This document shows, one piece after another, positions 1 through 64,000 of a DNA stretch of 64,000 bases. This DNA is from a virus. Positions within the stretch are counted from its first letter, which is position 1, and every line of letters starts with the position of its first letter. The stretch lies in IMG/VR virus record IMGVR_UViG_3300025407_001359. The stretch is one strand, 5' to 3'. A program made the translations under genes and the position numbers. Below the pieces are notes generated by a model. It ran no database searches. It was not told the origin of the DNA and was given only the letters and a program-made list of their open reading frames with translations.

Positions 1-165
1 CGTCTTACCACTAGTGTTTTGACTTTTGGCGTAAGCTATATGGTTACCGGTAGCCTAGGCGGTTCGGGTAAAATTGCCGGAATCTTGTTTATAGTAAATT
101 CCATCTGGTATTTTACTCACGAACGTTTATGGAACACACGTCAAGTGGGCAAACTTGCCGAATAA
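1..165 (+). CDS. DUF2061-like small membrane protein, 5'-truncated by the window edge
   Basis: Own translation of frame 1: RLTTSVLTFGVSYMVTGSLGGSGKIAGILFIVNSIWYFTHERLWN...*; the hydrophobic helices plus 'Y-x-HER-x-W' are typical of DUF2061. Confidence 0.6.
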   Translation, partial: RLTTSVLTFGVSYMVTGSLGGSGKIAGILFIVNSIWYFTHERLWNTRQVGKLAE

Positions 166-201
166 GTCGACTTTTAATCAACAATACAGTATAATAGCAT
201 T

Positions 202-756
202 ATGGACGTAATGCTCGATTTAGAATCTCTAGGAACCAGACCCGACTGTGCCATTCTCACCTTGGGTGCCGTCAAGTTTGACCCATACGTTGTGGACAGT
301 TTTGGTGCCAGCCTATACTTCCGCATTGATGTTGACGAACAGCTGGCTCTGGGCAGAGAGGTACAAGAGGACACACTACGATGGTGGAGTACTCAAAGTA
401 GTGATGTGTATGACGAAGCATTCAGCGAACGCGATCGGGTTAGCCTAGAATCAATGTACCGACAGTTGAATAAATTTCTAGTGGGTGTGGAAAACATCTG
501 GTGTCAAGGTCCTGCGTTTGACATTGTTATCCTAGAAAATATCTATCGTCAACAGGGCTGGCCCACTCCGTGGCAGTTCTGGCAGATCCGTGATAGTCGT
601 ACCTTGTTTGGTGTACACGGCGATCCAAGAGAAAAGAACAAGGCCGGCTTGCACAATGCTCTAGAAGATTGCATTAGCCAAGCACAAGGCGTACAAGAAA
701 TATATCGCAGTTTAAAGTTAGAGAAAAGAACTTATGCAAATAGTGTGGCATCCTGA
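202..756 (+). CDS. 3'-5' exonuclease, DEDDh family (DUF5051 / RNase AS-like)
   Basis: MLDLESLG (ExoI), GPAFDIVIL (ExoII), HNALEDC (ExoIII). Confidence 0.85.
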   Translation: MDVMLDLESLGTRPDCAILTLGAVKFDPYVVDSFGASLYFRIDVDEQLALGREVQEDTLRWWSTQSSDVYDEAFSERDRVSLESMYRQLNKFLVGVENIWCQGPAFDIVILENIYRQQGWPTPWQFWQIRDSRTLFGVHGDPREKNKAGLHNALEDCISQAQGVQEIYRSLKLEKRTYANSVAS

Positions 757-1063
757 AGCAGTTGAAAAATTACGTGGCGTTCATACTGTGTTGGAATTGG
801 AATCATTCGCAGTCAACGGGGAAATGCTACGAGCCTGGTGCATTGTACCCCCAGAAAAAATTGGTCTTGACGGATTGGCATCTTTGCCGGCGTTGAAAGA
901 TCTACACGCAAAATTGATAGAGGCCTGGAAAGCCAAAGACCTGCGCTTGTGCGAGGACATCATTCCGCATCTAACCGGCAAATTTGGTGGTGAGCTAGAT
1001 TCTTTTTACGAAGAATTAACAAAAAAAATCACAAACATCAAAAATGAATCCGTCAATTCTTAA
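734..1063 (+). CDS. Hypothetical protein resembling the C-terminal domain of CHASE2 adenylate cyclases
   Basis: VLELESFAVNGE...HAKLIEAWKAKDL...FYEEL aligns by eye with VMELDCIAVKGK...HEDFLKLYYAGEW...YYDAM of ORF 12907-14922. Confidence 0.5.
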   Translation: MQIVWHPEAVEKLRGVHTVLELESFAVNGEMLRAWCIVPPEKIGLDGLASLPALKDLHAKLIEAWKAKDLRLCEDIIPHLTGKFGGELDSFYEELTKKITNIKNESVNS

Positions 1064-2192
1064 TTCTGTTTATGGTTACTACAAGGTCGGCGATCAGTAT
1101 TACATAAACAAAACAGAGGCGCTGTACAACGCCACCAAAAACAAACAGTCAGCCGAGTGGCACTTTCACGAAGATGTGTACGGCAAGATAGACTGGAGTT
1201 CAAGACCGGCTGGTACATTGGACGATCTCTATAGAGAACGAGCACAACAAATACGTGACCGATACGACTACATAATTTTGTTGTTCAGTGGTGGTATGGA
1301 TTCGTGGGCAATGCTGGAAGCTTTCTTGATCAATGGAATACACATCGACGAAATAGTCACACGCTGGCCCAGAGCTGAACGCAAGTTTGTCAAAGTCGGT
1401 ACCAATAGAGATCAAATCAATATGGGCAGTGAATATGAATTTGCTGTACACCCAGTTCTGAAGTACGTAGAAAAACATTGTCCTGATACAAAAATTACAG
1501 TAGACGATTTTAGCGAGTGTTTTCACCAAGAGCTGACCGAAGCTGATTTTATGAAGACCAACGGTTGGCAGTTCTTGGCAAACTTTTTCAAGTACAGTCG
1601 CAGTACAGAATCAGAACTGGAACAAGTACGACATCATCGCTCTATTGGATTGATCAGTGGCAGTGAAAAAATACATTTGATGTCCAAGAACAATAATCTG
1701 TATGCGTTCTTTACTGATCAAAGCAATGGCGGGGACAACAACCCAAACAGAAAAATGGAATTTTTTTACTGGTCGGTTGACGCTCCACTAATACCAGTGC
1801 TACAATCTCATTGTATTAAAGATTTTTTAGTAGAACAACAACGGATCAATCCTGAAAAACTAAAACTAATGATAGACGATTGGCGCACAATCTATCAGCA
1901 AGTATGCTATCCTAGATACAGCATTGACACATTCCAAGTTAAAAAACAATTTGGCTCACGTGTTTGGCAAAGTGATGCGTGGACTTATCAATATAGTCCT
2001 ACCTACTACCACAGCTGGAAGTGGCTTACAGATCAATACTTTGACAACATTGATGATCAGTATATTGCAAGATTAAATGATGTACCTACTGCACCCAAAG
2101 GCTCAAACAATATGATAGTGGGGTTAAATCTGTTCAATAGCCCGTTGTATCTAGTGAGTCAAAACACAAATCTCCCCGAGTTCAAACGATAA
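1044..2192 (+). CDS. PP-loop (adenine nucleotide alpha-hydrolase-like) protein of unknown function
   Basis: LLFSGGMDS PP-loop motif; 382 aa. Confidence 0.55.
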   Translation: MNPSILNSVYGYYKVGDQYYINKTEALYNATKNKQSAEWHFHEDVYGKIDWSSRPAGTLDDLYRERAQQIRDRYDYIILLFSGGMDSWAMLEAFLINGIHIDEIVTRWPRAERKFVKVGTNRDQINMGSEYEFAVHPVLKYVEKHCPDTKITVDDFSECFHQELTEADFMKTNGWQFLANFFKYSRSTESELEQVRHHRSIGLISGSEKIHLMSKNNNLYAFFTDQSNGGDNNPNRKMEFFYWSVDAPLIPVLQSHCIKDFLVEQQRINPEKLKLMIDDWRTIYQQVCYPRYSIDTFQVKKQFGSRVWQSDAWTYQYSPTYYHSWKWLTDQYFDNIDDQYIARLNDVPTAPKGSNNMIVGLNLFNSPLYLVSQNTNLPEFKR

Positions 2193-2300
2193 TTACACCC
2201 AGATAATCATTCCTCCTACTTTAGTTAAATACTAATAAGCATTATGGCACCTAGACCATAATAACCCTATAATAAAAATAATAATAAGGGAGTAGGAGCA

Positions 2301-2777
2301 ATGCGTTTTATCAAACAAGCTATCACAGCTTTTCTAACCGCAACCGCATTTTCAGCAGTGGCGACCCCTATTAACGACTACAGTTTCAAAAGCCCAAGCC
2401 TAAACGGGTCTGGATACGGTGCCTTCCAATTGGGCTTGGAAAACGAACAATACACACGACAACAGGCAGTGGCTGCATCAATCAAGGCTGCTGCAGATGC
2501 TGCTGCCGCTGCCGCACAAAACACTCCCTTGCAACAATTTTTAACCAACTTAGAGTCACGAATCTACGCACAAATCAGTCAGAACGTGGCCACCAGTATG
2601 TTCAGCACACCGGGACAAGTACAGCCCGGGCAGATAGCTTTTGGTGCTGGACAAATATCTTGGGGACAGGTAATCTTGCCCGGTGGCGGACAAGGAATAC
2701 AGTTGCACGTGTTTGATGGTATGAATACTACAACTATCAACGTTCCGATGGGACAATTTACTCCGGGTGGCAATTGA
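2301..2777 (+). CDS. csgF: Curli assembly protein CsgF-like
   Basis: Signal peptide, YSFKSPSLNG N-terminal motif, FLTNLESRIYAQIS; directly upstream of csgG. Confidence 0.8.
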   Translation: MRFIKQAITAFLTATAFSAVATPINDYSFKSPSLNGSGYGAFQLGLENEQYTRQQAVAASIKAAADAAAAAAQNTPLQQFLTNLESRIYAQISQNVATSMFSTPGQVQPGQIAFGAGQISWGQVILPGGGQGIQLHVFDGMNTTTINVPMGQFTPGGN

Positions 2778-4063
2778 TGAAACGAATCTTAATTTTATCC
2801 GCTCTCATTTTAGCCCTGTCTGGTTGTGCCGTTAGCCAGAAAGTGGGTATCTTGGAAGAAAAACCCAAGTTGATGAAACAGGAAATGATCAAAGAACTTG
2901 ACTCAGTTCCGCCTCCTGCCAAAGGACGCCTAACTGTAGCAGTCTACAACTTTAGCGACAAGACCGGACAGCGTAAAGCAACCCCAGGTGTGGCCAGTTT
3001 CAGTACAGCAGTCACACAAGGTGGTGATGCACTATTGATACGTGCCTTACAAGACGTAGGACACGGTACTTGGTTTGATGTTGTAGAACGTGGCAACATA
3101 GATGCCTTGACCAAGGAACGCTTGATCATTACACAGATGCGTCAGGCCTATGAAGGTGCCAATGCACAGAAACTGATGCCATTACAGTTTGCCGGTATCA
3201 TCATTGAAGGTGGTATCATTGGCTACGATTCAGGCCTAGAGTCCGGCGGTGTGGGCTACAACTTCTTGGGTATTGGGCCTACCACACAGTATTCAAAAGA
3301 TGTAATTACAATTAGCTTACGTGCTGTGTCGGTAAACACCGGCAAGATACTTGCTACCATTGCTGTGACAAAAACAGTTTACTCAACCGCAGACTCAATC
3401 GCCATATTTAAGAGTGTAGATCCAGGTGGAAGCATAAGCGACCTGGTCAAACAGATAGGTGCACCCAACACTGGCAGTCAAAGTGCCATAGCCGGTATAT
3501 TCCAATTTGAATCTGGCATTACCATCAACGAAGCCACAACCATAGCACTCAAAGCCGCTGTGGAAAGTGCTGTGGTAGAATTGATCAAAGAAGGCGAACG
3601 TAAAGGTGTATGGGAATACAGATATCCATTGACACCTGAACGGGCCTGGTACGACTTTACCAAAGACAAACCACAGCCAACATTGACACCCACACCAGTG
3701 CCGGCTGTTGCAACACCAGTTCAACCTGTAGTGCAAGTTGAAAAAAAGAACAGTTTGATAGACTCTACCCGAGTATATACAAACAAATCAAATTTGAACG
3801 GACCCAGTTATGGCCTATACCATACCTATCCCAAAAATACAGTAGTAACAGTAGTGCCAACAGAGTTTAATGATGTTGTAGAAATAACCACACCCGACGG
3901 TAAACGGGGTTACGTTAAATCTACACAAATTAAAGAAGAAGTATTGTCGCCACGACCATCGACTAACCCGGTCACGGAACCTGCAATTCCGTTGGGCCCA
4001 TCAAAGAAAGAAGATGTTCCGGCAGACCAAGCAGCAAAAGAAGGAGTAATACCGGCGAAGTAG
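2774..4063 (+). CDS. csgG: Curli secretion channel CsgG with Pro-rich linker and C-terminal SH3-like extension
   Basis: Lipobox LSGC; AVYNFSDKTGQRK, STAVTQGG, WFDVVER, IIEGGIIGYD motifs. Confidence 0.92.
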   Translation: MMKRILILSALILALSGCAVSQKVGILEEKPKLMKQEMIKELDSVPPPAKGRLTVAVYNFSDKTGQRKATPGVASFSTAVTQGGDALLIRALQDVGHGTWFDVVERGNIDALTKERLIITQMRQAYEGANAQKLMPLQFAGIIIEGGIIGYDSGLESGGVGYNFLGIGPTTQYSKDVITISLRAVSVNTGKILATIAVTKTVYSTADSIAIFKSVDPGGSISDLVKQIGAPNTGSQSAIAGIFQFESGITINEATTIALKAAVESAVVELIKEGERKGVWEYRYPLTPERAWYDFTKDKPQPTLTPTPVPAVATPVQPVVQVEKKNSLIDSTRVYTNKSNLNGPSYGLYHTYPKNTVVTVVPTEFNDVVEITTPDGKRGYVKSTQIKEEVLSPRPSTNPVTEPAIPLGPSKKEDVPADQAAKEGVIPAK

Positions 4064-4106
4064 TAGGAGTCGCAGGACAAGGGCCAAGGGCCAAGGAAAG
4101 AACAAA

Positions 4107-5033
4107 ATGAAATATAGACTAGCTAAAATAATAACAGTAGTGCTAGGTCTTGTATGTACAGGTGTTTATGCTGCCGACGACAGTATCTACATCAATCAAT
4201 CAGGTAGCAATTCAACTATTAACATGACCCAGAATGGAGCCAGTAACGTGGTTGAAGGAATTCAAGGTACCGGCACGGGAACAACTACACCCGCAATCAT
4301 TACCGGTAACAACAATACTGTGAATGTGAGCCAAGTTGGTAGTGGCAATACTTTGCAGTTGGGGCTTCAGACAGGCACAGCCAACTCGGGTCAAAATACT
4401 GGGTCGGGATCAGGCAATAATTTTACCTATAATGTGACCGGTGACAATGCCACTGCCATTATTAACAGTAATAACGCAGGTACTACAGGTGCCAGCCAAA
4501 GCAACAATATCACTGTTAATCAAACAGGTAATACTGCCAACTTGAATGTTAACCTACTAGGTTCAAACAATAACTTTACAGCAACAACCTCGGGCGGTGC
4601 AAGTAACTCGGTAGTGGCCACTGTAAAAGGATCTGGTACTAACGATCAGATCTCAATGACTGGTGGTGCCAACAACAGCTTGACTTTGAATCAAGGTGTA
4701 AACACTCAAGTGGTAACAGGTACACAAGTCAACGTACAAAGTGTAGGTGCTAACAACACTTATAATTTGAATCAGGACGGTGGTACCAATGGTAACAATA
4801 TCACTATTGGTGGATACAATGCCACAGGTCTTACTGTGAGTGGTGCCGCAGTTGGTAACGGTAACAGTTACACCGTGACGCAATCGGGTAACTATGACAA
4901 CACCTTAATCCTGGGCGTAACTGGTGGTAGCAACACATTTGGTATTACACAAACAGCCACTGGTGGCAACAACGTGACCAATATACAAACAAATGGTAGC
5001 AACAACTCTTGGACTGTACACCAAACACGTTAA
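4107..5033 (+). CDS. Curlin-repeat protein (CsgA/CsgB-like major subunit)
   Basis: Signal peptide then many N-x-I/V-x-I-x-Q-x-G repeats; Asn/Gly/Thr/Gln-rich; follows csgG. Confidence 0.8.
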   Translation: MKYRLAKIITVVLGLVCTGVYAADDSIYINQSGSNSTINMTQNGASNVVEGIQGTGTGTTTPAIITGNNNTVNVSQVGSGNTLQLGLQTGTANSGQNTGSGSGNNFTYNVTGDNATAIINSNNAGTTGASQSNNITVNQTGNTANLNVNLLGSNNNFTATTSGGASNSVVATVKGSGTNDQISMTGGANNSLTLNQGVNTQVVTGTQVNVQSVGANNTYNLNQDGGTNGNNITIGGYNATGLTVSGAAVGNGNSYTVTQSGNYDNTLILGVTGGSNTFGITQTATGGNNVTNIQTNGSNNSWTVHQTR

Positions 5034-5034
5034 T

Positions 5035-5205
5035 ATGGATAGACGTTTTTTAGAGATTATGTATCAACAGTGGCAACAAGGCATGACAGATTATGCCAAC
5101 CGCTGGATAGATTTTGTAGAAATGGCAGCTCGTGTCAATGGAACGACTGCTGATCAAATAATGAAAGAGTTACAAAAATGCAGCTGGTTTATAAAGGGAG
5201 ACTGA
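5035..5205 (+). CDS. Small hypothetical protein (56 aa)
   Basis: ATG 1 nt after the curlin stop; MDRRFLEIMYQQWQQ...; fills the gap to the FecR gene. Confidence 0.5.
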   Translation: MDRRFLEIMYQQWQQGMTDYANRWIDFVEMAARVNGTTADQIMKELQKCSWFIKGD

Positions 5206-6335
5206 TATGGACAGTGGTACTATGCGCCGCCTTTGCCAGTATCTCCACGAATTGCGTAGCCGGAATCGGGACCATAACGGAACAGGTGAACACTCCGGCA
5301 CAGATTCAACGGGCAAAATCCACGTTAACTGGAACCAAGGGCACTCCAGTAGAAATGGCCGACGCAATAAACACAACAAAGGGTAAGGTCGGTATAGTAT
5401 TTGCCGATGAAACCAAGGTACAGGTAAATGAAAATTCAAAACTGGTCATTGACGAATTTGTTTACGACCCAAAAAATAAAGATGCTGGCAAGCTGGCTCT
5501 CAACATGGCCAGCGGAACAGTTCGCTACGCCTCGGGGGCGATTGCTCATAACAATCCTAATAAGGTGGCTATCAACACTCCTACTGCTACCATTGCTGTT
5601 CGCGGTACTGATTTTACTGCTACTGTGGACGAACTGGGTGAATCAACTGTAATTTTATTACCATCGTGTCCAAGAAAAGATCTACTACCAGACGAAATAG
5701 AAAGACTATGTAAGACTGGTCGTATTGATGTTATCAATGATGCCGGTACCGTTACACTGGATCAACCATTCCAAGGTACCAAAGTTACAGCTAGAAACAT
5801 AGCCCCCACAAAACCTGCCGTACTACGCTTAAACGAAGATGGTATCAGCAACATTTTGATCTTGGCACCGCCACAAGAAATCAAAAACGCAATCAAACAA
5901 AGAGAAGAAGAAAAACAACAAGCCGTAACAGCCTTGAGTCAAAACTTCTTGCAGGGTGTTGACTTAGGTAGTGTGCTGGCCGCACAGAACGCAACCTACT
6001 TGAGCAATGCATTAGAACGTAACTTTTTGGATCAAGACTTCTTGGCCAATGTGTTGACCTTGTTGAACGATCAGTTGGCTGCAGAGTTTGGAAACCTGTT
6101 GGCACCAAAAACAAACAGTTTGTTGCCTGATTATAAAAAAGAAACTGGTGTGGTAGCCACGGTTGATCCTATCAGTGTTACACTATGTCGTACAGACTCT
6201 GGCAACAACACCAGCTGCGTTACCACACCGCACGTACAGAATTCAACAGTTACACAGACACAAAGTGAAAATGTGGCTATTAAAAATCGTATCAACGCTG
6301 GTGGCAATACTTACATAAACATAAAGCAGAACTGA
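5178..6335 (+). CDS. FecR-domain periplasmic/secreted protein
   Basis: Signal peptide; INTTKGKVGIVFADETKVQVNENSKLVID and INTPTATIAVRGTDF FecR motifs. Confidence 0.85.
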   Translation: MQLVYKGRLIWTVVLCAAFASISTNCVAGIGTITEQVNTPAQIQRAKSTLTGTKGTPVEMADAINTTKGKVGIVFADETKVQVNENSKLVIDEFVYDPKNKDAGKLALNMASGTVRYASGAIAHNNPNKVAINTPTATIAVRGTDFTATVDELGESTVILLPSCPRKDLLPDEIERLCKTGRIDVINDAGTVTLDQPFQGTKVTARNIAPTKPAVLRLNEDGISNILILAPPQEIKNAIKQREEEKQQAVTALSQNFLQGVDLGSVLAAQNATYLSNALERNFLDQDFLANVLTLLNDQLAAEFGNLLAPKTNSLLPDYKKETGVVATVDPISVTLCRTDSGNNTSCVTTPHVQNSTVTQTQSENVAIKNRINAGGNTYINIKQN

Positions 6336-6336
6336 T

Positions 6337-7809
6337 ATGAAATTTGTTGCCTACCTATTTGTTGCTGTTTTACTTGCCGGACTTGGTCAGTGCAATCGAG
6401 CTCACGCTGCCGGGGTAGCTGGCTGGAACTACACTACCTATTATGCTGGTGGCGCCAGTCCTAGTACAAGTAATAGAACTGTAGATACTACAGGTGTAAC
6501 TACGTCAATCAATTATGACTGGGGCGGCGGTTTAGTTTTAGATAGCAGACTGTATGATGGAGTTATCATACACTTTCAAGGCTACTTGCAAGCACCAACT
6601 ACAGGAACTTATTATTTTGGCATTACCAGCGACGACGGCAATCAGTTAACTATCAACAATACTGTAGTGACTGCCTGTTGGTGCGAACAAGGACCTACAT
6701 TTAGATCGGGCAGTATATATCTCACAGCAGGACAAATAGTACCAGCGGATATTTGGTATTATGAAAACGGTGGCGGTGCCATGGTACAATTTTGGTGGTA
6801 TACCAACGGTAGTTGGCAAATAGTACCTACGTCAATGCTGGCTACCAGTGCCAGTTATTGGGGGCCCAGTGTTACAGGGTATGGCGGTGGAACCGTTACA
6901 ACTACATCAACTTCGGGATCTGTGACATCTACCTACAACCAACCTGTGACCATTACCTACTACAGCGATGGCTCACAAACCACTGCCAACAATGGCGCCG
7001 CTACACTGATCAGTACAACTGACACAGGTGGATCTTCAACCATCACTGGCACACAACAACAGATGGTCAACGCAGTGGCCTCAAGAATGCCTGGCCTGGG
7101 CGACAACAGCATTTATATAAATCAAACTGGCACAGGCGACACCATTAATATTACACAAAAAGGTGCCGGAAACCGTATTGACGGAGCAACAAGTACTGCA
7201 AACGGACCAGGCTACACCACGGCCGCGCCCATCACCGGCGGCGGTAATCACATTACTGTACGACAACAATCAAACAACAACCTAATTGATTTGGCCGCGG
7301 TGGGTGGCAACAATACTCTTAACCTAAATCAAGGCACAGATAGTAACGGTAATTCAACTGGCTTGGATACTGGCGGACACTATCAGTTTGACTATGTGAA
7401 TGGCACAGGCAATAACTTGACAGTAGTTCAGGAAAATACTGCCACTGGCGCCGGGCAATTTTCCAGCGTGGCCATAATAGGCAACTTAAACACCGTGGGC
7501 ATTACACAAACCGGCAACGCCAGAAATCAATTGTTTGCCACAGTATCGGGCAACAGCAACAACATAACCACAACACAAACAGGAACCAGTGCTGGCTACG
7601 TCAACATCAATGCTTCAGGCAATGGTAACTCTGCTGTGGTAACACAATCAAACGCCGGTAGTGGCGGATCTAATAACGCATCAATAACTTTAATAAATGC
7701 AGGAGCACCGGCGTCGGTGAACCTGACACAAACAGGTGGGCAAAACTATTCGGTAACACAAACCTGCGCCACCACCTGTGGTACAGTAACCGTACGTCAA
7801 GGAAACTAA
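6337..7809 (+). CDS. PA14 domain-curlin repeat fusion protein
   Basis: INYDWGGG...FQGYLQAPTTGTYYFGITSDDG...WYYENGGGA (PA14) followed by curlin repeats (DNSIYINQTG..., N-x-L-x-V-x-Q). Confidence 0.8.
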   Translation: MKFVAYLFVAVLLAGLGQCNRAHAAGVAGWNYTTYYAGGASPSTSNRTVDTTGVTTSINYDWGGGLVLDSRLYDGVIIHFQGYLQAPTTGTYYFGITSDDGNQLTINNTVVTACWCEQGPTFRSGSIYLTAGQIVPADIWYYENGGGAMVQFWWYTNGSWQIVPTSMLATSASYWGPSVTGYGGGTVTTTSTSGSVTSTYNQPVTITYYSDGSQTTANNGAATLISTTDTGGSSTITGTQQQMVNAVASRMPGLGDNSIYINQTGTGDTINITQKGAGNRIDGATSTANGPGYTTAAPITGGGNHITVRQQSNNNLIDLAAVGGNNTLNLNQGTDSNGNSTGLDTGGHYQFDYVNGTGNNLTVVQENTATGAGQFSSVAIIGNLNTVGITQTGNARNQLFATVSGNSNNITTTQTGTSAGYVNINASGNGNSAVVTQSNAGSGGSNNASITLINAGAPASVNLTQTGGQNYSVTQTCATTCGTVTVRQGN

Positions 7810-7810
7810 C

Positions 7811-8002
7811 GTGATATCATTTACCGTAAACAAATATCGATACTACGAAGATAATTTAGATGATGTAAGTTTGTATGTGCATGAATGCGGCGGATATTTT
7901 GAAATACAAAGATATGTGGTAGAATTTTATGTGCCAACAGAATATCGAGATTTTATTATGATCAAATATCCATTTTTAGAGGAGGTACCTTATGTTTATT
8001 GA
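7811..8002 (+). CDS. Small hypothetical protein
   Basis: GTG start 1 nt after the upstream stop; 63 aa. Confidence 0.45.
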   Translation: MISFTVNKYRYYEDNLDDVSLYVHECGGYFEIQRYVVEFYVPTEYRDFIMIKYPFLEEVPYVY

Positions 8003-8171
8003 ATTACTGGCTCAAATTGCCGGCGGCTTATTTGGTCTTGCTGTTGCGTATGCAATGCACAGATTTGTTGAAAGACCATACGAACGCAGTACACAAGAAG
8101 CTCGGGTCAAGTACGAAGCCGAAATGGCAGAAATACGTCGTCAAAAAGAACAGTTGCGTAAAGCTAAATAA
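7992..8171 (+). CDS. Small membrane protein (59 aa)
   Basis: Own translation MFIELLAQIAGGLFGLAVAYAMHRFVERPYERSTQEARVKYEAEMAEIRRQKEQLRKAK*; GGAGG RBS at 7981-7985; TM helix plus coiled tail. Confidence 0.65.
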   Translation: MFIELLAQIAGGLFGLAVAYAMHRFVERPYERSTQEARVKYEAEMAEIRRQKEQLRKAK

Positions 8172-8175
8172 GTGT

Positions 8176-8240
8176 GCGGGCACAAGATAAGGTGTCGTGG
8201 GAATCCGTAATCCACGCTAAGGGACCGAAAGGTCCTTTTT
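8176..8240 (+). ncRNA. Candidate ~65-nt structured small RNA
   Basis: TAAATA at 8165-8170; hairpins GGCAC/GTGTC and CGTGGG/TCCACG; 5' GCGGG can pair with loop TCCGT; ends in a terminator. Confidence 0.4.
8219..8240 (+). terminator. Rho-independent terminator
   Basis: AAGGGACC-GAAA-GGTCCTTT followed by T tract. Confidence 0.85.
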
Positions 8241-8319
8241 CTTTGTCACAATTTTCTGGTTGACAACAGCTAAATACTATGTTACAGTTTTATTACAGTA
8301 ACCGAAAGGGAGATAAGCT

Positions 8320-8478
8320 ATGAAACAACGGAAATTAATTTCTCAAGTGTATCAGGCTTGTGTTGACCACGATGCCGAGAAACAGTTTGAACTTCGCAAA
8401 AAAGAGTTCGCCAAAATCTTGAAACACAAGGCCGAAGGCAAACCATTTACACCAAAATGGACAGTAGTACAGATTTAA
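8320..8478 (+). CDS. Small basic hypothetical protein (52 aa)
   Basis: Own translation [52 protein letters not shown]; GGGAG RBS; own promoter (TTGACA-N17-TACAGT with internal TAAATA). Confidence 0.65.
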
Positions 8479-8523
8479 TTATACTGTAATACATCAACTA
8501 CCGATTGGGCGGTAAATACGATT

Positions 8524-9291
8524 ATGAATCGTACTTATCGCTCAATTTTTATTTCCGATGTACACTTTGGCACCAGAGATTGCAAGGCCGAGGAACTCAA
8601 CAACTTTCTCAAACACAACACCTGCGAAACACTTTATCTAGTGGGCGATATAATTGATGCTTGGAAAATTCAACAAAACAAGTGGCGCTGGCGACAGAGT
8701 CACACCAATGCTGTCAGACGAATCTTGGGCCACGCTAAACGTAACACACGAGTTGTATACGTAGCTGGTAACCACGACGAGTTTCTTCGTCCACTGATAC
8801 CATATGGTATGGGTTTTGGACGAGTAGAAATTGTAAATCAATGCGAACACGTGGGAGCCGATGGCAAACGTTATCTGGTTACTCACGGTGATCTGTTTGA
8901 CGGTATTACCAAATTGGCGCCTTGGTTAGCCTTTTTGGGTGACAAGATGTATGACTTTGTGCTAAACTTGAACTCTAGCTACAACTGGATTCGTCATCGT
9001 CTAGGATTTGGCTACTGGTCCCTGTCAAAATTTCTCAAACACAAAGTAAAAAGTAGTGTAGATTTCATTTTTCAATTTGAACGGAATCTAGCAACATACT
9101 GTAAAAAACGTGGCTTCGATGGTGTAATATGTGGGCATATACATCACGCAGAAATCAAAGACATTGACGGAGTCACATATATGAACGATGGCGATTGGGT
9201 GGAATCAATGACAGCCTTGGTCGAACATCACGACGGGCAATGGGAAATCATAACCTGGACACAAGCTCATGACAGTATTACTTCTAACTAA
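8524..9291 (+). CDS. Metallophosphoesterase, LpxH/PlcP-like (UDP-2,3-diacylglucosamine diphosphatase family)
   Basis: SDVHFG, LVGDIID, GNHDE, HGD, CGHIH, NDGDWVES motifs. Confidence 0.88.
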   Translation: MNRTYRSIFISDVHFGTRDCKAEELNNFLKHNTCETLYLVGDIIDAWKIQQNKWRWRQSHTNAVRRILGHAKRNTRVVYVAGNHDEFLRPLIPYGMGFGRVEIVNQCEHVGADGKRYLVTHGDLFDGITKLAPWLAFLGDKMYDFVLNLNSSYNWIRHRLGFGYWSLSKFLKHKVKSSVDFIFQFERNLATYCKKRGFDGVICGHIHHAEIKDIDGVTYMNDGDWVESMTALVEHHDGQWEIITWTQAHDSITSN

Positions 9292-10150
9292 ACAAACAAA
9301 AAAAGCCTACGAACGCCGCCGCCTGGAAGAAAGTTTTGCCGATAAAAAAATCAAAACAACTGTCAAGCATCCAAAAGACTTTGATCTGGTAGTGACTCAC
9401 GAAATAGAACACAGCGTCAAATTGAATGGTCAAGATTTTGAGTGGCCCAAATTTGTAATACTGCGTGGCACCAGTGGCGAAAACAATTTTAACCTGGCCA
9501 TTATGCGAGAATTTGAACAGGCCGGAATTCCAGTTATCAACAGTCCCACAGCAATTGAAAATGCCCGAGACAAATTGCGTACTTGCCAGATTTTGGCCAA
9601 CAACGGTATTCGTATTCCCAAAACTTTGATGTTCAAGTGGCCGGTGGATGAAGAATTGATTGAACGAGAAATAGGCTGGCCCTGTGTGGTTAAGGTAGTG
9701 TCGGGCAGTCAAGGCAATGGCGTATATCTCTGCAAAAAACGCAAACATTTCACAGCCTTGATGAATATGGCAGTTACCTTGGGCAATCGTCAAACTCTTA
9801 TTGTACAAGAATACATGGCTGACCGAGTTGGCGAAGACCTACGTGTGTTGGTAGTTGGCGGACGTGTGATTGGCGCTATGCGCAGAATCAGCAATGATGA
9901 TTTTCGTGCCAACATCAGCCAAGGTGGCCACGGTGAGCCATTCCCTGTGTCAGACGAAATTGATTACATATCTAGAGAAGCTGCCAGACTGTTGGGACTA
10001 GAAGTTGCCGGTATTGATTTGTTGTTTGATGGCGACAGTTTCAGAGTATGCGAAGTAAATAGCAATCCAGGTTTTCGTGGATTTGAACGATACTGCGATG
10101 TCAATGTAGCTGATGCCATCACAGAATATATTAGACTAAAAATTCAATGA
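9269..10150 (+). CDS. rimK: RimK-family ATP-grasp ligase
   Basis: DKLRTCQIL, PCVVKVVSGSQGNGV, VQEY, DLRVLVVG, FRANISQGG, AGIDLL, EVNSNPG. Confidence 0.88.
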   Translation: MTVLLLTKQTKKAYERRRLEESFADKKIKTTVKHPKDFDLVVTHEIEHSVKLNGQDFEWPKFVILRGTSGENNFNLAIMREFEQAGIPVINSPTAIENARDKLRTCQILANNGIRIPKTLMFKWPVDEELIEREIGWPCVVKVVSGSQGNGVYLCKKRKHFTALMNMAVTLGNRQTLIVQEYMADRVGEDLRVLVVGGRVIGAMRRISNDDFRANISQGGHGEPFPVSDEIDYISREAARLLGLEVAGIDLLFDGDSFRVCEVNSNPGFRGFERYCDVNVADAITEYIRLKIQ

Positions 10151-11145
10151 AAACTATATTGGTAATAACCGACAACCTAAAGGATCAAATCAATGGTGTG
10201 GTCACAACTTTCAAAAACCTGGAAGATCACGCTGGCCGTGATGGGTATCGTGTTGTTTATTGTGATCCCGGGCAGTTCCCTAATTTTGCTTGCCCTGGCT
10301 ATCCTGAAGTTCGTCTCTGTTGGCCGCACGGCATCAGTAAAAAAATTAAAGCGATATGTCCGGATTTTATACACATCGCTACAGAAGGGCCTGTAGGCCT
10401 ATTTGCAAGGTGGTGGTGTGAGCGCAATCATATTCCTTATAATACTAGTTATCATACTGATTTCCCCGAGTTCTTAAAGACCATGTACCGTGTGCCCAAG
10501 AGCATAACTTATTGGTACCTGCGTTGGTTTCACAAGAACAGTCATCGTGTGCTGGTTACTACTCGCACTATTCAACAGGATTTGGCACAGCACGGATTTG
10601 AACGTATGGTCGTATGGACACGCGGAGTCCGCAGAGACATTGAGCCTAGCCGGGAGCGTTGTGAACGTACACGCCCGTTGTTGCTCAATGTGGGCCGTGT
10701 CAGTAGCGAAAAAGGTCTAGCCAGCCTGGTGGAGTTGGACAGTGACCAGTACAACCTGGTCATTGTGGGTGATGGACCATATATGAGTCGTGCTAGACAG
10801 TTGTTGCCCGAAGCTCATTTTGTTGGCTACAAGTCTGGACAAGAATTAGTGGACTATTATCATCAAGCAGACGTTTTTGTATTCCCTAGCCAAGCAGATA
10901 CTTTTGGCCTGGTTATTATTGAAGCAATGGCACAAGGTTGTCCAGTGGCGGCTTTTCCTGTACAAGGTCCTGTAGACATTATCGAACAGGGTGTAAATGG
11001 TTATATGTCGTGGGACCTGGAAGAGGCTGTACGCGAATGCTTGACCCTAGATCGAAACGTGGTCAAACAGTCTAGTCAACAGTGGACTTGGGAAGAATGT
11101 TGGCGTATATTCCGTGAAAATCTAGTAGAAGCGGATAAATATTAA
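10147..11145 (+). CDS. GT4 glycosyltransferase (glycolipid synthase Agt/MgtA-like)
   Basis: NGVVTT, HIATEGPVG, YHTDFPE, VGRVSSEKG, FPSQADTFGLVIIEAMAQG. Confidence 0.88.
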   Translation: MKTILVITDNLKDQINGVVTTFKNLEDHAGRDGYRVVYCDPGQFPNFACPGYPEVRLCWPHGISKKIKAICPDFIHIATEGPVGLFARWWCERNHIPYNTSYHTDFPEFLKTMYRVPKSITYWYLRWFHKNSHRVLVTTRTIQQDLAQHGFERMVVWTRGVRRDIEPSRERCERTRPLLLNVGRVSSEKGLASLVELDSDQYNLVIVGDGPYMSRARQLLPEAHFVGYKSGQELVDYYHQADVFVFPSQADTFGLVIIEAMAQGCPVAAFPVQGPVDIIEQGVNGYMSWDLEEAVRECLTLDRNVVKQSSQQWTWEECWRIFRENLVEADKY

Positions 11146-11165
11146 AATGTAAATAGGACTTTAAA

Positions 11166-12896
11166 ATGGCAATAACTATTGGTGGCGGCATAACAATTGG
11201 TAGCGGCATCAGCCTAGGGGGCGGTACAATTTCTTCTTCCCCTACACCAACCTATAGCGTAACACCCGGTGCTGGTAGCATCAACGAAGGCAGCGGTCTA
11301 ACATTCACAGTATCTGGTACCAACATCACAGATGGCACATACTACTGGGCTATCAATAACGTAACCACCAGTACCGCAGACTTTGGAACTAACTCTGGTT
11401 TGTTTACTATTACTGGCAACTCAGGTTCATTTACAGTAACACCCACAGCTGACAACTTGACAGAAGGAGCAGAAACCTTTACTGTATCTGTTCTCACAGG
11501 TAGTACTTCTGGTACAGTAGTCGCTACCAGTACTTCTGTCACAGTCAATGATACAAGCACAACACCTGCTCCAAGCTATACTGCAACTCCTACTGCAAAC
11601 AATGTCAACGAAGGCAGTAGCTTAACCATTAATGTCACAGGATCAAATATCACAGATGGCACATACTACTGGACCATTAATAACGGCACAACAAGTACTG
11701 CTGACTTTGGTACCAATAGTGGAAGTTTCTCCATTACAAGTAACTCAGGATCATTTAGTGTAACACCCACAGCTGACAACTTGACAGAAGGAGCAGAAAC
11801 CTTTACAGTACAAATCCGTACTGGTAGTACTAGTGGTACAGTAGTAGCCACAACATCAACCATCACCGTCAACGATACAAGCACAACTCCTGGCCGCGGT
11901 GGAAATCGAGTAGTATTCTTTGCGTACAGCAGTGCCCCAGCATCGTTTGGAGCCTATTCTGTTGATCCATACACTAGCATAGTGTCAAGTACCACTGTAC
12001 CACAGTCAACAATAACTGCTGGATATTGTGCATCTTCAGGCAACGTGTTAATGGTGGCGGACGGGTACGGACAAGGTGGCACAACCAACACCGCTGGAAA
12101 TGCATTGACTACCAGTGACGGTATTACCTGGAACCAGGTCACCAGATTGCCACAATTTAGTCCCAACCCTGCTAACATTCGTTGGAGCGGTCTTGCATAC
12201 GGTAACGGAACCTGGGTAGCAGTTGCAGGCGGTCCTAATGCACAATCTACACAAGTAGCCTACAGTACCAATAATGGAAGCACGTGGACCAGTATTAACC
12301 CGTTGCCTAGCAACTACTACGTCGGCGGTGGATTTGGTAATAATATTTTTGTGGCTCTTGCTCCGTTTGGTTCCAATGGATACAGCAGTACAGATGGAAT
12401 AACTTGGACACAAGGCCCAGTAAGACCGACCAATTTTTCAACAACACCGGTATATGTACCATCATTGAACAAGTGGTATGCAATTGATCACACGCCGAGC
12501 ACAAGTGGAAACTTGATGGTAGCAACTTCAACCAATAATATGTCATCATGGACCAGCAATACCTACTCAACTCCTGGTATTCTCTACTACGATAACGTAC
12601 TATGGGCTTACGGAAACGGAGTGTTTGTGGTACTAAATACTCTTCAGACTTTCAGTTACACCAGCACCGACGGTGTAAACTGGACACAACATTCTGGCGT
12701 ATTTTCGGGTCAATTCTATTGGAATAAACTGGTATGGACCGGAACAGAATTTATTGCAGCCAGTACCACCATAAATCCATATGTTTCGTCTTATTGGTAC
12801 AGTCCCGACGGAGCCACATGGACACAAATCACATCAGTTCCAGGAGATCCAACTGGCACACAAGGACTTCTATTAGATGGCCTGTTGACCTCATAA
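11166..12896 (+). CDS. Putative virion surface/receptor-binding protein with two Calx-beta/Ig-like domains and a C-terminal beta-propeller-like region
   Basis: MAITIGGGITIG leader; 2 x 108-aa repeats (NEG...TEGAETFTV); S/T-D-G-x-x-W propeller-type repeats. Confidence 0.6.
   Translation: MAITIGGGITIGSGISLGGGTISSSPTPTYSVTPGAGSINEGSGLTFTVSGTNITDGTYYWAINNVTTSTADFGTNSGLFTITGNSGSFTVTPTADNLTEGAETFTVSVLTGSTSGTVVATSTSVTVNDTSTTPAPSYTATPTANNVNEGSSLTINVTGSNITDGTYYWTINNGTTSTADFGTNSGSFSITSNSGSFSVTPTADNLTEGAETFTVQIRTGSTSGTVVATTSTITVNDTSTTPGRGGNRVVFFAYSSAPASFGAYSVDPYTSIVSSTTVPQSTITAGYCASSGNVLMVADGYGQGGTTNTAGNALTTSDGITWNQVTRLPQFSPNPANIRWSGLAYGNGTWVAVAGGPNAQSTQVAYSTNNGSTWTSINPLPSNYYVGGGFGNNIFVALAPFGSNGYSSTDGITWTQGPVRPTNFSTTPVYVPSLNKWYAIDHTPSTSGNLMVATSTNNMSSWTSNTYSTPGILYYDNVLWAYGNGVFVVLNTLQTFSYTSTDGVNWTQHSGVFSGQFYWNKLVWTGTEFIAASTTINPYVSSYWYSPDGATWTQITSVPGDPTGTQGLLLDGLLTS
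11244..11891 (+). repeat. Tandem 324-bp direct duplication (2 x 108 codons)
   Basis: Identical stretch acacccacagctgacaacttgacagaaggagcagaaacctttac at 11439 and 11763. Confidence 0.9.
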
Positions 12897-12906
12897 TAAA
12901 TACTTG

Positions 12907-14922
12907 ATGCTCAAAAAAATACTTGTCAGTCCCTGGACTGCTCTACTAACTCTAGCTCTAGTTGTTGCTGTACGTGCAGCTGACCCTACATTTGTTGAAA
13001 GCGTAAGACTACGTTACTTTGATACTTTGGTAACAAGTCGGCCAGCTGAAACCATTGGTGTGGACGTGGTAAATATTGATGAAAAAGCCCTGGAACGATA
13101 CGGGCAATTTCCTTTTTCAAGAGACATATATGGAAAAATTATTAGTGATTTGTACCGTCGCAATGCGGGCCTTGTTGTATTTAATATTCTCACTCCTGAT
13201 CGTGACCGCCTTGGTCGAGATGCGGATTATATAGCCGCACTTAAACAATTCCCAACAGTACTACCCAGCATAGGTAGTACACAAACTCGTAACACTCCTA
13301 GAGCTCCAGGATCTGTAGTTATTGGCCCGTACGGCTTGGATACCTTTGTAACTTATCCTGGACTGATTGCCAATATACCTGCGGTGGAATCAGCGGCCGC
13401 TGGTGTTGGCGTTACCAATACACTCCCTGAAGTGGATGGTGTTGTACGTCGTATGCCCTTGGTAGTTGCTTACAATGGCAAACTGTATCCAAGTTTAGCA
13501 ATGGAGACCTTACGTGTGGCCGGTGCTGACTCCACAGTACAGATCAAAGTAAATGAAAATGGCGTTGAGAAAATGCGTATTCCCAAGTTTGGTCCTGTGA
13601 CCACAGACAGCTTGAGTCGCATCTGGATTGACTGGAGTCTAGTTCCAGAGCATTACAGTTTAACAGACTTGCCTCAGGATTTTGAAGGCAACATAGTCAT
13701 TGTGGGTGTGAGTGCCCAAGGTCTTGCTAATCCTGTTGCTACTAGTCGTGGTGAAATGTTGCCACAAGATTTACAAGCAAGTGTACTGGGTACAGTGATT
13801 GCCAATCGAGACAGACCGGCTATTACCAGACCTGACTGGGCCGACGGCGGCGAACTTTTAGCCTTGGTAGTATTGGGCATAGCGTTACTTTTTTTAACAA
13901 GGTGGGTATATGTTGGACTCGTTACTGGTGTTGTCACTATTGGTGTTTTGCTTCCTTTATCTCAGTATTTTTACACGAATTATCTTTGGCTTACTGACGT
14001 TACTGCCCTTATTGGCGGTCTTGTTGTTGTTCTCCTTCATGCTTACGGTGTTAAGTTTGTAAGCGAATTCCTACAGAAACAACAAATCAAAAAGCAATTT
14101 GGTAGTTATGTTAATCCTACCATAGTAGAACGATTACAAAAGGATCCATCACTGATTAAATTGGGCGGTGAACGCAAAGAGCTTTCAATTGTCATGACTG
14201 ACCTGCGTGGCTTTACTACACTAGGCGAAAGTTTTGGCGATGACGTGGAAGGCCTAACACAGATCATGAATGACTATATGACAGCCTTGAGTGTACCAGT
14301 ATTAAAGAACAATGGTACACTGATCAAGTTTATCGGTGATGCCAGCTTGCACGTACACGGCGCCCCGTTAGATGACGTCAACCACGCACATACCGCGGTA
14401 CTCACAGCATTGGACATGATTCGAGCTATCGAAGAATTTAACGTGGAGTTGGTGGCCAAAGGACGCCCACCGGTGGGTATGGGTGCTGGAGTCAACACCG
14501 GTGAGACCTTGATTGGTAACATTGGTGCCAAAACCAAATTTGGTTATGACGTGTTGGGCGACTCAGTCAGTACTGCTGCGCGACTAGAAGGACAGACCAA
14601 AGCATATGGAGTATTATTGATCATTGGCCCACGCACCGCAGAACTGGTACGCAATGAAATACCTGTAATGGAACTTGATTGCATAGCAGTCAAAGGCAAA
14701 ACAATTGGATTAAATATATATACTCCGGAACAGAGTACTAAAGAGCACGAAGATTTCTTAAAATTGTATTACGCCGGCGAATGGAAAAAAGCATTAGCAT
14801 TGATACCAGGGTGTGTAAAAGCCAACCCTAGAATGGAAAAGTACTATGATGCAATGGCCGCACGATTGGAAGAAGGTTGTCCCGCCAGCTGGGACGGAGT
14901 ATATCACGCTACTAGTAAATAG
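12907..14922 (+). CDS. CHASE2-domain class III adenylate cyclase
   Basis: N-terminal TM, CHASE2 (VVNIDEKAL, DGVVRRMPL), 3 TMs, cyclase motifs MTDLRGFT, KFIGD, YDVLGDSVSTAARLE; K/D residues specify ATP. Confidence 0.92.
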   Translation: MLKKILVSPWTALLTLALVVAVRAADPTFVESVRLRYFDTLVTSRPAETIGVDVVNIDEKALERYGQFPFSRDIYGKIISDLYRRNAGLVVFNILTPDRDRLGRDADYIAALKQFPTVLPSIGSTQTRNTPRAPGSVVIGPYGLDTFVTYPGLIANIPAVESAAAGVGVTNTLPEVDGVVRRMPLVVAYNGKLYPSLAMETLRVAGADSTVQIKVNENGVEKMRIPKFGPVTTDSLSRIWIDWSLVPEHYSLTDLPQDFEGNIVIVGVSAQGLANPVATSRGEMLPQDLQASVLGTVIANRDRPAITRPDWADGGELLALVVLGIALLFLTRWVYVGLVTGVVTIGVLLPLSQYFYTNYLWLTDVTALIGGLVVVLLHAYGVKFVSEFLQKQQIKKQFGSYVNPTIVERLQKDPSLIKLGGERKELSIVMTDLRGFTTLGESFGDDVEGLTQIMNDYMTALSVPVLKNNGTLIKFIGDASLHVHGAPLDDVNHAHTAVLTALDMIRAIEEFNVELVAKGRPPVGMGAGVNTGETLIGNIGAKTKFGYDVLGDSVSTAARLEGQTKAYGVLLIIGPRTAELVRNEIPVMELDCIAVKGKTIGLNIYTPEQSTKEHEDFLKLYYAGEWKKALALIPGCVKANPRMEKYYDAMAARLEEGCPASWDGVYHATSK

Positions 14923-15025
14923 CGGTATTGATAACTATGTATGGTGGATGTTGCAGTTGTATTTTTTACCGTACAGATTGCCCGAGCTTGGTAGTGAAGT
15001 TGATCAGTGGGTCAGTGTTTATAGT

Positions 15026-15745
15026 TTAAACGGCATCAAGAGCGCGAACCTTTGCAAGCCCGCAACGTCTAAGTAGTTGTATATAAGTCCAACCCAAATC
15101 CCATTCCCAAGGTTTCATACTTAATTTGGCACTGGCCGGATCTGCGTGATGATTGTTGTGTAATTCTTCTCCACCAATAAAGAACGCCCAAGGCACAATA
15201 TTAGTTGAGTAATCGTTGGTCCTGGTATTACGATAACCCCACCAGTGACCAAAGCCGTTGATTACACCAGCTGCCCATAATGGAATCCAAACCATTTGCC
15301 ATAACCAAGGCAACCAACCCCAGGCCCAGCCCCATACGGCACAGTTGATAAAGAACATCAACACAATACCCACAAAGTTAAATCTAGTATACACATTGCG
15401 TTCCATCCAGTCGTTGGGTGTGCCGGCTCCATAGGTGTCGACCATTTCTTGATCCCGTGCTGCATCGGCATAATAAAACGCACCACCCAAGAATATTTGC
15501 CAAATGCCGTACACGTGAGGACTATGCGGATCACCTTCTCCATCTGTATAACGATGATGTTTACGATGTGTTGCTACCCATTGCTTGGTAACCATACCAG
15601 TGGTAAGCCACAACCAGAATCGCATAAAGTGTTGTACACGTGTATCAAACGTGACTGATCGATGTGCTTGGCTACGATGTAAATAAAGTGTAACGCAGGC
15701 TATGGTGATGTGAGTCATCACCAGGATGTATAATATTAATGTCAT
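15026..15745 (-). CDS. Fatty acid desaturase (delta-9, DesA/Ole1-like)
   Basis: His boxes HRSQAH, HRKHH, HNNHH; GEELHNNHHA motif. Confidence 0.9.
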   Translation of the reverse strand: MTLILYILVMTHITIACVTLYLHRSQAHRSVTFDTRVQHFMRFWLWLTTGMVTKQWVATHRKHHRYTDGEGDPHSPHVYGIWQIFLGGAFYYADAARDQEMVDTYGAGTPNDWMERNVYTRFNFVGIVLMFFINCAVWGWAWGWLPWLWQMVWIPLWAAGVINGFGHWWGYRNTRTNDYSTNIVPWAFFIGGEELHNNHHADPASAKLSMKPWEWDLGWTYIQLLRRCGLAKVRALDAV

Positions 15746-15747
15746 TG

Positions 15748-16065
15748 TTAGTCGTTTCCGCCTGATGCTATTTGATCATCTTCGGATTTTTTGTTAATAG
15801 ATTTTTCTGCTTCTACACGTTCGTGTTCAATAGTTTTACCACGTAGGTGTAATACTGTGTTTACTTTTTGATTTAATCTAATTAGATCATTGTCCAACAT
15901 ACGGATACGATCAATAAGAGCAATAAGAACTGTGTTGGCATCCGAAATAACAGGCTTGACTTCGGTAGTGGCCCAATGCCACACATAATGAATAATGTAG
16001 CCCATTCCCACTGCCATGATAATGGGAAAGCCATACTTGTTGATCAGTTCTGCTATATCGCCCAT
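15748..16065 (-). CDS. Membrane-anchored coiled-coil protein (paralogue of 16927-17208)
   Basis: GFPII TM segment then LIDRIRMLDNDLIRL. Confidence 0.6.
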   Translation of the reverse strand: MGDIAELINKYGFPIIMAVGMGYIIHYVWHWATTEVKPVISDANTVLIALIDRIRMLDNDLIRLNQKVNTVLHLRGKTIEHERVEAEKSINKKSEDDQIASGGND

Positions 16066-16066
16066 A

Positions 16067-16624
16067 TTACATCCACAACCAGAGGCCCTGGCTCATCAGC
16101 AACAATCCCATTCCGGCAACCAAGAAGCTGGCCCAAAACAGTTCCATACGTACTGCTAGAATACTTGCAGACAACAATACGATTGCCAGTTGATATGCTG
16201 TTGATGCATATCCGATCCAAGGTGATTTCTTTTTAGCCAAATCACGTTCGGCTTCTAATCTCTTTGCCTCTGTGTATAATGCTTTCTTGCCTTCGGTACC
16301 TTCTTCGTAGCTGGCAGCTTTGTCGGCCCATTGTTTGGCCAACACAGGATCTTTGGACTGTTGCGCAGCCAATTCGTACTGTGTTTGTTTGATACTTTTA
16401 GCTTGATAAAAATTCCACAGGTCATTGGCTTTGATAGTATTGTTCATAACAGTACTACTTAAACCGCCGCCAATAACTGTGTTGAATGCCAACAATGCTG
16501 CAAACACGTTGATGACCATACCGGCTTTGTCTTTGATCTTGGCTTCACGTTCGCTACGTGAGCCTGTCAGGGGTTCTTTACGACCCTTGCTGATTAAATT
16601 TAATGCGCTGTCTAATAGACTCAT
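16067..16624 (-). CDS. DUF4337-like membrane protein
   Basis: ANDLWNFYQAKSIK and QLAIVLLSASIL motifs; start moved to MSLLDS. Confidence 0.65.
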   Translation of the reverse strand: MSLLDSALNLISKGRKEPLTGSRSEREAKIKDKAGMVINVFAALLAFNTVIGGGLSSTVMNNTIKANDLWNFYQAKSIKQTQYELAAQQSKDPVLAKQWADKAASYEEGTEGKKALYTEAKRLEAERDLAKKKSPWIGYASTAYQLAIVLLSASILAVRMELFWASFLVAGMGLLLMSQGLWLWM

Positions 16625-16746
16625 AATATGTATCCTATGATTAATCCTGTTATAAATGCAAATGTCATCCATTTGATCAAATCTTTGTCAGTCCACAGTT
16701 GTTGGTCCAATGGATGATCTCCCGGGTTCCATTTTAAGTTACTCAT
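16621..16746 (-). CDS. Small membrane protein (41 aa)
   Basis: MSNLKWNPG...WMTFAFITGLIIGYIL; overlaps flanking genes by a few bases. Confidence 0.45.
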   Translation of the reverse strand: MSNLKWNPGDHPLDQQLWTDKDLIKWMTFAFITGLIIGYIL

Positions 16747-16930
16747 TGCTGTATCCTCTTGTGAATTTTTCCAATGGGTCCACTTTTTTAAGTAGTCGTG
16801 CGCCACTGTCGGTTGTTACAAGTTGAAACAGATCGCCTTCGTGCCAGCCTAGTTTATCTACTGGCAACTCTTCGTCTAGTTTAAGATAGTTGGGGTATAG
16901 GTCCCAGATATAATCGTAGTGTATCATCAA
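16739..16930 (-). CDS. Small AbrB/SpoVT-like protein
   Basis: LGWHEGDLFQL...LLKK pattern. Confidence 0.4.
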   Translation of the reverse strand: MMIHYDYIWDLYPNYLKLDEELPVDKLGWHEGDLFQLVTTDSGARLLKKVDPLEKFTRGYSNE

Positions 16931-17208
16931 TCTCTCCGGGCATCTGTTTTGCCGTCGGCTCTACTGATACGATCCACATCTGGGCGCAGGCCCAACGCAT
17001 TGCTCACCACAGTATCAATGCGAATCACGTCGTGATTCATTGTTTTTACTCTATTATCTAAAGCAGTAATAATACCAGCCATACCTTTAACGCTGCTGAG
17101 CACACCGCCTAACAATAGCTTGATCGTCAAGAATACAAAGTATCCGCCGGCCAATGCTGCCACTACCGGAAGCCCCAGTTCTCCAATGATCTTGAATATT
17201 TCTCCCAT
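16927..17208 (-). CDS. Membrane-anchored coiled-coil protein (paralogue of 15748-16065)
   Basis: MGEIFKIIGELGLPVV...ALDNRVKTMNHDVIRI; AAGGAG RBS. Confidence 0.6.
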   Translation of the reverse strand: MGEIFKIIGELGLPVVAALAGGYFVFLTIKLLLGGVLSSVKGMAGIITALDNRVKTMNHDVIRIDTVVSNALGLRPDVDRISRADGKTDARRD

Positions 17209-17259
17209 ACCTGCTCCTTGATACACGACAGCTTGATACTGTTCTTAATGTACAAGTAT

Positions 17260-18483
17260 TTATTGCTTGAGTCGGGATTTTACCTCTAGCAAATATTCTG
17301 GGGACAGTTCAAATCGTTGATGATGGCGGCTGTGGTTATTGGGTGTACGGCCAACGTTGATTTGATCCAATATATTAGCAAAATTATCAACCAATTCGTC
17401 AACAATCGTGTCTTTAAAACGGCCGTAAAAGTGATGGAAATTGTATTCCAGCGTTTCTTGCATTTCTATATGCATTGTTTTTAATTCCTCTGGCGTCAAT
17501 GCACACAAGCGTTTGATTTGTTCTGTGATATTTTCTATGCGTATATAATGATCTGGCTCCTCGTCGTAGCTTTCGTCTATCCACTGATCAAATGTACGAA
17601 ACCCGTAGCTCTTTAAATAGGCCAAGTTACCTGGAGCTGCTGCCAGTATAAACGGACGCCGACTCACGATAGGTTTAAAGATCTTTTCTGTCAGGTGTAG
17701 CTTGGGATCGTAGTAAATGGTTTCTGTCACTATGTGCCACAGCGCACTGGTCAACTCATCCAGGTTAACATTGGCACTGAGAGCGCCATTGGGATTGACA
17801 GTATCTATAATCAGGGGATCTTTGATATCTTTAAGGGCATTGTATATTTTTACCCTTGCACGATTATCCAATGGGTTTTCGGCATCTTGTATGGTTTCCT
17901 GCCAACCGGTGTGAAACAGACTGACACGCCCGTGCTGTAACAAATCTTGATCTATCAAGTTTGAAACCAAATGCAGTCGATATGAACGTAAATTTGACGT
18001 CAAGTGATTGTAGCATATAAATACTTTAGAATATCGATTAAAAGAATCTGAGTTTACATACTGAAAATCTCTATACCAATCTAACGTGGCAAATCCGTGA
18101 AAGAAATAATACCAATTATAGAACTTGTTTTGTTTTGCATAGTCCAAAACAACACCGGATCTTTCACTGGTTGCCAACAGGTTGATCTGAGTAGGTCTTG
18201 ACATTTCTCGATCCAGTGTGAGTATAGACTTTTTTACTTCTGTGGTGGTATAATCATAGAAGGGTTCTTGATCAAAAAAGTAACAATGAAAAAACGTTTT
18301 ATCAGCTTGCCAGTGATGATTCCAAACAAAGGGTTTTTGATTTTCGCTGGTATCAACAGAGTCGCTTAAGAATACGGTATTTTGGTAAGTGCCAAATGGG
18401 TAAAAATACACACTACGCCCATTTCTAAATTGAGAAATTAAGTTGCTGTGAAGAATGTTATAGAATCTGTCTAAGGAGAACAT
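17260..18483 (-). CDS. Hypothetical protein, possibly GT10-like glycosyltransferase
   Basis: IVTETIYY...LTEKIFKPI...PFIL...GFRTFDQWIDESYD; TEK motif; start moved to MFSLD to avoid overlap with the dehydrogenase gene. Confidence 0.5.
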   Translation of the reverse strand: MFSLDRFYNILHSNLISQFRNGRSVYFYPFGTYQNTVFLSDSVDTSENQKPFVWNHHWQADKTFFHCYFFDQEPFYDYTTTEVKKSILTLDREMSRPTQINLLATSERSGVVLDYAKQNKFYNWYYFFHGFATLDWYRDFQYVNSDSFNRYSKVFICYNHLTSNLRSYRLHLVSNLIDQDLLQHGRVSLFHTGWQETIQDAENPLDNRARVKIYNALKDIKDPLIIDTVNPNGALSANVNLDELTSALWHIVTETIYYDPKLHLTEKIFKPIVSRRPFILAAAPGNLAYLKSYGFRTFDQWIDESYDEEPDHYIRIENITEQIKRLCALTPEELKTMHIEMQETLEYNFHHFYGRFKDTIVDELVDNFANILDQINVGRTPNNHSRHHQRFELSPEYLLEVKSRLKQ

Positions 18484-18486
18484 CGA

Positions 18487-19704
18487 ATGAATGTAGGGTT
18501 TATTGGTATTGGTAAATTGGGTATGGCTTGTGCCGAAGTAATGGCCAGCAAGCACACAGTAACTGGTTATGATATTTATCCACGCACTAGCGACAAAATT
18601 AAGATTGCAACCAATCTTGAAGAAGCGGTAACCGGTAAAGATCTCATCTTTATTGCGGTACAAACACCGCACGATCCTATTTACGGCGGCGATCAACCTA
18701 TTACTCATTTACGCAACAAAGATTTTGATTACACAATCGTAAATCAAGTGTTGGCAGATGTCAATCAATATGCCAAACCCGAACAATTAGTAGTCCTTAT
18801 CTCAACAGTTCTTCCCGGCACTACACGGCGCGAACTGAGGAACAACATTACCAATGCACGTTTCATTTACAATCCTTACCTTATTGCTATGGGATCAGTT
18901 GAATGGGACATGGTCAACCCCGAGATGGTTATGATTGGTACCGAAGACGGTAGCGAAACTGGCGATGCTAGAGAGCTGATTGACTTCTATAAAACAATAA
19001 TGGAGAACGACCCACGTTACGTAGTTGGTACCTGGGACGAAGTAGAATGTATCAAAGTGTTTTACAACACATTCATTAGTGCCAAGATTGGCCTGGTCAA
19101 TATGATACAAGACGTGGCTATCAAACAAGGCAACATCAACGTGGACGTGGTCACTGCGGCATTGGCCAACAGTACTATGCGTATCATGGGACCCAAGTAT
19201 ATGACAGCAGGTATGGGCGACGCAGGACCTTGCCATCCACGCGACAACATTGCCTTGCGTTACCTAGCAGAAACGCTGGACATTGGTTACGATATTTTTG
19301 ACACCATCATGAAAGCACGTGAACAACAGGCAAAAAATATGGCACGTTTTATCTATGACCATTGCGAAGGACTGCCAGTGTACATTCACGGTAAAGCATA
19401 CAAACCGGGTGTAGAATATCTTGAAGGCAGTTACAGTCTGTTGGTAGGTTACTATTTAAAAGAGATGGGCATTGATCCGGTCTACATTGATCCCTTGACT
19501 GAACCTTCAAATCCGTCGGTTGTTAAAGGTTGCATCTTGTTGGCACACAATCAACAGGTGACCTATGGCTATGCTGGAGTTACTGAAAATCAACCTACCT
19601 ATTGCATTTTTGACCAGGGCAGTATCGTTATTGATCCTTGGCGCCGGTATCCACAGAACGGTAATCTTCGAGTTATACATTATGGCAACACCCGTGCTAA
19701 TTAA
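18487..19704 (+). CDS. ugd: UDP-glucose/GDP-mannose dehydrogenase family protein
   Basis: GFIGIGKLG Rossmann motif, FIAVQTP, STVLPG, IKVFYNTFIS, GDAGPCHPRD. Confidence 0.85.
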   Translation: MNVGFIGIGKLGMACAEVMASKHTVTGYDIYPRTSDKIKIATNLEEAVTGKDLIFIAVQTPHDPIYGGDQPITHLRNKDFDYTIVNQVLADVNQYAKPEQLVVLISTVLPGTTRRELRNNITNARFIYNPYLIAMGSVEWDMVNPEMVMIGTEDGSETGDARELIDFYKTIMENDPRYVVGTWDEVECIKVFYNTFISAKIGLVNMIQDVAIKQGNINVDVVTAALANSTMRIMGPKYMTAGMGDAGPCHPRDNIALRYLAETLDIGYDIFDTIMKAREQQAKNMARFIYDHCEGLPVYIHGKAYKPGVEYLEGSYSLLVGYYLKEMGIDPVYIDPLTEPSNPSVVKGCILLAHNQQVTYGYAGVTENQPTYCIFDQGSIVIDPWRRYPQNGNLRVIHYGNTRAN

Positions 19705-20200
19705 ATATCACATTGAACGGTTCTGGGACGACGAGTTTAAAAACTTAAACTATGTCAACGAACCTTTCAACGACAATGCCAATGCACGTCACTGGATTGA
19801 ATTGGGTTTTCCTCCCAAGTTCACTGGAGATATGTGTGATATGCGTGGCACACAACCTAGTTGGAACAACAAGTTTGTAGAAATATATGAAACGCTGGGT
19901 TGGAAAGACATTGGTACCAGTTACTATCGTATGGGCCCGGGTACTGTGTTGCCCACACATAGTGATCTATATGTAAAATATGTTGAGCTGTTTGGCTTGC
20001 AAGGTCGAGAAGAAACTATACGCCGCGCCATTGTGTTTTTGGAAGATTGGCAACCAGGGCATTATGCCGAATACCTAGACGTACCTTTTGTGAATTGGTC
20101 TGCCGGAGCCACAGTAGAATGGCAGTACGATACCAGCCATATGGCAGCCAACGTGGGTTCAACTCCGCGATATACACTTCAAATTACAGGGCACTTATGA
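19682..20200 (+). CDS. 2OG-Fe(II) oxygenase-like (cupin) protein
   Basis: PTHSD (HxD), distal SHMAAN His, PRYTLQIT Arg; start MATPVL. Confidence 0.6.
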   Translation: MATPVLIKYHIERFWDDEFKNLNYVNEPFNDNANARHWIELGFPPKFTGDMCDMRGTQPSWNNKFVEIYETLGWKDIGTSYYRMGPGTVLPTHSDLYVKYVELFGLQGREETIRRAIVFLEDWQPGHYAEYLDVPFVNWSAGATVEWQYDTSHMAANVGSTPRYTLQITGHL

Positions 20201-21111
20201 TCAGCAGTTACAACGAGTGGGACACCCTTCGATCCATAGTGGTTGGGTCAGCCAATTATGCAAACTGGCCCAGTGACGATCCAGTATTTGCTCTAGAGTC
20301 AGAAAAGACCTTGTGGAAAGAAACACCGGTACCTTCAGGTCCGGTACCCAAGCACATTGTTGATGAGTCTAATCAGGATCTTGATATACTAGCAAAAACT
20401 CTAGTTAGTCTAGGTGTAGAAGTACACAGACCCAGCAATAGAAATTATCGACTGACTGGTGGTATGTACAACTATTGTCCCAGGGACCGGCTGTTGGTAT
20501 ACGGCAACACAGTGATAGACTGTGCAATGATGTATCCTTGCAGAGATCAAGAAATATTTGCTCTGGATTGTGTGACGAATCACACACAAAATATCATATC
20601 AATGCCCAGAGATCAAGGATTGGTATTGGATGCAGCCAACGTGGCACGGCTAGGTGACAGTATGTTGTTCTTAGAAAGTGCCAGCGGCAATCGAGCAGCA
20701 TATGAATGGCTGTGCAAACAGTTTCCCGATGTAAACATTGAACTGTGCAATTTTTATGCAGGTGTACATATTGACAGCACTATTGTACCATTGCGCGAAG
20801 GCTTGGTCATGCTGAATGCATCACGTGTTACTGAAGCAACTTGCCCCCGAGTATTTGATGGTTGGAACAAGATATATGTCAAGGATGTGGTAGCACAGGA
20901 CTTTTATCAATATCCCTATGCCAGCAAATGGATCGCTATGAATATGTTAGTAGTTGATCCCAATACTGTTATTGTAGATAAGAACCAACCCAAGCTGATT
21001 AAAACATTAGAGAACTGGCATTTTACAGTCGTACCCCTGGAATTGCGTCACAGTCGTACACTAGGCGGTGGATTTCATTGTGTTACACTAGATTTATTAC
21101 GCGGTTTGTAA
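20197..21111 (+). CDS. Amidinotransferase (glycine / inosamine-phosphate amidinotransferase family)
   Basis: SYNEWDTLRSIVVG, CPRD, HIDST, RTLGGGFHCVTLD catalytic Cys motif; start MISSY. Confidence 0.9.
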   Translation: MISSYNEWDTLRSIVVGSANYANWPSDDPVFALESEKTLWKETPVPSGPVPKHIVDESNQDLDILAKTLVSLGVEVHRPSNRNYRLTGGMYNYCPRDRLLVYGNTVIDCAMMYPCRDQEIFALDCVTNHTQNIISMPRDQGLVLDAANVARLGDSMLFLESASGNRAAYEWLCKQFPDVNIELCNFYAGVHIDSTIVPLREGLVMLNASRVTEATCPRVFDGWNKIYVKDVVAQDFYQYPYASKWIAMNMLVVDPNTVIVDKNQPKLIKTLENWHFTVVPLELRHSRTLGGGFHCVTLDLLRGL

Positions 21112-21125
21112 TAAATACTTGCACT

Positions 21126-21860
21126 ATGACATTTACAAACTATACCGATACTATTCTCTCGGCTTTGACATTCAATCCCAAGATTGACGACGTTGTTGCA
21201 CGTAAGCAAGAAATTCTTGACGGAGTTTATCGCGTTGAAAATCTTGAACCGACCTCGGTATTATTTATAGGATTCAATCCAGCCATATTGAGTTGCAAGG
21301 CCAAAACCCTGGCGGTCACAGAAATCAGTGATGCCGCACAGGATTACCTTAAAAGTCGCGGTATAAAATTTACCCATATTGATCCGGCGCATTTGTCGGA
21401 TTATCGCAAGTCTTTTGAGTGTGTTATTGCAATGGACGAGTATTTTACATTTGCGGGTAGTGACCAAGATCAACAAGACGCTATTGCTAAAATTTGTAGT
21501 CTGGCCACAGCGTTTGTGATAAGTACAATACGCGATTATAAAAATATGGATTTTAAAGATCGCGAATTCAGTCAACCGGTGGTGTTACGAAATGGTTCAA
21601 ATACCAAAATGTTCGTAGAAAATCACAGTTGGGATATGAAAGATCGTACCTTGTTTGACACAATGGTTTATGAAGTAGATGAACCAACTAGCAAATTTGC
21701 ATCTTATGGTATATTCCAAAGACGCACAATGTTCTTCAAACAGCTGGCAAAATTTAGTATGGACGCAGGAGCAGTGAATTTCCTCGTACATAAAAACTTG
21801 ATGTACAAGAGTTTAATCAAAAAGAACTACGAGCACGTGGTTAGCATACAATTCGAATAA
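21126..21860 (+). CDS. Hypothetical protein, possible degenerate SAM-methyltransferase fold
   Basis: SVLFIGF, VTEIS, FECVIAMDEYF resemble class I methyltransferase motifs; TAAATA promoter 21112-21117. Confidence 0.4.
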   Translation: MTFTNYTDTILSALTFNPKIDDVVARKQEILDGVYRVENLEPTSVLFIGFNPAILSCKAKTLAVTEISDAAQDYLKSRGIKFTHIDPAHLSDYRKSFECVIAMDEYFTFAGSDQDQQDAIAKICSLATAFVISTIRDYKNMDFKDREFSQPVVLRNGSNTKMFVENHSWDMKDRTLFDTMVYEVDEPTSKFASYGIFQRRTMFFKQLAKFSMDAGAVNFLVHKNLMYKSLIKKNYEHVVSIQFE

Positions 21861-22948
21861 TGGACATAGATAAACAACTCAAACAAATCGTAGAAAACAT
21901 AATTGCAGAAGTAAACACAAACATACAAAGCCAAGTTGAAAGCATTGTGCGTGAACAGGTTTCTGCCTTGGTGCGTACGATTCCGTTACAAACATACTTC
22001 AATCAAATGTTTGCTGGGTCACTGGCCAACGAACAATTTGAATTTCCAGCCGAGTCAATCCCGGCTGAGTCAGTACAGTCGGCCAATCTACGTATATCTG
22101 GTAGCCAAGTTGCCGGCGGCATCATTGCCAACTTTGGCAGTACCGGTATCGATGACAAAGCTACCGCTTGCCAGCTGACCATACTTGACGATGTCACTGT
22201 GGTTGAAAACAACCTGTTGACCAAGGATCTCACAGTCAAAGGCGCGGCCACTATCGAAGGTTCAACCACAATCGAGGGTGACCTAATTGTTAACGGTCGT
22301 GTGCCTGAATCTAGTCCTATGTATGTGAGCATTGTTAATTCTGTTGCAAACAATGTATTAACCGGACTGGACCAAACGCTGTTCAACAGATATTCCACAC
22401 TGGTATTTCAACAAATTACTCAAAACGGCTTGGACCTTACCAAGATCACTGTCAATGGCCGAGAAGTAATCACAGGTAACACACTGAGCAGTGACATTAC
22501 TGTGAGCAATTTACAAAAGTTGGGAGTATTAAAAGAACTACAAGTCTCGGGCGAAACACTATTGGACGATACCTTGTATGCGGCCAGCAAACGTGTTGGT
22601 ATCAATACACTACAGCCCACACAGGCTTTGGATATTTGGGATCAAGAAATTGAAATTGGTCTTGGTAAATTAGAAAAGAATACTGCCACTATCAGTGTGC
22701 CACGCACTGGGCAACAGTTGGTAATCGACAGCAACGGACAGCGTAACATTACAGTATTGCCAGATGGGTCCACAACTGTAAAAAGATTAAACATTGGTCG
22801 CACATCAATTTACAGCAGTGATCTTCCGCCGGCTGTTGATGAACCCAAGGGTACTGTGGTGTTTAATTCGAATCCCACACTGGGAGGTCCGTTGGGTTGG
22901 GTAAGTCTAGGTGGCGCCAAGTGGGCCAATTTTGGATTTGTTGACTAA
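21860..22948 (+). CDS. Hypothetical, probably virion/fibre-type protein
   Basis: beta-rich LTVKG/LIVNG repeats, VGINT.QP motif, C-terminal NSNP..GGP.GWV..G. Confidence 0.45.
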   Translation: MDIDKQLKQIVENIIAEVNTNIQSQVESIVREQVSALVRTIPLQTYFNQMFAGSLANEQFEFPAESIPAESVQSANLRISGSQVAGGIIANFGSTGIDDKATACQLTILDDVTVVENNLLTKDLTVKGAATIEGSTTIEGDLIVNGRVPESSPMYVSIVNSVANNVLTGLDQTLFNRYSTLVFQQITQNGLDLTKITVNGREVITGNTLSSDITVSNLQKLGVLKELQVSGETLLDDTLYAASKRVGINTLQPTQALDIWDQEIEIGLGKLEKNTATISVPRTGQQLVIDSNGQRNITVLPDGSTTVKRLNIGRTSIYSSDLPPAVDEPKGTVVFNSNPTLGGPLGWVSLGGAKWANFGFVD

Positions 22949-24033
22949 CGACCAGTCAGTGCTGCCACAAATGGCTGCTTGAATCGGTCGTACCAATCAG
23001 TGTTGTACATCAAATCAAAGTTGTGATCTACGATTTCTCTGCATTGGTTTAATATTTTTTCCTGATCTTGATCACACAAGGCTTTCAACTGTGCCAATGC
23101 AGTCAATTGACGATTGTATATTCCTTCAACTGCATCATAGCTTTCGTCAATGATACCGTCAAAAGTTCTAAATCCCAACTCACGCAAAAACGCCAGGCTG
23201 TATCTATTGGCCACCAGTATAAATGGTCTACGTGCCAAGATTGGCTTGACTGTTTTTTCTGTAAAGAACACATAGTCTTGGTCGCAATTGGTTTCGCACA
23301 CTAGACTGTATGCGGTCTGATTGTATACAGTCAACGGAATAACCTGACTCAGGCTCATGGTATAACCGTAATAGTTGACCGGGTCAACAGTCCATTGCAC
23401 TTGATCTTGCCCAGATAATCCTTCATCTTCCCATAACCACTGATTTGAATTTTCTGCTGTAAAGGTGGTATTGATGTCATTCATATATGTCACTATACCT
23501 TTGTCTGCCAGACCTTTTGTTTTTATAAAATCGTAGGATCTGTCTCTGTGCAATTTTTTGCGTCCTAGTAGAGCATCAAACACATAAGGTTTTGTATTAT
23601 ACGGTTGAAGTACGTCTAGTGTTTCGGGCCTTATGTTTTTGTAAAAATGTGTAGTGGTCATAAACCACTCAAGGAACAGATGAGTTTTACTGTGTTGCAA
23701 CGGTGGATTCAATCGACCACAGATAAAATATTCAATTTTGGGACGATCAAATTTTCTTATAAAATCAACAGTGACAATATGAAGTTCGCTACCAAGTATC
23801 AGGATTGCATCCACGTGATCGTACAGCTGGTCAATTTGTTGTTCAATGATGTCGTCGTACGGATACGGTATTTGCAAACAAGCAACTTTTCTAGAGTGAT
23901 TGCGACTTATTAAATCAGATGGAGTTCGATAGTAAGACCACTGTTGGCCCGGGCCAACAGATCGTCTAATGTGATGATGAAAAAACCTATTTGACTCGTC
24001 AGATATGTAAATGCCAATATCTTGCGATGTCAT
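22945..24033 (-). CDS. Hypothetical protein, paralogue of 17260-18483 (GT10-like)
   Basis: LVCET...FTEKTVKPILARRPFIL...GFRTFDGIIDESYD. Confidence 0.5.
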   Translation of the reverse strand: MTSQDIGIYISDESNRFFHHHIRRSVGPGQQWSYYRTPSDLISRNHSRKVACLQIPYPYDDIIEQQIDQLYDHVDAILILGSELHIVTVDFIRKFDRPKIEYFICGRLNPPLQHSKTHLFLEWFMTTTHFYKNIRPETLDVLQPYNTKPYVFDALLGRKKLHRDRSYDFIKTKGLADKGIVTYMNDINTTFTAENSNQWLWEDEGLSGQDQVQWTVDPVNYYGYTMSLSQVIPLTVYNQTAYSLVCETNCDQDYVFFTEKTVKPILARRPFILVANRYSLAFLRELGFRTFDGIIDESYDAVEGIYNRQLTALAQLKALCDQDQEKILNQCREIVDHNFDLMYNTDWYDRFKQPFVAALTGR

Positions 24034-24039
24034 TGAATA

Positions 24040-24285
24040 TTACTCAGATTTTGGTTTGCGTGTGGATGCTTTTTTAGCTGGAGTCTTTTTTGCAGCAGGA
24101 GCTTTCTTAGCGGCTGGAGCTTTTTTTGGTTTTGCTTCAGCTACTACCTTGACTTCTTCAGCTTTGACTTCAGCAACTTCTTCTTTAACAGCTTCAACAA
24201 CAGTTTCTTTTTTGCTGAATGCTCTAAATAGAGTATAAGCGATAGCTAAAATTAATACAATTCCTACGATTGTTGTAAAATCCAT
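24040..24285 (-). CDS. Membrane-anchored protein with Lys/Ala/Pro-rich tail
   Basis: MDFTTIVGIVLILAIAY TM; KKAPAAKKAPAAKKTPAKK; late TAAATA at 24315-24320 on minus strand. Confidence 0.65.
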   Translation of the reverse strand: MDFTTIVGIVLILAIAYTLFRAFSKKETVVEAVKEEVAEVKAEEVKVVAEAKPKKAPAAKKAPAAKKTPAKKASTRKPKSE

Positions 24286-24351
24286 TTTAAATCTCCTATT
24301 CGAATAGATAGTATTATTTAGTGAGCTAAATGGACAAATAAAATTATTAAA

Positions 24352-24383
24352 TTGTTGCACCGCAAGGTAAATAATGTTATACT
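24352..24383 (+). promoter_or_regulatory. sigma70 promoter with overlapping TGC-N3-GCA (PhaR-like) box and internal TAAATA
   Basis: TTGTTGCACCGCAA; TTGCAC-N17-TATACT. Confidence 0.55.
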
Positions 24384-24460
24384 ATGAAAATAGTAGCAGT
24401 AAGCAAGATGCCGAATAGTTTGGGTCTTGTAAAACATTCGCTTAATAAAGGAAAAATAAA

Positions 24461-24679
24461 ATGTTTAATTTCAAATCAGTAGTAGACCAGGCAGTAACAG
24501 CAACAAAGACACCTTTGACATACGTTGAAGACAAAGCCATCCGTGCTAACCTAGAAACTCTAGTGGACTCATATGCAGACTTTACTAAGACTGTGTACGA
24601 AACAAACTTAGAATTGGCTAAACAAGTGGTTGAAACTGTTAAGACCGTTGATTACACCAAGTTCTTCACAACTAAGTAA
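24461..24679 (+). CDS. Phasin-like amphipathic helical protein
   Basis: 72 aa, all-helical amphipathic, strongly biased codons, AAAGGA RBS. Confidence 0.5.
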   Translation: MFNFKSVVDQAVTATKTPLTYVEDKAIRANLETLVDSYADFTKTVYETNLELAKQVVETVKTVDYTKFFTTK

Positions 24680-24703
24680 TCTGTTGTAAAAAAGCCACAC
24701 TCC

Positions 24704-24729
24704 AAAGCCCCAAAATATGGGGCTTTTTT
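24704..24729 (+). terminator. Rho-independent terminator
   Basis: AAAGCCCC-AAAATAT-GGGGCTTT-TTT. Confidence 0.8.
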
Positions 24730-24745
24730 ACGGCCGCAATTTCGG

Positions 24746-24774
24746 TAGACCCAAAATTGCCAAAATGCTATACT
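24746..24774 (+). promoter_or_regulatory. Phage early (sigma70) promoter
   Basis: TAGACC-N17-TATACT with the GCCAAAATGC spacer shared with other copies. Confidence 0.8.
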
Positions 24775-24802
24775 AGCTCTACAGTACATAAAAGGAGCCG
24801 GA

Positions 24803-25132
24803 ATGAATCAAACAGATTTGGAAACTAAATCAGCAGGATCGTATGCGTATGCCGCGGCACGTGATGCTCGTATGCGTAACATTGTTGAATCTTCGCATTA
24901 TTCAGAACAGCAAAAAATTGCCGCAGATCGTATGGCTCTTGCATTAGAGTTGGTTTACTATGCTCGTGCTATTCACATCAACTATCGCAAAAAATTTATT
25001 GCAGTTAAAGTGGATCGTGCGTATGTAAAAAATCGTGAAAACTTACAGTACCTTGAAGCCGAGTACGAAGCATTGGGTTACAAAAAAGCCTCTAGCCCAC
25101 AAGGTGTCACTTATCGTATTCCAAAGGCTTAA
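24803..25132 (+). CDS. Hypothetical protein
   Basis: 109-aa ORF with AAGGAG RBS behind the early promoter. Confidence 0.7.
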   Translation: MNQTDLETKSAGSYAYAAARDARMRNIVESSHYSEQQKIAADRMALALELVYYARAIHINYRKKFIAVKVDRAYVKNRENLQYLEAEYEALGYKKASSPQGVTYRIPKA

Positions 25133-25133
25133 T

Positions 25134-25664
25134 ATGTCAAATCGTATGCTGGCCATAATTGGCTGTAGTCTACTTGCCGTTCTGCTTGTTCGTCAAGAAG
25201 TTCGTATGGACATTCTAGAAGAAAAGATTGACGACGTGATTCAGGTCAAAGAGCATATCAAATATACCAAAACGGATGTAGAGTGTCTTACTCGGAATAT
25301 TTACTATGAGGCCGGCGTAGAATCCCAATTGGGAAAGTTTGCAGTAGCCCAAGTCACTATCAACCGACTTAAAACAGGCTATTGGGGCGACAGTATTTGT
25401 AAAGTGGTGTATGCTCGTAAACAGTTTTCGTGGACAATGGCTCGAAAATTACCACGTCCAGATAGTCGGTTATGGGCCGAATCTGAAGATATTGCTCGTA
25501 AAGTCTTGGCAGGACACCGTATTCGTGGATTGACAAAAAGTTTGTTTTACCACGCGATCTATATTCGAGATCCGCATTGGGTTGACCCGGCACACGAAGC
25601 AGGCCAAATTGGTAATCACGTGTTTTACAATCGTGCCCGAGGTAGCACGGTGGAACTGATTTGA
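25134..25664 (+). CDS. Cell wall hydrolase, SleB/Hydrolase_2 family
   Basis: N-terminal TM; CLTRNIYYEA...AVAQVTINR, VVYARKQFSW, IGNHVFY; start MSNRML. Confidence 0.88.
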   Translation: MSNRMLAIIGCSLLAVLLVRQEVRMDILEEKIDDVIQVKEHIKYTKTDVECLTRNIYYEAGVESQLGKFAVAQVTINRLKTGYWGDSICKVVYARKQFSWTMARKLPRPDSRLWAESEDIARKVLAGHRIRGLTKSLFYHAIYIRDPHWVDPAHEAGQIGNHVFYNRARGSTVELI

Positions 25665-25721
25665 CTAGAATATGTTAAAATGTTATAGTGTAGTGTCTTT
25701 AATTTTATAAAAGGTGACCGT

Positions 25722-25955
25722 ATGGAAGAAAATAAGAAAAAGTTTCTTGTTAGTAATTGTTTTTGGCCCAAAAGAGAATTCAATCCTGCCAGTGCTGAAG
25801 ATTTGAAAATATATCAAAATTTTGTAACCGAAAGCAAATGGGCCAAGGGCTGTCCGTTCATTGTGGAATGGCCATATCTCAATGTGGTTGATACTATCAA
25901 ACAAAAAATTATCAACTACCATCTTGCTAGACTTATTGCGATTGCCGAAAAGTAA
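25722..25955 (+). CDS. Hypothetical protein
   Basis: 77-aa ORF after the TTGACT-N17-TATAGT promoter. Confidence 0.6.
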   Translation: MEENKKKFLVSNCFWPKREFNPASAEDLKIYQNFVTESKWAKGCPFIVEWPYLNVVDTIKQKIINYHLARLIAIAEK

Positions 25956-26242
25956 TGAAATATTCAGTTGCCATCGTTGTGCTGTCGTTGGTAGGTTGTG
26001 CAAACAACCCATATCGATCGGCTACCTACGAGCAATTGGATGCAGTCAAGGTAACCAATCAAGATTGTGCCAGGATAGACCGGCACGTGAATTTTCTTGA
26101 AGAGCAGTTGCGTATGAAGGGCTTGTCAAACGCCGAACCCGAACAGCTTGCAGATGCGGATCGCAAGTATAACGCTACTGTACGATCAATGATCTGGAGC
26201 CTGCGTATAGGTTGCAGTAACCCTGACAGGTACAAATCGTGA
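25955..26242 (+). CDS. Lipoprotein
   Basis: Lipobox LVGC after a hydrophobic stretch. Confidence 0.65.
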   Translation: MKYSVAIVVLSLVGCANNPYRSATYEQLDAVKVTNQDCARIDRHVNFLEEQLRMKGLSNAEPEQLADADRKYNATVRSMIWSLRIGCSNPDRYKS

Positions 26243-26802
26243 AACGTGCCTTGATTGTTGGGTTGGTTTTGGTAAGTTCTACAGCCCTAGCAGACTGTTA
26301 TACAAGATCTACCATTCGTATGACCAGACAGACAGTTGAAGCCGGCCCAACTGACGTACAACGACTGGCAACACCAGATGCTGGTGGATTCAAATGCACA
26401 GTTAGATATCGTGTGAACATTGGCGGCGACTGGCACACAGCAGAAGGATCGGCTGTGGGCCGTACTGAATCAGAAAGTTGCACTCGTGCAATGGACATAG
26501 GACAAGGTCGGGTATTGAGTGAAATTGAACCCAAATCGGTCAGTGCAGATATGCAAATGGTATGCAGTGACTTGCCCGAAATTCGAGTACGTCCAGTACA
26601 CATTGGTGAAACTGTATGGGAAAGTGAAACGGACCTGCACAGTAATCCACAAGAGCGCAGGTATTTTTGGTACAAGCGAACCAAATGTCGCCTGTTCCAG
26701 GAACGTGATCCCAGGGATCGTAACCTGATAGTGTACCAAGGTGTAGTTTGTCAGGCTGATGGATCACCCAATTCGAAATGGCGAGTGATTGACAAATTTT
26801 AG
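26239..26802 (+). CDS. Secreted Cys-containing hypothetical protein
   Basis: Signal peptide ending ALA; paired Cys; GTGA overlap start. Confidence 0.6.
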   Translation: MKRALIVGLVLVSSTALADCYTRSTIRMTRQTVEAGPTDVQRLATPDAGGFKCTVRYRVNIGGDWHTAEGSAVGRTESESCTRAMDIGQGRVLSEIEPKSVSADMQMVCSDLPEIRVRPVHIGETVWESETDLHSNPQERRYFWYKRTKCRLFQERDPRDRNLIVYQGVVCQADGSPNSKWRVIDKF

Positions 26803-26851
26803 CCATAATGTTAAACTGTAGTTATTGTAATTCAACCACAAGAGGTGTAAT

Positions 26852-27586
26852 ATGAAGAAGTTAGCAATCGTAGTAGCAGTAGCAGGTTTATTGAGTGCCT
26901 GTGGTACAACCGGTCAATACTCAAAAAACGATGCTTATGCTAATCCGCAGACTGCTAGCAATATGAAGTCGGCTATTAGTGAAGCGCCGGAGTGGATGAG
27001 CAAGTTGCCTAAGAGTGCAAATGCTGTGTATGAAAATGGTACAGCTACCTCAGGTGACTTCGGTATGGCAGATCTCAAAGCTAAAACTATTGCCTACAGC
27101 AAAATTTGTACAGCCGCTGGCGGCAAGGTTCGTAGCCAGACCAAAGTGTTTATGAGTGACAACGGAACTACCAGCACTGAACAGAGCGAAACAGCTATCC
27201 GTAGCATCTGTGCAGACATTGACATTACCGGTGTAGAAACTGTAGAGATGAAACACGTGGCCGAAGGCAATCGTATTCGTACCTATGTGCTAGTTGCACT
27301 ACCAATGGGCGGTGCCAATGTGATGAAGTCCAGCAAAGAAACAATGCGTAACAGCAAAGAAGCATTCCGCGAACTGGATGAAATTACCGGCAACAAGCCG
27401 GTTGGTGAAAGCGAAGTTGCTCCGGTCGCTGTACAAAAAGGTCCCGAAGTCAGTGTAGTTCGTCCCGACGGTACCAGTGGTACTCTTAACCTAATGCCAG
27501 TAGAAAACGCTGAGTACAAAGCACGTCGCGAAGAAGCCCTTAAAAAGCCCGGTGCTGTGGTAGGACAAGTTACAATCAATAACTAA
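26852..27586 (+). CDS. Lipoprotein, LPP20-like
   Basis: Lipobox LSAC; PEWM...VYENGTATS...ADLKAK. Confidence 0.6.
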   Translation: MKKLAIVVAVAGLLSACGTTGQYSKNDAYANPQTASNMKSAISEAPEWMSKLPKSANAVYENGTATSGDFGMADLKAKTIAYSKICTAAGGKVRSQTKVFMSDNGTTSTEQSETAIRSICADIDITGVETVEMKHVAEGNRIRTYVLVALPMGGANVMKSSKETMRNSKEAFRELDEITGNKPVGESEVAPVAVQKGPEVSVVRPDGTSGTLNLMPVENAEYKARREEALKKPGAVVGQVTINN

Positions 27587-27661
27587 GCCGTTAATGATGT
27601 AATAAAGTAGTAATAATGCTCTCCTAGGGTATATTATAAATACCTTAGCGAGGGCATTTCT

Positions 27662-28150
27662 ATGGCAAGACCAAATCCCATTAGAGCAATTATGGAAGCT
27701 CCACTTCCGGGCATTACGTATCAACGTAGGCTACAGTTCCGTCCTAGCTACGAAGATATAAACTACGTATATAATATCTGCAATCGATACCTGTTTGACA
27801 ACCGATTACGCAAGCCGGTAATTACACAGGGCAGTCGACGCCAAACCTGGGGATTTTGTCAGTGGGAAGATGACTACGACGATACCGGTAGTTATTGTAC
27901 TATTAAGATTATGGACAAATGGTTTTGCCCACAGTGGTTTATACAAACTCTGGCCCACGAAATGGTGCACCAGTACCAATGGGACATACACCGCTTTGAA
28001 TATCACGGCGGTAAAATGAACAAACGCAGCGGCGCTCACGGCCCAGACTTCTTTATGTGGCGTGAACGCTTTGATTACTATGGCCTACACCTGAAACAAT
28101 GGTACGGACAAAAGCGTTGGTTCAAACACCAAGATTTCCGCAAGTGTTGA
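27662..28150 (+). CDS. SprT-like zinc metalloprotease
   Basis: TLAHEMVHQYQ plus downstream HGPDF; TATAAATA at 27635-27642. Confidence 0.8.
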   Translation: MARPNPIRAIMEAPLPGITYQRRLQFRPSYEDINYVYNICNRYLFDNRLRKPVITQGSRRQTWGFCQWEDDYDDTGSYCTIKIMDKWFCPQWFIQTLAHEMVHQYQWDIHRFEYHGGKMNKRSGAHGPDFFMWRERFDYYGLHLKQWYGQKRWFKHQDFRKC

Positions 28151-28203
28151 CATCTTAACACAAATCTAGTACACTACTACAAATAACCAATCAAAGAGGA
28201 ATT

Positions 28204-28794
28204 ATGCCTAATCTAGTACCTATTGTTCTCGAAAAAACCGCCAATGGCGAACGTTCATACGACATATACTCACGACTGTTAAAAGACCGCATTGTGATGC
28301 TGGATACCGAAGTAAACGAGCACACTTCTAGTCTACTGGTAGCACAGTTGTTATTTTTAGAAAGCGAAAATCCCGATGCAGACATCCTATTCTACATTAA
28401 TAGCCCCGGTGGTAGCGTTACAGCAGGTATGGCGATATACGATACACTACAGTTTATCAAGCCTGATGTCAGCACCATTGTGATGGGGCAGGCTTGCAGT
28501 ATGGGCAGTCTACTGAGTACAGCCGGAGCTGCAGGCAAACGATTCATACTGCCACACGCTCGTCATATGATTCACCAACCGTCGGGCGGGGCTCGTGGAC
28601 AAGCAACCGATATTCAGATCCAAGCACAAGAAATCTTGAAAATGAAACATTACTTGACCGAAATTTATGTCAAGCACAACTCTGCAGGCAAAACCTACGA
28701 CGAATTTGCAGCCGATATGGAACGAGACTTCTTTATGAATGCCGAAGAAGCAGTAGCATACGGTTTGGTAGACCGGATCATCACAAAACGGTAA
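28204..28794 (+). CDS. clpP: ATP-dependent Clp protease proteolytic subunit
   Basis: [28 protein letters not shown] (Ser), MIHQP (His), ERDFFM (Asp). Confidence 0.97.
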
Positions 28795-28819
28795 AACGGT
28801 CACAAAAGTTTAATATAAT

Positions 28820-28851
28820 TTGTTGCATTGCGTGATAAATATCAGTATAAT
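28820..28851 (+). promoter_or_regulatory. sigma70 promoter with PhaR-like box and internal TAAATA
   Basis: TTGTTGCATTGCG; TTGCAT-N17-TATAAT; same layout as 24352. Confidence 0.5.
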
Positions 28852-28899
28852 CACTAATAGTACAAACACTAATGATTATACTCGAAAGGAAGTCACACA

Positions 28900-29064
28900 A
28901 TGACAACAATTATACAAAAACTTATCCAGTTTTTTAACTTCACAGGATCAGTAAGCTCTGATCTAGATTCTTACATTACCAGCAAGAATCCACAAAACGT
29001 AGCCGATGTTGAGCGCCTGACTGTTCAATACTTGAGCCGTGGCATCTGCGGGAGAACCGTATAA
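28900..29064 (+). CDS. DUF3563-like small protein (54 aa)
   Basis: Own translation MTTIIQKLIQFFNF...DSYITSKNPQNVADVERLTVQYLSRG...*. Confidence 0.5.
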   Translation: MTTIIQKLIQFFNFTGSVSSDLDSYITSKNPQNVADVERLTVQYLSRGICGRTV

Positions 29065-29246
29065 TGCTATTGCTAATTTCAAAAATCGCCGAATTCCTAA
29101 ACAAGTACGCAGGTAAAACTTGCCGTCACGACTCCTATCTAGGAGGCCTATGATGCGTAAACTTCTAGCAGAGATATACGAAGCAATTCGTTTGGTACAA
29201 GAAGTTCGTGCGGCAGCCATCAAACAAGGTCACTACTGGTACTAAA

Positions 29247-29801
29247 ATGATCATCACTGAATTTTTACCTTGCACTAAATTCAACAAATATGGTGATTGG
29301 CTAAAAAGTCAGAATGACGAAACCAAAGAGTTGTATTTTGGTACAGCCAGCAACGACAACATCATTGACAGTCTAATAGATCGTATCAGCTCCTCATCCA
29401 ACAATCACTATATTCTAGTGGCACGAAATCGCAAAAAATGGGTCGGCACCTTACACATTGCTGTCAGTGGCAAACAGGTAGAATTTGGTGTTATAGTTGC
29501 ACCCGAATATCGTGGCCAAGGCATTGCCAACATCATGTTGGAGCAGGCCTTGATTTGGGCACGTAATCGTGGTTACCGAGAACTGTTTATGCATTGCCTG
29601 GGATGGAACAAGCCAATTCAACACTTGTGCCAAAAACACGGGTTAAAACCCCGCAGTATGTACGGTGATAGCGAAGTGCAAATTGATTTGGATCCTGCCA
29701 GCTGGACCACAGTGGTCAAAGAAATGGGCATTCAGCAACGCAACATATTCCATACTTGGTTGCAAAACTACACCTGGATGTATCAAGAAATTTACGGCTA
29801 A
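29247..29801 (+). CDS. GNAT family N-acetyltransferase
   Basis: VEFGVIVAPEYRGQGIA acetyl-CoA motif; start MIITEF. Confidence 0.85.
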   Translation: MIITEFLPCTKFNKYGDWLKSQNDETKELYFGTASNDNIIDSLIDRISSSSNNHYILVARNRKKWVGTLHIAVSGKQVEFGVIVAPEYRGQGIANIMLEQALIWARNRGYRELFMHCLGWNKPIQHLCQKHGLKPRSMYGDSEVQIDLDPASWTTVVKEMGIQQRNIFHTWLQNYTWMYQEIYG

Positions 29802-29843
29802 CAGCTGATCCTTGTTAAATAATACACAAGGAGATTTTCAACT

Positions 29844-30677
29844 ATGAAAAAACTATTAGCAATTTTAACTTTTGCTGTTGCAGGCTTAACAGCAACAACA
29901 GCCAGTGCTTGGACACAGCGTCAGCCATTCCCGGTACAAAACTGTCAAGTACACGCACCTTACGGTTTTCCACAGTCAGCACGTCAGCTACAACCCTTAT
30001 GCCAACAGGCATATTTGGTAGGTTACGATGCAGCTGCCAAGTTACCTAACTATGTGATGTATGAGCTACTGCCACAGAACGCACTAGGCTGTGTGGCACG
30101 TACCAACGCATTTGCTGCCAACCAATTTGTACCTAACGGTGCTACCCCAGCTGACTATGCTGGTACCGGTTACGACAAAGGTCATATGGCACCAGACGGC
30201 GACTTAAGTTGGGATCCGCAAGTTGAGTACGAAAGTTTTTTAATGACAAATATGTCACCACAAGCCGGTTCTTTAAATCGCGGAATTTGGAAATTGTTGG
30301 AGACTTCTGTCCGCGGATGGTCAGTCCAGAGAAATCAGAGCTACACAGTTATTGCGGGCGGTTTGTATGGTCCTGGCGATAAAACCATTGGTAAAGGTGT
30401 AGTTGTACCACACGGTTTCTACAAAATTGTTATCAACAATCAAACCAAAGAATATGCAGGCTGGGGTTTTCCACACACAGCACCATATCCTAACTTGGGC
30501 AACGATTTGACCAAGTTCCGTGTTCCTGTTGCTACAATTATGCAGGACGCAGGTGTTAAGTTTGCATTGCCACAAGGCGGTGTTGAACTACAGCCCGGCA
30601 AAGAATGGCCAGTGGACTTTGGTGCATTGACCAATGCAAAACGTGCCAAGTGTGGCGCTAACGCTTCTACAGACTAA
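29844..30677 (+). CDS. Secreted DNA/RNA non-specific endonuclease (NucA-like)
   Basis: Signal peptide; DYAGTGYDKGHMAP, FLMTNMSPQ, LNRGIW. Confidence 0.92.
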   Translation: MKKLLAILTFAVAGLTATTASAWTQRQPFPVQNCQVHAPYGFPQSARQLQPLCQQAYLVGYDAAAKLPNYVMYELLPQNALGCVARTNAFAANQFVPNGATPADYAGTGYDKGHMAPDGDLSWDPQVEYESFLMTNMSPQAGSLNRGIWKLLETSVRGWSVQRNQSYTVIAGGLYGPGDKTIGKGVVVPHGFYKIVINNQTKEYAGWGFPHTAPYPNLGNDLTKFRVPVATIMQDAGVKFALPQGGVELQPGKEWPVDFGALTNAKRAKCGANASTD

Positions 30678-30700
30678 TCAACTAACCATTGATAAATACT

Positions 30701-30726
30701 AGGGTAAGGCAACTTACCCTATTTTT
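30701..30726 (+). terminator. Stable GCAA-tetraloop hairpin (terminator or 5' stabiliser)
   Basis: AGGGTAAG-GCAA-CTTACCCT-ATTTTT directly after TAAATA at 30693. Confidence 0.55.
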
Positions 30727-30737
30727 ATGAGTGCATA

Positions 30738-31193
30738 ATGCGATTTAGTGATTTCCAACAACCAAGAAAATTAATCCCAGGAAATATTCCACGAAAATAT
30801 TCTAGCGGTGGTTTTACTTTTAACTTTGATCCAGCCACAAAAGTTATTTCGGTTACCTATGGCGGCAAACGTATAGGTAAGTTCAATTATAAAGGTCTTG
30901 GTATAAACGATTATCAAAATGTTACCGACAGAATCATAAGACAATTTAGCCACTATCAACAAAAAAAGATAGATGCTATAAACGCAAAAAAACAACCATA
31001 TAACCATCCGATACAACCAAATTACACTGATCAAAATAGTTACAACATAGCTTTGCCCGGTGATATTCAAAGCCAGATATTTCAGCAACACGACGTAGAT
31101 ACAGCACAACATGGTGATGTTGATGTAGTAAATCCAGGCAAATGGAGTGCTATAAGAAAAAGACAAAAACAGCAAGATCAAAATGAGATATAA
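30738..31193 (+). CDS. Hypothetical AT-rich protein with MRFSDF N-terminus
   Basis: ORF track; visibly lower GC than neighbouring genes. Confidence 0.6.
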   Translation: MRFSDFQQPRKLIPGNIPRKYSSGGFTFNFDPATKVISVTYGGKRIGKFNYKGLGINDYQNVTDRIIRQFSHYQQKKIDAINAKKQPYNHPIQPNYTDQNSYNIALPGDIQSQIFQQHDVDTAQHGDVDVVNPGKWSAIRKRQKQQDQNEI

Positions 31194-33996
31194 ACAGCTA
31201 CTATCCGAACAACAGTTAGACGAAATTCGTATGAGTCCCGGCTCGTTACGAGCATTTGCTGCCAGCCCCGAAGCTCGAGGAATTATGGCCGGTTTTGAAG
31301 CTGAACTGGTATTTACAGGCCTAGGTGGCGAACCTGAATACGATCAAGATCCCGAACCTGACTACGATGCCGACGAGCGTTGCAGCAGTCTTGATCAGGT
31401 AGTAGAATTTTTCCAAAACGACGAATACGGCTGGGGATTGAGTGATCGTCAAGCTAATCGTTTACGTGAAGATCTAGATGAAAAATACTACGAGTGGTAT
31501 GATTCACAACTGTATGATTCCTGGCGCGACCAACGCGATGACCTGATCAAAGATGCCTGGTTAGAAGAAAAACCTTGGAGTGAGCGCATACACGCCGCCT
31601 TGGTTGATGGACTAGAACTTAGTGACGAACAAGCCGACGCTGTTCAAGCATTGCACGACCGTAGAGAAAAGGGCGAGATCAAAGGTTCAGAAATGAATGA
31701 TACCGAGCTAGAAATGATCAGCCAATACAGCGAAGCTCGTAGCATTGCCGAAGATATTTTAAACGACGATGTTGAACAGACCCTGGACAAAGAAGACGGC
31801 TTCTATGATGAAGTATTAGACCAATTTCGTAACGACTTTTACATTGACGATGACTCGGGTTTCTTCAGTGATGTAGGACTGCGCTGGCTGAGCGACGTGG
31901 CCAACGAATACGATTTGACGTGGCCGGTGGTCACTTACACCGGCAGTAGCAGCGAAGGCGGTTGGAGTGATGAAAATGCCGAACGCTTGGCTGACGACCT
32001 ACACGAACGCTTGGGTGTTAAGACCAAAGTGTCTGGTGGTTACCATTCGGCCACACGTGATGACAAGACTTGGATTTTTGAACCCGACTCCAGCTTGGAC
32101 GCAGACGAATCAGACAACTTGGCTATAGAAATTGTCAGCCCGCCAATGCCGTTAGAGACTTGCTTGCGTTTTATGGAAGACTTTTTTGAATGGGCCGAGG
32201 ACAACGGCGCTTACAGCAACAGCTCAACCGGTTTCCATATGGGCGTGAGCCTGCCACATCGTGGTGGTGATGTTGACTATGTTAAATTGGCCCTGTTCTT
32301 GGGCGACGAACACGTGTTACAGGAATTTGGTCGTGCCGGTAACAGTTTCTGCGAAGCCGCAATGAAAAAGATTCGCAATCGAGTCAAAGGCAACAAAGAA
32401 GCGGTAGGTAGCGCATTGACCTTGATGCGTAGTAATCTATTAGAGTTGGCACAAAAAGCTCTAGAGATCAACAATCACGGATTTGGCAAGTATACCAGTA
32501 TCAATCCCAAAGGCGGTACAGACAGTACACACCCACACAAGGAACGTGGTGCCAAGTACATTGAGTTTCGTAGTGCTGGTGGATCAAATTATTTTGAAGA
32601 CATTGACAAATTAAAAAATACCTTGTTGCGTTATGCCAAGGCCATGACTGTGGCTGCCAATCCGGCTGCTGAACGCAAAGAATACTACAAGAAGTTATAC
32701 AAACTTATTAGTCCACCCGACGGTGATGCCAGTTTGGATTTGTTTGCTAGATTTGCTACCGGCGCTATTTCAAAAGAAGATCTCAAGAAGCAATGGGCTG
32801 AGAAACAGTTAGATGATGAACCCAAGGGCGATTGGAAAGTATACGATGCCAACGGAAAATATATCATTGGACAGGACTATCACGGTTATACAAAATCTGA
32901 AGTATGGGAACGTGCTAAAAAGAAATTAAGTCCCGGCGGCAGTATGGAAGGTTTCCAAAAGGAATATCGAGTATTACCAATGAAGAGTACCACTGGTGAT
33001 TGGGAAGTATACAACAATGACACCGGCGAAACTTTAGAAATCTTACACGGCTACGCAACCAAGGGCGCGGCCGCCGACGCAGTATACGACAAGTATGTGA
33101 CCAACCAGGGCATTGCATTTAATTTACGTCCGGCCGATCCTGAAACTCCAGAGCCAGAATTAACTCCCAGAGCCAAGTTGGCCAAACGTATCAAAGCACC
33201 CAAACCCAATTGGAATGTGGTGTATCGTCCTACTGGTCGTGTGATCGATGAGCTGATTAATGTTTCAAAAGAAGAAGCTCAAAAACTCTTGCACCACGTG
33301 GCCACCTTGCACGACTTTGACAGTATAGATGATCTAGAGCTACATAACCAAGCAGATGTACCAAATTCCAATGACACAGATCCCGAGGATGAACCACACA
33401 AGTGGGAATTTTATCGTGCTGAAACAGGTGCAGTGATTGATACTGTAGACAATGCTTCCAAGAGTCAAGCCGAAATGGTGCGTAGAGATCTTGTGCGCAG
33501 ATACGGTCATCCAGATGACAGCGTTCGTATGCGTACCGTACCTACAGATGCAAGCCGTGAACGTTACGATAGTCGTCAAGAACACAACCCAGTGGTCAAT
33601 CAACCACCACAGCAATTTATAACACAACGTCCTGCCACTGGCGACTACTATGAAATACGTGGCGGTAGCGATAATAGAATCTATGGTTTCTTGCCAACCA
33701 TGCCAGGACAACCATCGCAGTTGCAGACTATAGTTACTGCTGCCAAACAATATGTGAATGACTTGACTGGTAGAGATGATGCGTATATACAATACCGTGC
33801 CGGAGATCCTGTGCAGGCTACAGCACCAAATGGTGTTCCGCTATGGCAAGTGTATGAACGTGACTCAGGACACGTGGTACACGCATTTGCCGATCACGAT
33901 CAACGTAGTGCCTGGTCTACAGCACAAACGTGGTTACGTGATCACGGTGCAGAAGATCCTAGCTTGTTTAGCTTACGTCCAATGATGAGTACATAA
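31183..33996 (+). CDS. Large protein with putative amidoligase (COOH-NH2 ligase type 2) domain and C-terminal repeats
   Basis: GFEAE, EPDSSL, EIVSPPM, STGFHMGVS, KYTSIN, IEFRSAGG; six W-x-V-Y...G repeats. Confidence 0.7.
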   Translation: MRYKQLLSEQQLDEIRMSPGSLRAFAASPEARGIMAGFEAELVFTGLGGEPEYDQDPEPDYDADERCSSLDQVVEFFQNDEYGWGLSDRQANRLREDLDEKYYEWYDSQLYDSWRDQRDDLIKDAWLEEKPWSERIHAALVDGLELSDEQADAVQALHDRREKGEIKGSEMNDTELEMISQYSEARSIAEDILNDDVEQTLDKEDGFYDEVLDQFRNDFYIDDDSGFFSDVGLRWLSDVANEYDLTWPVVTYTGSSSEGGWSDENAERLADDLHERLGVKTKVSGGYHSATRDDKTWIFEPDSSLDADESDNLAIEIVSPPMPLETCLRFMEDFFEWAEDNGAYSNSSTGFHMGVSLPHRGGDVDYVKLALFLGDEHVLQEFGRAGNSFCEAAMKKIRNRVKGNKEAVGSALTLMRSNLLELAQKALEINNHGFGKYTSINPKGGTDSTHPHKERGAKYIEFRSAGGSNYFEDIDKLKNTLLRYAKAMTVAANPAAERKEYYKKLYKLISPPDGDASLDLFARFATGAISKEDLKKQWAEKQLDDEPKGDWKVYDANGKYIIGQDYHGYTKSEVWERAKKKLSPGGSMEGFQKEYRVLPMKSTTGDWEVYNNDTGETLEILHGYATKGAAADAVYDKYVTNQGIAFNLRPADPETPEPELTPRAKLAKRIKAPKPNWNVVYRPTGRVIDELINVSKEEAQKLLHHVATLHDFDSIDDLELHNQADVPNSNDTDPEDEPHKWEFYRAETGAVIDTVDNASKSQAEMVRRDLVRRYGHPDDSVRMRTVPTDASRERYDSRQEHNPVVNQPPQQFITQRPATGDYYEIRGGSDNRIYGFLPTMPGQPSQLQTIVTAAKQYVNDLTGRDDAYIQYRAGDPVQATAPNGVPLWQVYERDSGHVVHAFADHDQRSAWSTAQTWLRDHGAEDPSLFSLRPMMST

Positions 33997-35516
33997 TGAG
34001 ATTCTTAGAATTTGCACCCAGTCCTGAACGTGACGACGATGAAATGCCCAACCAGCTGCTGATATTGGCCAATCGCTGGTGGAATGCCACAGATGAACAA
34101 CCGCAAATTGAGCACGTGTTAAACAGTCTTGGCTGGAGCATACATCAAGTCGAAAGTGAAGATGATGCTGTTCAACTACAGCATCGTGATGGTACTACTT
34201 ACTTTATTAGTGCTGACGAATTTGATCCAGACTTATTTGAAATCAGTGACGAGTTAAGACGTAATTACTTGCACCGTGCTGGTCAGCAGGTTGATCGTAG
34301 ACTTGACCGTATGGCACAAGCACGTGATCGTCTCGACAAGGGTTACGAAATCTATCACGCCGATCGTCCAGCTGGCGGCTCACAAATAGTAGATCGCTTT
34401 GAAGCAGATACTCCTGCTCTTGCAAGACGCTATTATGAACGGTTTATTCAAGATTATGATAGTGATGTAGACTTTGATCTACGCTTACGACGTGCTACTG
34501 GTATCCTAGAAACTTTGTTAGCTCTTGAATCCGGCGATTGGTTGCTAGCTGAATCATCTCAAGGTGTTGAAATTAAAAAAAGCAGTTTGTTTGATCAATC
34601 GCTAGTAACAAAAGCTCAATCGGCTCCGGGAATATCAGATAAAATAAAAGAATTTTTAAACTTTAGAATAAACAATCCTGGACGAGTAATAGGTAACGAC
34701 AAACCGTTTGCGTCAGCTGGTCCAATAGCACGTGCTTTACCAAAATTGCGTCATTATCATCTAACTAGAGATTTGAGTTTGTTTTATTCTATGGAAGGTC
34801 GTGCCCCTGCTGTTATCAAATTGTACGGAGTATTCAGTCATAGCGATAGCGGAACAGGTACACCGGGCAATATCAACAAACAAAAAAGTTTTGCACAGCA
34901 ATTGATTAATCAACCTGTAAATGAATTAACCTTGGTTCCTACAGTGGCCAAAAGCAAGCGTGAGCACTTAGACGTTATGCCTAACGATGGCCGACCTATC
35001 CCCAAAGGTGATGAAACCGAATACCTAGGTGACTTGGTAGCCGAGATGGGCAATGGATATCAACTATGGTCGTGGACCAGCCACGGTACTGTTACTTACT
35101 ATGTGTTTGATACGGCGACACGTCGTTGCCAACTGGGCACCACCGGTCGCCCGTACAAGACAAACCGTGACAGTTTTATCATACAAGGTGTTTATTCAGG
35201 TCCACGCAATCGTTATCGTGCTGCTGATCTATATGCTTTCCTTGTACTCAATCGTGGCTTAACCTTGGTATCAGATTACAAACAAAGTGCTGGTGGCTAT
35301 CGCGTGTGGCAAGAATTACAACGTCGCTATGGTCGTCGGATAAACATACACGGTTTTGATACACGCACCGATGAACCAGTAAATGTATCAGCTGATCCCG
35401 AAGATGAGCCCGATACACACGTGGATCGTGATGTAGTTAAACGTGCCGGTCCTGCTATGAAAAAGGAACTGGGTTCTATCAGTAGAGACCTACGTTTTGT
35501 GGCAAGTGCAAGATGA
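33996..35516 (+). CDS. Multidomain protein with RelE/YafQ-like and GNAT-like domains
   Basis: VEIKKSSLF...DKPF...LRHYHLTRDLSLFY...LYGVFSHSD; C-terminal AADLYAFL...LVSDYKQSAGGYRVWQEL. Confidence 0.55.
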   Translation: MRFLEFAPSPERDDDEMPNQLLILANRWWNATDEQPQIEHVLNSLGWSIHQVESEDDAVQLQHRDGTTYFISADEFDPDLFEISDELRRNYLHRAGQQVDRRLDRMAQARDRLDKGYEIYHADRPAGGSQIVDRFEADTPALARRYYERFIQDYDSDVDFDLRLRRATGILETLLALESGDWLLAESSQGVEIKKSSLFDQSLVTKAQSAPGISDKIKEFLNFRINNPGRVIGNDKPFASAGPIARALPKLRHYHLTRDLSLFYSMEGRAPAVIKLYGVFSHSDSGTGTPGNINKQKSFAQQLINQPVNELTLVPTVAKSKREHLDVMPNDGRPIPKGDETEYLGDLVAEMGNGYQLWSWTSHGTVTYYVFDTATRRCQLGTTGRPYKTNRDSFIIQGVYSGPRNRYRAADLYAFLVLNRGLTLVSDYKQSAGGYRVWQELQRRYGRRINIHGFDTRTDEPVNVSADPEDEPDTHVDRDVVKRAGPAMKKELGSISRDLRFVASAR

Positions 35517-35869
35517 GAGCTAAAGAATTTCAAACAGTTCCAGCTGAAAAAATCTTAGACTACGTGAAACGCACACAAGGTGACGGCCATTTTCATATGG
35601 ACCATCTGATTACCGATCACCCCAATTGGCGCCTGACCCAGATACCATTGAAAAAATTACGCATTCCTGGCACAGATTCAGAACAGGCGGATCCATACAA
35701 TCGCGTATTAGATACCAACATAGATTATGCTGACAGTCTAGATCCTGCGGATATTCGGCGTCGTCCTATTGTGGTAGATACCAATGGTGTTATAATAGAT
35801 GGCAATCATCGTGCCTATCAAGCACATCAATTGAAATGGCAGTCAATTCCTGCTTACGTACCTGCATAA
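35513..35869 (+). CDS. ParB/Srx-like N-terminal domain protein
   Basis: PIVVDTNGVIIDGNHRAYQA. Confidence 0.7.
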   Translation: MRAKEFQTVPAEKILDYVKRTQGDGHFHMDHLITDHPNWRLTQIPLKKLRIPGTDSEQADPYNRVLDTNIDYADSLDPADIRRRPIVVDTNGVIIDGNHRAYQAHQLKWQSIPAYVPA

Positions 35870-35872
35870 AAC

Positions 35873-35897
35873 AAAACCCGCACTAGGCGGGTTTTTC
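35873..35897. terminator. Bidirectional intrinsic terminator between convergent genes
   Basis: AAAACCCGC-ACTAG-GCGGGTTTT. Confidence 0.85.
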
Positions 35898-35924
35898 TTT
35901 GAAGTATTATTGTTTTTTTACAAA

Positions 35925-36542
35925 TTAAACCATTGCGTAAACAACTGTGCGTGTTACGCCTTTTTCTGCCAACTGTGGAACAAAGAACATATCCAAGTAA
36001 GGATTAGAACTTTGATCAGCAGCATTCAAATATTGGTGAGTAGCAATCACATTGGCACCGTTAATGACTAAGTCTGTCAATTTGCCATAGTGTTCATATG
36101 TTTCTAAACCAGCAACAAATGTGTCAATGTATGCATCAGTTGGGCTGGTAAATGTGTAAGTTGTTGTAACAGTATAAGGAGCATCAATACCAGCAACAGT
36201 TACAGCAGCTGCACGTTCAGCTGCAGTGGCATATGAAGTCAACGGAAAGCTGTTGGAAATTCTGTAGTCTTGGAATTCTTTAGCACCAGCAATGCCATAA
36301 GCAGTTTCTGCTGTGCTTAACGCATTTAAGTCTGGATAATTTACCACACGAGTTTGTGTCAAACCATCATCGCTGATTGTTTCTGTTACAGTGACACCAG
36401 CAGTTTTTAATGCCTGGCTGATGGATTGGAATTGTGGAAGTACAGATGCATCGCCCGAAGCAACTGCGGCACGACCTGCTACAGAATAAAAATCTACAGT
36501 AGTGTTTGGACGGCTTAATACGATAGTTTTGGTGATTGCCAT
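35925..36542 (-). CDS. Hypothetical late protein
   Basis: 205-aa ORF; TAAATA on minus strand at 36566-36571. Confidence 0.7.
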   Translation of the reverse strand: MAITKTIVLSRPNTTVDFYSVAGRAAVASGDASVLPQFQSISQALKTAGVTVTETISDDGLTQTRVVNYPDLNALSTAETAYGIAGAKEFQDYRISNSFPLTSYATAAERAAAVTVAGIDAPYTVTTTYTFTSPTDAYIDTFVAGLETYEHYGKLTDLVINGANVIATHQYLNAADQSSNPYLDMFFVPQLAEKGVTRTVVYAMV

Positions 36543-36622
36543 TTTAAAAAATCCTTATGATAATGTATTTATGCGTCAAGTCTAATAAGATAGTCTGTTG
36601 TTAAAAAACTACACTTATTTGG

Positions 36623-36651
36623 TTGACTCAAAATTTGAAATAATCTATAAT
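36623..36651 (+). promoter_or_regulatory. Early sigma70 promoter
   Basis: TTGACT-N17-TATAAT. Confidence 0.8.
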
Positions 36652-36688
36652 TGTATTTATCGTAAACATTAAAAGGCGTTAGAAAACT

Positions 36689-36922
36689 ATGTCATATACA
36701 GTTTTTAAACACGATCCCAAGTGGCAACCACGCAAAGGCCTAGAAGGCCCGTTTCACTATCCCAATGGGCAGGTGCTATACTACGATCCTCAAGCGGGTC
36801 AATATTACGACCCTACCACCGATTTTTATGTGGACAATGCAGATGTTGCGAAATTACAACAGTCTATTCTTGACGCCATTGCACGGGATTATTGTGATCC
36901 GTGGCAGTTTGTAACAGTCTAA
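36689..36922 (+). CDS. Small hypothetical phage protein
   Basis: GPFHYPNGQVLYYDPQAGQYYDPTTDFY aromatic-rich motif. Confidence 0.65.
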   Translation: MSYTVFKHDPKWQPRKGLEGPFHYPNGQVLYYDPQAGQYYDPTTDFYVDNADVAKLQQSILDAIARDYCDPWQFVTV

Positions 36923-36928
36923 TTTGGG

Positions 36929-36957
36929 TTGACCCAAAAATGCCAAAATGCTATAAT
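36929..36957 (+). promoter_or_regulatory. Early sigma70 promoter
   Basis: TTGACC-CAAAAATGCCAAAATGC-TATAAT. Confidence 0.88.
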
Positions 36958-36986
36958 ACTTGTATAGTGAATAACAAGGAGTTGAA

Positions 36987-37849
36987 ATGTTCGAAACACT
37001 AGTAGATCAATTGGTTAAAGTGACACTCACAAATGAGCCAGTCAAAACTGAGTTTTACAATGGTACCTTGTTTGTTCGTACCATTACCGAAACGCAGGCT
37101 CGCACGGTGTTTCATCGATTAAGCGAGACATTTGGGTTAGGTAAAGTCGTTGTTAGCCCAATTGGCGATACTGGCGAATTTGCTTACGATTTTATCTAAG
37201 GAGACAGTATGACCAAAAAACATTTTATCGCAATGGCTCAAGAAATCAAGGCAATTCCTGTTTTGTCGGAGCGATTGACAGCGGCCATTGCGTTTTGCAA
37301 AGTGGCACGAATGGCCAATCCTAGATTTGATCAGGCCCGTTTTTTAGATGCGTGTGAGGTTTGATATGATCAATGTCACTGATATTCGTTCAGCATTGGT
37401 AACAGGTCAATTTGGCAATGCCGACTTGATTGCTATTCAAGAAGCCCTGACCTTTGCTCGCAATCAATTGGCTCGCCGCAATACTGGTCAATTTCTCAAA
37501 GGCGACACAGTAAAATTCAAGTCCAGCCGTAATAACCAGTTTTACCAAGGCGTGATTGAAAAGGTCAATATCAAGAATATTTTGGTTCGCACTCCAGTTG
37601 GTGTATATCGCGTACCAGCCAATATGGTAGAAACAGTATGATCATCGTTGATGTTGGGTTGGTGTTTGTTGCAGTAGGTATTGTTGGTTTAATTGTGTCG
37701 TATTTGATATGGAGAACATTATGAGAATGTTTATTGCAGGTACTATCTTTGGTTTGGTTTTGGCTACCGTGGGCTTTTCGGGTATTGCTAGAATGTTGGA
37801 TCGCGGAGTTGACGTGGTCAAAACCCAAAGTACAGAGTTGGCCAAGTAA
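36987..37849 (+). CDS. Early operon of five small hypothetical ORFs (36987-37199, 37209-37364, 37366-37641, 37638-37724, 37721-37849)
   Basis: Contiguous or overlapping ORFs with AAGGAG-type RBS; last two are single-TM peptides (own translations). Confidence 0.6.
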
Positions 37850-37973
37850 TTTTGGCAAAAGAATTTCATATTTAGGTTGACTCTAAATTCGAATTAACTT
37901 ATAATATGAAATATGTTGGAGTGTGTCCAGCATAATTTAACTGTAGTTTTTAACTTAAATGGAGTGTTTTAAA

Positions 37974-38300
37974 ATGGATAAATTGTTCAAAGTTGGTGGC
38001 GTTTCTAAGACTAAAGGTCAATACAAAGTGCGTTTCGCATCTGATATGACTCGTGTCAAGATCTTGGCCAAGACTGATAGTGATATCAATCTTGTTGAGT
38101 TGCCAAAAGCAATGACCAAGCCAGAATTGGTAACTTTCTTGAAAGGTACTGATTTGTATGCTAACGGTAATTACCGTGCAGCTATCGATGCAGCTGATGC
38201 CAAGTACAATGGTACCGTATCTGCCAAAGCTGGTAAAGTCAAGCCAAGCCTTGATGCTATCAAAGCTCGTGCAACAGCCAAAGACGCTGTAGCTGAGTAA
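37974..38300 (+). CDS. Hypothetical basic protein
   Basis: MDKLFKVGGVSKTKGQYKVRFA; promoter TTGACT-N17-TATAAT at 37877-37905; GGAG RBS. Confidence 0.7.
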   Translation: MDKLFKVGGVSKTKGQYKVRFASDMTRVKILAKTDSDINLVELPKAMTKPELVTFLKGTDLYANGNYRAAIDAADAKYNGTVSAKAGKVKPSLDAIKARATAKDAVAE

Positions 38301-38341
38301 TACTCGTAAGGGCATCGCTGGGAAGCGTATTAGCCCCTTAC

Positions 38342-38496
38342 TATCAGCAAGTGTTTGAGACGGAAACATAGGTATCGTTGGCAGACGTGTCAACTATGCG
38401 GGCCTAACTGGCGTGGAACAGGTCCTAACATAACTAGCCATACGCTATTGCCGGGAAGCACCCGACGCATAAATTGGCACTCGAACACTTACTAAT
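38342..38496 (+). ncRNA. Unassigned structured RNA
   Basis: Closing stem AAGTGTTTGAG/CTCGAACACTT; inner stems GTTGGCA/TGTCAAC, TATGCG/CGCATA, GGGCCT/AGGTCC, CGGG/CCCG; no ORF. Confidence 0.55.
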
Positions 38497-38505
38497 AGTA
38501 TAAAT

Positions 38506-38592
38506 ATGATTATGACATATTTAGCCTGTTTGATCGCTGTAGCAGTTTTACTCTATGTAATGATAGAGATAAAAAACTGGTTGGATTTTTAA
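38506..38592 (+). CDS. 28-aa hydrophobic peptide
   Basis: MIMTYLACLIAVAVLLYVMIEIKNWLDF*; TATAAATA abuts the ATG. Confidence 0.4.
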   Translation: MIMTYLACLIAVAVLLYVMIEIKNWLDF

Positions 38593-38598
38593 AGAATT

Positions 38599-38914
38599 GT
38601 TGTAACTCCTTTAGAGTGAAGGCATTGCGGACGTGGGTGCGATTCCCACCACCTCCACCTAAACGTATTGTTGATCTGGGACACGAAGTCGTGCAGTTAG
38701 TCTAAGATCCCATTGTTTAGTGGGTACACAGGGGCAGATCCTGTACAGTATGTTTAGTTGGGGGTGACTAGTTTCGACGTGGTGAGATAGCAACGAAGGC
38801 AACAGGACAGAGCAGTCCAAAAAACTAAAAAAAGTAAACGCAAACGACTCACAGTTCGCATTGGCAGCCTAAGGGCCGCCTAGGGCAGGAAATGCCTCGT
38901 AACAGAAACAACCA
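38599..38914 (+). ncRNA. ssrA: Circularly permuted (two-piece) tmRNA; tag ANDSQFALAA
   Basis: Acceptor piece 38599-38659 (T-arm GTGGG-TGCGATT-CCCAC, CACCTCC-A-CC) precedes coding piece starting GGGGGTGACTAGTTTCGAC at 38760; G3:U70 pair; tag ORF 38840-38872. Confidence 0.92.
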
Positions 38915-38939
38915 TTGTGTTGCCTAAAAACAACACCTT

Positions 38940-38964
38940 AAACCCCCTGAAAATGGGGGTTTTT
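38940..38964 (+). terminator. Rho-independent terminator after tmRNA
   Basis: AAACCCCC-TGAAAAT-GGGGGTTT-TT. Confidence 0.85.
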
Positions 38965-38981
38965 GCTGGCCTAAATTTTGG

Positions 38982-39010
38982 TTGATCCAAAAAGGCCAAA
39001 ATGCTATAAT
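38982..39010 (+). promoter_or_regulatory. Early sigma70 promoter
   Basis: TTGATC-CAAAAAGGCCAAAATGC-TATAAT. Confidence 0.85.
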
Positions 39011-39040
39011 ACTTGTATAGTTAATAAAAAGGAGCTAGAA

Positions 39041-39271
39041 ATGAGTCAAGTACAATACAAAGTAGGTGATGATGTTAGTCACGGTATCGGCGGCGATCGT
39101 TACTATGATGGCAAAATTTCCCGTATTACCAAGCGTTTTATTTTCACAGATTCAGGTCGTCAATACACTCGCAAAGAGGACAAAAATGGTCGTGTGTATT
39201 ACACCCAAACCGGTTGTCGGTACTGCTACCTGATTCCAGGTATTCAAGAGTATATGGACCCGCATTTTTGA
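39041..39271 (+). CDS. Small SH3-like hypothetical protein
   Basis: MSQVQYKVGDDV; AAGGAG RBS. Confidence 0.65.
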   Translation: MSQVQYKVGDDVSHGIGGDRYYDGKISRITKRFIFTDSGRQYTRKEDKNGRVYYTQTGCRYCYLIPGIQEYMDPHF

Positions 39272-39277
39272 TTTGGG

Positions 39278-39306
39278 TTGACCCAAAATTGCCAAAATGC
39301 TATAAT
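39278..39306 (+). promoter_or_regulatory. Early sigma70 promoter
   Basis: TTGACC-CAAAATTGCCAAAATGC-TATAAT. Confidence 0.88.
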
Positions 39307-39334
39307 GTTACATACAGTTAAAAAAGGAGCCGAA

Positions 39335-39670
39335 ATGACCAGTGCAGATATTCAAAACATTTTGATCGAAGCCAAACAGGCCGCTCGCGAAGCCGCTGAA
39401 CAGTTCTTCCAGGAGAAGTTGGGCGGTGTTGACAAATACTCGTGCGGTTTTGCCTGGGTAGAGATCTACGGTGTCAAAGGCAATACTAAATTGGGCCGGG
39501 CATTCAAAGCCGCAGGCATCAACAAGAATTATTCCGGTGCTTACTCAATTTGGAATCCAGCAGGCCTTGGTGTGCAAAACATTGACACCCTTGAAGCAGG
39601 TGCTGAAGCGGCAGCCCGGGTTTTTGAGAAGTATGGTTTCCGTGCTTATGCTGGTAGCCGTTTAGACTAA
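39335..39670 (+). CDS. Conserved hypothetical phage protein
   Basis: CGFAWVEI...YAGSRLD motif; start MTSAD after AAGGAG. Confidence 0.7.
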   Translation: MTSADIQNILIEAKQAAREAAEQFFQEKLGGVDKYSCGFAWVEIYGVKGNTKLGRAFKAAGINKNYSGAYSIWNPAGLGVQNIDTLEAGAEAAARVFEKYGFRAYAGSRLD

Positions 39671-40014
39671 TGAAGTTCTACAAAGAAACCACAAAAGATT
39701 GGGCGGCACCAACGCCCAATCACATTTACTTGCTGTCAACAGACAAGAGCAAAATGTACGGTTACATCAAAGCCGGTACCGAAGAAGTAACAGTGGTCAA
39801 AAAGGCCTATCCGTTTGATGCTCGACGTAGAACTTTTCGAGAAGTGCCAGAATTAGGCGAGTTAAGTTTGGACGATGTCCGTACTGAAACCTGGGAATTT
39901 GTAGGCAGTAAGGGCGACAAGTATATTGTTGAGAAAACGGATAATATGTTAAAATGCAGTTGTCCAGGTTTTACATATCGCGGTGATTGCAAGCACGTCA
40001 GGGAGATTGCATAA
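39670..40014 (+). CDS. SWIM zinc-finger protein
   Basis: GSKGDKYIV...CSCPGFTYRGDCKH. Confidence 0.75.
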   Translation: MKFYKETTKDWAAPTPNHIYLLSTDKSKMYGYIKAGTEEVTVVKKAYPFDARRRTFREVPELGELSLDDVRTETWEFVGSKGDKYIVEKTDNMLKCSCPGFTYRGDCKHVREIA

Positions 40015-40469
40015 TGGGAACTAGATCAAGTATTGCCATCAAACACGGTGAGCGAATCAAGGCCATCTACTGTCATTGGGACGGTTATCTTGAAGGTGTG
40101 GGTGCGACCTTGTCGGAACACTATTCCAGTTCACCCAAAGTAAACAATCTAATTGCTTTGGGTGATGTCAGTAGCCTGGGCGAAGAAATTGGAGTTGAAC
40201 ACGCATTCAGCACCATGAATTTGACCGACGAAGAAAAACAAGCCTACGAACTCGAACACGGACGTTCTTGTACCTTTTACGGTCGTGACCGCGGCGAAGA
40301 AGGCGTGGAGTTTCGCAGTTTTGGTTCTGAAGCCGAATGGATTGATCATTATGAAGGTGCCGGTGCTCAATATTTTTACTTGTTTGATCACGGTGTTTGG
40401 TACTATTCAACTGGCGGCGACTTGCTACCTTTACACGAACATTTAAAACAGGAGACAGCAAATGCCTAA
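40014..40469 (+). CDS. Conserved hypothetical phage protein
   Basis: MGTRSSI...IYCHWDGY motif. Confidence 0.7.
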   Translation: MGTRSSIAIKHGERIKAIYCHWDGYLEGVGATLSEHYSSSPKVNNLIALGDVSSLGEEIGVEHAFSTMNLTDEEKQAYELEHGRSCTFYGRDRGEEGVEFRSFGSEAEWIDHYEGAGAQYFYLFDHGVWYYSTGGDLLPLHEHLKQETANA

Positions 40470-41004
40470 TTGGTGTGGAAATACCCTAACAATCACTCAC
40501 GAAAATCCTGCAATGATTAGTCGTGCCAAAGCGGCCTTTGCCGAAGGTAACTTTTTAAATGAGTTTATTCCTAACCCCGCAGGTGAGTGGGACTACGATT
40601 GGTCCGTTGCAAACTGGGGTACCAAATGGGACGTGGGCGATGGCAACGGCATCCAAACCTGGGACGATCACGAACTGGTTGTTTATTTTGATAGTGCGTG
40701 GAGCCCTCCTATTACAGCCTACGAAAAATTGATGGACCTGGGTTTTACAGTCTATGCTACCTACTATGAACCAGGCTCGGCTTTTGCTGGTATTTGGGAA
40801 GATGGTATAGACGACCATTATGACCTATCGGGTATGGATTCGGGCGATGTTGAACAGCAGTTGCCATCCGAATTAAATGACACATTTGGTATTTCGGAAA
40901 CAATGGCCGAGTACGAAGCTGAACAAGAAGATGAAGTCACAGTCTGGTACAAAGACGGGGTCGAAGCAACCGGACTTATACCACACGAGGTTCCAAAAAA
41001 ATGA
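40462..41004 (+). CDS. DUF1281/YubB ferredoxin-like domain protein
   Basis: MPNWCGN, WSVANWGTKWD, FDSAWSPP. Confidence 0.75.
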   Translation: MPNWCGNTLTITHENPAMISRAKAAFAEGNFLNEFIPNPAGEWDYDWSVANWGTKWDVGDGNGIQTWDDHELVVYFDSAWSPPITAYEKLMDLGFTVYATYYEPGSAFAGIWEDGIDDHYDLSGMDSGDVEQQLPSELNDTFGISETMAEYEAEQEDEVTVWYKDGVEATGLIPHEVPKK

Positions 41005-41177
41005 TACTGGCTCAAATTGGGTTGTTTCTTAGTATAGGATTGGGCATTGGATTTTTTGGTGCTATGTTGGTGGCCGCCCTATTAGATTGGCGTCAGGCTC
41101 GACAGCAACGCAAGGATCAAGTGTGGACTGAATTGAAACGTACCGATTATGAACCACGTAGACCGGCAGCAAAATAA
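41001..41177 (+). CDS. Small membrane protein (58 aa)
   Basis: Own translation MILAQIGLFLSIGLGIGFFGAMLVAALLDWRQAR...*. Confidence 0.5.
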   Translation: MILAQIGLFLSIGLGIGFFGAMLVAALLDWRQARQQRKDQVWTELKRTDYEPRRPAAK

Positions 41178-41180
41178 CAC

Positions 41181-41209
41181 TTGCTCAAAGAATGCCAAAA
41201 TGCTATAAT
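41181..41209 (+). promoter_or_regulatory. Early sigma70 promoter
   Basis: TTGCTC-AAAGAATGCCAAAATGC-TATAAT. Confidence 0.8.
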
Positions 41210-41238
41210 AATACATTGTTTAAAATTACGGAGCCAAA

Positions 41239-42549
41239 ATGCTAAAACCCTGGGAAGTTATTCAAGAACTGGAAATAGACAACAGTCGTTTGGTCAAAGA
41301 AGCGATTGTCAAACGTGAAGCTGAAGCTGGCAACACTGATTTCTTTCGCGGTGCCCGTGCCGCATTGGATTCCATGATTACTTTTGGTATTCGACAAGTT
41401 GAAGAAAAGAAGGGTGACGGCCGAGGACTCAATCCCGACAAGTTTTGGGAAACAGCACAGGCTCTAGCCGAAAGAAAATTGACCGGCAACGACGCTGTCA
41501 ACGCAGTCAGTTATATGCGTATGAATGCACGAGAGACCGAATGGAACCTGTGGTATCGACGTATTCTTATCAAAGATCTGCGCTGTGGCGTCAGTGAAAA
41601 AACAATCAACAAAATGGTGGAGGCAGTCAATGGAGATTATGTTATACCTGTTTTTAGTTGCCAACTTGCTCACGATGGTGCTAACCACGAAAGCAAGGTC
41701 TCAGGACGCAAACTCATCGAAGTTAAGCTGGATGGAGTACGTGTTATTACTATCGTCTATCCAAGTGGGAATGTTGATCAGTATAGTCGTAATGGCAAGG
41801 AACTAGTAAACTTTGAACATATAAAACAGCAAATTGCCAAACACGCAATCTTTTTTCGAGAACCAATGGTGTTGGATGGCGAAGTGATGTCAAGCAGTTT
41901 TCAAGACCTGATGCGTCAAGTGCATCGCAAAACTGATGTGGCTGCATCTGATGCTGTGCTAAATGTGTTTGATATTTTGACACTGAAAGAATTTCAAGCC
42001 GGCATCAGTGCCAGTTCGCAACAGGATCGCAGTAACGCACTTCGTGTATGGTATGCTCCTATAGCAGATCATATGCCCAACGTCACTATCTTGGGCAACG
42101 AACTGGTGGACTTGGACACTGAAGTGGGCCAGGCACGTTTTAGCGAAATCAATGCTCAAGCAATCGCAGGTGGATACGAAGGTATCATGATCAAAGACCC
42201 AACCGCAGTTTATGAATGCAAGCGATCGGTAGCGTGGCTCAAGCAAAAGCCCTTTATTGAAGTTAGTTTAACAGTAGTAGGCACCGAAGAAGGTACTGGT
42301 AAAAACGCCGGACGTCTTGGTGCATTAATTGTAGAAGGAACAGATGATGGTAAACTTATCAGGACCAATGTGGGATCCGGACTTACAGATGATAATCGCA
42401 TTAGCTATTGGGCCAGTCGGCATAACCTTATCGGTAATATTGTGGAAGTACGTGCCGATGCTGTTACGCAAAATCAAGACGGTTCATATTCATTGAGATT
42501 CCCCCGATTCAAAGGATTCCGCGGTTTTGAACCAGGAGAAAAAATTTGA
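41239..42549 (+). CDS. lig: ATP-dependent DNA ligase (T4 gp30-like)
   Basis: EVKLDGVR (motif I), LDGEV, EGIMIK, WLKQK, SLRFPRF. Confidence 0.95.
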   Translation: MLKPWEVIQELEIDNSRLVKEAIVKREAEAGNTDFFRGARAALDSMITFGIRQVEEKKGDGRGLNPDKFWETAQALAERKLTGNDAVNAVSYMRMNARETEWNLWYRRILIKDLRCGVSEKTINKMVEAVNGDYVIPVFSCQLAHDGANHESKVSGRKLIEVKLDGVRVITIVYPSGNVDQYSRNGKELVNFEHIKQQIAKHAIFFREPMVLDGEVMSSSFQDLMRQVHRKTDVAASDAVLNVFDILTLKEFQAGISASSQQDRSNALRVWYAPIADHMPNVTILGNELVDLDTEVGQARFSEINAQAIAGGYEGIMIKDPTAVYECKRSVAWLKQKPFIEVSLTVVGTEEGTGKNAGRLGALIVEGTDDGKLIRTNVGSGLTDDNRISYWASRHNLIGNIVEVRADAVTQNQDGSYSLRFPRFKGFRGFEPGEKI

Positions 42550-42935
42550 AAAAAGAACTAGATGAACAGTTGTGTAAAAAATACCCCAAACTGTTTGCAA
42601 ATCGCAATGCCGATATGCAGACCACTGCTATGTGTTGGGGTTTTGAATGTGGCGATGGTTGGTTTGATTTGATCGACGAACTGTGTTGGAATATACAAAG
42701 CTACATTGACAACAACAGCAGACCCGACAGACAAATACCACAGGTTGTGGTAGAACAGGTCAAGGAAAAGTTTGGCACACTACGTTTTTATTACCAAGGT
42801 GGCAACGAATTGATTCACGGTATGACCTGGTTTGCTGAATCAATGTCGGGTCGTATTTGTGAACAATGTGGCCGGCCTGGAAAAGAACGTGGCGGTGGCT
42901 GGATTAGAACTGCCTGCGAGGAACACGCACAATGA
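42546..42935 (+). CDS. Conserved hypothetical phage protein
   Basis: ECGDGW...QVKEKFGTLRFY...CEQCG. Confidence 0.75.
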   Translation: MKKELDEQLCKKYPKLFANRNADMQTTAMCWGFECGDGWFDLIDELCWNIQSYIDNNSRPDRQIPQVVVEQVKEKFGTLRFYYQGGNELIHGMTWFAESMSGRICEQCGRPGKERGGGWIRTACEEHAQ

Positions 42936-43099
42936 GTCGTTATCACTGGATCAAAACCATTGTGGAAGATGACAACGGTGAGCTCTTGCTGGATATCAAA
43001 GAAGCCTGCGAAGAGTTGGGATGGCAACCGGGCGATACAATTGAATGGATTGACAACAAAGACGGTACTTGGACACTACGGAAAAAGGAAACAAAATGA
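42932..43099 (+). CDS. AbrB/MazE-like small protein (55 aa)
   Basis: Own translation ...GELLLDI...LGWQPGDTIEWIDNKDGTWTLRK. Confidence 0.55.
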   Translation: MSRYHWIKTIVEDDNGELLLDIKEACEELGWQPGDTIEWIDNKDGTWTLRKKETK

Positions 43100-43404
43100 C
43101 ATTACATATTACTTACGAAAACGCCACCCTAGAAGATCTAGATCTAGATGATCGCAACCGCGAACTTAGAAACTTGCTGAGCAAACACGACTGTGAAGTT
43201 ACATTCACCAAAGTCAATGGCGAGTTGCGTACCATGCCTTGTACCTTGCGTACCGAAGCAATGCCGGCTCGTGTGGTCACAGAAGAATACCAAACCACTC
43301 GGTTGTACAAGCCAGAAACCTTGAGTGTGTGGTGCTTGGACAAAAGCGAATGGCGAGCTTTCAAAGTGGCCAACGTGAAGGAAATCCGTGTCATTGGATC
43401 GTGA
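43096..43404 (+). CDS. WYL-like SH3 beta-barrel protein (DUF2693-like)
   Basis: VTFTKVNGELRTMPCT...VWCLDKSEWRAFK. Confidence 0.7.
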   Translation: MTLHITYENATLEDLDLDDRNRELRNLLSKHDCEVTFTKVNGELRTMPCTLRTEAMPARVVTEEYQTTRLYKPETLSVWCLDKSEWRAFKVANVKEIRVIGS

Positions 43405-43801
43405 TCTAGTAGAGGACTTGTGGCAGTCCAAGGAGTTCTTGCACAAGATTAAAACTCGCGATGACTATGCTCAAAATGTCTACGCGGCCTTGTGCAATAT
43501 GCGTTGGCAACCTGCCGACGTGTTTCCTATACTCAAGGATGAGTATTGGACGTGTAGCTGGCGTAGTGCCGGTGGTATTGTGGCAGACTTTCGTCGTTCG
43601 GTTGCCACAGAAGATTATATGGATTGGTACTGCTCGGGTATAGGCGGCCTAGGTGGTTTTGATTTGGATGACGAACACAAATCCCAGGCCGAATTTGTTG
43701 CTAAAAAATATGTACCAGAAGGAACTGTAACCGATGAAATACGTGAGGATTTTGCGGCTCTGGGTTGGACTCCGAGTGAATGGCCTGATGACAAGGATTA
43801 A
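43388..43801 (+). CDS. Conserved hypothetical protein (paralogue of 45264-45633)
   Basis: YAQNVYAALCN...SWRSAGGIVAD...YMDWYCSG. Confidence 0.7.
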   Translation: MSLDRDLVEDLWQSKEFLHKIKTRDDYAQNVYAALCNMRWQPADVFPILKDEYWTCSWRSAGGIVADFRRSVATEDYMDWYCSGIGGLGGFDLDDEHKSQAEFVAKKYVPEGTVTDEIREDFAALGWTPSEWPDDKD

Positions 43802-43805
43802 AAGT

Positions 43806-44220
43806 ATGTTGACACGCGATGTTGAAAAAATGATTATGGGTAGTATCAAAGAGATCTTGAAAGATCGACAGTATTTTTATTACTCAACTGTGGGACCGGA
43901 CTATTGTCATTTGACCGAAGAAGGCAAAGATGCTATAATAGACATAGTCAACATTTTAGGTTCTAGAATGTTAGTGGCAATTGAAAAAGAAGATATTGAA
44001 CGCAGTAAACAACTGGTGTTGGACCAACTTAAAGGAAAATGAAATGACTTGCAGAGGATATGACCCAAAAGCAGTAAAGGTATCAAAAAGTGTCAAGCGT
44101 TTGGCCGCTACCATTACTGATAACCAGCAACGCAGAGCATTGGTTAAAAGTTACGCTGTGGCTATTGCAGCCAATGCTCGTGCCGGTGCTCGCAGATCTG
44201 GCCCAGGCAAAGACGAATAA
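43806..44220 (+). CDS. Two small hypothetical ORFs (43806-44042, 44044-44220)
   Basis: In-operon ORFs; starts MLTRD and MTCRG. Confidence 0.55.
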
Positions 44221-44831
44221 TGGGTAGAATATTTGAACGTGCTGAACAGTATTTGGATCAACTCGATCCAGGTGTGTTTGTGGAAATTGGCACCAGCCGC
44301 GGTGGTGATGACGGTAGCACACGCAAAATAGCTGTGTGGGCCGAACAGCTAGATACCTATCTAACCACGGTGGATATGGATCCATTGAATTGTTCCTTTG
44401 TTGAGCGTATGCAAACTCCCAGAACCACCATTGTCAACAGCACCGGTGAAGACTATCTAAACAAACGAACATTTGCCGAACGTCCCATTAGTTTTTTGTA
44501 CTTGGACAACTTTGATTGGGATTGGCACCCAGACAATACCGAAGATTTTGTTTTGGAACAACAAAAACGCTATGCTAATTTTGGTATTACCATGAACAAC
44601 GTAAACAGCCAACGTGCCCATTTGGCTCAGGCCATTGCAGCCTTGGGACATATGACTGCTCGCAGTTTAATTGTGTGTGATGACACTTGGTTCAATCCTT
44701 GGCACGGTCATTACAGTGGAAAATCAGGTGCGGTTGTGCCATATCTACTGAATCACGGCTACGAAGTGTTGGATACTGAAGAACGACCAGTTTATGGAAC
44801 TATTTTGGGCAGAGGAATAGTAAAAAAGTAA
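44220..44831 (+). CDS. Class I SAM-dependent methyltransferase
   Basis: FVEIGTSRG, TVDMD, FLYLDN, IVCDD. Confidence 0.7.
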   Translation: MGRIFERAEQYLDQLDPGVFVEIGTSRGGDDGSTRKIAVWAEQLDTYLTTVDMDPLNCSFVERMQTPRTTIVNSTGEDYLNKRTFAERPISFLYLDNFDWDWHPDNTEDFVLEQQKRYANFGITMNNVNSQRAHLAQAIAALGHMTARSLIVCDDTWFNPWHGHYSGKSGAVVPYLLNHGYEVLDTEERPVYGTILGRGIVKK

Positions 44832-44926
44832 CGGTTTGGTAAAATTAGCTATTGCATTGTACACAAGAATAGTGCATAATACACAAATGCTGTTACTAAC
44901 AGCTCTTATTTAAAAGGAAATCTAAA

Positions 44927-45196
44927 ATGTTTGATCTTTCAACAAAACAAGGTAAGTTATTTAACGCATTAGTTCTCAATGGTGAGACTTTGACTGCTAG
45001 CCAAATTAGCAAGCGTTTTGGTATCAAGAATCCAACTGCTACTGTTAGCGACATTCGTTACAGTGGTTTTGCTATCTACGCTAACAAGCGTAAAGCTGGC
45101 AACGGTGTTAAGGTTACTGAATACAAACACGGTAAGGCTTCACGTCGTATCGTTTCAGCTGGTTACAAGGCTATCGCAGCTGGTTTAGTAGATTAA
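44927..45196 (+). CDS. Small basic winged-helix-like DNA-binding protein
   Basis: LTASQISKRFGIKNPTATVSDIR helix-turn-helix; biased codons; own promoter and terminator. Confidence 0.55.
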   Translation: MFDLSTKQGKLFNALVLNGETLTASQISKRFGIKNPTATVSDIRYSGFAIYANKRKAGNGVKVTEYKHGKASRRIVSAGYKAIAAGLVD

Positions 45197-45219
45197 TAGT
45201 CAACTAAACTGATGTGTTC

Positions 45220-45242
45220 AAACCCGCTTCGGCGGGTTTTTT
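45220..45242 (+). terminator. Rho-independent terminator with UUCG loop
   Basis: AAACCCGC-TTCG-GCGGGTTT-TTT. Confidence 0.9.
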
Positions 45243-45263
45243 CTTTTGCGTCATATATAATTA

Positions 45264-45633
45264 TATGGGCCGCAAAGTTTTTAATCTTGAGCGTGATATC
45301 CGTAGTACCGATTGGATCATATCCAAAGTACGACACAAAGAAATCTACGCCCAAAATTTGTACGCAGCCTTGTGCAACAATTCCTACATACCCCAAGACG
45401 TTTGGGGAATTCTAACCAACATTACCTGGGACTGTAATTGGCGTTACGCAGCCGATTTGGTAGCCGATCTCAGACAAGACGACAGTTATATTGACTGGTA
45501 CTGCTCAGGTACCGGATTCATTGGCACTGATTTCAGTGGATTTGTTGAAGAAAGTTTTGTCACTGACGAAATAGAATCGGATATCAAAAGCATCGGCTGG
45601 TTGCTAAAAACTCGCAGATTTGTCGAAATCTAA
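45264..45633 (+). CDS. Conserved hypothetical protein (paralogue of 43388-43801)
   Basis: YAQNLYAALCN...NWRYAADLVAD...YIDWYCSG; start MGRKV. Confidence 0.65.
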
Positions 45634-45668
45634 TAGACCAAAAATACTCAATATGTTATAATTACACT

Positions 45669-46502
45669 ATGAAAATAAATGTAATATCTGACCTCCACCT
45701 AGAATTCAGCGACCTTACACTACCCGGCGGTGATGTGTTGATCCTCAGCGGCGACGTTATGGAAGCTCGAAAATTCAAACGCAATCAGTACGATCCAATG
45801 AACGTACTGTTACCACACGAAGATGCTCACAAGCGTCCAGACCGACACTATCGTTTTATTATCGAAGAGTGCTCGGCCAAATACCGTGAAGTTATTTACG
45901 TTATGGGCAATCACGAGCACTACGGTTTCCAGTTTCAAAAGACCTGGGCACATATCAATAGTCAATTGCCTGACAACGTACACCTGTTGGAACGTGAAAC
46001 CTTGACCATTGATGATGTGACTTTCGTTGGGTGTACTCTATGGACAGATATGAACCGAGAAGATCAACTTACTATGTATCATATGCGGTCAATGATGAAC
46101 GATTACAAACAGATTACCATGTTCAACGAAGCCAAAAACATTTATCACAGACTTACTCCCGAGCGTACTGTGGAAGAGTTTTATAAGAGCCGCGACTATA
46201 TCAAGTTGGTTGTAGAAGGCAAACCGGATCAGAAGTTTGTGGTGGTAACACATCATTCGCCTTGCAAGGCCAGTACCCATCCGCGTTACATTCACGATAC
46301 CTTGATGAATGGTGCTTACAGCAGTGACTTGTCGGAATTTATTCTAGACCATCCGCAGATTCGGGTGTGGACTCACGGCCATACACACGATCCGTTTGAC
46401 TATCAGGTAGGTGAAACCAGAGTCATCTGCAACCCACGCGGCTACAAAGGCTACGAACAACGTGCTGAAGATTTTGATCCCACATACGGATTTGAAATTT
46501 AA
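45669..46502 (+). CDS. Calcineurin-like metallophosphoesterase
   Basis: SDLH, SGD, GNHE, THH, HGHTH, NPRGY. Confidence 0.88.
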   Translation: MKINVISDLHLEFSDLTLPGGDVLILSGDVMEARKFKRNQYDPMNVLLPHEDAHKRPDRHYRFIIEECSAKYREVIYVMGNHEHYGFQFQKTWAHINSQLPDNVHLLERETLTIDDVTFVGCTLWTDMNREDQLTMYHMRSMMNDYKQITMFNEAKNIYHRLTPERTVEEFYKSRDYIKLVVEGKPDQKFVVVTHHSPCKASTHPRYIHDTLMNGAYSSDLSEFILDHPQIRVWTHGHTHDPFDYQVGETRVICNPRGYKGYEQRAEDFDPTYGFEI

Positions 46503-46623
46503 TTTTACCAAAAGACTAGACAAATCCTTTCTATGCGTATATAATTGATACTAATAGAGCATAAGTAAAAGTATATGATTGCTCTAATATAGTAGTCTAA
46601 CTAAATGCTCTAAAGGATAAGCG

Positions 46624-46980
46624 ATGGCTGGTGTTTTTCAATGTTTGAACTGTGGTAGAGATAACCCTGTGCGTGGTGCAAATTATTCCAACAAATATTG
46701 TAATAATTTTTGTCAACAACAGCACAGGAAAACTCTCTTAGCGGAAAAGCGTATTGCGGAATGGCGGTCAGGTTGCGGACTATATGTTTGGAAAGAAGTT
46801 CCAGACTATATCCAAGACTTCTTGATCCAAGAGCGTGGACACCGGTGCGAAACCTGTGGTATTACAGAATGGCAAGGCCAACCTGCTCCACTTACTGTAA
46901 CGCAACGAGACAGTGACACTTATAACAATCAAGAATCAAACTTAGAAGTGACGTGCTATAACTGCAAGTCGCAAAAATAA
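46624..46980 (+). CDS. Zn-finger/HNH-like protein lacking the catalytic His
   Basis: CLNC..KYCNNFC; CETC...LTVTQRDSDTYNN..SNLEVTCYNC. Confidence 0.6.
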   Translation: MAGVFQCLNCGRDNPVRGANYSNKYCNNFCQQQHRKTLLAEKRIAEWRSGCGLYVWKEVPDYIQDFLIQERGHRCETCGITEWQGQPAPLTVTQRDSDTYNNQESNLEVTCYNCKSQK

Positions 46981-47007
46981 TTTCATTTTAACCAAGGAGA
47001 ATTTCAA

Positions 47008-47547
47008 ATGAAAACAATCGGTGATAAATTAGAACACTTTGTAGTAACAGGTGTCAAGCCAGGACAGCCAGAAGATGCTTTTTTCAACATTGATGAAACC
47101 AGCTTTGAAGGCAAATGGAAAGTGATCGTATTCTACCCTAAGGACTTTACATTTGTATGTCCTACAGAAATTGTAGCTTACGACAAACTAAATCAAGACT
47201 TTGAAGACCGTGATGCAGTATTGCTAACAGGTAGCACAGACAATGAGTTCTGCAAACTAGCCTGGCAAAATGCACACGCAGATTTGAAGAAAATTACACA
47301 CAATCAATTTGCTGATACACAGCGTGGTGAGTTGAGCTTGGCAGAACAGTTGGGTGTATTTTATGCTCCAGCTGGTGCGGCTCTACGTGCTACATTTATT
47401 GTAGACCCAAGTAACACAATCCAACACGTTACAGTAAACAACTTGGACGTGGGTCGTAGCCCAGAAGAAACTCTACGTATTTTAGATGCTCTTCAAACTG
47501 GCGAACTATGTGCTTGTAATCGTACAGTGGGTGGGGAGACACTATAA
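47008..47547 (+). CDS. ahpC: 2-Cys peroxiredoxin AhpC
   Basis: FYPKDFTFVCPTE; GELCACN. Confidence 0.95.
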   Translation: MKTIGDKLEHFVVTGVKPGQPEDAFFNIDETSFEGKWKVIVFYPKDFTFVCPTEIVAYDKLNQDFEDRDAVLLTGSTDNEFCKLAWQNAHADLKKITHNQFADTQRGELSLAEQLGVFYAPAGAALRATFIVDPSNTIQHVTVNNLDVGRSPEETLRILDALQTGELCACNRTVGGETL

Positions 47548-48053
47548 TGAGTTTCATTGAGCAAGTCAAAGGTGCCTTGCCAGACTACGCAAAGGATGCC
47601 AAGTTGAATCTTGATGCGGTACTCCTACGCAGTACATTAGACGCTGATGTGGCTATGGGCTGTGCAGTAGCCGCACTGGCCGCAACAGGCAATGGTAAAC
47701 TAGTTAGTTTAATCCTAGCAGATGCTCCAGCATTGGCAGAACCTGCAATGACAGCCGCAAGTATCATGGCACAAAACAACGTTTGGTACCCCTACGTTGA
47801 AATGGCCGATGACCCAAGCCTATCCGGCTTGCCAGCTCAATTGCGTATGAATGCTATTGCTAGTCACGGCGGAACAACTAAAAGCAACTTTGAAGCATTT
47901 AGTTTGGCTGCAAGCATTGTTGGCAAATGCCACTTTTGCGTAAAAGCACACTACGAAACACTCAAGCAAGAAGGCTACACAGTAGAAAACTTGCGCGATA
48001 TCGGTCGTATTGCCGCAGTGATGAATTCAGTAGCCAAAGTTTTGAACAGCTGA
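47547..48053 (+). CDS. ahpD: Alkyl hydroperoxide reductase AhpD
   Basis: AASIMAQNNVWY, GKCHFCVKAH CxxC. Confidence 0.92.
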   Translation: MSFIEQVKGALPDYAKDAKLNLDAVLLRSTLDADVAMGCAVAALAATGNGKLVSLILADAPALAEPAMTAASIMAQNNVWYPYVEMADDPSLSGLPAQLRMNAIASHGGTTKSNFEAFSLAASIVGKCHFCVKAHYETLKQEGYTVENLRDIGRIAAVMNSVAKVLNS

Positions 48054-48105
48054 TATTTGACATTGGTATAGAAAGTCCTTATACTAAACCGTATAAGGAT
48101 TTTTT

Positions 48106-48459
48106 ATGGCCCATTTTCCAACAGCAAAACCCACCCACAACTACGCAAACGTGACCATTCCAAATGGTGGCAACGTGTTAAGCAGTCACGCAGTCAATAC
48201 CACCTTGTCGGCTGCCTGGAGCAGTAGCATAAACAGTGGCAAGGTCAAGATATCCGATTCTGATATCGAAATTGATGGCCTAAGTCTCAAGAAGACCTTA
48301 GAGGCTGTGAGCCAACGCTTGGCCATCATGGTACCCAATCCTGAGCTGGAACGGGAATTTGAAGAACTCCGAGCCTGTGGTGATCGTTACAGAGAACTTG
48401 AACGAGAATTTGCCGAACAACTCAAAATGTGGAATACACTCAAAAGCACTGACAAATAA
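48106..48459 (+). CDS. Hypothetical protein with C-terminal coiled coil
   Basis: ORF track; promoter TTGACA-N17-TATACT upstream. Confidence 0.6.
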   Translation: MAHFPTAKPTHNYANVTIPNGGNVLSSHAVNTTLSAAWSSSINSGKVKISDSDIEIDGLSLKKTLEAVSQRLAIMVPNPELEREFEELRACGDRYRELEREFAEQLKMWNTLKSTDK

Positions 48460-48482
48460 AGGTCAATATGCTATAATAGCAT

Positions 48483-50360
48483 ATGGACTCTAAATCGAAT
48501 TGCGTAGTACTAAACACAACTAATTTAACCCCAACTCAGATCGATCGAATAATACACTGGTGCAACCGCCAGTTTGATTCGGACAAATGGAATTTTGTAA
48601 CAGACTTCCCCAGTTACTATTGGAGATTCTATTTGCCCGATGCACACGCAGAAACACTATTTAGATTGAGGTGGATGAATTGACTGTAACTATACGTGTA
48701 CCTTGGACTGATCCTTACAATCACGGTGATGCCTGGAATGAACTCCTGGCCTGGACTGTGGAAACTTATGGCTTGCCTGGCGAACGAGTAAGTTTTAGTC
48801 CCACTGAACGATGGATGGATTTTACATTCGATGATGAACAGGATGCACTTATGTTTCAGTTAAAGACTGGTGGGCATCGACGCACCAAACAAGAATATAC
48901 TGTGGAATTTGTAAACAGAATAATCAATGGGTAGAGGAACCTTGGTCAAAGAAATACGTATGGGCGATGTAGAAGACCCGTACTTGTATGCGGCCTTTCC
49001 TTTGCACGAGTGGGAACAGACCGAAGAATGCCAGTGGCTCAGAAGTCAGCTAAACGAAGGTGATGAACTGGTATTCTTTTGCGATAATGATCCTGCCAAT
49101 TGGGGTTTTGTTATTAGAATATATGCTCCACTCACAGGCAAGGCTCTTACTTACTATAATTTAAAGTATCTAGGTATTCAAGAATGATCAATTACTACTA
49201 CGAGCTGATTGACGGAGTGAAAGCGTTTGGGCACAACATCCGTTACATTGGTGACTTTGATGTCAAGCCCGAGGGTATGCACACAAAGTTTCACACTACC
49301 GCCTACAATCACAGTACACGTTGGTGGTTGGAAAATGCCAATGGTGTTACTATGCTACGACGTCGTGCAACTGATTATACCAGCTGGGAAGAAGCACGTT
49401 TTGACGAACGAGAGTTCACCTGGATCAAACTACAAACCAGAGATGTCAAAACCCTGTGAAAAATAGATTTATACCTGCCCGTAGTCCTATAGATCATGAT
49501 TACCTGCTGATCATTGAGGATTATGCTTGGTGGCACATAAACCAAACAGAGATTGATCAATGGATCGAAGCCAGCAATGGTGCTGTAACGCAAAAAGGTA
49601 TGGTTGTACATTTTGATACCGACGAAGATCGTACCATGTTTATGTTGAGGTGGGCATAATGGCTGCAGTAATGCCAAGGATGCAACCGGCTTTCAAAGTG
49701 GCCGCCAGTTCAAGACGCCGAGCCGGCAAACCTGTGATTGTGGATGAGCCGATTCCTACCAATCCTTGGGAACCGTATAGACTAAAGATATTTCCCAAGC
49801 AAATCAACGAACGTTGGTACAAGCCCGGCGACTTGGTCTATCGTAGATTTGTACACAGCCCGGGTGGCGGATATTGGCAGTATGGTGATGATTTTGACTA
49901 TTTGAAGTGGCAGCCGTGATCAACTGGAGTTACTTGATTGCTCGCTTTATATCGGCTGTGGCATCGTGGTTGGATGCCAGTAATCTACGCAATCGTGTAT
50001 ATCGTCTAGAACAGGTCAACGAACTCATGAGAATAGGACTAGAAGACATACAACGTATGGATCCAGAAGGTCGTATAGGTTGGTATGCCAAGTCGGTCTT
50101 GGACAATGTGGACAATCGAGATGAATAAATATCAAATTACTCGTATAAAAATAAATAGTAATAAAGTCTGGATTGAAATAAACGAAGGCTTTGATTCTAA
50201 TCCGTTCAAAGATCCATTAATAACGGTCCCCTCAGAAGAAGAACTAAATCAAGTGCAAGCGTGGTGTGAAGAAAACCAATGCGGTCGTCGTATGAGTTAC
50301 GATCAATTTGTTTTCAACAATGAAAAAGAACTTAGTATGTTTATGCTAAAGTGGTCATAG
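48483..50360 (+). CDS. Array of eight small overlapping ORFs, four sharing a C-terminal F-x-F...A-x-x-F-x-L-x-W motif
   Basis: 48483-48683, 48671-48934, 48927-49187, 49184-49459, 49456-49659, 49659-49919, 49916-50128, 50121-50360. Confidence 0.7.
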
Positions 50361-50370
50361 GAAGAATTCA

Positions 50371-51948
50371 ATGAAAGTTAAAAAAATTATTGTAGTAGGT
50401 GGTGGTACAGCAGGCTGGCTCAGTGCCGGTTTTATTGCTAGTCAATTGCCCGAAGTAGAAGTCACTGTGATTCACAGTAAGGATGTTCCAATTATTGGTG
50501 TTGGGGAAACTACGGTACCGCAGTTCCGCAATCACTTGGAAAAAATGGGTCTACACGAAGATCTATGGTTGCGTGAGTCAGGCAGCACATTCAAGTACGG
50601 TGTTACCTTTGACAACTGGCGTACTGGGTCAGACACACGTTGGCACGGATTTGGCGATTTTGTTACAGAAAAAGGTATCAGCCATAGTATGGACGAGTTT
50701 GGCAAACGTGTTAGCTGTGCCAAGGACGATTCAGTATTGATAGCCGACTACTGGATTGAAATGCTCAAACGTGGCATTGTTACCGAAGAGGATTACTATC
50801 AATATGCGTCAGATACGTATCATTTGGTTCAGAATCGCCGAGCACACAGAAACCTAGCGGGACACCAGTATTCGAGCCGTGTGCCGGGCTATGCTTATAA
50901 TATCAACGCATTCAAAGTGGGACAAACTATCAAGAACCACGTGGCCATCCCGGCTGGGGTAAAGACCCTGGAACGTCACATTGTTCAAGTGCTACGCAAC
51001 GAGCGTGAAGAAGTAACAGGTATTGTAGACGATGGCGGGGAAACACATACCGCAGACTTGTACATTGACTGCACCGGCTTCAAGCGACTACTGATTGGTC
51101 CTGTGGGCAAATGGATCAGTTACGAGGATCGACTGCCGTGTAAGAATGCTATTGGTGGACGTGTAAACTATCAAGGACGCGAAGCAGAATTCTGTGTACC
51201 TAACCTACACGCTACAGCATTCAACCACGGTTGGTCGTGGCGTGTTCCCTTACGTGATGACTTGGGTTCGGGCTATGTGTACGATACACGTTTCACCACA
51301 ACTGAACAGGCCATAGAAGAGTTGTCGGCATACTGGCAGAACCTCGGCTTGGAGTGGGATCATAAAGTTACTTTGACATTTGACAACGGTATCCTGGATC
51401 GTTCGGCACACCGTAACGTGATTGCCTGCGGACTCAGTTCAAACTTCCTGGAGCCCCTGGAAGCCACAAGTATTAGCTTTACTACGCTAATCAACGAATT
51501 GGTTGTGGCAGTACTTAAAAAGCACGACTGCCATTGGAATGACGGTGAGGATCGTGTGTTAAGTCGTTTAATGAGCCGTGAAGTCAAGATCACCGGTGAC
51601 TTCTTGTGGGCACACTATGCCTTGACCGAACGTTCAGATACAGAGTTCTGGCGCGAGCAAGCCGGTAAGCGTGAGGAAGCAGTTGATATGGTACACGGTT
51701 GGTTTGGTCGTCACTTTAGCGATATCTATCGTAGAGAAAAAGACTTTGACCACACACGCTACAACAAGTATGACTGGGCGCAGACCATTACCACTATGCG
51801 AATATTTGATGGTTGCCCTACTCGTGAGATCAATGAAGCCTTATTACCACGTGCTCGTCTATGGTATCAACACAGAGATGAAATGACTCGCGGTGTATTA
51901 GATCTTGTGCCAACGCACTGGGAATTGATTCAACATATCAACAGATAA
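50371..51948 (+). CDS. Flavin-dependent tryptophan halogenase family protein
   Basis: VVGGGTAGW, GVGETT, STFKYGV (catalytic Lys), DCTGF, WSWRVP, FLEPLEATS. Confidence 0.9.
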   Translation: MKVKKIIVVGGGTAGWLSAGFIASQLPEVEVTVIHSKDVPIIGVGETTVPQFRNHLEKMGLHEDLWLRESGSTFKYGVTFDNWRTGSDTRWHGFGDFVTEKGISHSMDEFGKRVSCAKDDSVLIADYWIEMLKRGIVTEEDYYQYASDTYHLVQNRRAHRNLAGHQYSSRVPGYAYNINAFKVGQTIKNHVAIPAGVKTLERHIVQVLRNEREEVTGIVDDGGETHTADLYIDCTGFKRLLIGPVGKWISYEDRLPCKNAIGGRVNYQGREAEFCVPNLHATAFNHGWSWRVPLRDDLGSGYVYDTRFTTTEQAIEELSAYWQNLGLEWDHKVTLTFDNGILDRSAHRNVIACGLSSNFLEPLEATSISFTTLINELVVAVLKKHDCHWNDGEDRVLSRLMSREVKITGDFLWAHYALTERSDTEFWREQAGKREEAVDMVHGWFGRHFSDIYRREKDFDHTRYNKYDWAQTITTMRIFDGCPTREINEALLPRARLWYQHRDEMTRGVLDLVPTHWELIQHINR

Positions 51949-52417
51949 TGTACGTAAACAATTTTTCATTGCCCAAACCGACGCCGGAAGTGCTGGATCA
52001 GTGTCATTGTGTGTACATTGGCGACCCAGCATTTCACGTTAAGAAAATGCGTGACTGGTGCTACGAACAGAATCTCAGTTTGGTTTACTGGGAGTTGATG
52101 GAAGTGGCCGATGTTAGTCCAATACTAGACAATGTTGCGGCCTTTTGGTTTGCCAGTGGTCGTGATGCTACTATGTTTAGTTTAAAATACAAATGAAACA
52201 GATAGAAACCTGGCCGCCGCCAGACTGGACCGAAGTCATAGTGCTGTGGGACGAAGTATTAGGCGGACCCAGATATCCAATTCGAGAAATACTGGAATGG
52301 ATAGATACAGCCCCGGGCGGTGAATTTCATTTGCACGGTTATCGTTCTACTGAAGGTTTTTCGTTTAGATTTCGCAATCCCAATGATGCTGTGTATTTTA
52401 AACTAAAGTGGTTATAA
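51948..52417 (+). CDS. Two more small paralogues of the F-x-F...F-x-L-K family (51948-52196, 52193-52417)
   Basis: FWFASGRDATMFSLKYK; FRFRNPNDAVYFKLKWL. Confidence 0.7.
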
Positions 52418-52418
52418 A

Positions 52419-52835
52419 ATGAACAAAGAATTAATAACAGGTATGTTGTTTATGGCTATTGCCGTGGCATTTGGCCTGGGCGGTGTACACTATAAATTTG
52501 GTACCTACGATGATCCCGGTGCTGCATTATTTCCTGTGGCTGTCAGTGTGTTTTTATTTGTGGTAGGCACAATCAAATTGATTGTTGGGTTCGTGGCCAA
52601 GAAAGAATACATTGAGTTTGAAGTTAAAAATATTGCTATTGTCTCTGCGTCACTGCTGTTGTTTGCTGTGGCTTCCGAGCGCATTGGCATACTTGCCGGT
52701 ACTGTGGCATTGGTAGCGGTGTCCAGTTTAAGTGCCAGCTCGTATTCGATCGGCCGAGTTGTTAAAATTGTTGCTGGACTGTGCGCTGTTGCACTTGCAT
52801 TTAAATACCTACTGGGATTGAACTTGCCACTATGA
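52419..52835 (+). CDS. tctB: Tripartite tricarboxylate transporter small permease TctB
   Basis: 4 TMs, GT...PGAALFP loop; precedes tctA. Confidence 0.8.
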   Translation: MNKELITGMLFMAIAVAFGLGGVHYKFGTYDDPGAALFPVAVSVFLFVVGTIKLIVGFVAKKEYIEFEVKNIAIVSASLLLFAVASERIGILAGTVALVAVSSLSASSYSIGRVVKIVAGLCAVALAFKYLLGLNLPL

Positions 52836-54334
52836 TAGAAATACTCAATCACTTGGCTGCAGGCTTTGATACTGCACTCTCTTTACAAAATTTATTGTAT
52901 TGTGCTTTGGGCTGTTTTATCGGCACCTTGATCGGCCTACTGCCGGGTCTGGGTCCTATCAGTACCATCAGCTTGCTGTTGCCACTGACCTACTCAATGC
53001 CTGTAACTGGCAGTATCATTATGCTGGCCGGTATCTATTACGGCGCACAGTACGGCGACAGCGTCAGTGCCATTACCATGAAGATACCACACCAAAGCAG
53101 TATTGTGGCCTGTATAGACGGTTATCAAATGCACTTGCAAGGTCGCACAGGCTTGGCCTTGTTCACTGCCGGTGTCAGCAGTTTTATTGGCGGAACCGTG
53201 GCTGCTGTTATTGTGGTTGGCTTTGCTCCTGTATTGGGCGAGCTGGCTTTCTTGTTTGGTCCAAACGAATATGTGATGTTGATGCTGTTGGGATTTGTAT
53301 GTGTGAGCTTGGTCACCACTGGCAGTTTACTTGGCGGCCTGGGAATGGTGGCCATTGGGGTATTGTTGGGCATGGTAGGCACCGATGTCAACTCAGGAGT
53401 TATGCGATACACCCTGGGCTTGAGTTTCTTGAGTGACGGTATTGGTATGGTATCTATTGCCATCGGCTGTTTTGGACTGGCAGAAATTGTCAATAACTTG
53501 GACAAGCGAGACGAGCGCACTCCGTTTACGGGTTCAATCAAATTGATCCCAACCTGGACCGAATTCAAGCGTATTGTTCCCAGTGCCCTGCGTGGTAGCC
53601 TGGTAGGCAGTTTCTTGGGCCTGTTGCCCGGTGGTGGTCCCACTATTGCCCAGTACGGTGCTTACGCTGTGGACAAAAGATTTAGCAAATATCGAGACGA
53701 AATAGGTTCAGGAGCAATTGAAGGTGTAGCCGGACAAGCAGCTGCTGACGAAGCTGCTGCCCGTACCAGTTTTATTCCGCTAATGAGTATGGGCATTCCA
53801 GAAAATGCTGTTATGGCCTTGATTTTGGGTGCATTGACCATGAAAGGTATAACGCCCGGACCTTCAATGATTACTTCACACTCGACCTTGTTCTGGGGCT
53901 TGATTGCATCAATGTGGATTGGCAACGTGTTCTTGTTGATCTTGAATGTGCCATTGGTCAGATACTGGCTCACAGTATTTAAAATTCCTTATGCGGTGTT
54001 GTTTCCTTGTATCTTGTTCTTTTGTTGCATCGGTACATTCAGTACCAACAACAACATAGAAGATGTGTATACCACCGTGGCATTTGGTTTGTTGGGCTAT
54101 GCATTTTTGAAGTTGGGACTGGAAGCGGCACCCTTGATGTTGGGCTTTATTCTAGGACCAATGTTGGAAGAAAATTTCCGCCGGGCAATGAGCATCAGTC
54201 GTGGTGATTTTGGCCCGTTTTGGGACAGACCCATCAGTTGTGCTATGTTAGTGGTCATTGGCCTTTGCGTAGCCTACAGTATATACGGGTATCTACGTCG
54301 GTTGACCATAAAAGATCAAAATAGTACAATATAA
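52832..54334 (+). CDS. tctA: Tripartite tricarboxylate transporter large permease TctA
   Basis: GTLIGLLPGLG, GIYYGAQYG, DGYQM, FIPLMSMGIP, LGFILGPMLEENFRRA. Confidence 0.93.
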   Translation: MIEILNHLAAGFDTALSLQNLLYCALGCFIGTLIGLLPGLGPISTISLLLPLTYSMPVTGSIIMLAGIYYGAQYGDSVSAITMKIPHQSSIVACIDGYQMHLQGRTGLALFTAGVSSFIGGTVAAVIVVGFAPVLGELAFLFGPNEYVMLMLLGFVCVSLVTTGSLLGGLGMVAIGVLLGMVGTDVNSGVMRYTLGLSFLSDGIGMVSIAIGCFGLAEIVNNLDKRDERTPFTGSIKLIPTWTEFKRIVPSALRGSLVGSFLGLLPGGGPTIAQYGAYAVDKRFSKYRDEIGSGAIEGVAGQAAADEAAARTSFIPLMSMGIPENAVMALILGALTMKGITPGPSMITSHSTLFWGLIASMWIGNVFLLILNVPLVRYWLTVFKIPYAVLFPCILFFCCIGTFSTNNNIEDVYTTVAFGLLGYAFLKLGLEAAPLMLGFILGPMLEENFRRAMSISRGDFGPFWDRPISCAMLVVIGLCVAYSIYGYLRRLTIKDQNSTI

Positions 54335-54371
54335 GTGTAGTAAAAGATTAACTCAACTTCGGAAAGTAAAA

Positions 54372-54620
54372 ATGATAAAAATCAACAAATATATCCTAAA
54401 AGCCACAATTCAAACTGTAACAACAGTCATTGGCATAATTGCCATATCAGCTGTGATTAGCCTAGGCTTAAACTACATCAACCCGACACCCACACAATTG
54501 GTTGGCGCTTTGATCACTGTGTTTTTGATCTATGCCCTGTACTCGCTGATCACTATACAGGCCAAAATCCTAGAGTCACGTGACAAAATCAATGCACGAA
54601 TCGATCGAGTAACAAAATGA
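54372..54620 (+). CDS. Two-TM membrane protein
   Basis: Hydrophobic helices; promoter TTGACC-N17-TACAAT at 54302-54330. Confidence 0.6.
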   Translation: MIKINKYILKATIQTVTTVIGIIAISAVISLGLNYINPTPTQLVGALITVFLIYALYSLITIQAKILESRDKINARIDRVTK

Positions 54621-55288
54621 AGATTTACATTTCCCGACCACGCAATCATTGGCTGAGTCCATACACTATTCTCAAAACAGTTTGCTTTTGGGAACGAGAC
54701 GACGATGTGTTTTACGATCACGAGGATACCGGCAAGGGCCGATATGTCAAGTGGGTCAAATTCTTGACCCCCATTTGTAATGCTTGGCAACGATTCTTGG
54801 ACATTGTACACCCCGACATCAATTATATCAAAATTGATCGTTATGATACTTGGTCAATGGATCATACTCTCAGCCCTATCATCTTGCCTATGTTGCGGCA
54901 GTTGCAAGAAACCAAACACGGTGCTCCATTTGTGGATGACAAGGATGTTCCCAAAGAGTTGCGTAGCACATCAGCACCGCCCAAAGAAAACGAGTGGGAC
55001 ACCGATGACAATCACTTTCGTCGTTGGGATTGGGTCTTAGACGAAATGATTTTTGCATTTGAGCACATTGTCAACACCGACTGGGAAGACGAATTCCGCA
55101 CAGGCAAAATGAGTCACCGTACTGTGGCTTGCGAGTGGGACGAGGCAGGTAAAGCCACTATGTACCGATGGGAAGAACAACCAGATCATACCTACAAGTA
55201 CGATATGGAAGGCGCTCAAAAGGTACACAAGCGCATTCAGAACGGCCTTTGTTTATTTGGTAAATACTATCAAGCACTTTGGGACTAA
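54617..55288 (+). CDS. Conserved hypothetical phage protein
   Basis: IDRYDTWSMDHTL...WDWVLDEMIFAF...GLCLFGKYY..LWD. Confidence 0.75.
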   Translation: MKIYISRPRNHWLSPYTILKTVCFWERDDDVFYDHEDTGKGRYVKWVKFLTPICNAWQRFLDIVHPDINYIKIDRYDTWSMDHTLSPIILPMLRQLQETKHGAPFVDDKDVPKELRSTSAPPKENEWDTDDNHFRRWDWVLDEMIFAFEHIVNTDWEDEFRTGKMSHRTVACEWDEAGKATMYRWEEQPDHTYKYDMEGAQKVHKRIQNGLCLFGKYYQALWD

Positions 55289-55291
55289 TCA

Positions 55292-55651
55292 ATGTTTGAA
55301 GATATCACAGTATTTTTGATATGGTTGTTGGCAACCTGGATTGTATCCAATATTATCATTGGGTTTCTTGGAATATATCAACAAACTGACAGCAAAATCA
55401 GAGATCAGCTGATCAAACACTTGGACACCATCATACATCGTGTTCGGGTTGAAAAACACAACGAAGTTTATTTTTGGTACGACAACGACGACGGCGAATT
55501 TCTTGCACAAGGTCAAACCGACGAAGAAATCATCAACAATTTAAAACAGCGTTTTCCCACCCATATTTTCTATTTGCCCACCAGCCATTTTATCAGTCAA
55601 AAAACCAATTGGCAACCACGACATCAGCACGTAGAAACTGTTGACCAATAA
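55292..55651 (+). CDS. Membrane-anchored hypothetical protein
   Basis: N-terminal TM; FLAQGQT motif. Confidence 0.6.
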   Translation: MFEDITVFLIWLLATWIVSNIIIGFLGIYQQTDSKIRDQLIKHLDTIIHRVRVEKHNEVYFWYDNDDGEFLAQGQTDEEIINNLKQRFPTHIFYLPTSHFISQKTNWQPRHQHVETVDQ

Positions 55652-55676
55652 AGATCAAAATAGTATAATACTTGTT

Positions 55677-56069
55677 ATGACAATGCACCTAGCACATCCT
55701 GCCCTTTCTACCACCGGCAAAAAGCGTGGCAAGCAAAAATATGCGTCAGCTGAGGCAAAAAGAAAAGCCGAAATCCTGCGCGAAGAGTGGGAAGCTCTCA
55801 AACGTCGTAACAATATTACCACAGAAAAGAAAACCCGAGCACGTGATATGCGTGGCAATCTAGCTGATACTTATTGCCTCACTGTGCCGCCCGGACGTGA
55901 CTTGCCACGCATCACAAGCCGCGATACCGGCTGGGTTCCTTGCACCAAAGGCACAGACAAAGTCTACACCGGCACCAAGGTCAAAGGTATTGGCACTATG
56001 CACAAGTCCAACGCTGTACCCATTTTCTCCGACGAAGAAGCAGTTGAGATAAGTACAATGCGACGTTAA
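55677..56069 (+). CDS. Conserved basic hypothetical protein of T4-like phages
   Basis: [21 protein letters not shown] motif; leaderless-type promoter. Confidence 0.7.
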
Positions 56070-56080
56070 AAGGAGATGAC

Positions 56081-56299
56081 TTGGCAAAGGATGATATAAT
56101 TGAAATGACCGGAGTAGTAGACGAAGTTCTACCAAACGCTATGTTTCGCGTAATACTAGAAAATGGACACAAAATTACTGCCACAATCGGCGGTAGATTA
56201 AGACAGCATAATATACGCATATTATTAGGTGATAGTGTAAATGTAGAAATGAGCACATATGACCTAAGCCGTGGGCGAGTGGTATACCGCAACAAATAA
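56081..56299 (+). CDS. infA: Translation initiation factor IF-1
   Basis: [24 protein letters not shown]...[26 protein letters not shown]; TTG start with AAGGAG. Confidence 0.95.
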
Positions 56300-56306
56300 G
56301 TACGGT

Positions 56307-56933
56307 ATGCTAAAACATAAAAAGTTAGGGGTAATTTTTATTGACTGCTGGGACCAACATTGGAATTGGCAAAACCCAGGTGCTCCGCATAATAATTTTT
56401 ATCACAATATGATAGACACATTGTCTGAATATGATATAGACAGTTATGTATTTCATAATACTTTTTTAAGTTTAAAATATGTCACTCCCGACGTTGTAAA
56501 TTATTTCAAAGAATTTGTCAACAACGAACCCAGTGATTCCAACAAACGCCAGGCTGTTATTGACCTACTGAGTGCCACCGGTACTGAACGATTGACCCCT
56601 GAATTACACACCTTATACGAAAATAACAAAAGCATTTATATACCCACATTCAACGGATTTCAACAATGGGTACAAACATCTGGCATTGGTAGATGGATTG
56701 TGGTAGGTGCTCATTGGGGCATTTGTACCCACACAAAACCGTTGGGGTTTGAAAACTTGCTCATTTATAAAAAACAATCTCCGGGTATAAAAATTTTTAG
56801 TATTCCCAGTTGCACAGCAAAATGGACCGACGGTCCCGACAGTGGGGTTACAATTTGCAGTGATATTGACTATGCACAGGACCATTTAAAATGGCAAAAG
56901 GTCGGTGATAATTTACAAGAATTAATATTATAA
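56307..56933 (+). CDS. Isochorismatase/cysteine-hydrolase-like protein
   Basis: GVIFIDCW; IVVGAHWGICTH; AT-rich. Confidence 0.5.
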   Translation: MLKHKKLGVIFIDCWDQHWNWQNPGAPHNNFYHNMIDTLSEYDIDSYVFHNTFLSLKYVTPDVVNYFKEFVNNEPSDSNKRQAVIDLLSATGTERLTPELHTLYENNKSIYIPTFNGFQQWVQTSGIGRWIVVGAHWGICTHTKPLGFENLLIYKKQSPGIKIFSIPSCTAKWTDGPDSGVTICSDIDYAQDHLKWQKVGDNLQELIL

Positions 56934-56941
56934 ATAGTATT

Positions 56942-57487
56942 ATGAACGATATTAGACAAACCTTAGATCTACTAGAAGCAAAAGAAAAAGGCAAACTAGA
57001 GCAAATCAAACTGCCCTACAGTCGTACTGCTTTGGCTCCTGTTATGAGTTCAGCTGAAATAGACTTGCACTATGGTAAACTATACAAAGGCTATGTGGAT
57101 CGTTACAACAAGGGTGAAGGTGACGCCAAGTTTAACGAAGCCGGGGCATACTTACACAGTATATTTTTTAGCCAATTCAAACATCCGGGTAGCCAAAAAC
57201 CACACGGACGTATTGCCGACATCATCAATTATCATCACACAAACTTTGTAGATTTCAAAAAGTCCTTTATCGAAGAAGCAATGAAAGTACAAGGGTCGGG
57301 TTGGATTTATCTCAGCAAGAGCGGTCAGATCAAAACCATTCGCAATCACGCTGTACGTTCAGATATAGCACTATTGATTGATATGTGGGAACACGCTTAT
57401 CAAAACGATTACGGTTCAAACAAGAAAAAATATTTAGAAAACATTTGGCGTATCATTGACTGGAGCGCCGTTAACAGAAGATTATGA
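56942..57487 (+). CDS. sod: Fe/Mn superoxide dismutase
   Basis: Metal ligands LHYGK, YLHSIFF, DMWEHAY; GSGW. Confidence 0.9.
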
Positions 57488-57810
57488 TAACAATTACAGA
57501 TTCAGCCGTAGCAAAATTACGAGACATACTGGCAGAAGAATCCAATCCTGATCTTAAACTTCGTGTTTTTGTTCAAGGTGGCGGTTGTTCGGGTATGCAG
57601 TACGGATTTACCTTGGACGAAACAGTCAACGAAGATGACTTTGATCTTGACATTGACAATATACACGTACTGGTAGATTCGATGAGCGGTAGCTATCTAC
57701 AAGGTGCCGAGATTGACTACCGAGAAGACCAATACGGCTCACAATTCAGCATCAAAAACCCCAACGCAGTCACCACCTGCGGTTGCGGATCTAGTTTTAG
57801 TCCGGGATAA
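57484..57810 (+). CDS. erpA: Iron-sulfur cluster insertion protein ErpA (HesB/IscA family)
   Basis: [17 protein letters not shown]; [14 protein letters not shown]. Confidence 0.93.
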
Positions 57811-57886
57811 TATACCCACATAATTCCTGTGCAAACCTGGCTTTAGCCAATTCCGATAAATAACAGTATTACTCGGGATTATAGTT

Positions 57887-60800
57887 ATGGCATTATGGAC
57901 AGGGGCAATTCAAAAAGTTAATGAAGGTTTTGCGGCCAACGACGGCTCTGGCGATACCATTCGTGCGGCGTTTATTAAAACCGACACCAGCTTTGCAGCA
58001 ATCAATAGCTTTTTAAGCGCAACAACACAGGATTTTCTCAATGCCAATGTTAGTGGTCTATTGCAGTCCAACATTGGATCTTTTGTAAACGTAAACACTA
58101 TCAACTTTGTTGCAACCACGGCCAACATCGCACACATCAATGGTTTGTTGGGATTGACAGTGGGTGGAGATGTTACAGTTACCGGTAACGTAACAGCTAC
58201 CAATACTGTTTCAGCCACAACACTGACTGCCAACACACTACAAGCTGCCACACTTGGCTCCAACATTGGCCTAAACAATTACAGCATTGTCGGCAACGGA
58301 AATGTTGCAATCACCGGCACAGTAGGTGCTACCAATGTTGTCAGCACCAATGCCACAGTAAACGGCACAGCCACAGTACAAAATTTAACAGTACAAGGCA
58401 ACTTGGTAGCCAACGCTGGTTTGGTTGTTACTTCTTCTATTGTGCCAAGCGGAAACTTACAATACGACCTAGGCAGCCCTACAAACTTTTTCCGTAATGT
58501 TTATTCTGCAGGCCTGGTAGAAGTCAACACAGTTGTATTAAACAACAACAATAACATATTGAGATTGCACTCAAATATACCGGTTGGTGACGTCAAAGAC
58601 GTTGGTATTTTGGGCGAGTTTAACAAAAACAGTACCAACAGTTTTGCTTATTTTGGTTACCAATATTCAACTGACAATTTTGTTTACAAGATTACCCCAA
58701 CCGACGCCACTGTGGGTTCGGGCATAGTCAGCGACGGAGTATACGGTAACGCACAATTTGGCAGTTTGTTTCTAAGCAACAACACAGCCGGTGGCAATAC
58801 TTTGGTTGTCAACAGCGGTGCCGCGATTGCTGGCAATGCCTACAGCGCAAACTTTGTTGGCAATTTGGTTGGTAACTTGACCAGCGGTGCAGCCACTGTT
58901 GGCGCACTCACTGTCAACACAGTCACAGCCGGCAACGTAACTGCCAACTATCATCTTGGCAACATTGTTTCATCTGTTGCCAACATTACTAATATAAATG
59001 CCAATACTGTCAATGCAACTGGTAACATTTCGTCCAGTTACTATCTTGGCAATATTGTTTCATCTGTTGCCACTGTTGCAAACCTAACAGTTGGCTCAGT
59101 GGTTGGCAATTTGGCTGTCAACGGAATCATTTCCAGCACTGGCGACGCAACTGTCACCGGCAATGTGGTTGCTGGCAATCGTTTGGTTGGTAATATTACC
59201 AGTACCGCTGCCAACGTTTCAACATTGACAGTTGGTAGTGTCAGTGGCAATTTGTCAGTAACTGGCAACGTGACCAGTGGTGGTTTCCAAGTATTGACCA
59301 TTAACAATTTTTCACAGTATCTGCCAGCTTTGAACAATGCTACCAACGTTGTTGGCGACAGTTACTTTACCGGTAATATGACGGTCAGCGGCATTGCTGG
59401 ATTTAAAACAGCCAGCAACATTTATGCTGGCTACGGATCCGGTGCTCCATTTGGATTCTACGGTAACCTATACGGACTGGTTACCAATCCAGTACAGACT
59501 GGTATTACCACAGTTGGTACTCTTGGTAATTTGTCAATCACTGGCACAACTACCACTGGCACATTGAATGTCAACACTCTTAATGTACAAACTGGTGCAA
59601 CTATAAGCGGCGCATTGTCGGCAGGTACTACTACAGTTGCTGGTTTAAGTGCTAGTTCATTGACTGTCTCGGGCAACACCACCGTAAATAATCTTGCTGT
59701 TACCGGAACAATCAGTACCGGAACCACTATTAGTGCCAGTGCAACCAGCAATTCCTTAACCAGTGGCAATATTACAGTAACTGGCAACGTAACCAGTAAC
59801 AATGCCAGTGTTACCAATACCATAAGCACCAACAACATTGCAGTCACCAGCAACGTAACTGCTGGTAACGTGGTGGCCACAGCAATTTATTCTAATGGAT
59901 ATCGATTTGCTAACGGTGCGGCGTTTGTATCTACTACACTGGCCAATACCGCAGAGATTACAGCCAACATAGCCAGTGGTGCCAATGCTGGATTCAATTT
60001 GGTTGCTTCGGGTGTCTCGGCAGGCACATATGGTTCATCTACCACAGTACCTGTGATTGCCGTTGATGCCAAAGGGCGCATTACTTCCGCAACCACTGCC
60101 AGCATTGCTGGCTCATTGACCTTTACTGGTGATGCAACTGGTTCAGGCAATGTGGGCGGTTCAACAGCGTTGACCTTGGCTGCCTCAGGTGTCACAGCAG
60201 GCACATATGGTTCGGCTACCAGTATTCCAACCATTGCAGTTGACGCCAAAGGCCGTATTACTAGCGTAACTACCAATACTGTCAGCAGTACGTTGAACAT
60301 TGCTGGCACTACAGGAACTGGCTCAGTTGGTTTATTAACCGGTACCTTGACAGTAACTGGCGCCACCGGCGTGTCGGTAGCGGCCTCGGGCAGCACTCTT
60401 ACTGTTAGTCCACCACAGGACTTACGTGCAACTGCTACACCAACATTTAATGGCCTGGTTACCACAAGTCATACTAGCACCAGTTTAACCGCTACCAACA
60501 TCAACATTGTTACCAGCATTGTTCCAACTGTCAATAACACAGTTAATATTGGCGGCAGTGGCAGTAACTTTGCCACAGTATATGCACAAACATTCAGTGG
60601 TACAGCAACCACAGCCAACTATGCTGACTTGGCAGAAATTTATGCAGCCGATGCCGAGTATGCACCGGGTACTGTTGTGATATTTGGTGGCGATAAAGAA
60701 ATCACAACCACTACACAATTCGCTGACGTTGCAGTGGCTGGTGCAATATCCACCGATCCTGCTTACCTGATGAATAATGCAGCGGAAGGTTTACCTGTTG

Positions 60801-60994
60801 CCTTGCGTGGACGTGTTCCTGTGCAAGTGGTTGGACCAGTACGCAAAGGCGACCTGTTGGTAACAGCCGGTGCCACGCCAGGTTACGCTGTCAGCGTGGG
60901 TCGTAGCACAGACTATCCGTTGGCAGTATTTGCCAAGGCATTGGAAACCAATCCGGCTGAAGGCGCAAAAACGATTGAAGCGGTAATTATATAA
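57887..60994 (+). CDS. Tail fibre / baseplate-associated structural protein
   Basis: N-terminal ANDGSGDTIRAAF motif of T4-like baseplate/fibre proteins; Thr/Asn/Gly beta repeats; 2 x AGTYG...VDAKGRIT; C-terminal ANYADLAE domain. Confidence 0.75.
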   Translation: MALWTGAIQKVNEGFAANDGSGDTIRAAFIKTDTSFAAINSFLSATTQDFLNANVSGLLQSNIGSFVNVNTINFVATTANIAHINGLLGLTVGGDVTVTGNVTATNTVSATTLTANTLQAATLGSNIGLNNYSIVGNGNVAITGTVGATNVVSTNATVNGTATVQNLTVQGNLVANAGLVVTSSIVPSGNLQYDLGSPTNFFRNVYSAGLVEVNTVVLNNNNNILRLHSNIPVGDVKDVGILGEFNKNSTNSFAYFGYQYSTDNFVYKITPTDATVGSGIVSDGVYGNAQFGSLFLSNNTAGGNTLVVNSGAAIAGNAYSANFVGNLVGNLTSGAATVGALTVNTVTAGNVTANYHLGNIVSSVANITNINANTVNATGNISSSYYLGNIVSSVATVANLTVGSVVGNLAVNGIISSTGDATVTGNVVAGNRLVGNITSTAANVSTLTVGSVSGNLSVTGNVTSGGFQVLTINNFSQYLPALNNATNVVGDSYFTGNMTVSGIAGFKTASNIYAGYGSGAPFGFYGNLYGLVTNPVQTGITTVGTLGNLSITGTTTTGTLNVNTLNVQTGATISGALSAGTTTVAGLSASSLTVSGNTTVNNLAVTGTISTGTTISASATSNSLTSGNITVTGNVTSNNASVTNTISTNNIAVTSNVTAGNVVATAIYSNGYRFANGAAFVSTTLANTAEITANIASGANAGFNLVASGVSAGTYGSSTTVPVIAVDAKGRITSATTASIAGSLTFTGDATGSGNVGGSTALTLAASGVTAGTYGSATSIPTIAVDAKGRITSVTTNTVSSTLNIAGTTGTGSVGLLTGTLTVTGATGVSVAASGSTLTVSPPQDLRATATPTFNGLVTTSHTSTSLTATNINIVTSIVPTVNNTVNIGGSGSNFATVYAQTFSGTATTANYADLAEIYAADAEYAPGTVVIFGGDKEITTTTQFADVAVAGAISTDPAYLMNNAAEGLPVALRGRVPVQVVGPVRKGDLLVTAGATPGYAVSVGRSTDYPLAVFAKALETNPAEGAKTIEAVII

Positions 60995-60995
60995 T

Positions 60996-63900
60996 ATGGC
61001 ACTAACTTGGGTAACACCACCGGGGTCTCTTGCTAATTTTTTAATTGGCTATCCATCTGAAATTCACGTGCTAGCCACTGATGCATTAAACCCAGGCACA
61101 TCATTGACTTATACCGTAATATCAGGTACATTGCCACCTGGTATGACAATGGATGCGACCGGATATATTTCTGGAACCCCTGAATACAGTACTGCATCAA
61201 ACAATTTGTTTACAAAACTGCCGTACGCATTTGTTGTTAGAGCCAGCGATGGTGCAGGCAATATACTTGATGGTGGTTTTACTATCATTATTTCCAACAC
61301 GTTCAACAATAATTTTTACTGGGTAACACCGGCAGGTTCGTTGGGTACCATTCCCAACGGAGAATTTTATTCATTGCCTTTGCAGGCCATTGACGTACAT
61401 AATCGCACAGTGACTTACAGTTTTATTTCAGGTGAATTACCTCCTGGAATGCAAGTGGTGGCCACAGGGTCATTACAGGGCGTTCCAACCTTGACCAGTG
61501 CTACACAAGTTAACGACAGTCAAAACTTTCGTTTTACCATACGTGCAACCAATGCCAATGGCAACATTAGCGATCAAGCATTTGATATCACTGTCACCAA
61601 TGTGTTTGGTCCAGTTATTGAGCCGGCCACTTCTTTCTTGGGCAGTTTCTTCGACGGCAGTTATTATAAACAACAGTTGTCGGTCAATGAATTAAACACC
61701 AATGTAAACATCAACTGGAGTCTGGTACAAGGCGAATTGCCAGTGGGTTTAACATTGGATTCCAACGGGTTGATCAGCGGCTACATACATCCTGTACAAA
61801 TAATTGGATCGTATGGGCCAGCAAATTATGACAGTTATGTGGTTGATCCAGCTAGCAATACCATCACACAACGAGCACTATACGACGGCGGACCTTACGA
61901 ATTCAATCAGGTCAATCAAAACTTAGCATACAATTTTACCATTCAAGCATTTGATGGTGCCAACTATGACATACAGTCATACACTATCAACATCATCAGT
62001 CGCGGCGGATTTACCGCTGACAGTACTGTTACTGTGGACAACGATCTTATCAGTATTGACTCTACCAACATTTATGCTCCAGTGTTGCTAAACACCAGTA
62101 AAAATTTACCTGTGGCTCGTCAAGACAGTTACTACGCATTTAAATTTGATGGTATTGATTTCCAAGACGACACCCTAACTTATAATATTGCCAATGTGAC
62201 AGGAACCTATGATTCATATGTGACTGGCATTGATGAAGGATTTGACTACGCACCATTTGACAGTTTTACTGGTGGTGCTGGTACATCAAACTTGCCTGGA
62301 GTTATATTGGATGCACAGTCTGGTTGGTTATATGGCAAGGTTAGCCCACAGAACACCAGTATACAAACATACACATTTGGTGTATATGTAAGCAAAGTAA
62401 GAAACACTGTGGTGTGGACCAGCCCCACTGTGTTTTTTAATTTTTCAGTCCTAGGCGACGTAAACAATGTGGTCAAATGGATTACGCCCAGTGACCTAGG
62501 AACCATCAACAACGGCGCAACCAGCGAATTGTATTTGGAAGCCAAGAGTGTGTTGAACAAGCCGTTGATGTATCGATTGTACGATGGCGCCGGTGTTTCT
62601 TGTCATTTGCCACAGGGTTTAAAATTGTTACCTTCGGGAGAAATCAGTGGACGAGTCAGCTTTGAATTGTTTACTGTGGACAATTACCAAACCACATTTG
62701 ACAAAAATTCAATGTCGTTTGATCGCAAGTACGAGTTTACAGTGATTGCCGAAACCGACGACGGTACTGCCGAATCTATACAACAATTCAGTCTCACTGT
62801 AAGCGAAGTAGACAAAAAGCCTTACGAGAATTTATATCTCAAAGCAATGCCAGCTTTGGATCAAAGAAAAATTTATACCAGTGTAATTTCAGATCCTGAA
62901 ATTTTTAATCCTGCGTTGATCTATAGACCAACTGATCCATACTATGGTGTTAAGACCGATATTGAAATGTTGTTTATGTCAGGATTGAATCCGTCATCGT
63001 TGAATCAATACGAAACAGCAATGATCAGAAACCATTATACCAAACGTTACAATTTTGGCGATATAAAAACTGCTGTGGTGTTGGACGACAATTTTAAAGT
63101 CAAATATGAGGTGGTTTATATAGACCTAATTGACCCTGAAGAAGATGCCAACGGAAATGGTCCACCATTGGAGATTGATCAAAATGGCCTGACCATTTAT
63201 CCAAATACCAGTGCTGATATGGTTCAGCGGATTGCCAGCGGCTTGGGTTACAATGATCAAAGCACACTACCAACTTGGATGACCAGCAATCAACCCGATC
63301 CTACAAACGCCAGCAAGTTTAAAACACCACTGGGATATACCAAAGCTGTGGTAATGGCCTACACCAAACCAGGTGCAAGTAGTTTGATAGCTTATAGATT
63401 ACGAAACACAGGAATCAATTTTAATCGAATAGAATTTGCTGTGAATCGCTATCAACTTGACAACTATTACAGCACATACTATGACATCAACAGTGGCAAC
63501 TATGTACGTATGCCTCAAACTACCTTTGACAATCAAGCAGTCAACAACATTGGTCAAATTATAGCAACGGTAGACTACGGAGTTACTGTACCTTTCAGTG
63601 AAATCAATGGAAGACCTGTGGATTATATCAATGCCAACGGCGGCATTGATGGATCAACCGCCTATCGCAATGGTGAACGATTGATTTTTGTCAAACAAGA
63701 GAATTTTAGACAAAACTTGCCGTATTCGGGTTGGGTAGACTATACTGGAGTTTATCTGGGCGATGATGTCACCACATCAGCCGTTGAAGGATACGATGAC
63801 ACTCCTTACGATCCTTATCACGTTGTACCAGGCTATTTAGAAAAGAATCAAAATATTGCCAGTGCCACTGTAATTGCTACACAGTCAAACGCTGCGGCCA

Positions 63901-64000
63901 ATAATCTCACTGTGGACAGCACCGAAGGATTAGTTGTAGGTACTGGTATTGTGTTCACCGGCGTTATGTTTGGCGGATTGGTCAACGGTACCACTTATTA
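60996..64000 (+). CDS. Large baseplate/tail structural protein with putative Ig repeats, 3'-truncated by the window edge
   Basis: Own translation MALTWVTPPGSL...SGTLPPGMTMDATGYISGTP; repeated WVTPAGSLG / LP.G motifs; absent from the ORF track, consistent with no stop in the window. Confidence 0.75.
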   Translation, partial: MALTWVTPPGSLANFLIGYPSEIHVLATDALNPGTSLTYTVISGTLPPGMTMDATGYISGTPEYSTASNNLFTKLPYAFVVRASDGAGNILDGGFTIIISNTFNNNFYWVTPAGSLGTIPNGEFYSLPLQAIDVHNRTVTYSFISGELPPGMQVVATGSLQGVPTLTSATQVNDSQNFRFTIRATNANGNISDQAFDITVTNVFGPVIEPATSFLGSFFDGSYYKQQLSVNELNTNVNINWSLVQGELPVGLTLDSNGLISGYIHPVQIIGSYGPANYDSYVVDPASNTITQRALYDGGPYEFNQVNQNLAYNFTIQAFDGANYDIQSYTINIISRGGFTADSTVTVDNDLISIDSTNIYAPVLLNTSKNLPVARQDSYYAFKFDGIDFQDDTLTYNIANVTGTYDSYVTGIDEGFDYAPFDSFTGGAGTSNLPGVILDAQSGWLYGKVSPQNTSIQTYTFGVYVSKVRNTVVWTSPTVFFNFSVLGDVNNVVKWITPSDLGTINNGATSELYLEAKSVLNKPLMYRLYDGAGVSCHLPQGLKLLPSGEISGRVSFELFTVDNYQTTFDKNSMSFDRKYEFTVIAETDDGTAESIQQFSLTVSEVDKKPYENLYLKAMPALDQRKIYTSVISDPEIFNPALIYRPTDPYYGVKTDIEMLFMSGLNPSSLNQYETAMIRNHYTKRYNFGDIKTAVVLDDNFKVKYEVVYIDLIDPEEDANGNGPPLEIDQNGLTIYPNTSADMVQRIASGLGYNDQSTLPTWMTSNQPDPTNASKFKTPLGYTKAVVMAYTKPGASSLIAYRLRNTGINFNRIEFAVNRYQLDNYYSTYYDINSGNYVRMPQTTFDNQAVNNIGQIIATVDYGVTVPFSEINGRPVDYINANGGIDGSTAYRNGERLIFVKQENFRQNLPYSGWVDYTGVYLGDDVTTSAVEGYDDTPYDPYHVVPGYLEKNQNIASATVIATQSNAAANNLTVDSTEGLVVGTGIVFTGVMFGGLVNGTTY

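Follow-up and report, generated by a model that had tools for sequence, protein, structure and literature searches.

Why should a phage carry the genes of a type VIII (curli) secretion system together with a FecR-domain protein and a CHASE2 adenylate cyclase, and do these genes work together? The question is raised by a 64,000-nt stretch of DNA (the window) that was examined as part of the 158-kb IMG/VR virus record IMGVR_UViG_3300025407_001359. Its plus strand holds, at 2301-7809, a curli cassette for CsgF, the lipoprotein CsgG, a curlin, a secreted FecR-domain protein and a PA14-curlin fusion; a class III cyclase with a CHASE2 domain lies on the same strand at 12907-14922. This gene set was first described in a sequence-only reading, and profile searches and homology confirm it. 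We consider it probable that the locus is a viral type VIII secretion (curli) module of a giant phage, in which fiber export is combined with envelope sensing by FecR and CHASE2, with cAMP as the output.

The DNA is that of a phage, and the record also encodes GroEL, RNR, DnaB and tail genes. At 158 kb the record is 43% complete, and the carrier belongs to an uncultured lineage of giant myophages with genomes of ~350 kb. Its replicative helicase is closest to those of Atu_ph07 and PA5oct. The arrangement that marks a viral T8SS, co-oriented csgF-csgG-curlin-FecR followed by a second curlin and a cyclase on a phage genome, is found here.

Channel, cap and fiber subunits

The csgF gene (2301-2777, plus strand) encodes an exported protein of 158 aa that matches Pfam CsgF (PF10614; 39.8 bits against a cut-off of 25.8, E=6e-10) and phrog_35372, while phmmer found no match for it in the PDB. 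By eye, the predicted mature N-terminus resembles the segment with which E. coli CsgF plugs CsgG. The stop codon of csgF overlaps the ATG of csgG by one base, and the two genes are translationally coupled. The csgG product (2777-4063, plus strand) is a lipoprotein with the lipobox LSGC; it scores 142 bits with Pfam CsgG (PF03783; cut-off 20.8) and is matched by the E. coli CsgG structures 3x2r and 6lqh at E ~3e-40. The constriction loop aligns with that of E. coli, with the Phe kept and Tyr51 and Asn55 replaced by Thr and Ser, respectively. These matches show that the phage encodes a predicted outer-membrane channel, CsgG, and its putative cap and nucleation factor, CsgF.

Curlin 1 (4107-5033, plus strand; 308 aa) has a signal peptide and ~12 strand-turn-strand repeats of the Q-x-G-x-x-N type. 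Its family profile matches curlins in the PDB (8c50, E=3e-27; E. coli CsgA, 8enq, E=4e-6), and the AF2 model (pLDDT 78) has 23 regular strands. In the second subunit (6337-7809, plus strand; 490 aa), a signal peptide is followed by a PA14 domain of the glycan-binding type (Pfam, 49.8 bits, E=4e-13, residues 52-156), a Thr/Ser linker and curlin repeats, and residues 246-468 align with the curlin 1 profile (hhalign, 98.3%, E=1.5e-14). The Curlin_rpt profile that had been proposed as a check misses both proteins: Pfam Curlin_rpt (PF07012) gives no match to curlin 1 even at E=5 and only 9.4 bits with the PA14-curlin, below the cut-off of 20.7. The homologues in the phages Melnitz and HTVC008M pass it, and the homology to solved curlins was found all the same. 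Two predicted Sec-exported curlin-repeat subunits, one fused to PA14, are shown to be encoded. Judged from its sequence, then, the cassette has every part needed for curlin export.

Two small ORFs complete the cassette. A 56-aa protein of cytoplasmic type, encoded between curlin 1 and FecR (5035-5205, plus strand), had been overlooked in the first gene list. In 21 related loci a homologue occupies the same position, with E values as low as 2.5e-41, and no family match was found in Pfam or PHROG. A 63-aa ORF directly after the PA14-curlin gene (7811-8002, plus strand) likewise has no family match; many of the related loci have it in the same place.

The FecR-domain protein

The FecR-domain protein (5178-6335, plus strand; 385 aa; Pfam FecR, PF04773, 43.3 bits against a cut-off of 24) consists of a signal peptide, a two-part N-terminal beta domain, a helical linker modeled with low confidence and a conserved C-terminal beta domain. 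The N-terminal beta domain has a Cys pair that is invariant in the alignment. The C-terminal domain is phage-specific and strictly conserved, ending in x-I-x-I-x-Q with an invariant Gln. Homologues number 5322, on contigs of up to 380 kb.

The FecR/PupR anti-sigma regulators of TonB-dependent cell-surface signaling share the periplasmic FecR fold with the phage protein, but they have a cytoplasmic anti-sigma domain and a membrane anchor. The phage FecR domain starts only ~30 residues into the protein, immediately behind a cleavable signal peptide, so that there is room for neither. An anti-sigma factor of the FecR type was therefore rejected, and the phage protein is not an iron regulator, in spite of the literature label "ferric citrate regulator."

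In the AF2 model, whose confidence is low (pLDDT 61), residues 27-100 superimpose on 5ix9 (Z 10.3, 24% identity, 72 of 76 residues) and residues 112-232 on PupR (6ovm, Z 7.5) and 4m0h (Z 6.8). The structure 5ix9 is that of the retention domain by which the RTX adhesin MpIBP is anchored at the cell surface; this domain keeps a fiber inside its outer-membrane channel. On such models the FecR protein could be a trans-envelope tether that links to the fiber base via CsgG and passes the state of assembly or load to the CHASE2 cyclase; we regard this as improbable. The N-terminal subdomain would then be the retention-like part, the middle the FecR/PupR signaling fold with its invariant disulfide pair, and the C-terminal domain the part that joins the fiber base. 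If true, the tether would make a mechanical or contact sensor out of an amyloid.

Comparison with known systems

The channel lipoprotein CsgG, CsgF and Sec-exported subunits with a Q/N ladder homologous to CsgA are common to the phage locus and the curli system of E. coli and Salmonella (csgBAC-csgDEFG). In contrast to that system, the window has no CsgE, CsgC or CsgD: Pfam scans gave no match to CsgC or CsgD, and the absence of CsgE, pointed out earlier for the window, extends to the entire 158-kb record. The phage subunits have ~12 curlin repeats instead of five, one of them bears PA14, and FecR and a CHASE2 cyclase are added.

The closest known counterparts are in Pelagibacter phage HTVC008M and Methylophilales phage Melnitz, both Kyanoviridae, which have the same six genes in the same order (csgF, csgG, curlin, FecR, second curlin, cyclase). 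The statement of the sequence-only reading that csgF and csgG occur in some T4-like aquatic phages is borne out by these two. As in the window, both cyclases combine CHASE2 with Guanylate_cyc, CsgE is absent from both phages, and HTVC008M has a fusion of PA14 with Curlin_rpt. Identity to the window proteins is 38-39% for CsgG and 35-36% for FecR. The cluster of csgF, csgG, csgA/B, FecR and cyclase has been described, and the viral T8SS genes were found expressed in ocean metatranscriptomes (Wittmers et al., 2022, PMC9599517). Since HTVC008M and Melnitz carry the same genes and the cluster was published in 2022, the cassette itself is not new; it was already known from phages of SAR11 and OM43.

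The window differs from the pelagiphage module in several respects. The cassette is carried by a giant phage of ~350 kb, whereas known viral T8SS are in 140-kb Kyanoviridae or HTVC023P-type podophages. CsgG has an extra C-terminus made of a Pro-rich linker and a small SH3-like domain (the SH3_2 match is weak, E=0.03), and the 56-aa gene is inserted between curlin and FecR. The gene upstream of the csg operon has a PP-loop motif, and no histidine kinase is encoded there. Finally, the cyclase abuts the cassette in Melnitz and HTVC008M but is split from it in the window by a terminator and 4.7 kb of cargo.

Is the cyclase part of the module?

The receptor cyclase (12907-14922, plus strand) has a transmembrane segment, a periplasmic CHASE2 domain (128.9 bits, residues 16-327), a hydrophobic multi-transmembrane block and a class III catalytic domain (Guanylate_cyc, 63.6 bits), and it matches phrog_35576 at E=9e-222. 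By hydropathy, hydrophobic segments span residues 3-31, 312-355 and 359-387, the layout of CHASE2 receptors.

The cyclase had been described as following the csg operon on the same strand, with its own TAAATA. The arrangement in the window is less simple. The csg transcription unit is closed by a strong intrinsic terminator (8219-8238, plus strand; 8-bp stem, GAAA loop, T-run), a sigma-70-like promoter lies beyond it at 8260-8288, and six other ORFs separate the PA14-curlin gene from the cyclase (7811-12896). The TAAATAC at 12897 shares bases with the TAA TAA ahead of it and sits 4 nt before the cyclase ATG (12907), which makes it an unlikely promoter. The cyclase of this window is thus a transcription unit separate from the csg operon. 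A late promoter had also been claimed for the operon itself. TAAATAC at 2226-2232 (plus strand), 69 nt before csgF, is a plausible candidate for a promoter of the late type: of its 45 copies in the 158-kb record, 24 precede an ORF start on their own strand by no more than 100 nt, a placement expected for ~14%. TATAAATA itself, however, is not enriched (5 observed, 3.1 expected). In the record, 43% complete as it is, a gp33 query found no match, and neither a late sigma factor nor a co-activator was recognized.

Much of the intervening DNA is cargo. An LpxH/PlcP-like metallophosphoesterase, a RimK-family glutamate ligase and a GT4 glycosyltransferase (8524-11145, plus strand; Pfam and NCBIfam) probably do not belong to the curli system; the metallophosphoesterase occurs with RimK or GT4 in the same slot in 7 of 28 cyclase-carrying loci. 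They are followed by a 576-aa protein (11166-12896, plus strand) that has two Ig/Calx-beta-like repeats (Ig_3 and Calx-beta Pfam matches, both below cut-off) and BNR-like S-x-D-G-x-T-W repeats, and no signal peptide. No homologue of it was found among 80 related viral loci.

It is possible, though on balance unlikely, that the cyclase is independent of the curli genes: FecR would be a T8SS accessory and the cyclase a host-takeover gene of its own, which would raise cAMP and share with the cassette no more than its variable region. The accessory role of FecR could be that of a periplasmic adaptor or gate in place of CsgE, or of an anchor or nucleator resembling CsgB. CsgG relatives are encoded on at least 596 IMG/VR stretches, and 80 related viral loci served for comparison with the window. 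FecR follows csgG-curlin without exception (51 of 51 loci), which suits an accessory, whereas the position of the cyclase varies: it is 0.6-5.1 kb from the cassette, on the other strand in 3 of 28 loci and missing from 2 of 30. A second curlin is present in 31 of 45 loci. The terminator and the promoter that separate the two units in the window add to this, as does the greater frequency of the cyclase and the second curlin in myophage than in podophage versions (Wittmers et al., PMC9599517). Given the terminator, the 4.7 kb of unrelated genes and the three loci with opposite strands, co-regulation of csg and cyclase is not required. Still, 28 of 30 loci have the cyclase, over a range of CsgG identity from 45% to 88%. 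A failure of FecR and cyclase to accompany the csg genes in related phages had been named as what would speak against their linkage; the counts for both genes show the reverse.

Bacterial genomes bear on the same point. A Henriciella genome has a csgF-csgG-curlin-FecR-CHASE2 cyclase cluster, with the cyclase abutting the cassette, amid TonB receptor and metabolic genes. Four alphaproteobacterial genomes, that of Hoeflea marina among them, have FecR followed by a CHASE2 cyclase; in Hoeflea, the one of these four searched for CsgG, none was found. Pairing outside the curli context points to a functional unit of FecR and CHASE2 cyclase and argues against independence. As in the phage cassettes, the gene for an exported FecR-domain protein directly adjoins that for a transmembrane CHASE2 sensor, and in the rhizobial pairs the output is also a class III cyclase. 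The bacterial pairs differ in standing without curli genes (CsgG having been searched in Hoeflea), with Henriciella as the exception, and their FecR proteins are without the phage-type C-terminal domain. In Burkholderia "BiofilmReg," a LysM-FecR gene adjoins a CHASE2 histidine kinase (PMC5192318). On the side of independence, in the one bacterial pair that has been studied, the FecR-domain gene smc02177 of S. meliloti is not needed for signal perception by its CHASE2 cyclase neighbor cyaD1 (SMc02176; PMC5498481), and in a sample of 30 CHASE2 genes from alphaproteobacteria only 4 adjoin a FecR-like gene.

Fiber or pore, enzyme or scaffold

CsgG-CsgF could also be a pore and nothing else, either a pinholin/secretin-like lysis timer or an uptake channel, with no amyloid fiber made; we find this quite improbable. 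The absence of the CsgE gate fits such a pore. Yet two curlins with signal peptides, clearly homologous to solved curlins, are conserved beside it, and both the CsgF plug region and the constriction Phe of CsgG are kept. In the Gram-negative envelope, moreover, an outer-membrane pore by itself cannot depolarize the inner membrane. A pore-only role was proposed for Melnitz (Buchholz et al., 2022, PMC9004378) and for pelagimyophages (Zaragoza-Solas et al., 2020, PMC7029224) when the curlins were not recognized, and no clumping was seen in Melnitz cultures (PMC9004378).

The cyclase motifs TDLRGFT, KFIGD, YDVLGD and AARLE align with Cya2 (2w01) and CyaB (3r5g), and the substrate-defining residues are, by this alignment, of the adenylate type. 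The transition-state Asn (V-N-x-A-x-R) is replaced by Ser (V-S-T-A-A-R), so activity is not assured. That the protein is catalytically weak or dead and serves as a receptor or scaffold, or takes a different substrate, is nevertheless highly improbable: Ser is found in 16 of 31 homologues, but both metal Asp, the Lys-Asp pair and the transition-state Arg are retained, the Ser-Thr pair is itself conserved over diverged sequences, and a sister subgroup with the canonical Asn (the other 15) suggests an enzymatic family.

Implications

We thus prefer the combined module of fiber export and envelope sensing. The csg operon, going by its promoter-like TAAATAC, would be expressed in the infected Gram-negative cell. 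Sec would export the curlins across the inner membrane and CsgG-CsgF across the outer one, after which they would polymerize into beta-solenoid amyloid fibers, to which the PA14-curlin may give a sugar-binding adhesive element. The FecR-domain protein would remain in the periplasm or envelope and form with the CHASE2 cyclase a periplasmic sensing pair, of a kind also found in bacteria without curli. The pair may report an envelope or fiber-related state as cAMP. The 158-kb fragment encodes no cNMP-binding protein, and the receptor would probably be the host CRP. For the coupling of fiber assembly or contact to cAMP, we infer from synteny and from the recurrent adjacency of FecR and CHASE2 in bacteria.

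What is new here is the giant carrier of ~350 kb, CHASE2 as the sensor of the cyclase, the Henriciella cluster, the rhizobial FecR/CHASE2-cyclase pairs and the change of the catalytic Asn to Ser; CHASE2 and PA14 are not named in PMC9599517, PMC7029224 or PMC9004378. The ideas of aggregation, superinfection sensing and lysis timing put forward in the sequence-only reading are not novel, all having been published. As candidate purposes of the module, they would have the phage use its fibers and their sensor for aggregation ("sibling capture"), the exclusion of competing phages or the timing of late events.

A known curli module in a new phage lineage

The kind of system encoded here has already been published, and the window holds a member of it in a new viral lineage. 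A 'curli operon' was described, and sibling capture proposed, by Zaragoza-Solas et al. (2020; PMC7029224), and Buchholz et al. (2022; PMC9004378) proposed a pore for lysis timing and saw no clumping. Wittmers et al. (2022; PMC9599517) reported that podo- and myo-pelagiphages carry CsgF, CsgG, CsgA/B, FecR, a second CsgA/B and an adenylate cyclase. They detected genes of type VIII secretion (T8SS, curli) in metatranscriptomes and at every one of the 65 GOV2.0 stations, and inferred that these genes came from Alphaproteobacteria. The T8SS clusters of the podophages have histidine kinases upstream. By tblastn, the same CsgG occurs in the Pelagibacter phage HTVC008M and the Methylophilales phage Melnitz, in whose records these six genes are consecutive and carry the annotations CsgF, CsgG, curlin, FecR, curlin and cyclase. 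Pfam finds CHASE2 in both of these cyclases, and PA14 together with Curlin_rpt in the second curlin of HTVC008M. CHASE2, PA14 and jumbo phages go unmentioned in PMC9599517, where 'freshwater' appears in the reference list only, and our literature search returned no paper tying curli genes to jumbo phages.

The window corresponds to bases 60729-124728 of a 157,933-bp IMG/VR virus record, which is 43% complete by CheckV. GroEL, a ClpB-like ATPase, a class I RNR, a DnaB-type helicase and tail-fibre-like proteins are encoded in the record. The nearest helicases (~46% identity) are those of the jumbo myophages Atu_ph07 (490 kb) and PA5oct (287 kb), and homologues of the FecR gene are borne by metagenomic contigs of 330-380 kb; the two findings mark the carrier as a giant phage, of a predicted size of roughly 350 kb, and not a T4-sized pelagiphage. 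Megablast of the region against phage records gave no matches. A permuted (two-piece) tmRNA with the tag peptide ANDSQFALAA is called by ARAGORN at 38568-38963; Melnitz too has a two-piece tmRNA near its curli genes, a second unusual feature common to it and the window. Other genes of the window encode a fatty-acid desaturase (15026-15745, minus strand) and, on the plus strand, a UDP-glucose dehydrogenase (18487-19704), an ATP-dependent DNA ligase (41239-42549) and a tryptophan-halogenase-like flavoenzyme (50371-51948).

The csg genes

Pfam confirms the identities that the sequence-only reading had given to csgF (2301-2777), csgG (2774-4063), the FecR gene (5178-6335), the PA14 gene (6337-7809) and the cyclase gene with its CHASE2 and Guanylate_cyc domains (12904-14922). 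The most likely start of CsgG is the ATG at 2777, which shares one base with the csgF stop. It has a lipobox (LSGC) and matches E. coli CsgG structures with an E of about 3e-40; the Phe of the constriction loop is kept, Tyr51 is replaced by Thr and Asn55 by Ser. Compared with the CsgG of E. coli and of most relatives, it has an additional Pro-rich linker and a small SH3-like C-terminal domain (window 3638-4063, residues ~290-429; the Pfam SH3_2 match reaches only E=0.03). The relatives vary in length from 263 to 445 aa, and this C-terminal extension has therefore often been gained or lost.

As for the two genes first read as curlins, their homology to solved curlins is real, although neither passes the Pfam Curlin_rpt model. 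The family profile of curlin 1 (4107-5033) matches the solved structures 8c50, a curlin-repeat protein (E=3e-27), and 8enq, the CsgA of E. coli (E=4e-6), and the C-terminal half of the PA14 protein is aligned to this same profile by hhalign (98.3%). AF2 models curlin 1 as a regular array of 23 strands (pLDDT 78), with which Foldseek returned generic three-sided beta-helices only and was uninformative. Signal peptides are present on all four exported proteins. The curli set identified here is complete and, as predicted from its sequences, competent for export.

Missing from the first gene list was a conserved gene for a 56-aa protein (5035-5205), which lies between curlin 1 and FecR and has homologues in 21 related loci at the equivalent position. 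Its product has no signal peptide and matches no known family, and its reading frame overlaps the FecR start by 28 nt. The curlin-FecR spacer is thus coding, and its RNA structure is not unusual (z -1.2). Directly 5' of csgF, a 382-aa protein with a PP-loop ATPase motif (SGGMDS) is encoded at 1044-2192; it is kept upstream of csgF in eight related loci and is without a match in Pfam, NCBIfam and PHROG. CsgE was not found in the 158-kb record, itself 43% complete.

Transcription signals and the genes before the cyclase

No enrichment was seen for the canonical T4 late box TATAAATA, which was rejected as a late promoter. TAAATAC has 24 of its 45 copies at most 100 nt upstream of a same-strand ORF, where ~14% would be expected, and this placement makes the copy 69 nt 5' of csgF a plausible candidate promoter. 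The TAAATA copy at 12897, first read as the cyclase's own, shares bases with the stop codons before it, is 4 nt away from the cyclase ATG and is not a credible promoter for that gene. No gp33-like co-activator was found in the 158-kb record (43% complete).

The csg unit is closed by a strong intrinsic terminator (8219-8238), after which comes a sigma-70-like promoter. The cyclase was correctly placed 3' of the csg operon, but this terminator, the promoter and other genes intervene: a small ORF, an LpxH/PlcP-like metallophosphoesterase, a RimK-family ligase, a GT4 glycosyltransferase and an Ig/BNR-repeat protein, none with an evident tie to curli. In the block 8524-11145, the phosphoesterase is followed by the RimK-family alpha-L-glutamate ligase and then by the GT4 enzyme, which has glycolipid-synthase-like matches. 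Related phages, too, have the phosphoesterase with RimK or GT4 ahead of the cyclase, and the slot looks like a cargo site. A role of the metallophosphoesterase as a cAMP phosphodiesterase is less likely, its best NCBIfam matches being of LpxH type with no match to a CpdA model. The 576-aa Ig/BNR protein (11166-12896) has a Gly-rich N-terminus, two ~105-aa Ig/Calx-beta-like repeats and six S-x-D-G-x-T-W (BNR/Asp-box-like) repeats; it is without a signal peptide and without a homologue across 80 related loci.

The cyclase and the FecR-domain protein

The cyclase proceeds from a TM segment through a periplasmic CHASE2 domain and a hydrophobic block to a class III domain in the cytoplasm. An alignment with Cya2 and CyaB shows that the two metal Asp, the Lys and Asp of adenylate type and the Arg are kept; the transition-state Asn is replaced by Ser. 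Among 31 phage homologues, Lys/Asp goes with Ser in 16 and Lys/Thr with the canonical Asn in 15. The catalytic residues predict that the enzyme is likely an adenylate cyclase.

The FecR-domain protein is not an anti-sigma factor, because its FecR domain starts directly after a cleavable signal peptide and leaves no room for a cytoplasmic domain. It is 35-36% identical to its pelagiphage counterparts, and a Cys pair and a C-terminal Gln are invariant in the family. The AF2 model is weak overall (pLDDT 61), and Foldseek returned a single weak match to it. When this pLDDT-61 model was compared by VIA-align, residues 27-100 matched 5ix9, a 76-residue 'cell surface anchoring domain' (Z 10.3, rmsd 2.4 A, 24% identity), and residues 112-232 matched the FecR-type signalling domains of PupR (Z 7.5) and BDI_1681 (Z 6.8). 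The last ~65 residues form a better-predicted beta domain that is specific to the phage clade and absent from bacterial homologues. The C-terminus (x-I-x-I-x-Q) looks curlin-like by eye; hhalign of the FecR profile against the curlin profile aligned the signal peptides only (9.5%), and a curlin repeat at this place is speculation.

Co-occurrence in phages and bacteria

At least 596 stretches encoding a CsgG relative were found in IMG/VR, and synteny was read in the best 80 loci. Among these, the order csgF-csgG-curlin-FecR is invariant where the DNA suffices, with FecR present in 51/51. A second curlin is next in 31 of the 45 loci, 13 having a PA14 domain, and the cyclase is found in 28/30, at 0.6-5.1 kb 3' of FecR and in three cases on the opposite strand. 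Cyclase and FecR thus co-occur with the csg genes in related phages, as the sequence-only reading would have it. The conservation of csg with FecR is tight; the linkage of the CHASE2 cyclase is strong but looser.

A FecR-profile scan of one genome per species returned eight short contigs with the full phage-type cassette in MAGs of unrelated taxa (an actinobacterium, Flavobacteriaceae, Luteolibacter, Rhodobacteraceae, Pirellulales, Polynucleobacter, Bacteroidetes); most likely these contigs belong to phages and were wrongly binned with bacteria. On a 397-kb contig of a Henriciella MAG, csgF-csgG-curlin-FecR-CHASE2 cyclase is found among TonB-dependent receptors, an FAA hydrolase and other cellular genes; the same arrangement is present in a second Henriciella MAG. 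With such neighbors, the joined cluster exists in a cell, and the published view of bacterial T8SS operons as lacking FecR and the cyclase needs qualifying. The joined cluster is rare: of 151 genomes of the order, Henriciella itself has this type of FecR and the 150 others have none.

Association of FecR with CHASE2 is recurrent, and far from obligatory. FecR is directly followed by a CHASE2 cyclase in Hoeflea marina DSM 16791 and three other alphaproteobacterial genomes; CsgG was not found in Hoeflea, the only one of the four searched. Sampling of 201 alphaproteobacterial genomes gave 30 CHASE2 genes, and 4 of these have a FecR-like gene at a distance of up to ~1.4 kb. LysM-FecR adjoins a CHASE2 histidine kinase in Burkholderiales and P. 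aeruginosa (PMC5192318), and in S. meliloti, smc02177 (FecR domain) adjoins cyaD1 (PMC5498481).

Proposed mechanism and its significance

In the mechanism that we prefer, the curlins would be passed by Sec to CsgG-CsgF and would polymerise on the infected cell, and the PA14-curlin may supply adhesion to glycans. A periplasmic sensing pair, made up of the FecR-domain protein and the CHASE2 cyclase, would turn a state of the envelope, or one related to the fibre, into cAMP. Host CRP would be the probable receiver, because no cNMP-binding receptor was found in the 158-kb record (43% complete). Curlin export, polymerisation, PA14 adhesion and FecR-CHASE2 sensing into cAMP, taken as one reading, are in our judgment somewhat probable, the fibre part being much more likely than the coupling part. 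What had been observed at the outset stands, and its interpretation is partly supported.

In S. meliloti, smc02177 is needed for the biological outcome and not for signal perception (PMC5498481), which counts against a simple model of FecR feeding CHASE2. The main rival, which we regard as rather unlikely, has no such coupling: FecR would assist the T8SS, and the cyclase would be a takeover gene that works independently. FecR and CHASE2 together make up a putative sensing unit of bacteria, found joined to curli genes also in one cellular genome. This pairing, the CHASE2 identity of the cyclase and the spread of the module beyond SAR11 and OM43 phages leave a narrower question: is the FecR protein the link from the fibre or the channel to the cyclase? 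Melnitz and HTVC008M, both cultured and with the same parts, are natural test systems for it.

The cyclase of the module is a CHASE2 receptor. The module is not limited to phages of SAR11 and OM43 and is widespread in a giant-phage lineage, where it counts hundreds of IMG/VR contigs and thousands of FecR homologues. Phage-encoded amyloid export would be an unusual route for a virus to alter the surface of its host.

Follow-up and report, generated by a model that had tools for sequence, protein, structure and literature searches.

What is a toxin-like ribonuclease domain doing inside a large phage protein that has no antitoxin beside it? The question is raised by a locus in the window, a stretch of 64,000 nucleotides of IMG/VR record IMGVR_UViG_3300025407_001359, whose source contig is a 158-kb fragment (43% complete) of an uncultured T4-related jumbo phage of about 350 kb. 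As the first-pass annotation had proposed, positions 33996-35516 (plus strand, like every other range given below) hold a single open reading frame, which runs without interruption for 506 aa. Its start overlaps the end of an upstream 937-aa gene as TAATG and its stop shares ATGA with a downstream 118-aa gene (35513-35869) encoding a ParB-like nuclease with the leader MRAKEFQTVPAE, so that it is translationally coupled to both. The upstream genes (30738-33996), a 151-aa gene beginning MRFSDF and the multi-module 937-aa gene (MRYKQLLSEQQLDE..., Amidoligase_2 and five W-x-V-Y repeats), form one coupled operon with it. [quoted passage not shown] A GC hairpin followed by a T-run is also found 3' of GATAAATA, where it terminates a nuclease gene.

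Homology breakpoints divide the protein into an A-B-linker-C-D arrangement. Module A (33996-34241, residues 1-82) ends in DLFE (79-82), and module B (34242-34511, residues 83-172), a conserved helical/linker module, starts with ISDELRR and ends with TGILE. The linker TLLALESGDWLLAE (34512-34553, residues 173-186) is followed by module C (34554-34925, residues 187-310), ending in PVNE, and by module D (34926-35513, residues 311-506). Judged from comparison with relatives, these four modules are independently shuffled. Module A occurs with other C-terminal partners (P0002-P0006 and P0115-P0120), module B usually follows the leader directly, and the combinations B+D, A+B+D, B+cargo+D and A+B+others are among those seen, with GNAT, dCMP deaminase, DUF6934, DUF6886 and ParB as cargo domains, the last located between B and D in the polyproteins of L016 and L021. 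Module D is C-terminal in every one of the 119 fused relatives found with the 506-aa query, and it is also encoded by stand-alone genes of about 199 aa on many relatives' phage contigs.

The middle module, C, is predicted by profile and structure comparison to have the RelE/YafQ fold. YafQ, HP0892/HP0894, YoeB and RelE belong to the RelE/ParE (BECR-fold) superfamily and act as ribosome-dependent mRNA interferases. Module C has 267 representative relatives, and a profile of residues 177-307 built from a 92-sequence family aligns end to end with Helicobacter pylori HP0892 (E 0.002) and also matches HP0894 and Escherichia coli YafQ. The Pfam YafQ_toxin family is matched by 19 of these 92 relatives (best E 5.9e-6), but is not reached by module C of the 506-aa protein searched alone. 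An alignment-based AlphaFold model of the module (pLDDT 90.8, pTM 0.83) has its best PDB matches in YafQ, YoeB, HP0892/HP0894 and RelE by the per-domain Foldseek search that the first-pass annotation had suggested (E 4.5e-5; TM by target 0.69-0.80), and the ESM Atlas agrees with this fold. With profile matches, Pfam relatives and AlphaFold/Foldseek all in agreement, the YafQ-like pattern first noticed in the sequence stands well beyond chance. Module C shares fold and profile-level similarity with YafQ (E. coli and Vibrio cholerae) and its kin; however, these toxins are free proteins of about 90 aa, whereas module C lies within a phage polyprotein, belongs to a phage-borne family whose 506-aa member Pfam misses, and carries an extra His253 and a conserved C-terminal helix extension of about 25 residues (GTGxPxN..KQK..NQ). 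Unlike DinJ-YafQ, the phage locus has no DinJ-type antitoxin.

The reading that we prefer, and to which we give roughly an even chance, is that the 506-aa protein is a capsid-addressed, protease-processed effector polyprotein of a T4-related jumbo phage. [quoted passage not shown] The 506-aa protein begins with a similar leader-like tag, MRFLEFAPSPE (33996-34028), of the class M-[RF]-x-x-E-[FL] common to 126 of 177 relatives, although it fits the leader consensus only loosely. Among relatives, MRAxEF starts use all four Ala codons, both Glu codons and both Phe codons, and this synonymous variation therefore argues for selection at the peptide level. Only a few genes carry the tag, and they cluster at the polyprotein locus.

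The module borders also speak for this reading. The hydrophobic-x-Glu motifs at these borders had been proposed as prohead-protease sites, and comparative data strengthen the proposal. The protein contains six [LIVM]xE sites, as expected from shuffled sequences (mean 6.0), so that there is no overall enrichment; yet four of the six, those in DLFE, GILE (169-172), LLAE (183-186) and PVNE (307-310), fall exactly on borders set independently by homology breakpoints. At the joint before module D, P1 is Glu in 119/119 fused proteins, whatever domain precedes it, and P3 is L, V, I or M in 115, although this conserved motif could also be no more than the start of that domain. Stand-alone D proteins start with MFLSE|IT, MRIAE|LT or MFINELFLNE|IT, the joints at E82, E172, E186 and E310 match N-terminal leaders of stand-alone homologues, and the ends of those leaders (MRAxEFxxE, MFIxELFxxE, MFLSE) show the same hydrophobic-x-Glu. 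Those leaders, too, are similar to the T4 capsid targeting sequence. Moreover, W-x-h-x-E stands directly ahead of the RNase core in 24 of 24 relatives. The proteases of T4, phiKZ and SPN3US cleave on the C-terminal side of Glu within an x-X-E motif (PMC5694885), and two complete relatives, G006 and G007, encode Peptidase_S77, a gp21-type prohead protease (E 3e-25 and 1e-27), adjoining a scaffold-like gene and Gp23 (E 5e-99). G006 is syntenic with the 506-aa locus (ClpP-GNAT-nuclease-937aa-polyprotein-ParB). The protease is assigned from these relatives because the 43%-complete contig holds neither head genes nor protease.

Three known systems bear on this reading. The T4 internal proteins share with the phage protein a short N-terminal tag (EF-I/V-x-E), a hydrophobic-x-Glu cleavage-type motif and the clustering of a few hypervariable genes that carry the tag, and homologues of gp21, gp22 and gp23 exist in the phage's clade. 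In contrast to these small, basic proteins, the cargo here is enzymatic (RNase, GNAT, ParB, deaminase), and the motif also occurs at internal joints, which would imply several products per gene. The polyvalent proteins of phages and conjugative elements (Iyer et al., 2017; PMC5512222), among which earlier work predicted virion-packaged members bearing BECR RNases and GNATs, likewise combine several conflict-type effector domains per polypeptide, including BECR-fold RNase, GNAT and ParB, with strong mosaicism and predicted delivery with DNA. However, the 506-aa protein lacks a zincin metallopeptidase as well as any MuF or portal fusion, its locus is not beside head genes, its RNase belongs to the RelE/YafQ clade rather than the PBECR (colicin D-like) clades, and its processing would rely on cleavage of the joint motifs by the capsid maturation protease. 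In phiKZ, 201phi2-1 and SPN3US, whose protease is gp175/gp245 (motif S/A/G-x-E), head proteins, among them ejection and inner-body proteins, are likewise cleaved behind Glu at several positions, and their fragments are kept and ejected (PMC5694885), but this is another lineage, with A, S or G at P3 instead of L, I or V and with long propeptides instead of about 5-10 aa.

The same features can be read without a capsid. The protein may be a cytoplasmic multidomain enzyme, neither packaged nor processed, whose leader and hydrophobic-x-Glu motifs serve as linkers or are scars left by recombination in a hyperplastic locus and whose RNase works inside the infected cell in host shut-off or in phage/host mRNA turnover, as does RegB, a BECR-fold RNase of T4 (PMC5512222). 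The locus sits among accessory genes rather than head genes, some tagged relatives bear enzymes of a housekeeping type (HAD phosphatases and deaminases, for instance) that are not necessarily part of the virion, and the joint motif lacks overall enrichment. We nevertheless regard a cytoplasmic enzyme as rather unlikely, given a T4-like tag conserved as a peptide, a clade with a gp21-type protease and a P1 Glu indifferent to the preceding domain; furthermore, a free RelE-type RNase during late protein synthesis would hurt the phage.

The missing antitoxin suggests another reading, a fused toxin-antitoxin-like module with a role in inter-phage competition, superinfection exclusion or abortive function and none in the capsid, where a linker remnant and the flanking modules would autoinhibit the RNase until a trigger frees it. 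The first-pass annotation was correct that no antitoxin is adjacent here: no homologue of the acidic-partner family was found on the 158-kb contig, nor any nested out-of-frame ORF as a candidate. It omitted, however, that all seven leaderless stand-alone RNase homologues have an overlapping, acidic upstream partner of 48-65 aa, that the whole partner is fused to the RNase in several relatives (e.g., P0133, P0142, P0144 and P0251), and that the linker, with its conserved pre-domain segment h..h...W-h-x-E ending in the candidate site LLAE, may be a remnant of this partner. Fusions of toxin and antitoxin genes are known in the RelE family (PMC11980606). The linker-partner homology is weak (hhalign P 8.8e-4, probability 23%), the partner itself starts with the same leader-like tag, and in fused jumbo-clade forms a hydrophobic-x-Glu joint replaces the C-terminal part of the partner, which fits a cleavable pro-segment better; we thus find this reading improbable.

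A real two-piece beta-type tmRNA with the tag ANDSQFALAA (38546-38963; Rfam beta_tmRNA 137.8 bits, match 38546-38940) lies 3 kb away, as had been noted, with TATAAATA 5' of it at 38499. In E. coli, tmRNA relieves RelE-type stalling, and the RNase could accordingly be imagined to make non-stop mRNAs and stalled ribosomes that a phage tmRNA is carried specifically to rescue. We doubt such a coupling strongly, although the fold and the tmRNA are both real: G006 and G007 have beta-type tmRNA (E 4e-47 and 3e-40) and no module C homologue anywhere in their genomes, and tmRNA adjoins the D gene in relatives with no C in their polyprotein (L006, L008, L015, L017 and L019), so that tmRNA is a clade trait and C a sporadic cargo. 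The functional link drawn in the first-pass annotation is therefore unsupported.

Alignment and column conservation mark His253, His255, Asp259 and His282 (34752-34841) as candidate catalytic residues, kept in 84, 71, 87 and 92 of the 92 module C sequences, respectively; Tyr264 is also kept. His255, Asp259 and His282 align with His60, Asp64 and His86 of HP0892 and with His63, Asp67 and His87 of YafQ, whereas the YafQ His50 position is Lys236, and Lys224, nearly invariant in the family, is Arg in the 506-aa protein. Catalytic residue sets vary widely among RelE-family members. Module D, as the first-pass annotation had called it, appears GNAT-like: on weaker evidence than for C, it probably descends from the GNAT fold, with a degenerate acetyl-CoA loop (K/R-N-x-Y-R-A-A). 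Its ESM Atlas model reaches TM 0.58-0.68 to phage GNAT-like clusters, and it is linked to a cargo domain with an RGRGLG loop by hhalign (81.7% probability, E 1.1e-5) and by BLAST (E 6e-6), while searches of Pfam, NCBIfam and PDB sequence profiles gave no match. Among relatives its identity is 70-88% and its R[FL]VAS tail never varies, a conservation far above that of C; no cultured relative has a D module. That C has lost catalysis and only binds RNA or the ribosome, in a protein acting mainly through D, as these substitutions, the missing Pfam match and the conservation of D might suggest, is very improbable, given the retained residues, the breadth of RelE-family catalytic sets and the degenerate loop of D itself.

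For the packaged effector polyprotein, we infer the following course of packaging, cleavage and delivery. The protein would be synthesized late in infection, in keeping with the late-promoter-like GATAAATA, and carried by its leader tag into the prohead, where the clade's gp21-type protease would cut after E82, E172 and/or E186, and E310. The freed RNase domain of about 14 kDa and the GNAT-like domain would then enter the next host with the DNA, where the RNase would most likely cleave ribosome-bound mRNA, as does YafQ; such an injected interferase would endanger the phage's own early translation too. Before cleavage, with 186 residues ahead of it and 196 behind it in the chain, the RNase would probably be barred from the ribosomal A site as a zymogen, and fusion would thereby substitute for the absent antitoxin.

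The 506-codon ORF at 33996-35516 on the + strand runs without interruption, and comparison with its relatives indicates that the encoded polyprotein is a mosaic of four modules, each found in other combinations. A homologue search with the 506-aa protein returned 461 metagenomic proteins, and when query segments were mapped onto the 120 matches listed and their pairwise alignments, the module limits fell at residues 1-82 (module A), 83-172 (B), 187-310 (C), and 311-506 (D), with a short linker at 173-186. Neither the whole ORF nor its parts had a match in Pfam, PHROGs, NCBIfam, or PADLOC, and phmmer with the whole protein against the PDB gave noise only. B and D occur without other modules in a protein of 294 aa (P0015), A is followed by a GNAT, B, and D in another (P0005), and in further relatives B and D enclose a cargo that is a GNAT, a dCMP deaminase, DUF6934, or DUF6886. 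A and B are also joined to other C-termini (P0115-P0120), D by itself is a gene of ~199 aa in dozens of phage contigs, and C stands by itself in the majority of its 267 representative clusters. Two related loci (L016 and L021) have a ParB-like module between B and D that is related to a separate downstream gene of the window, and the very B-C-D arrangement was seen again in other samples (P0001, L022, and P0007). In one relative (P0076, L008:9611-10594) module B has shrunk to ISDELR-LRRSTGIME, its two ends joined and its middle deleted, and recombination therefore occurs within modules and not at the joints alone.

The ATG of the polyprotein overlaps the stop of an upstream 937-aa gene (TAATG), its stop overlaps the ATG of a downstream 118-aa gene (ATGA), and a 151-aa gene overlaps the start of the 937-aa gene, so that the four genes form one translationally coupled unit. 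The T4-late-promoter-like GATAAATA, 47 nt ahead of the operon, may weakly suggest late transcription. The window comes from a virus contig of 157.9 kb, whose completeness, rated at 43%, puts the genome at ~350 kb. Megablast found no match to the locus among cultured phages, and tblastn matched module C only, weakly, to gp114 of the Ralstonia jumbo phage RsoM2USA. The neighbours of the polyprotein are a ClpP, a GNAT, a nuclease, and a tmRNA; a canonical ClpP, a RimI-like GNAT starting MIITEF, and an Endonuclease_NS with a signal peptide occupy 28204-30677, all ahead of the tagged-cargo operon, and parts of this run also precede the operon in five related loci (L008, L010, L015, L038, and L039). 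The 937-aa protein (31183-33996) has an Amidoligase_2 core (E 1.5e-5) and five repeats of ~45 aa that start W-x-V/F-Y, at residues 551, 607, 677, 741, and 888; a likeness between the YEIYHADRP... part of module B and these repeats was seen by eye only, was not significant by BLAST, and was set aside.

The middle domain had been described in the first-pass annotation as a RelE/YafQ-like ribonuclease, and a structure search bears out the fold. A single-sequence AlphaFold model of module C reached a pLDDT of only 40.8 and was replaced by an alignment-based one (pLDDT 90.8, pTM 0.83), in which the predicted structure shows the RelE/BECR arrangement, with helices of the N-terminal part lying against an antiparallel sheet. 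More than 25 RelE-superfamily entries of the PDB matched this model at probability 1.00, the best being YafQ of E. coli and V. cholerae, followed by YoeB, HP0892/0894, and RelE, and including the RelE domain of Cami1; a search of the ESM Atlas agrees with this fold. Module C of the window alone has no Pfam or NCBIfam match, and 19 of 92 module C relatives match the Pfam family YafQ_toxin (PF15738, best 5.9e-6). The alignment of these 92 sequences matched H. pylori HP0892 over its full length (E 0.002), and HP0894 and E. coli YafQ were matched as well.

For the C-terminal domain, the Atlas and hhalign comparisons tend to support the earlier label of GNAT-like; it is probably GNAT-derived, with an altered cofactor loop, and a putative acetyltransferase at most. 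Module D is C-terminal in all 119 fused relatives, which were found with a query whose largest conserved part was D itself; it is 70-88% identical across relatives, and its last residues are an invariant R[FL]VAS. Its ESM Atlas model (whole-protein pLDDT 0.59) reaches a TM of 0.58-0.68 against GNAT-like clusters from phages. It aligns with the cargo domain of P0069 (BLAST E 6e-6; hhalign 81.7%, E 1.1e-5), in which an RGRGLG loop fits the motif-A pattern and which itself has no Pfam match, and more weakly with a Pfam-verified GNAT cargo (P 0.0046). No GNAT model of Pfam or NCBIfam matched module D, and a PDB profile search gave nothing but a spurious beta-lactamase stretch. The corresponding loop of D is invariably SGP-(K/R)-N-x-(Y/F/V/T)-(R/K)-A-A, in which the fourth position is not Gly and the length is greater by three residues, and it thus departs from the acetyl-CoA pyrophosphate loop Q/R-x-x-G-x-G/A.

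The hydrophobic-x-Glu motifs noticed at first reading do lie at the module borders, as DLFE (79-82), GILE (169-172), LLAE (183-186), and PVNE (307-310). The 506-aa protein has six [LIVM]xE sites, which is the number expected by chance, and an overall enrichment was discarded; placement alone is informative, with four of the six exactly on module borders. In the fused relatives the joint ahead of module D has Glu at P1 in 119 of 119 and L, V, I, or M at P3 in 115 of 119, while P2 and P4-P6 change with the preceding domain. Stand-alone D proteins start MFLSE/IT, MRIAE/LT, MKLKE/IT, or MFINELFLNE/IT (the slash marks the joint), module B is preceded by MFISELFLDE/IS, MRFFE/IS, or internally DLFE/IS, and W-x-h-x-E stands directly ahead of the RNase core in 24/24 relatives. 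A leader, or short N-terminal tag, of the form M-[RF]-x-x-E-[FL] begins 126 of 177 family proteins; the window's polyprotein start MRFLEF..SPE (MRFLEFAPSPE) fits this consensus more loosely, and a neighbouring gene starts with MRAKEFQTVPAE. Among MRAxEF starts all four Ala codons and both codons for Glu and for Phe are in use, hence the peptide is conserved and not the DNA. Each genome has few tagged genes, and these cluster at the polyprotein locus; a complete internal leader at a joint is rare (2 cases). These leaders are similar to the T4 capsid targeting sequence (CTS) MKTYQEFIAE, which is taken off by the prohead protease (PMC8442874), and share with the CTS-tagged internal proteins of T4 an N-terminal tag of ~5-10 aa with a hydrophobic-x-Glu end. 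An x-X-E motif, with the cut on the C-terminal side of its Glu, is common to the proteases of T4, phiKZ, and SPN3US (PMC5694885).

No match to Peptidase_S77, Gp23, or Portal_T4 turned up in the window's 43%-complete contig or in five related fragments, because all of these are partial genomes. Two complete relatives carry the D gene (G006, 356,865 bp; G007, 343,632 bp), in each of which Peptidase_S77 (E 3e-25 and 1e-27) precedes, in T4 order, a scaffold-like (gp22-like) gene and Gp23 (E 5e-99 and 3e-100). G006 is syntenic with the window, at 33-86% identity, in a run of genes that includes ClpP, the RimI-like GNAT, Endonuclease_NS, the gene for the 937-aa protein, the polyprotein, and ParB. 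The Gp23 N-termini of both genomes contain LAE/N or LKE/N at roughly the position of the cut in T4 gp23, which serves as a consistency check only. We hold it to be about an even call that the polyprotein is a capsid-addressed cargo cut by a gp21-type protease, the freed RNase and GNAT-derived domain entering the next host. Cuts at E82, E172/E186, and E310 would free a YafQ-like RNase of ~14 kDa and the GNAT-derived domain, both of which would go into the next host alongside the DNA, and during late synthesis the fusion itself would hold the RNase off ribosomes. That the polyprotein acts instead as a cytoplasmic enzyme and stays unprocessed seems unlikely to us, if worth serious attention; the chance number of [LIVM]xE sites would suit such an enzyme, and the position of the sites, together with the Glu kept at every joint ahead of module D, favours processing.

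Control of the RNase by an antitoxin was considered from its relatives. In 7/7 examined, leaderless stand-alone C homologues, that of RsoM2USA included, are preceded by an ORF that overlaps or abuts them (L023:3823-4008, L024:3804-4001, L001:3837-4013, L048:1050-1247, L049:1359-1508, L051:1315-1500, and L052:2-148) and encodes an unrelated, acidic partner of 48-65 aa (pI 4.1-4.8). The seven ORFs have a common leader-like start, M[RK][IL]xE[IV], and a conserved W-S/T motif, within the family pattern M[RK]IxEI...NDTG..EWSxPM, and BLAST among the three partners compared found significant similarity. A word-based homologue search with the acidic partner returned only itself; the family is uncatalogued, and its members are either antitoxins or capsid-tagged escorts. 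In L024, genes for a T4 Rnl1-type RNA ligase and a PNKP-like kinase/phosphatase (186-2278) lie 1.5 kb upstream of the RNase/partner pair, thus placing RNA-repair enzymes near an RNA-cutting toxin. No partner-family homologue was found anywhere in the ~158-kb contig, the polyprotein locus shows no two-gene operon led by a cognate protein antitoxin, and no antitoxin ORF is nested within the gene, a hidden out-of-frame one ahead of the RNase domain having been sought and only short non-acidic ORFs seen; the first-pass statement that no antitoxin is adjacent therefore holds. The complete partner is fused to the RNase in some relatives (P0133, P0142, P0144, and P0251), and the jumbo-clade forms have the helix-Trp segment only, followed by h-x-E, which in the window reads TLLALESGDWLLAE/SS. 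Comparison of the linker TLLALESGDWLLAE with the partner family by hhalign (P 8.8e-4, probability 23%) is no more than suggestive of homology. The fusions of a complete partner would fit a toxin-antitoxin-like module used in competition; for the window's polyprotein we regard such a role as improbable.

The proximity of the tmRNA had suggested at first reading that ribosome-dependent cleavage is paired with phage-supplied rescue. The tmRNA (38546-38963, + strand) is of the two-piece beta type (137.8 bits), and within 38499-38963 a perfect T4-late-type TATAAATA stands ~45-70 nt upstream of it. However, both complete genomes, G006 and G007, have a tmRNA and no C homologue throughout, and in relatives whose polyprotein lacks C the tmRNA adjoins the D gene. 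The tmRNA is a trait of the clade, and the partnership of RNase and rescue is therefore unsupported by co-occurrence; this negative matters, since proximity alone had suggested the pairing. We consider the coupling a poor candidate, though rescue may be a side benefit. The tmRNA tags of related phages are ANDSVYALAA, ANDEQFALAA, and ANDSQFALVA; a tmRNA predicted by ARAGORN at L005:4652-5084 has an unusually long tag of 33 residues, perhaps from a mis-called resume codon. A related phage contig carries a tRNA with the amber-reading anticodon CTA (L006:14698-14774; tRNA-Pyl according to ARAGORN), which lies downstream of its D gene and tmRNA at a distance of ~4 kb.

As for catalysis, we take the catalytic set of YafQ to be His50, His63, Asp67, and His87. 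In the HMM alignment His255, Asp259, and His282 of module C, conserved in its family, fall on His60, Asp64, and His86 of HP0892, which correspond to YafQ His63, Asp67, and His87, whereas the position of YafQ His50 is Lys236 in the window. His282 and Gly286 are invariant in the family and His253, Asp259, Tyr264, Asp235, and Phe220 nearly so; the near-invariant Lys224 is replaced by Arg in the window. Unlike YafQ, module C has a conserved C-terminal helix of ~25 residues (GTGxPxN..KQK..NQ). Module C is likely to be a catalytically competent RNase, and an inactive domain, at which Lys236 and the Arg at 224 might hint, is most improbable beside the three conserved candidate catalytic positions. 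The relatives of module C, 267 clusters at 50% identity, would be a sizeable branch of the YafQ family that is carried by phages and has not been catalogued.

Within the cargo reading, we tentatively advance a more specific and rather doubtful proposal, that a RelE/YafQ-type mRNA interferase is shipped as a zymogen, freed by the prohead protease and injected, in place of toxin-antitoxin control. The toxin would be made within a polyprotein unable to enter the ribosome, the capsid maturation protease would free it in the prohead, a compartment without ribosomes, and injection with the DNA would halt host translation as infection begins. A formerly separate gene for an acidic antitoxin or escort would have been reduced to the cleavable pro-segment TLLALESGDWLLAE, and spatial and proteolytic control would replace that by an antitoxin. 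Phage proteins that are polyvalent and presumably injected, and in which BECR-fold RNases, GNATs, and ParB domains occur, have been predicted (Iyer et al., 2017; PMC5512222), and the polyprotein likewise has at least two conflict-type effector domains and mosaic relatives; unlike them, it has no zincin peptidase, MuF, or portal domain, and its neighbourhood is not one of virion genes. Multidomain and fused RelE-family toxins have been catalogued, chiefly in defence contexts (PMC11980606), and our literature search found no paper on T4-related jumbo phages whose CTS-tagged, Glu-jointed polyproteins contain a RelE/YafQ domain. If the proposed scheme is true, Glu-ended joints and a leader of 5-10 aa would be a simple predictor of virion cargo and of mature protein ends in uncultured phages. 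A whole clade of environmental jumbo phages would then use T4-type capsid targeting and maturation proteolysis generally, obtaining several injected enzymes from one gene, and a classical toxin of toxin-antitoxin systems would have become a weapon delivered by injection and kept in check by compartment and proteolysis, not by an antitoxin.
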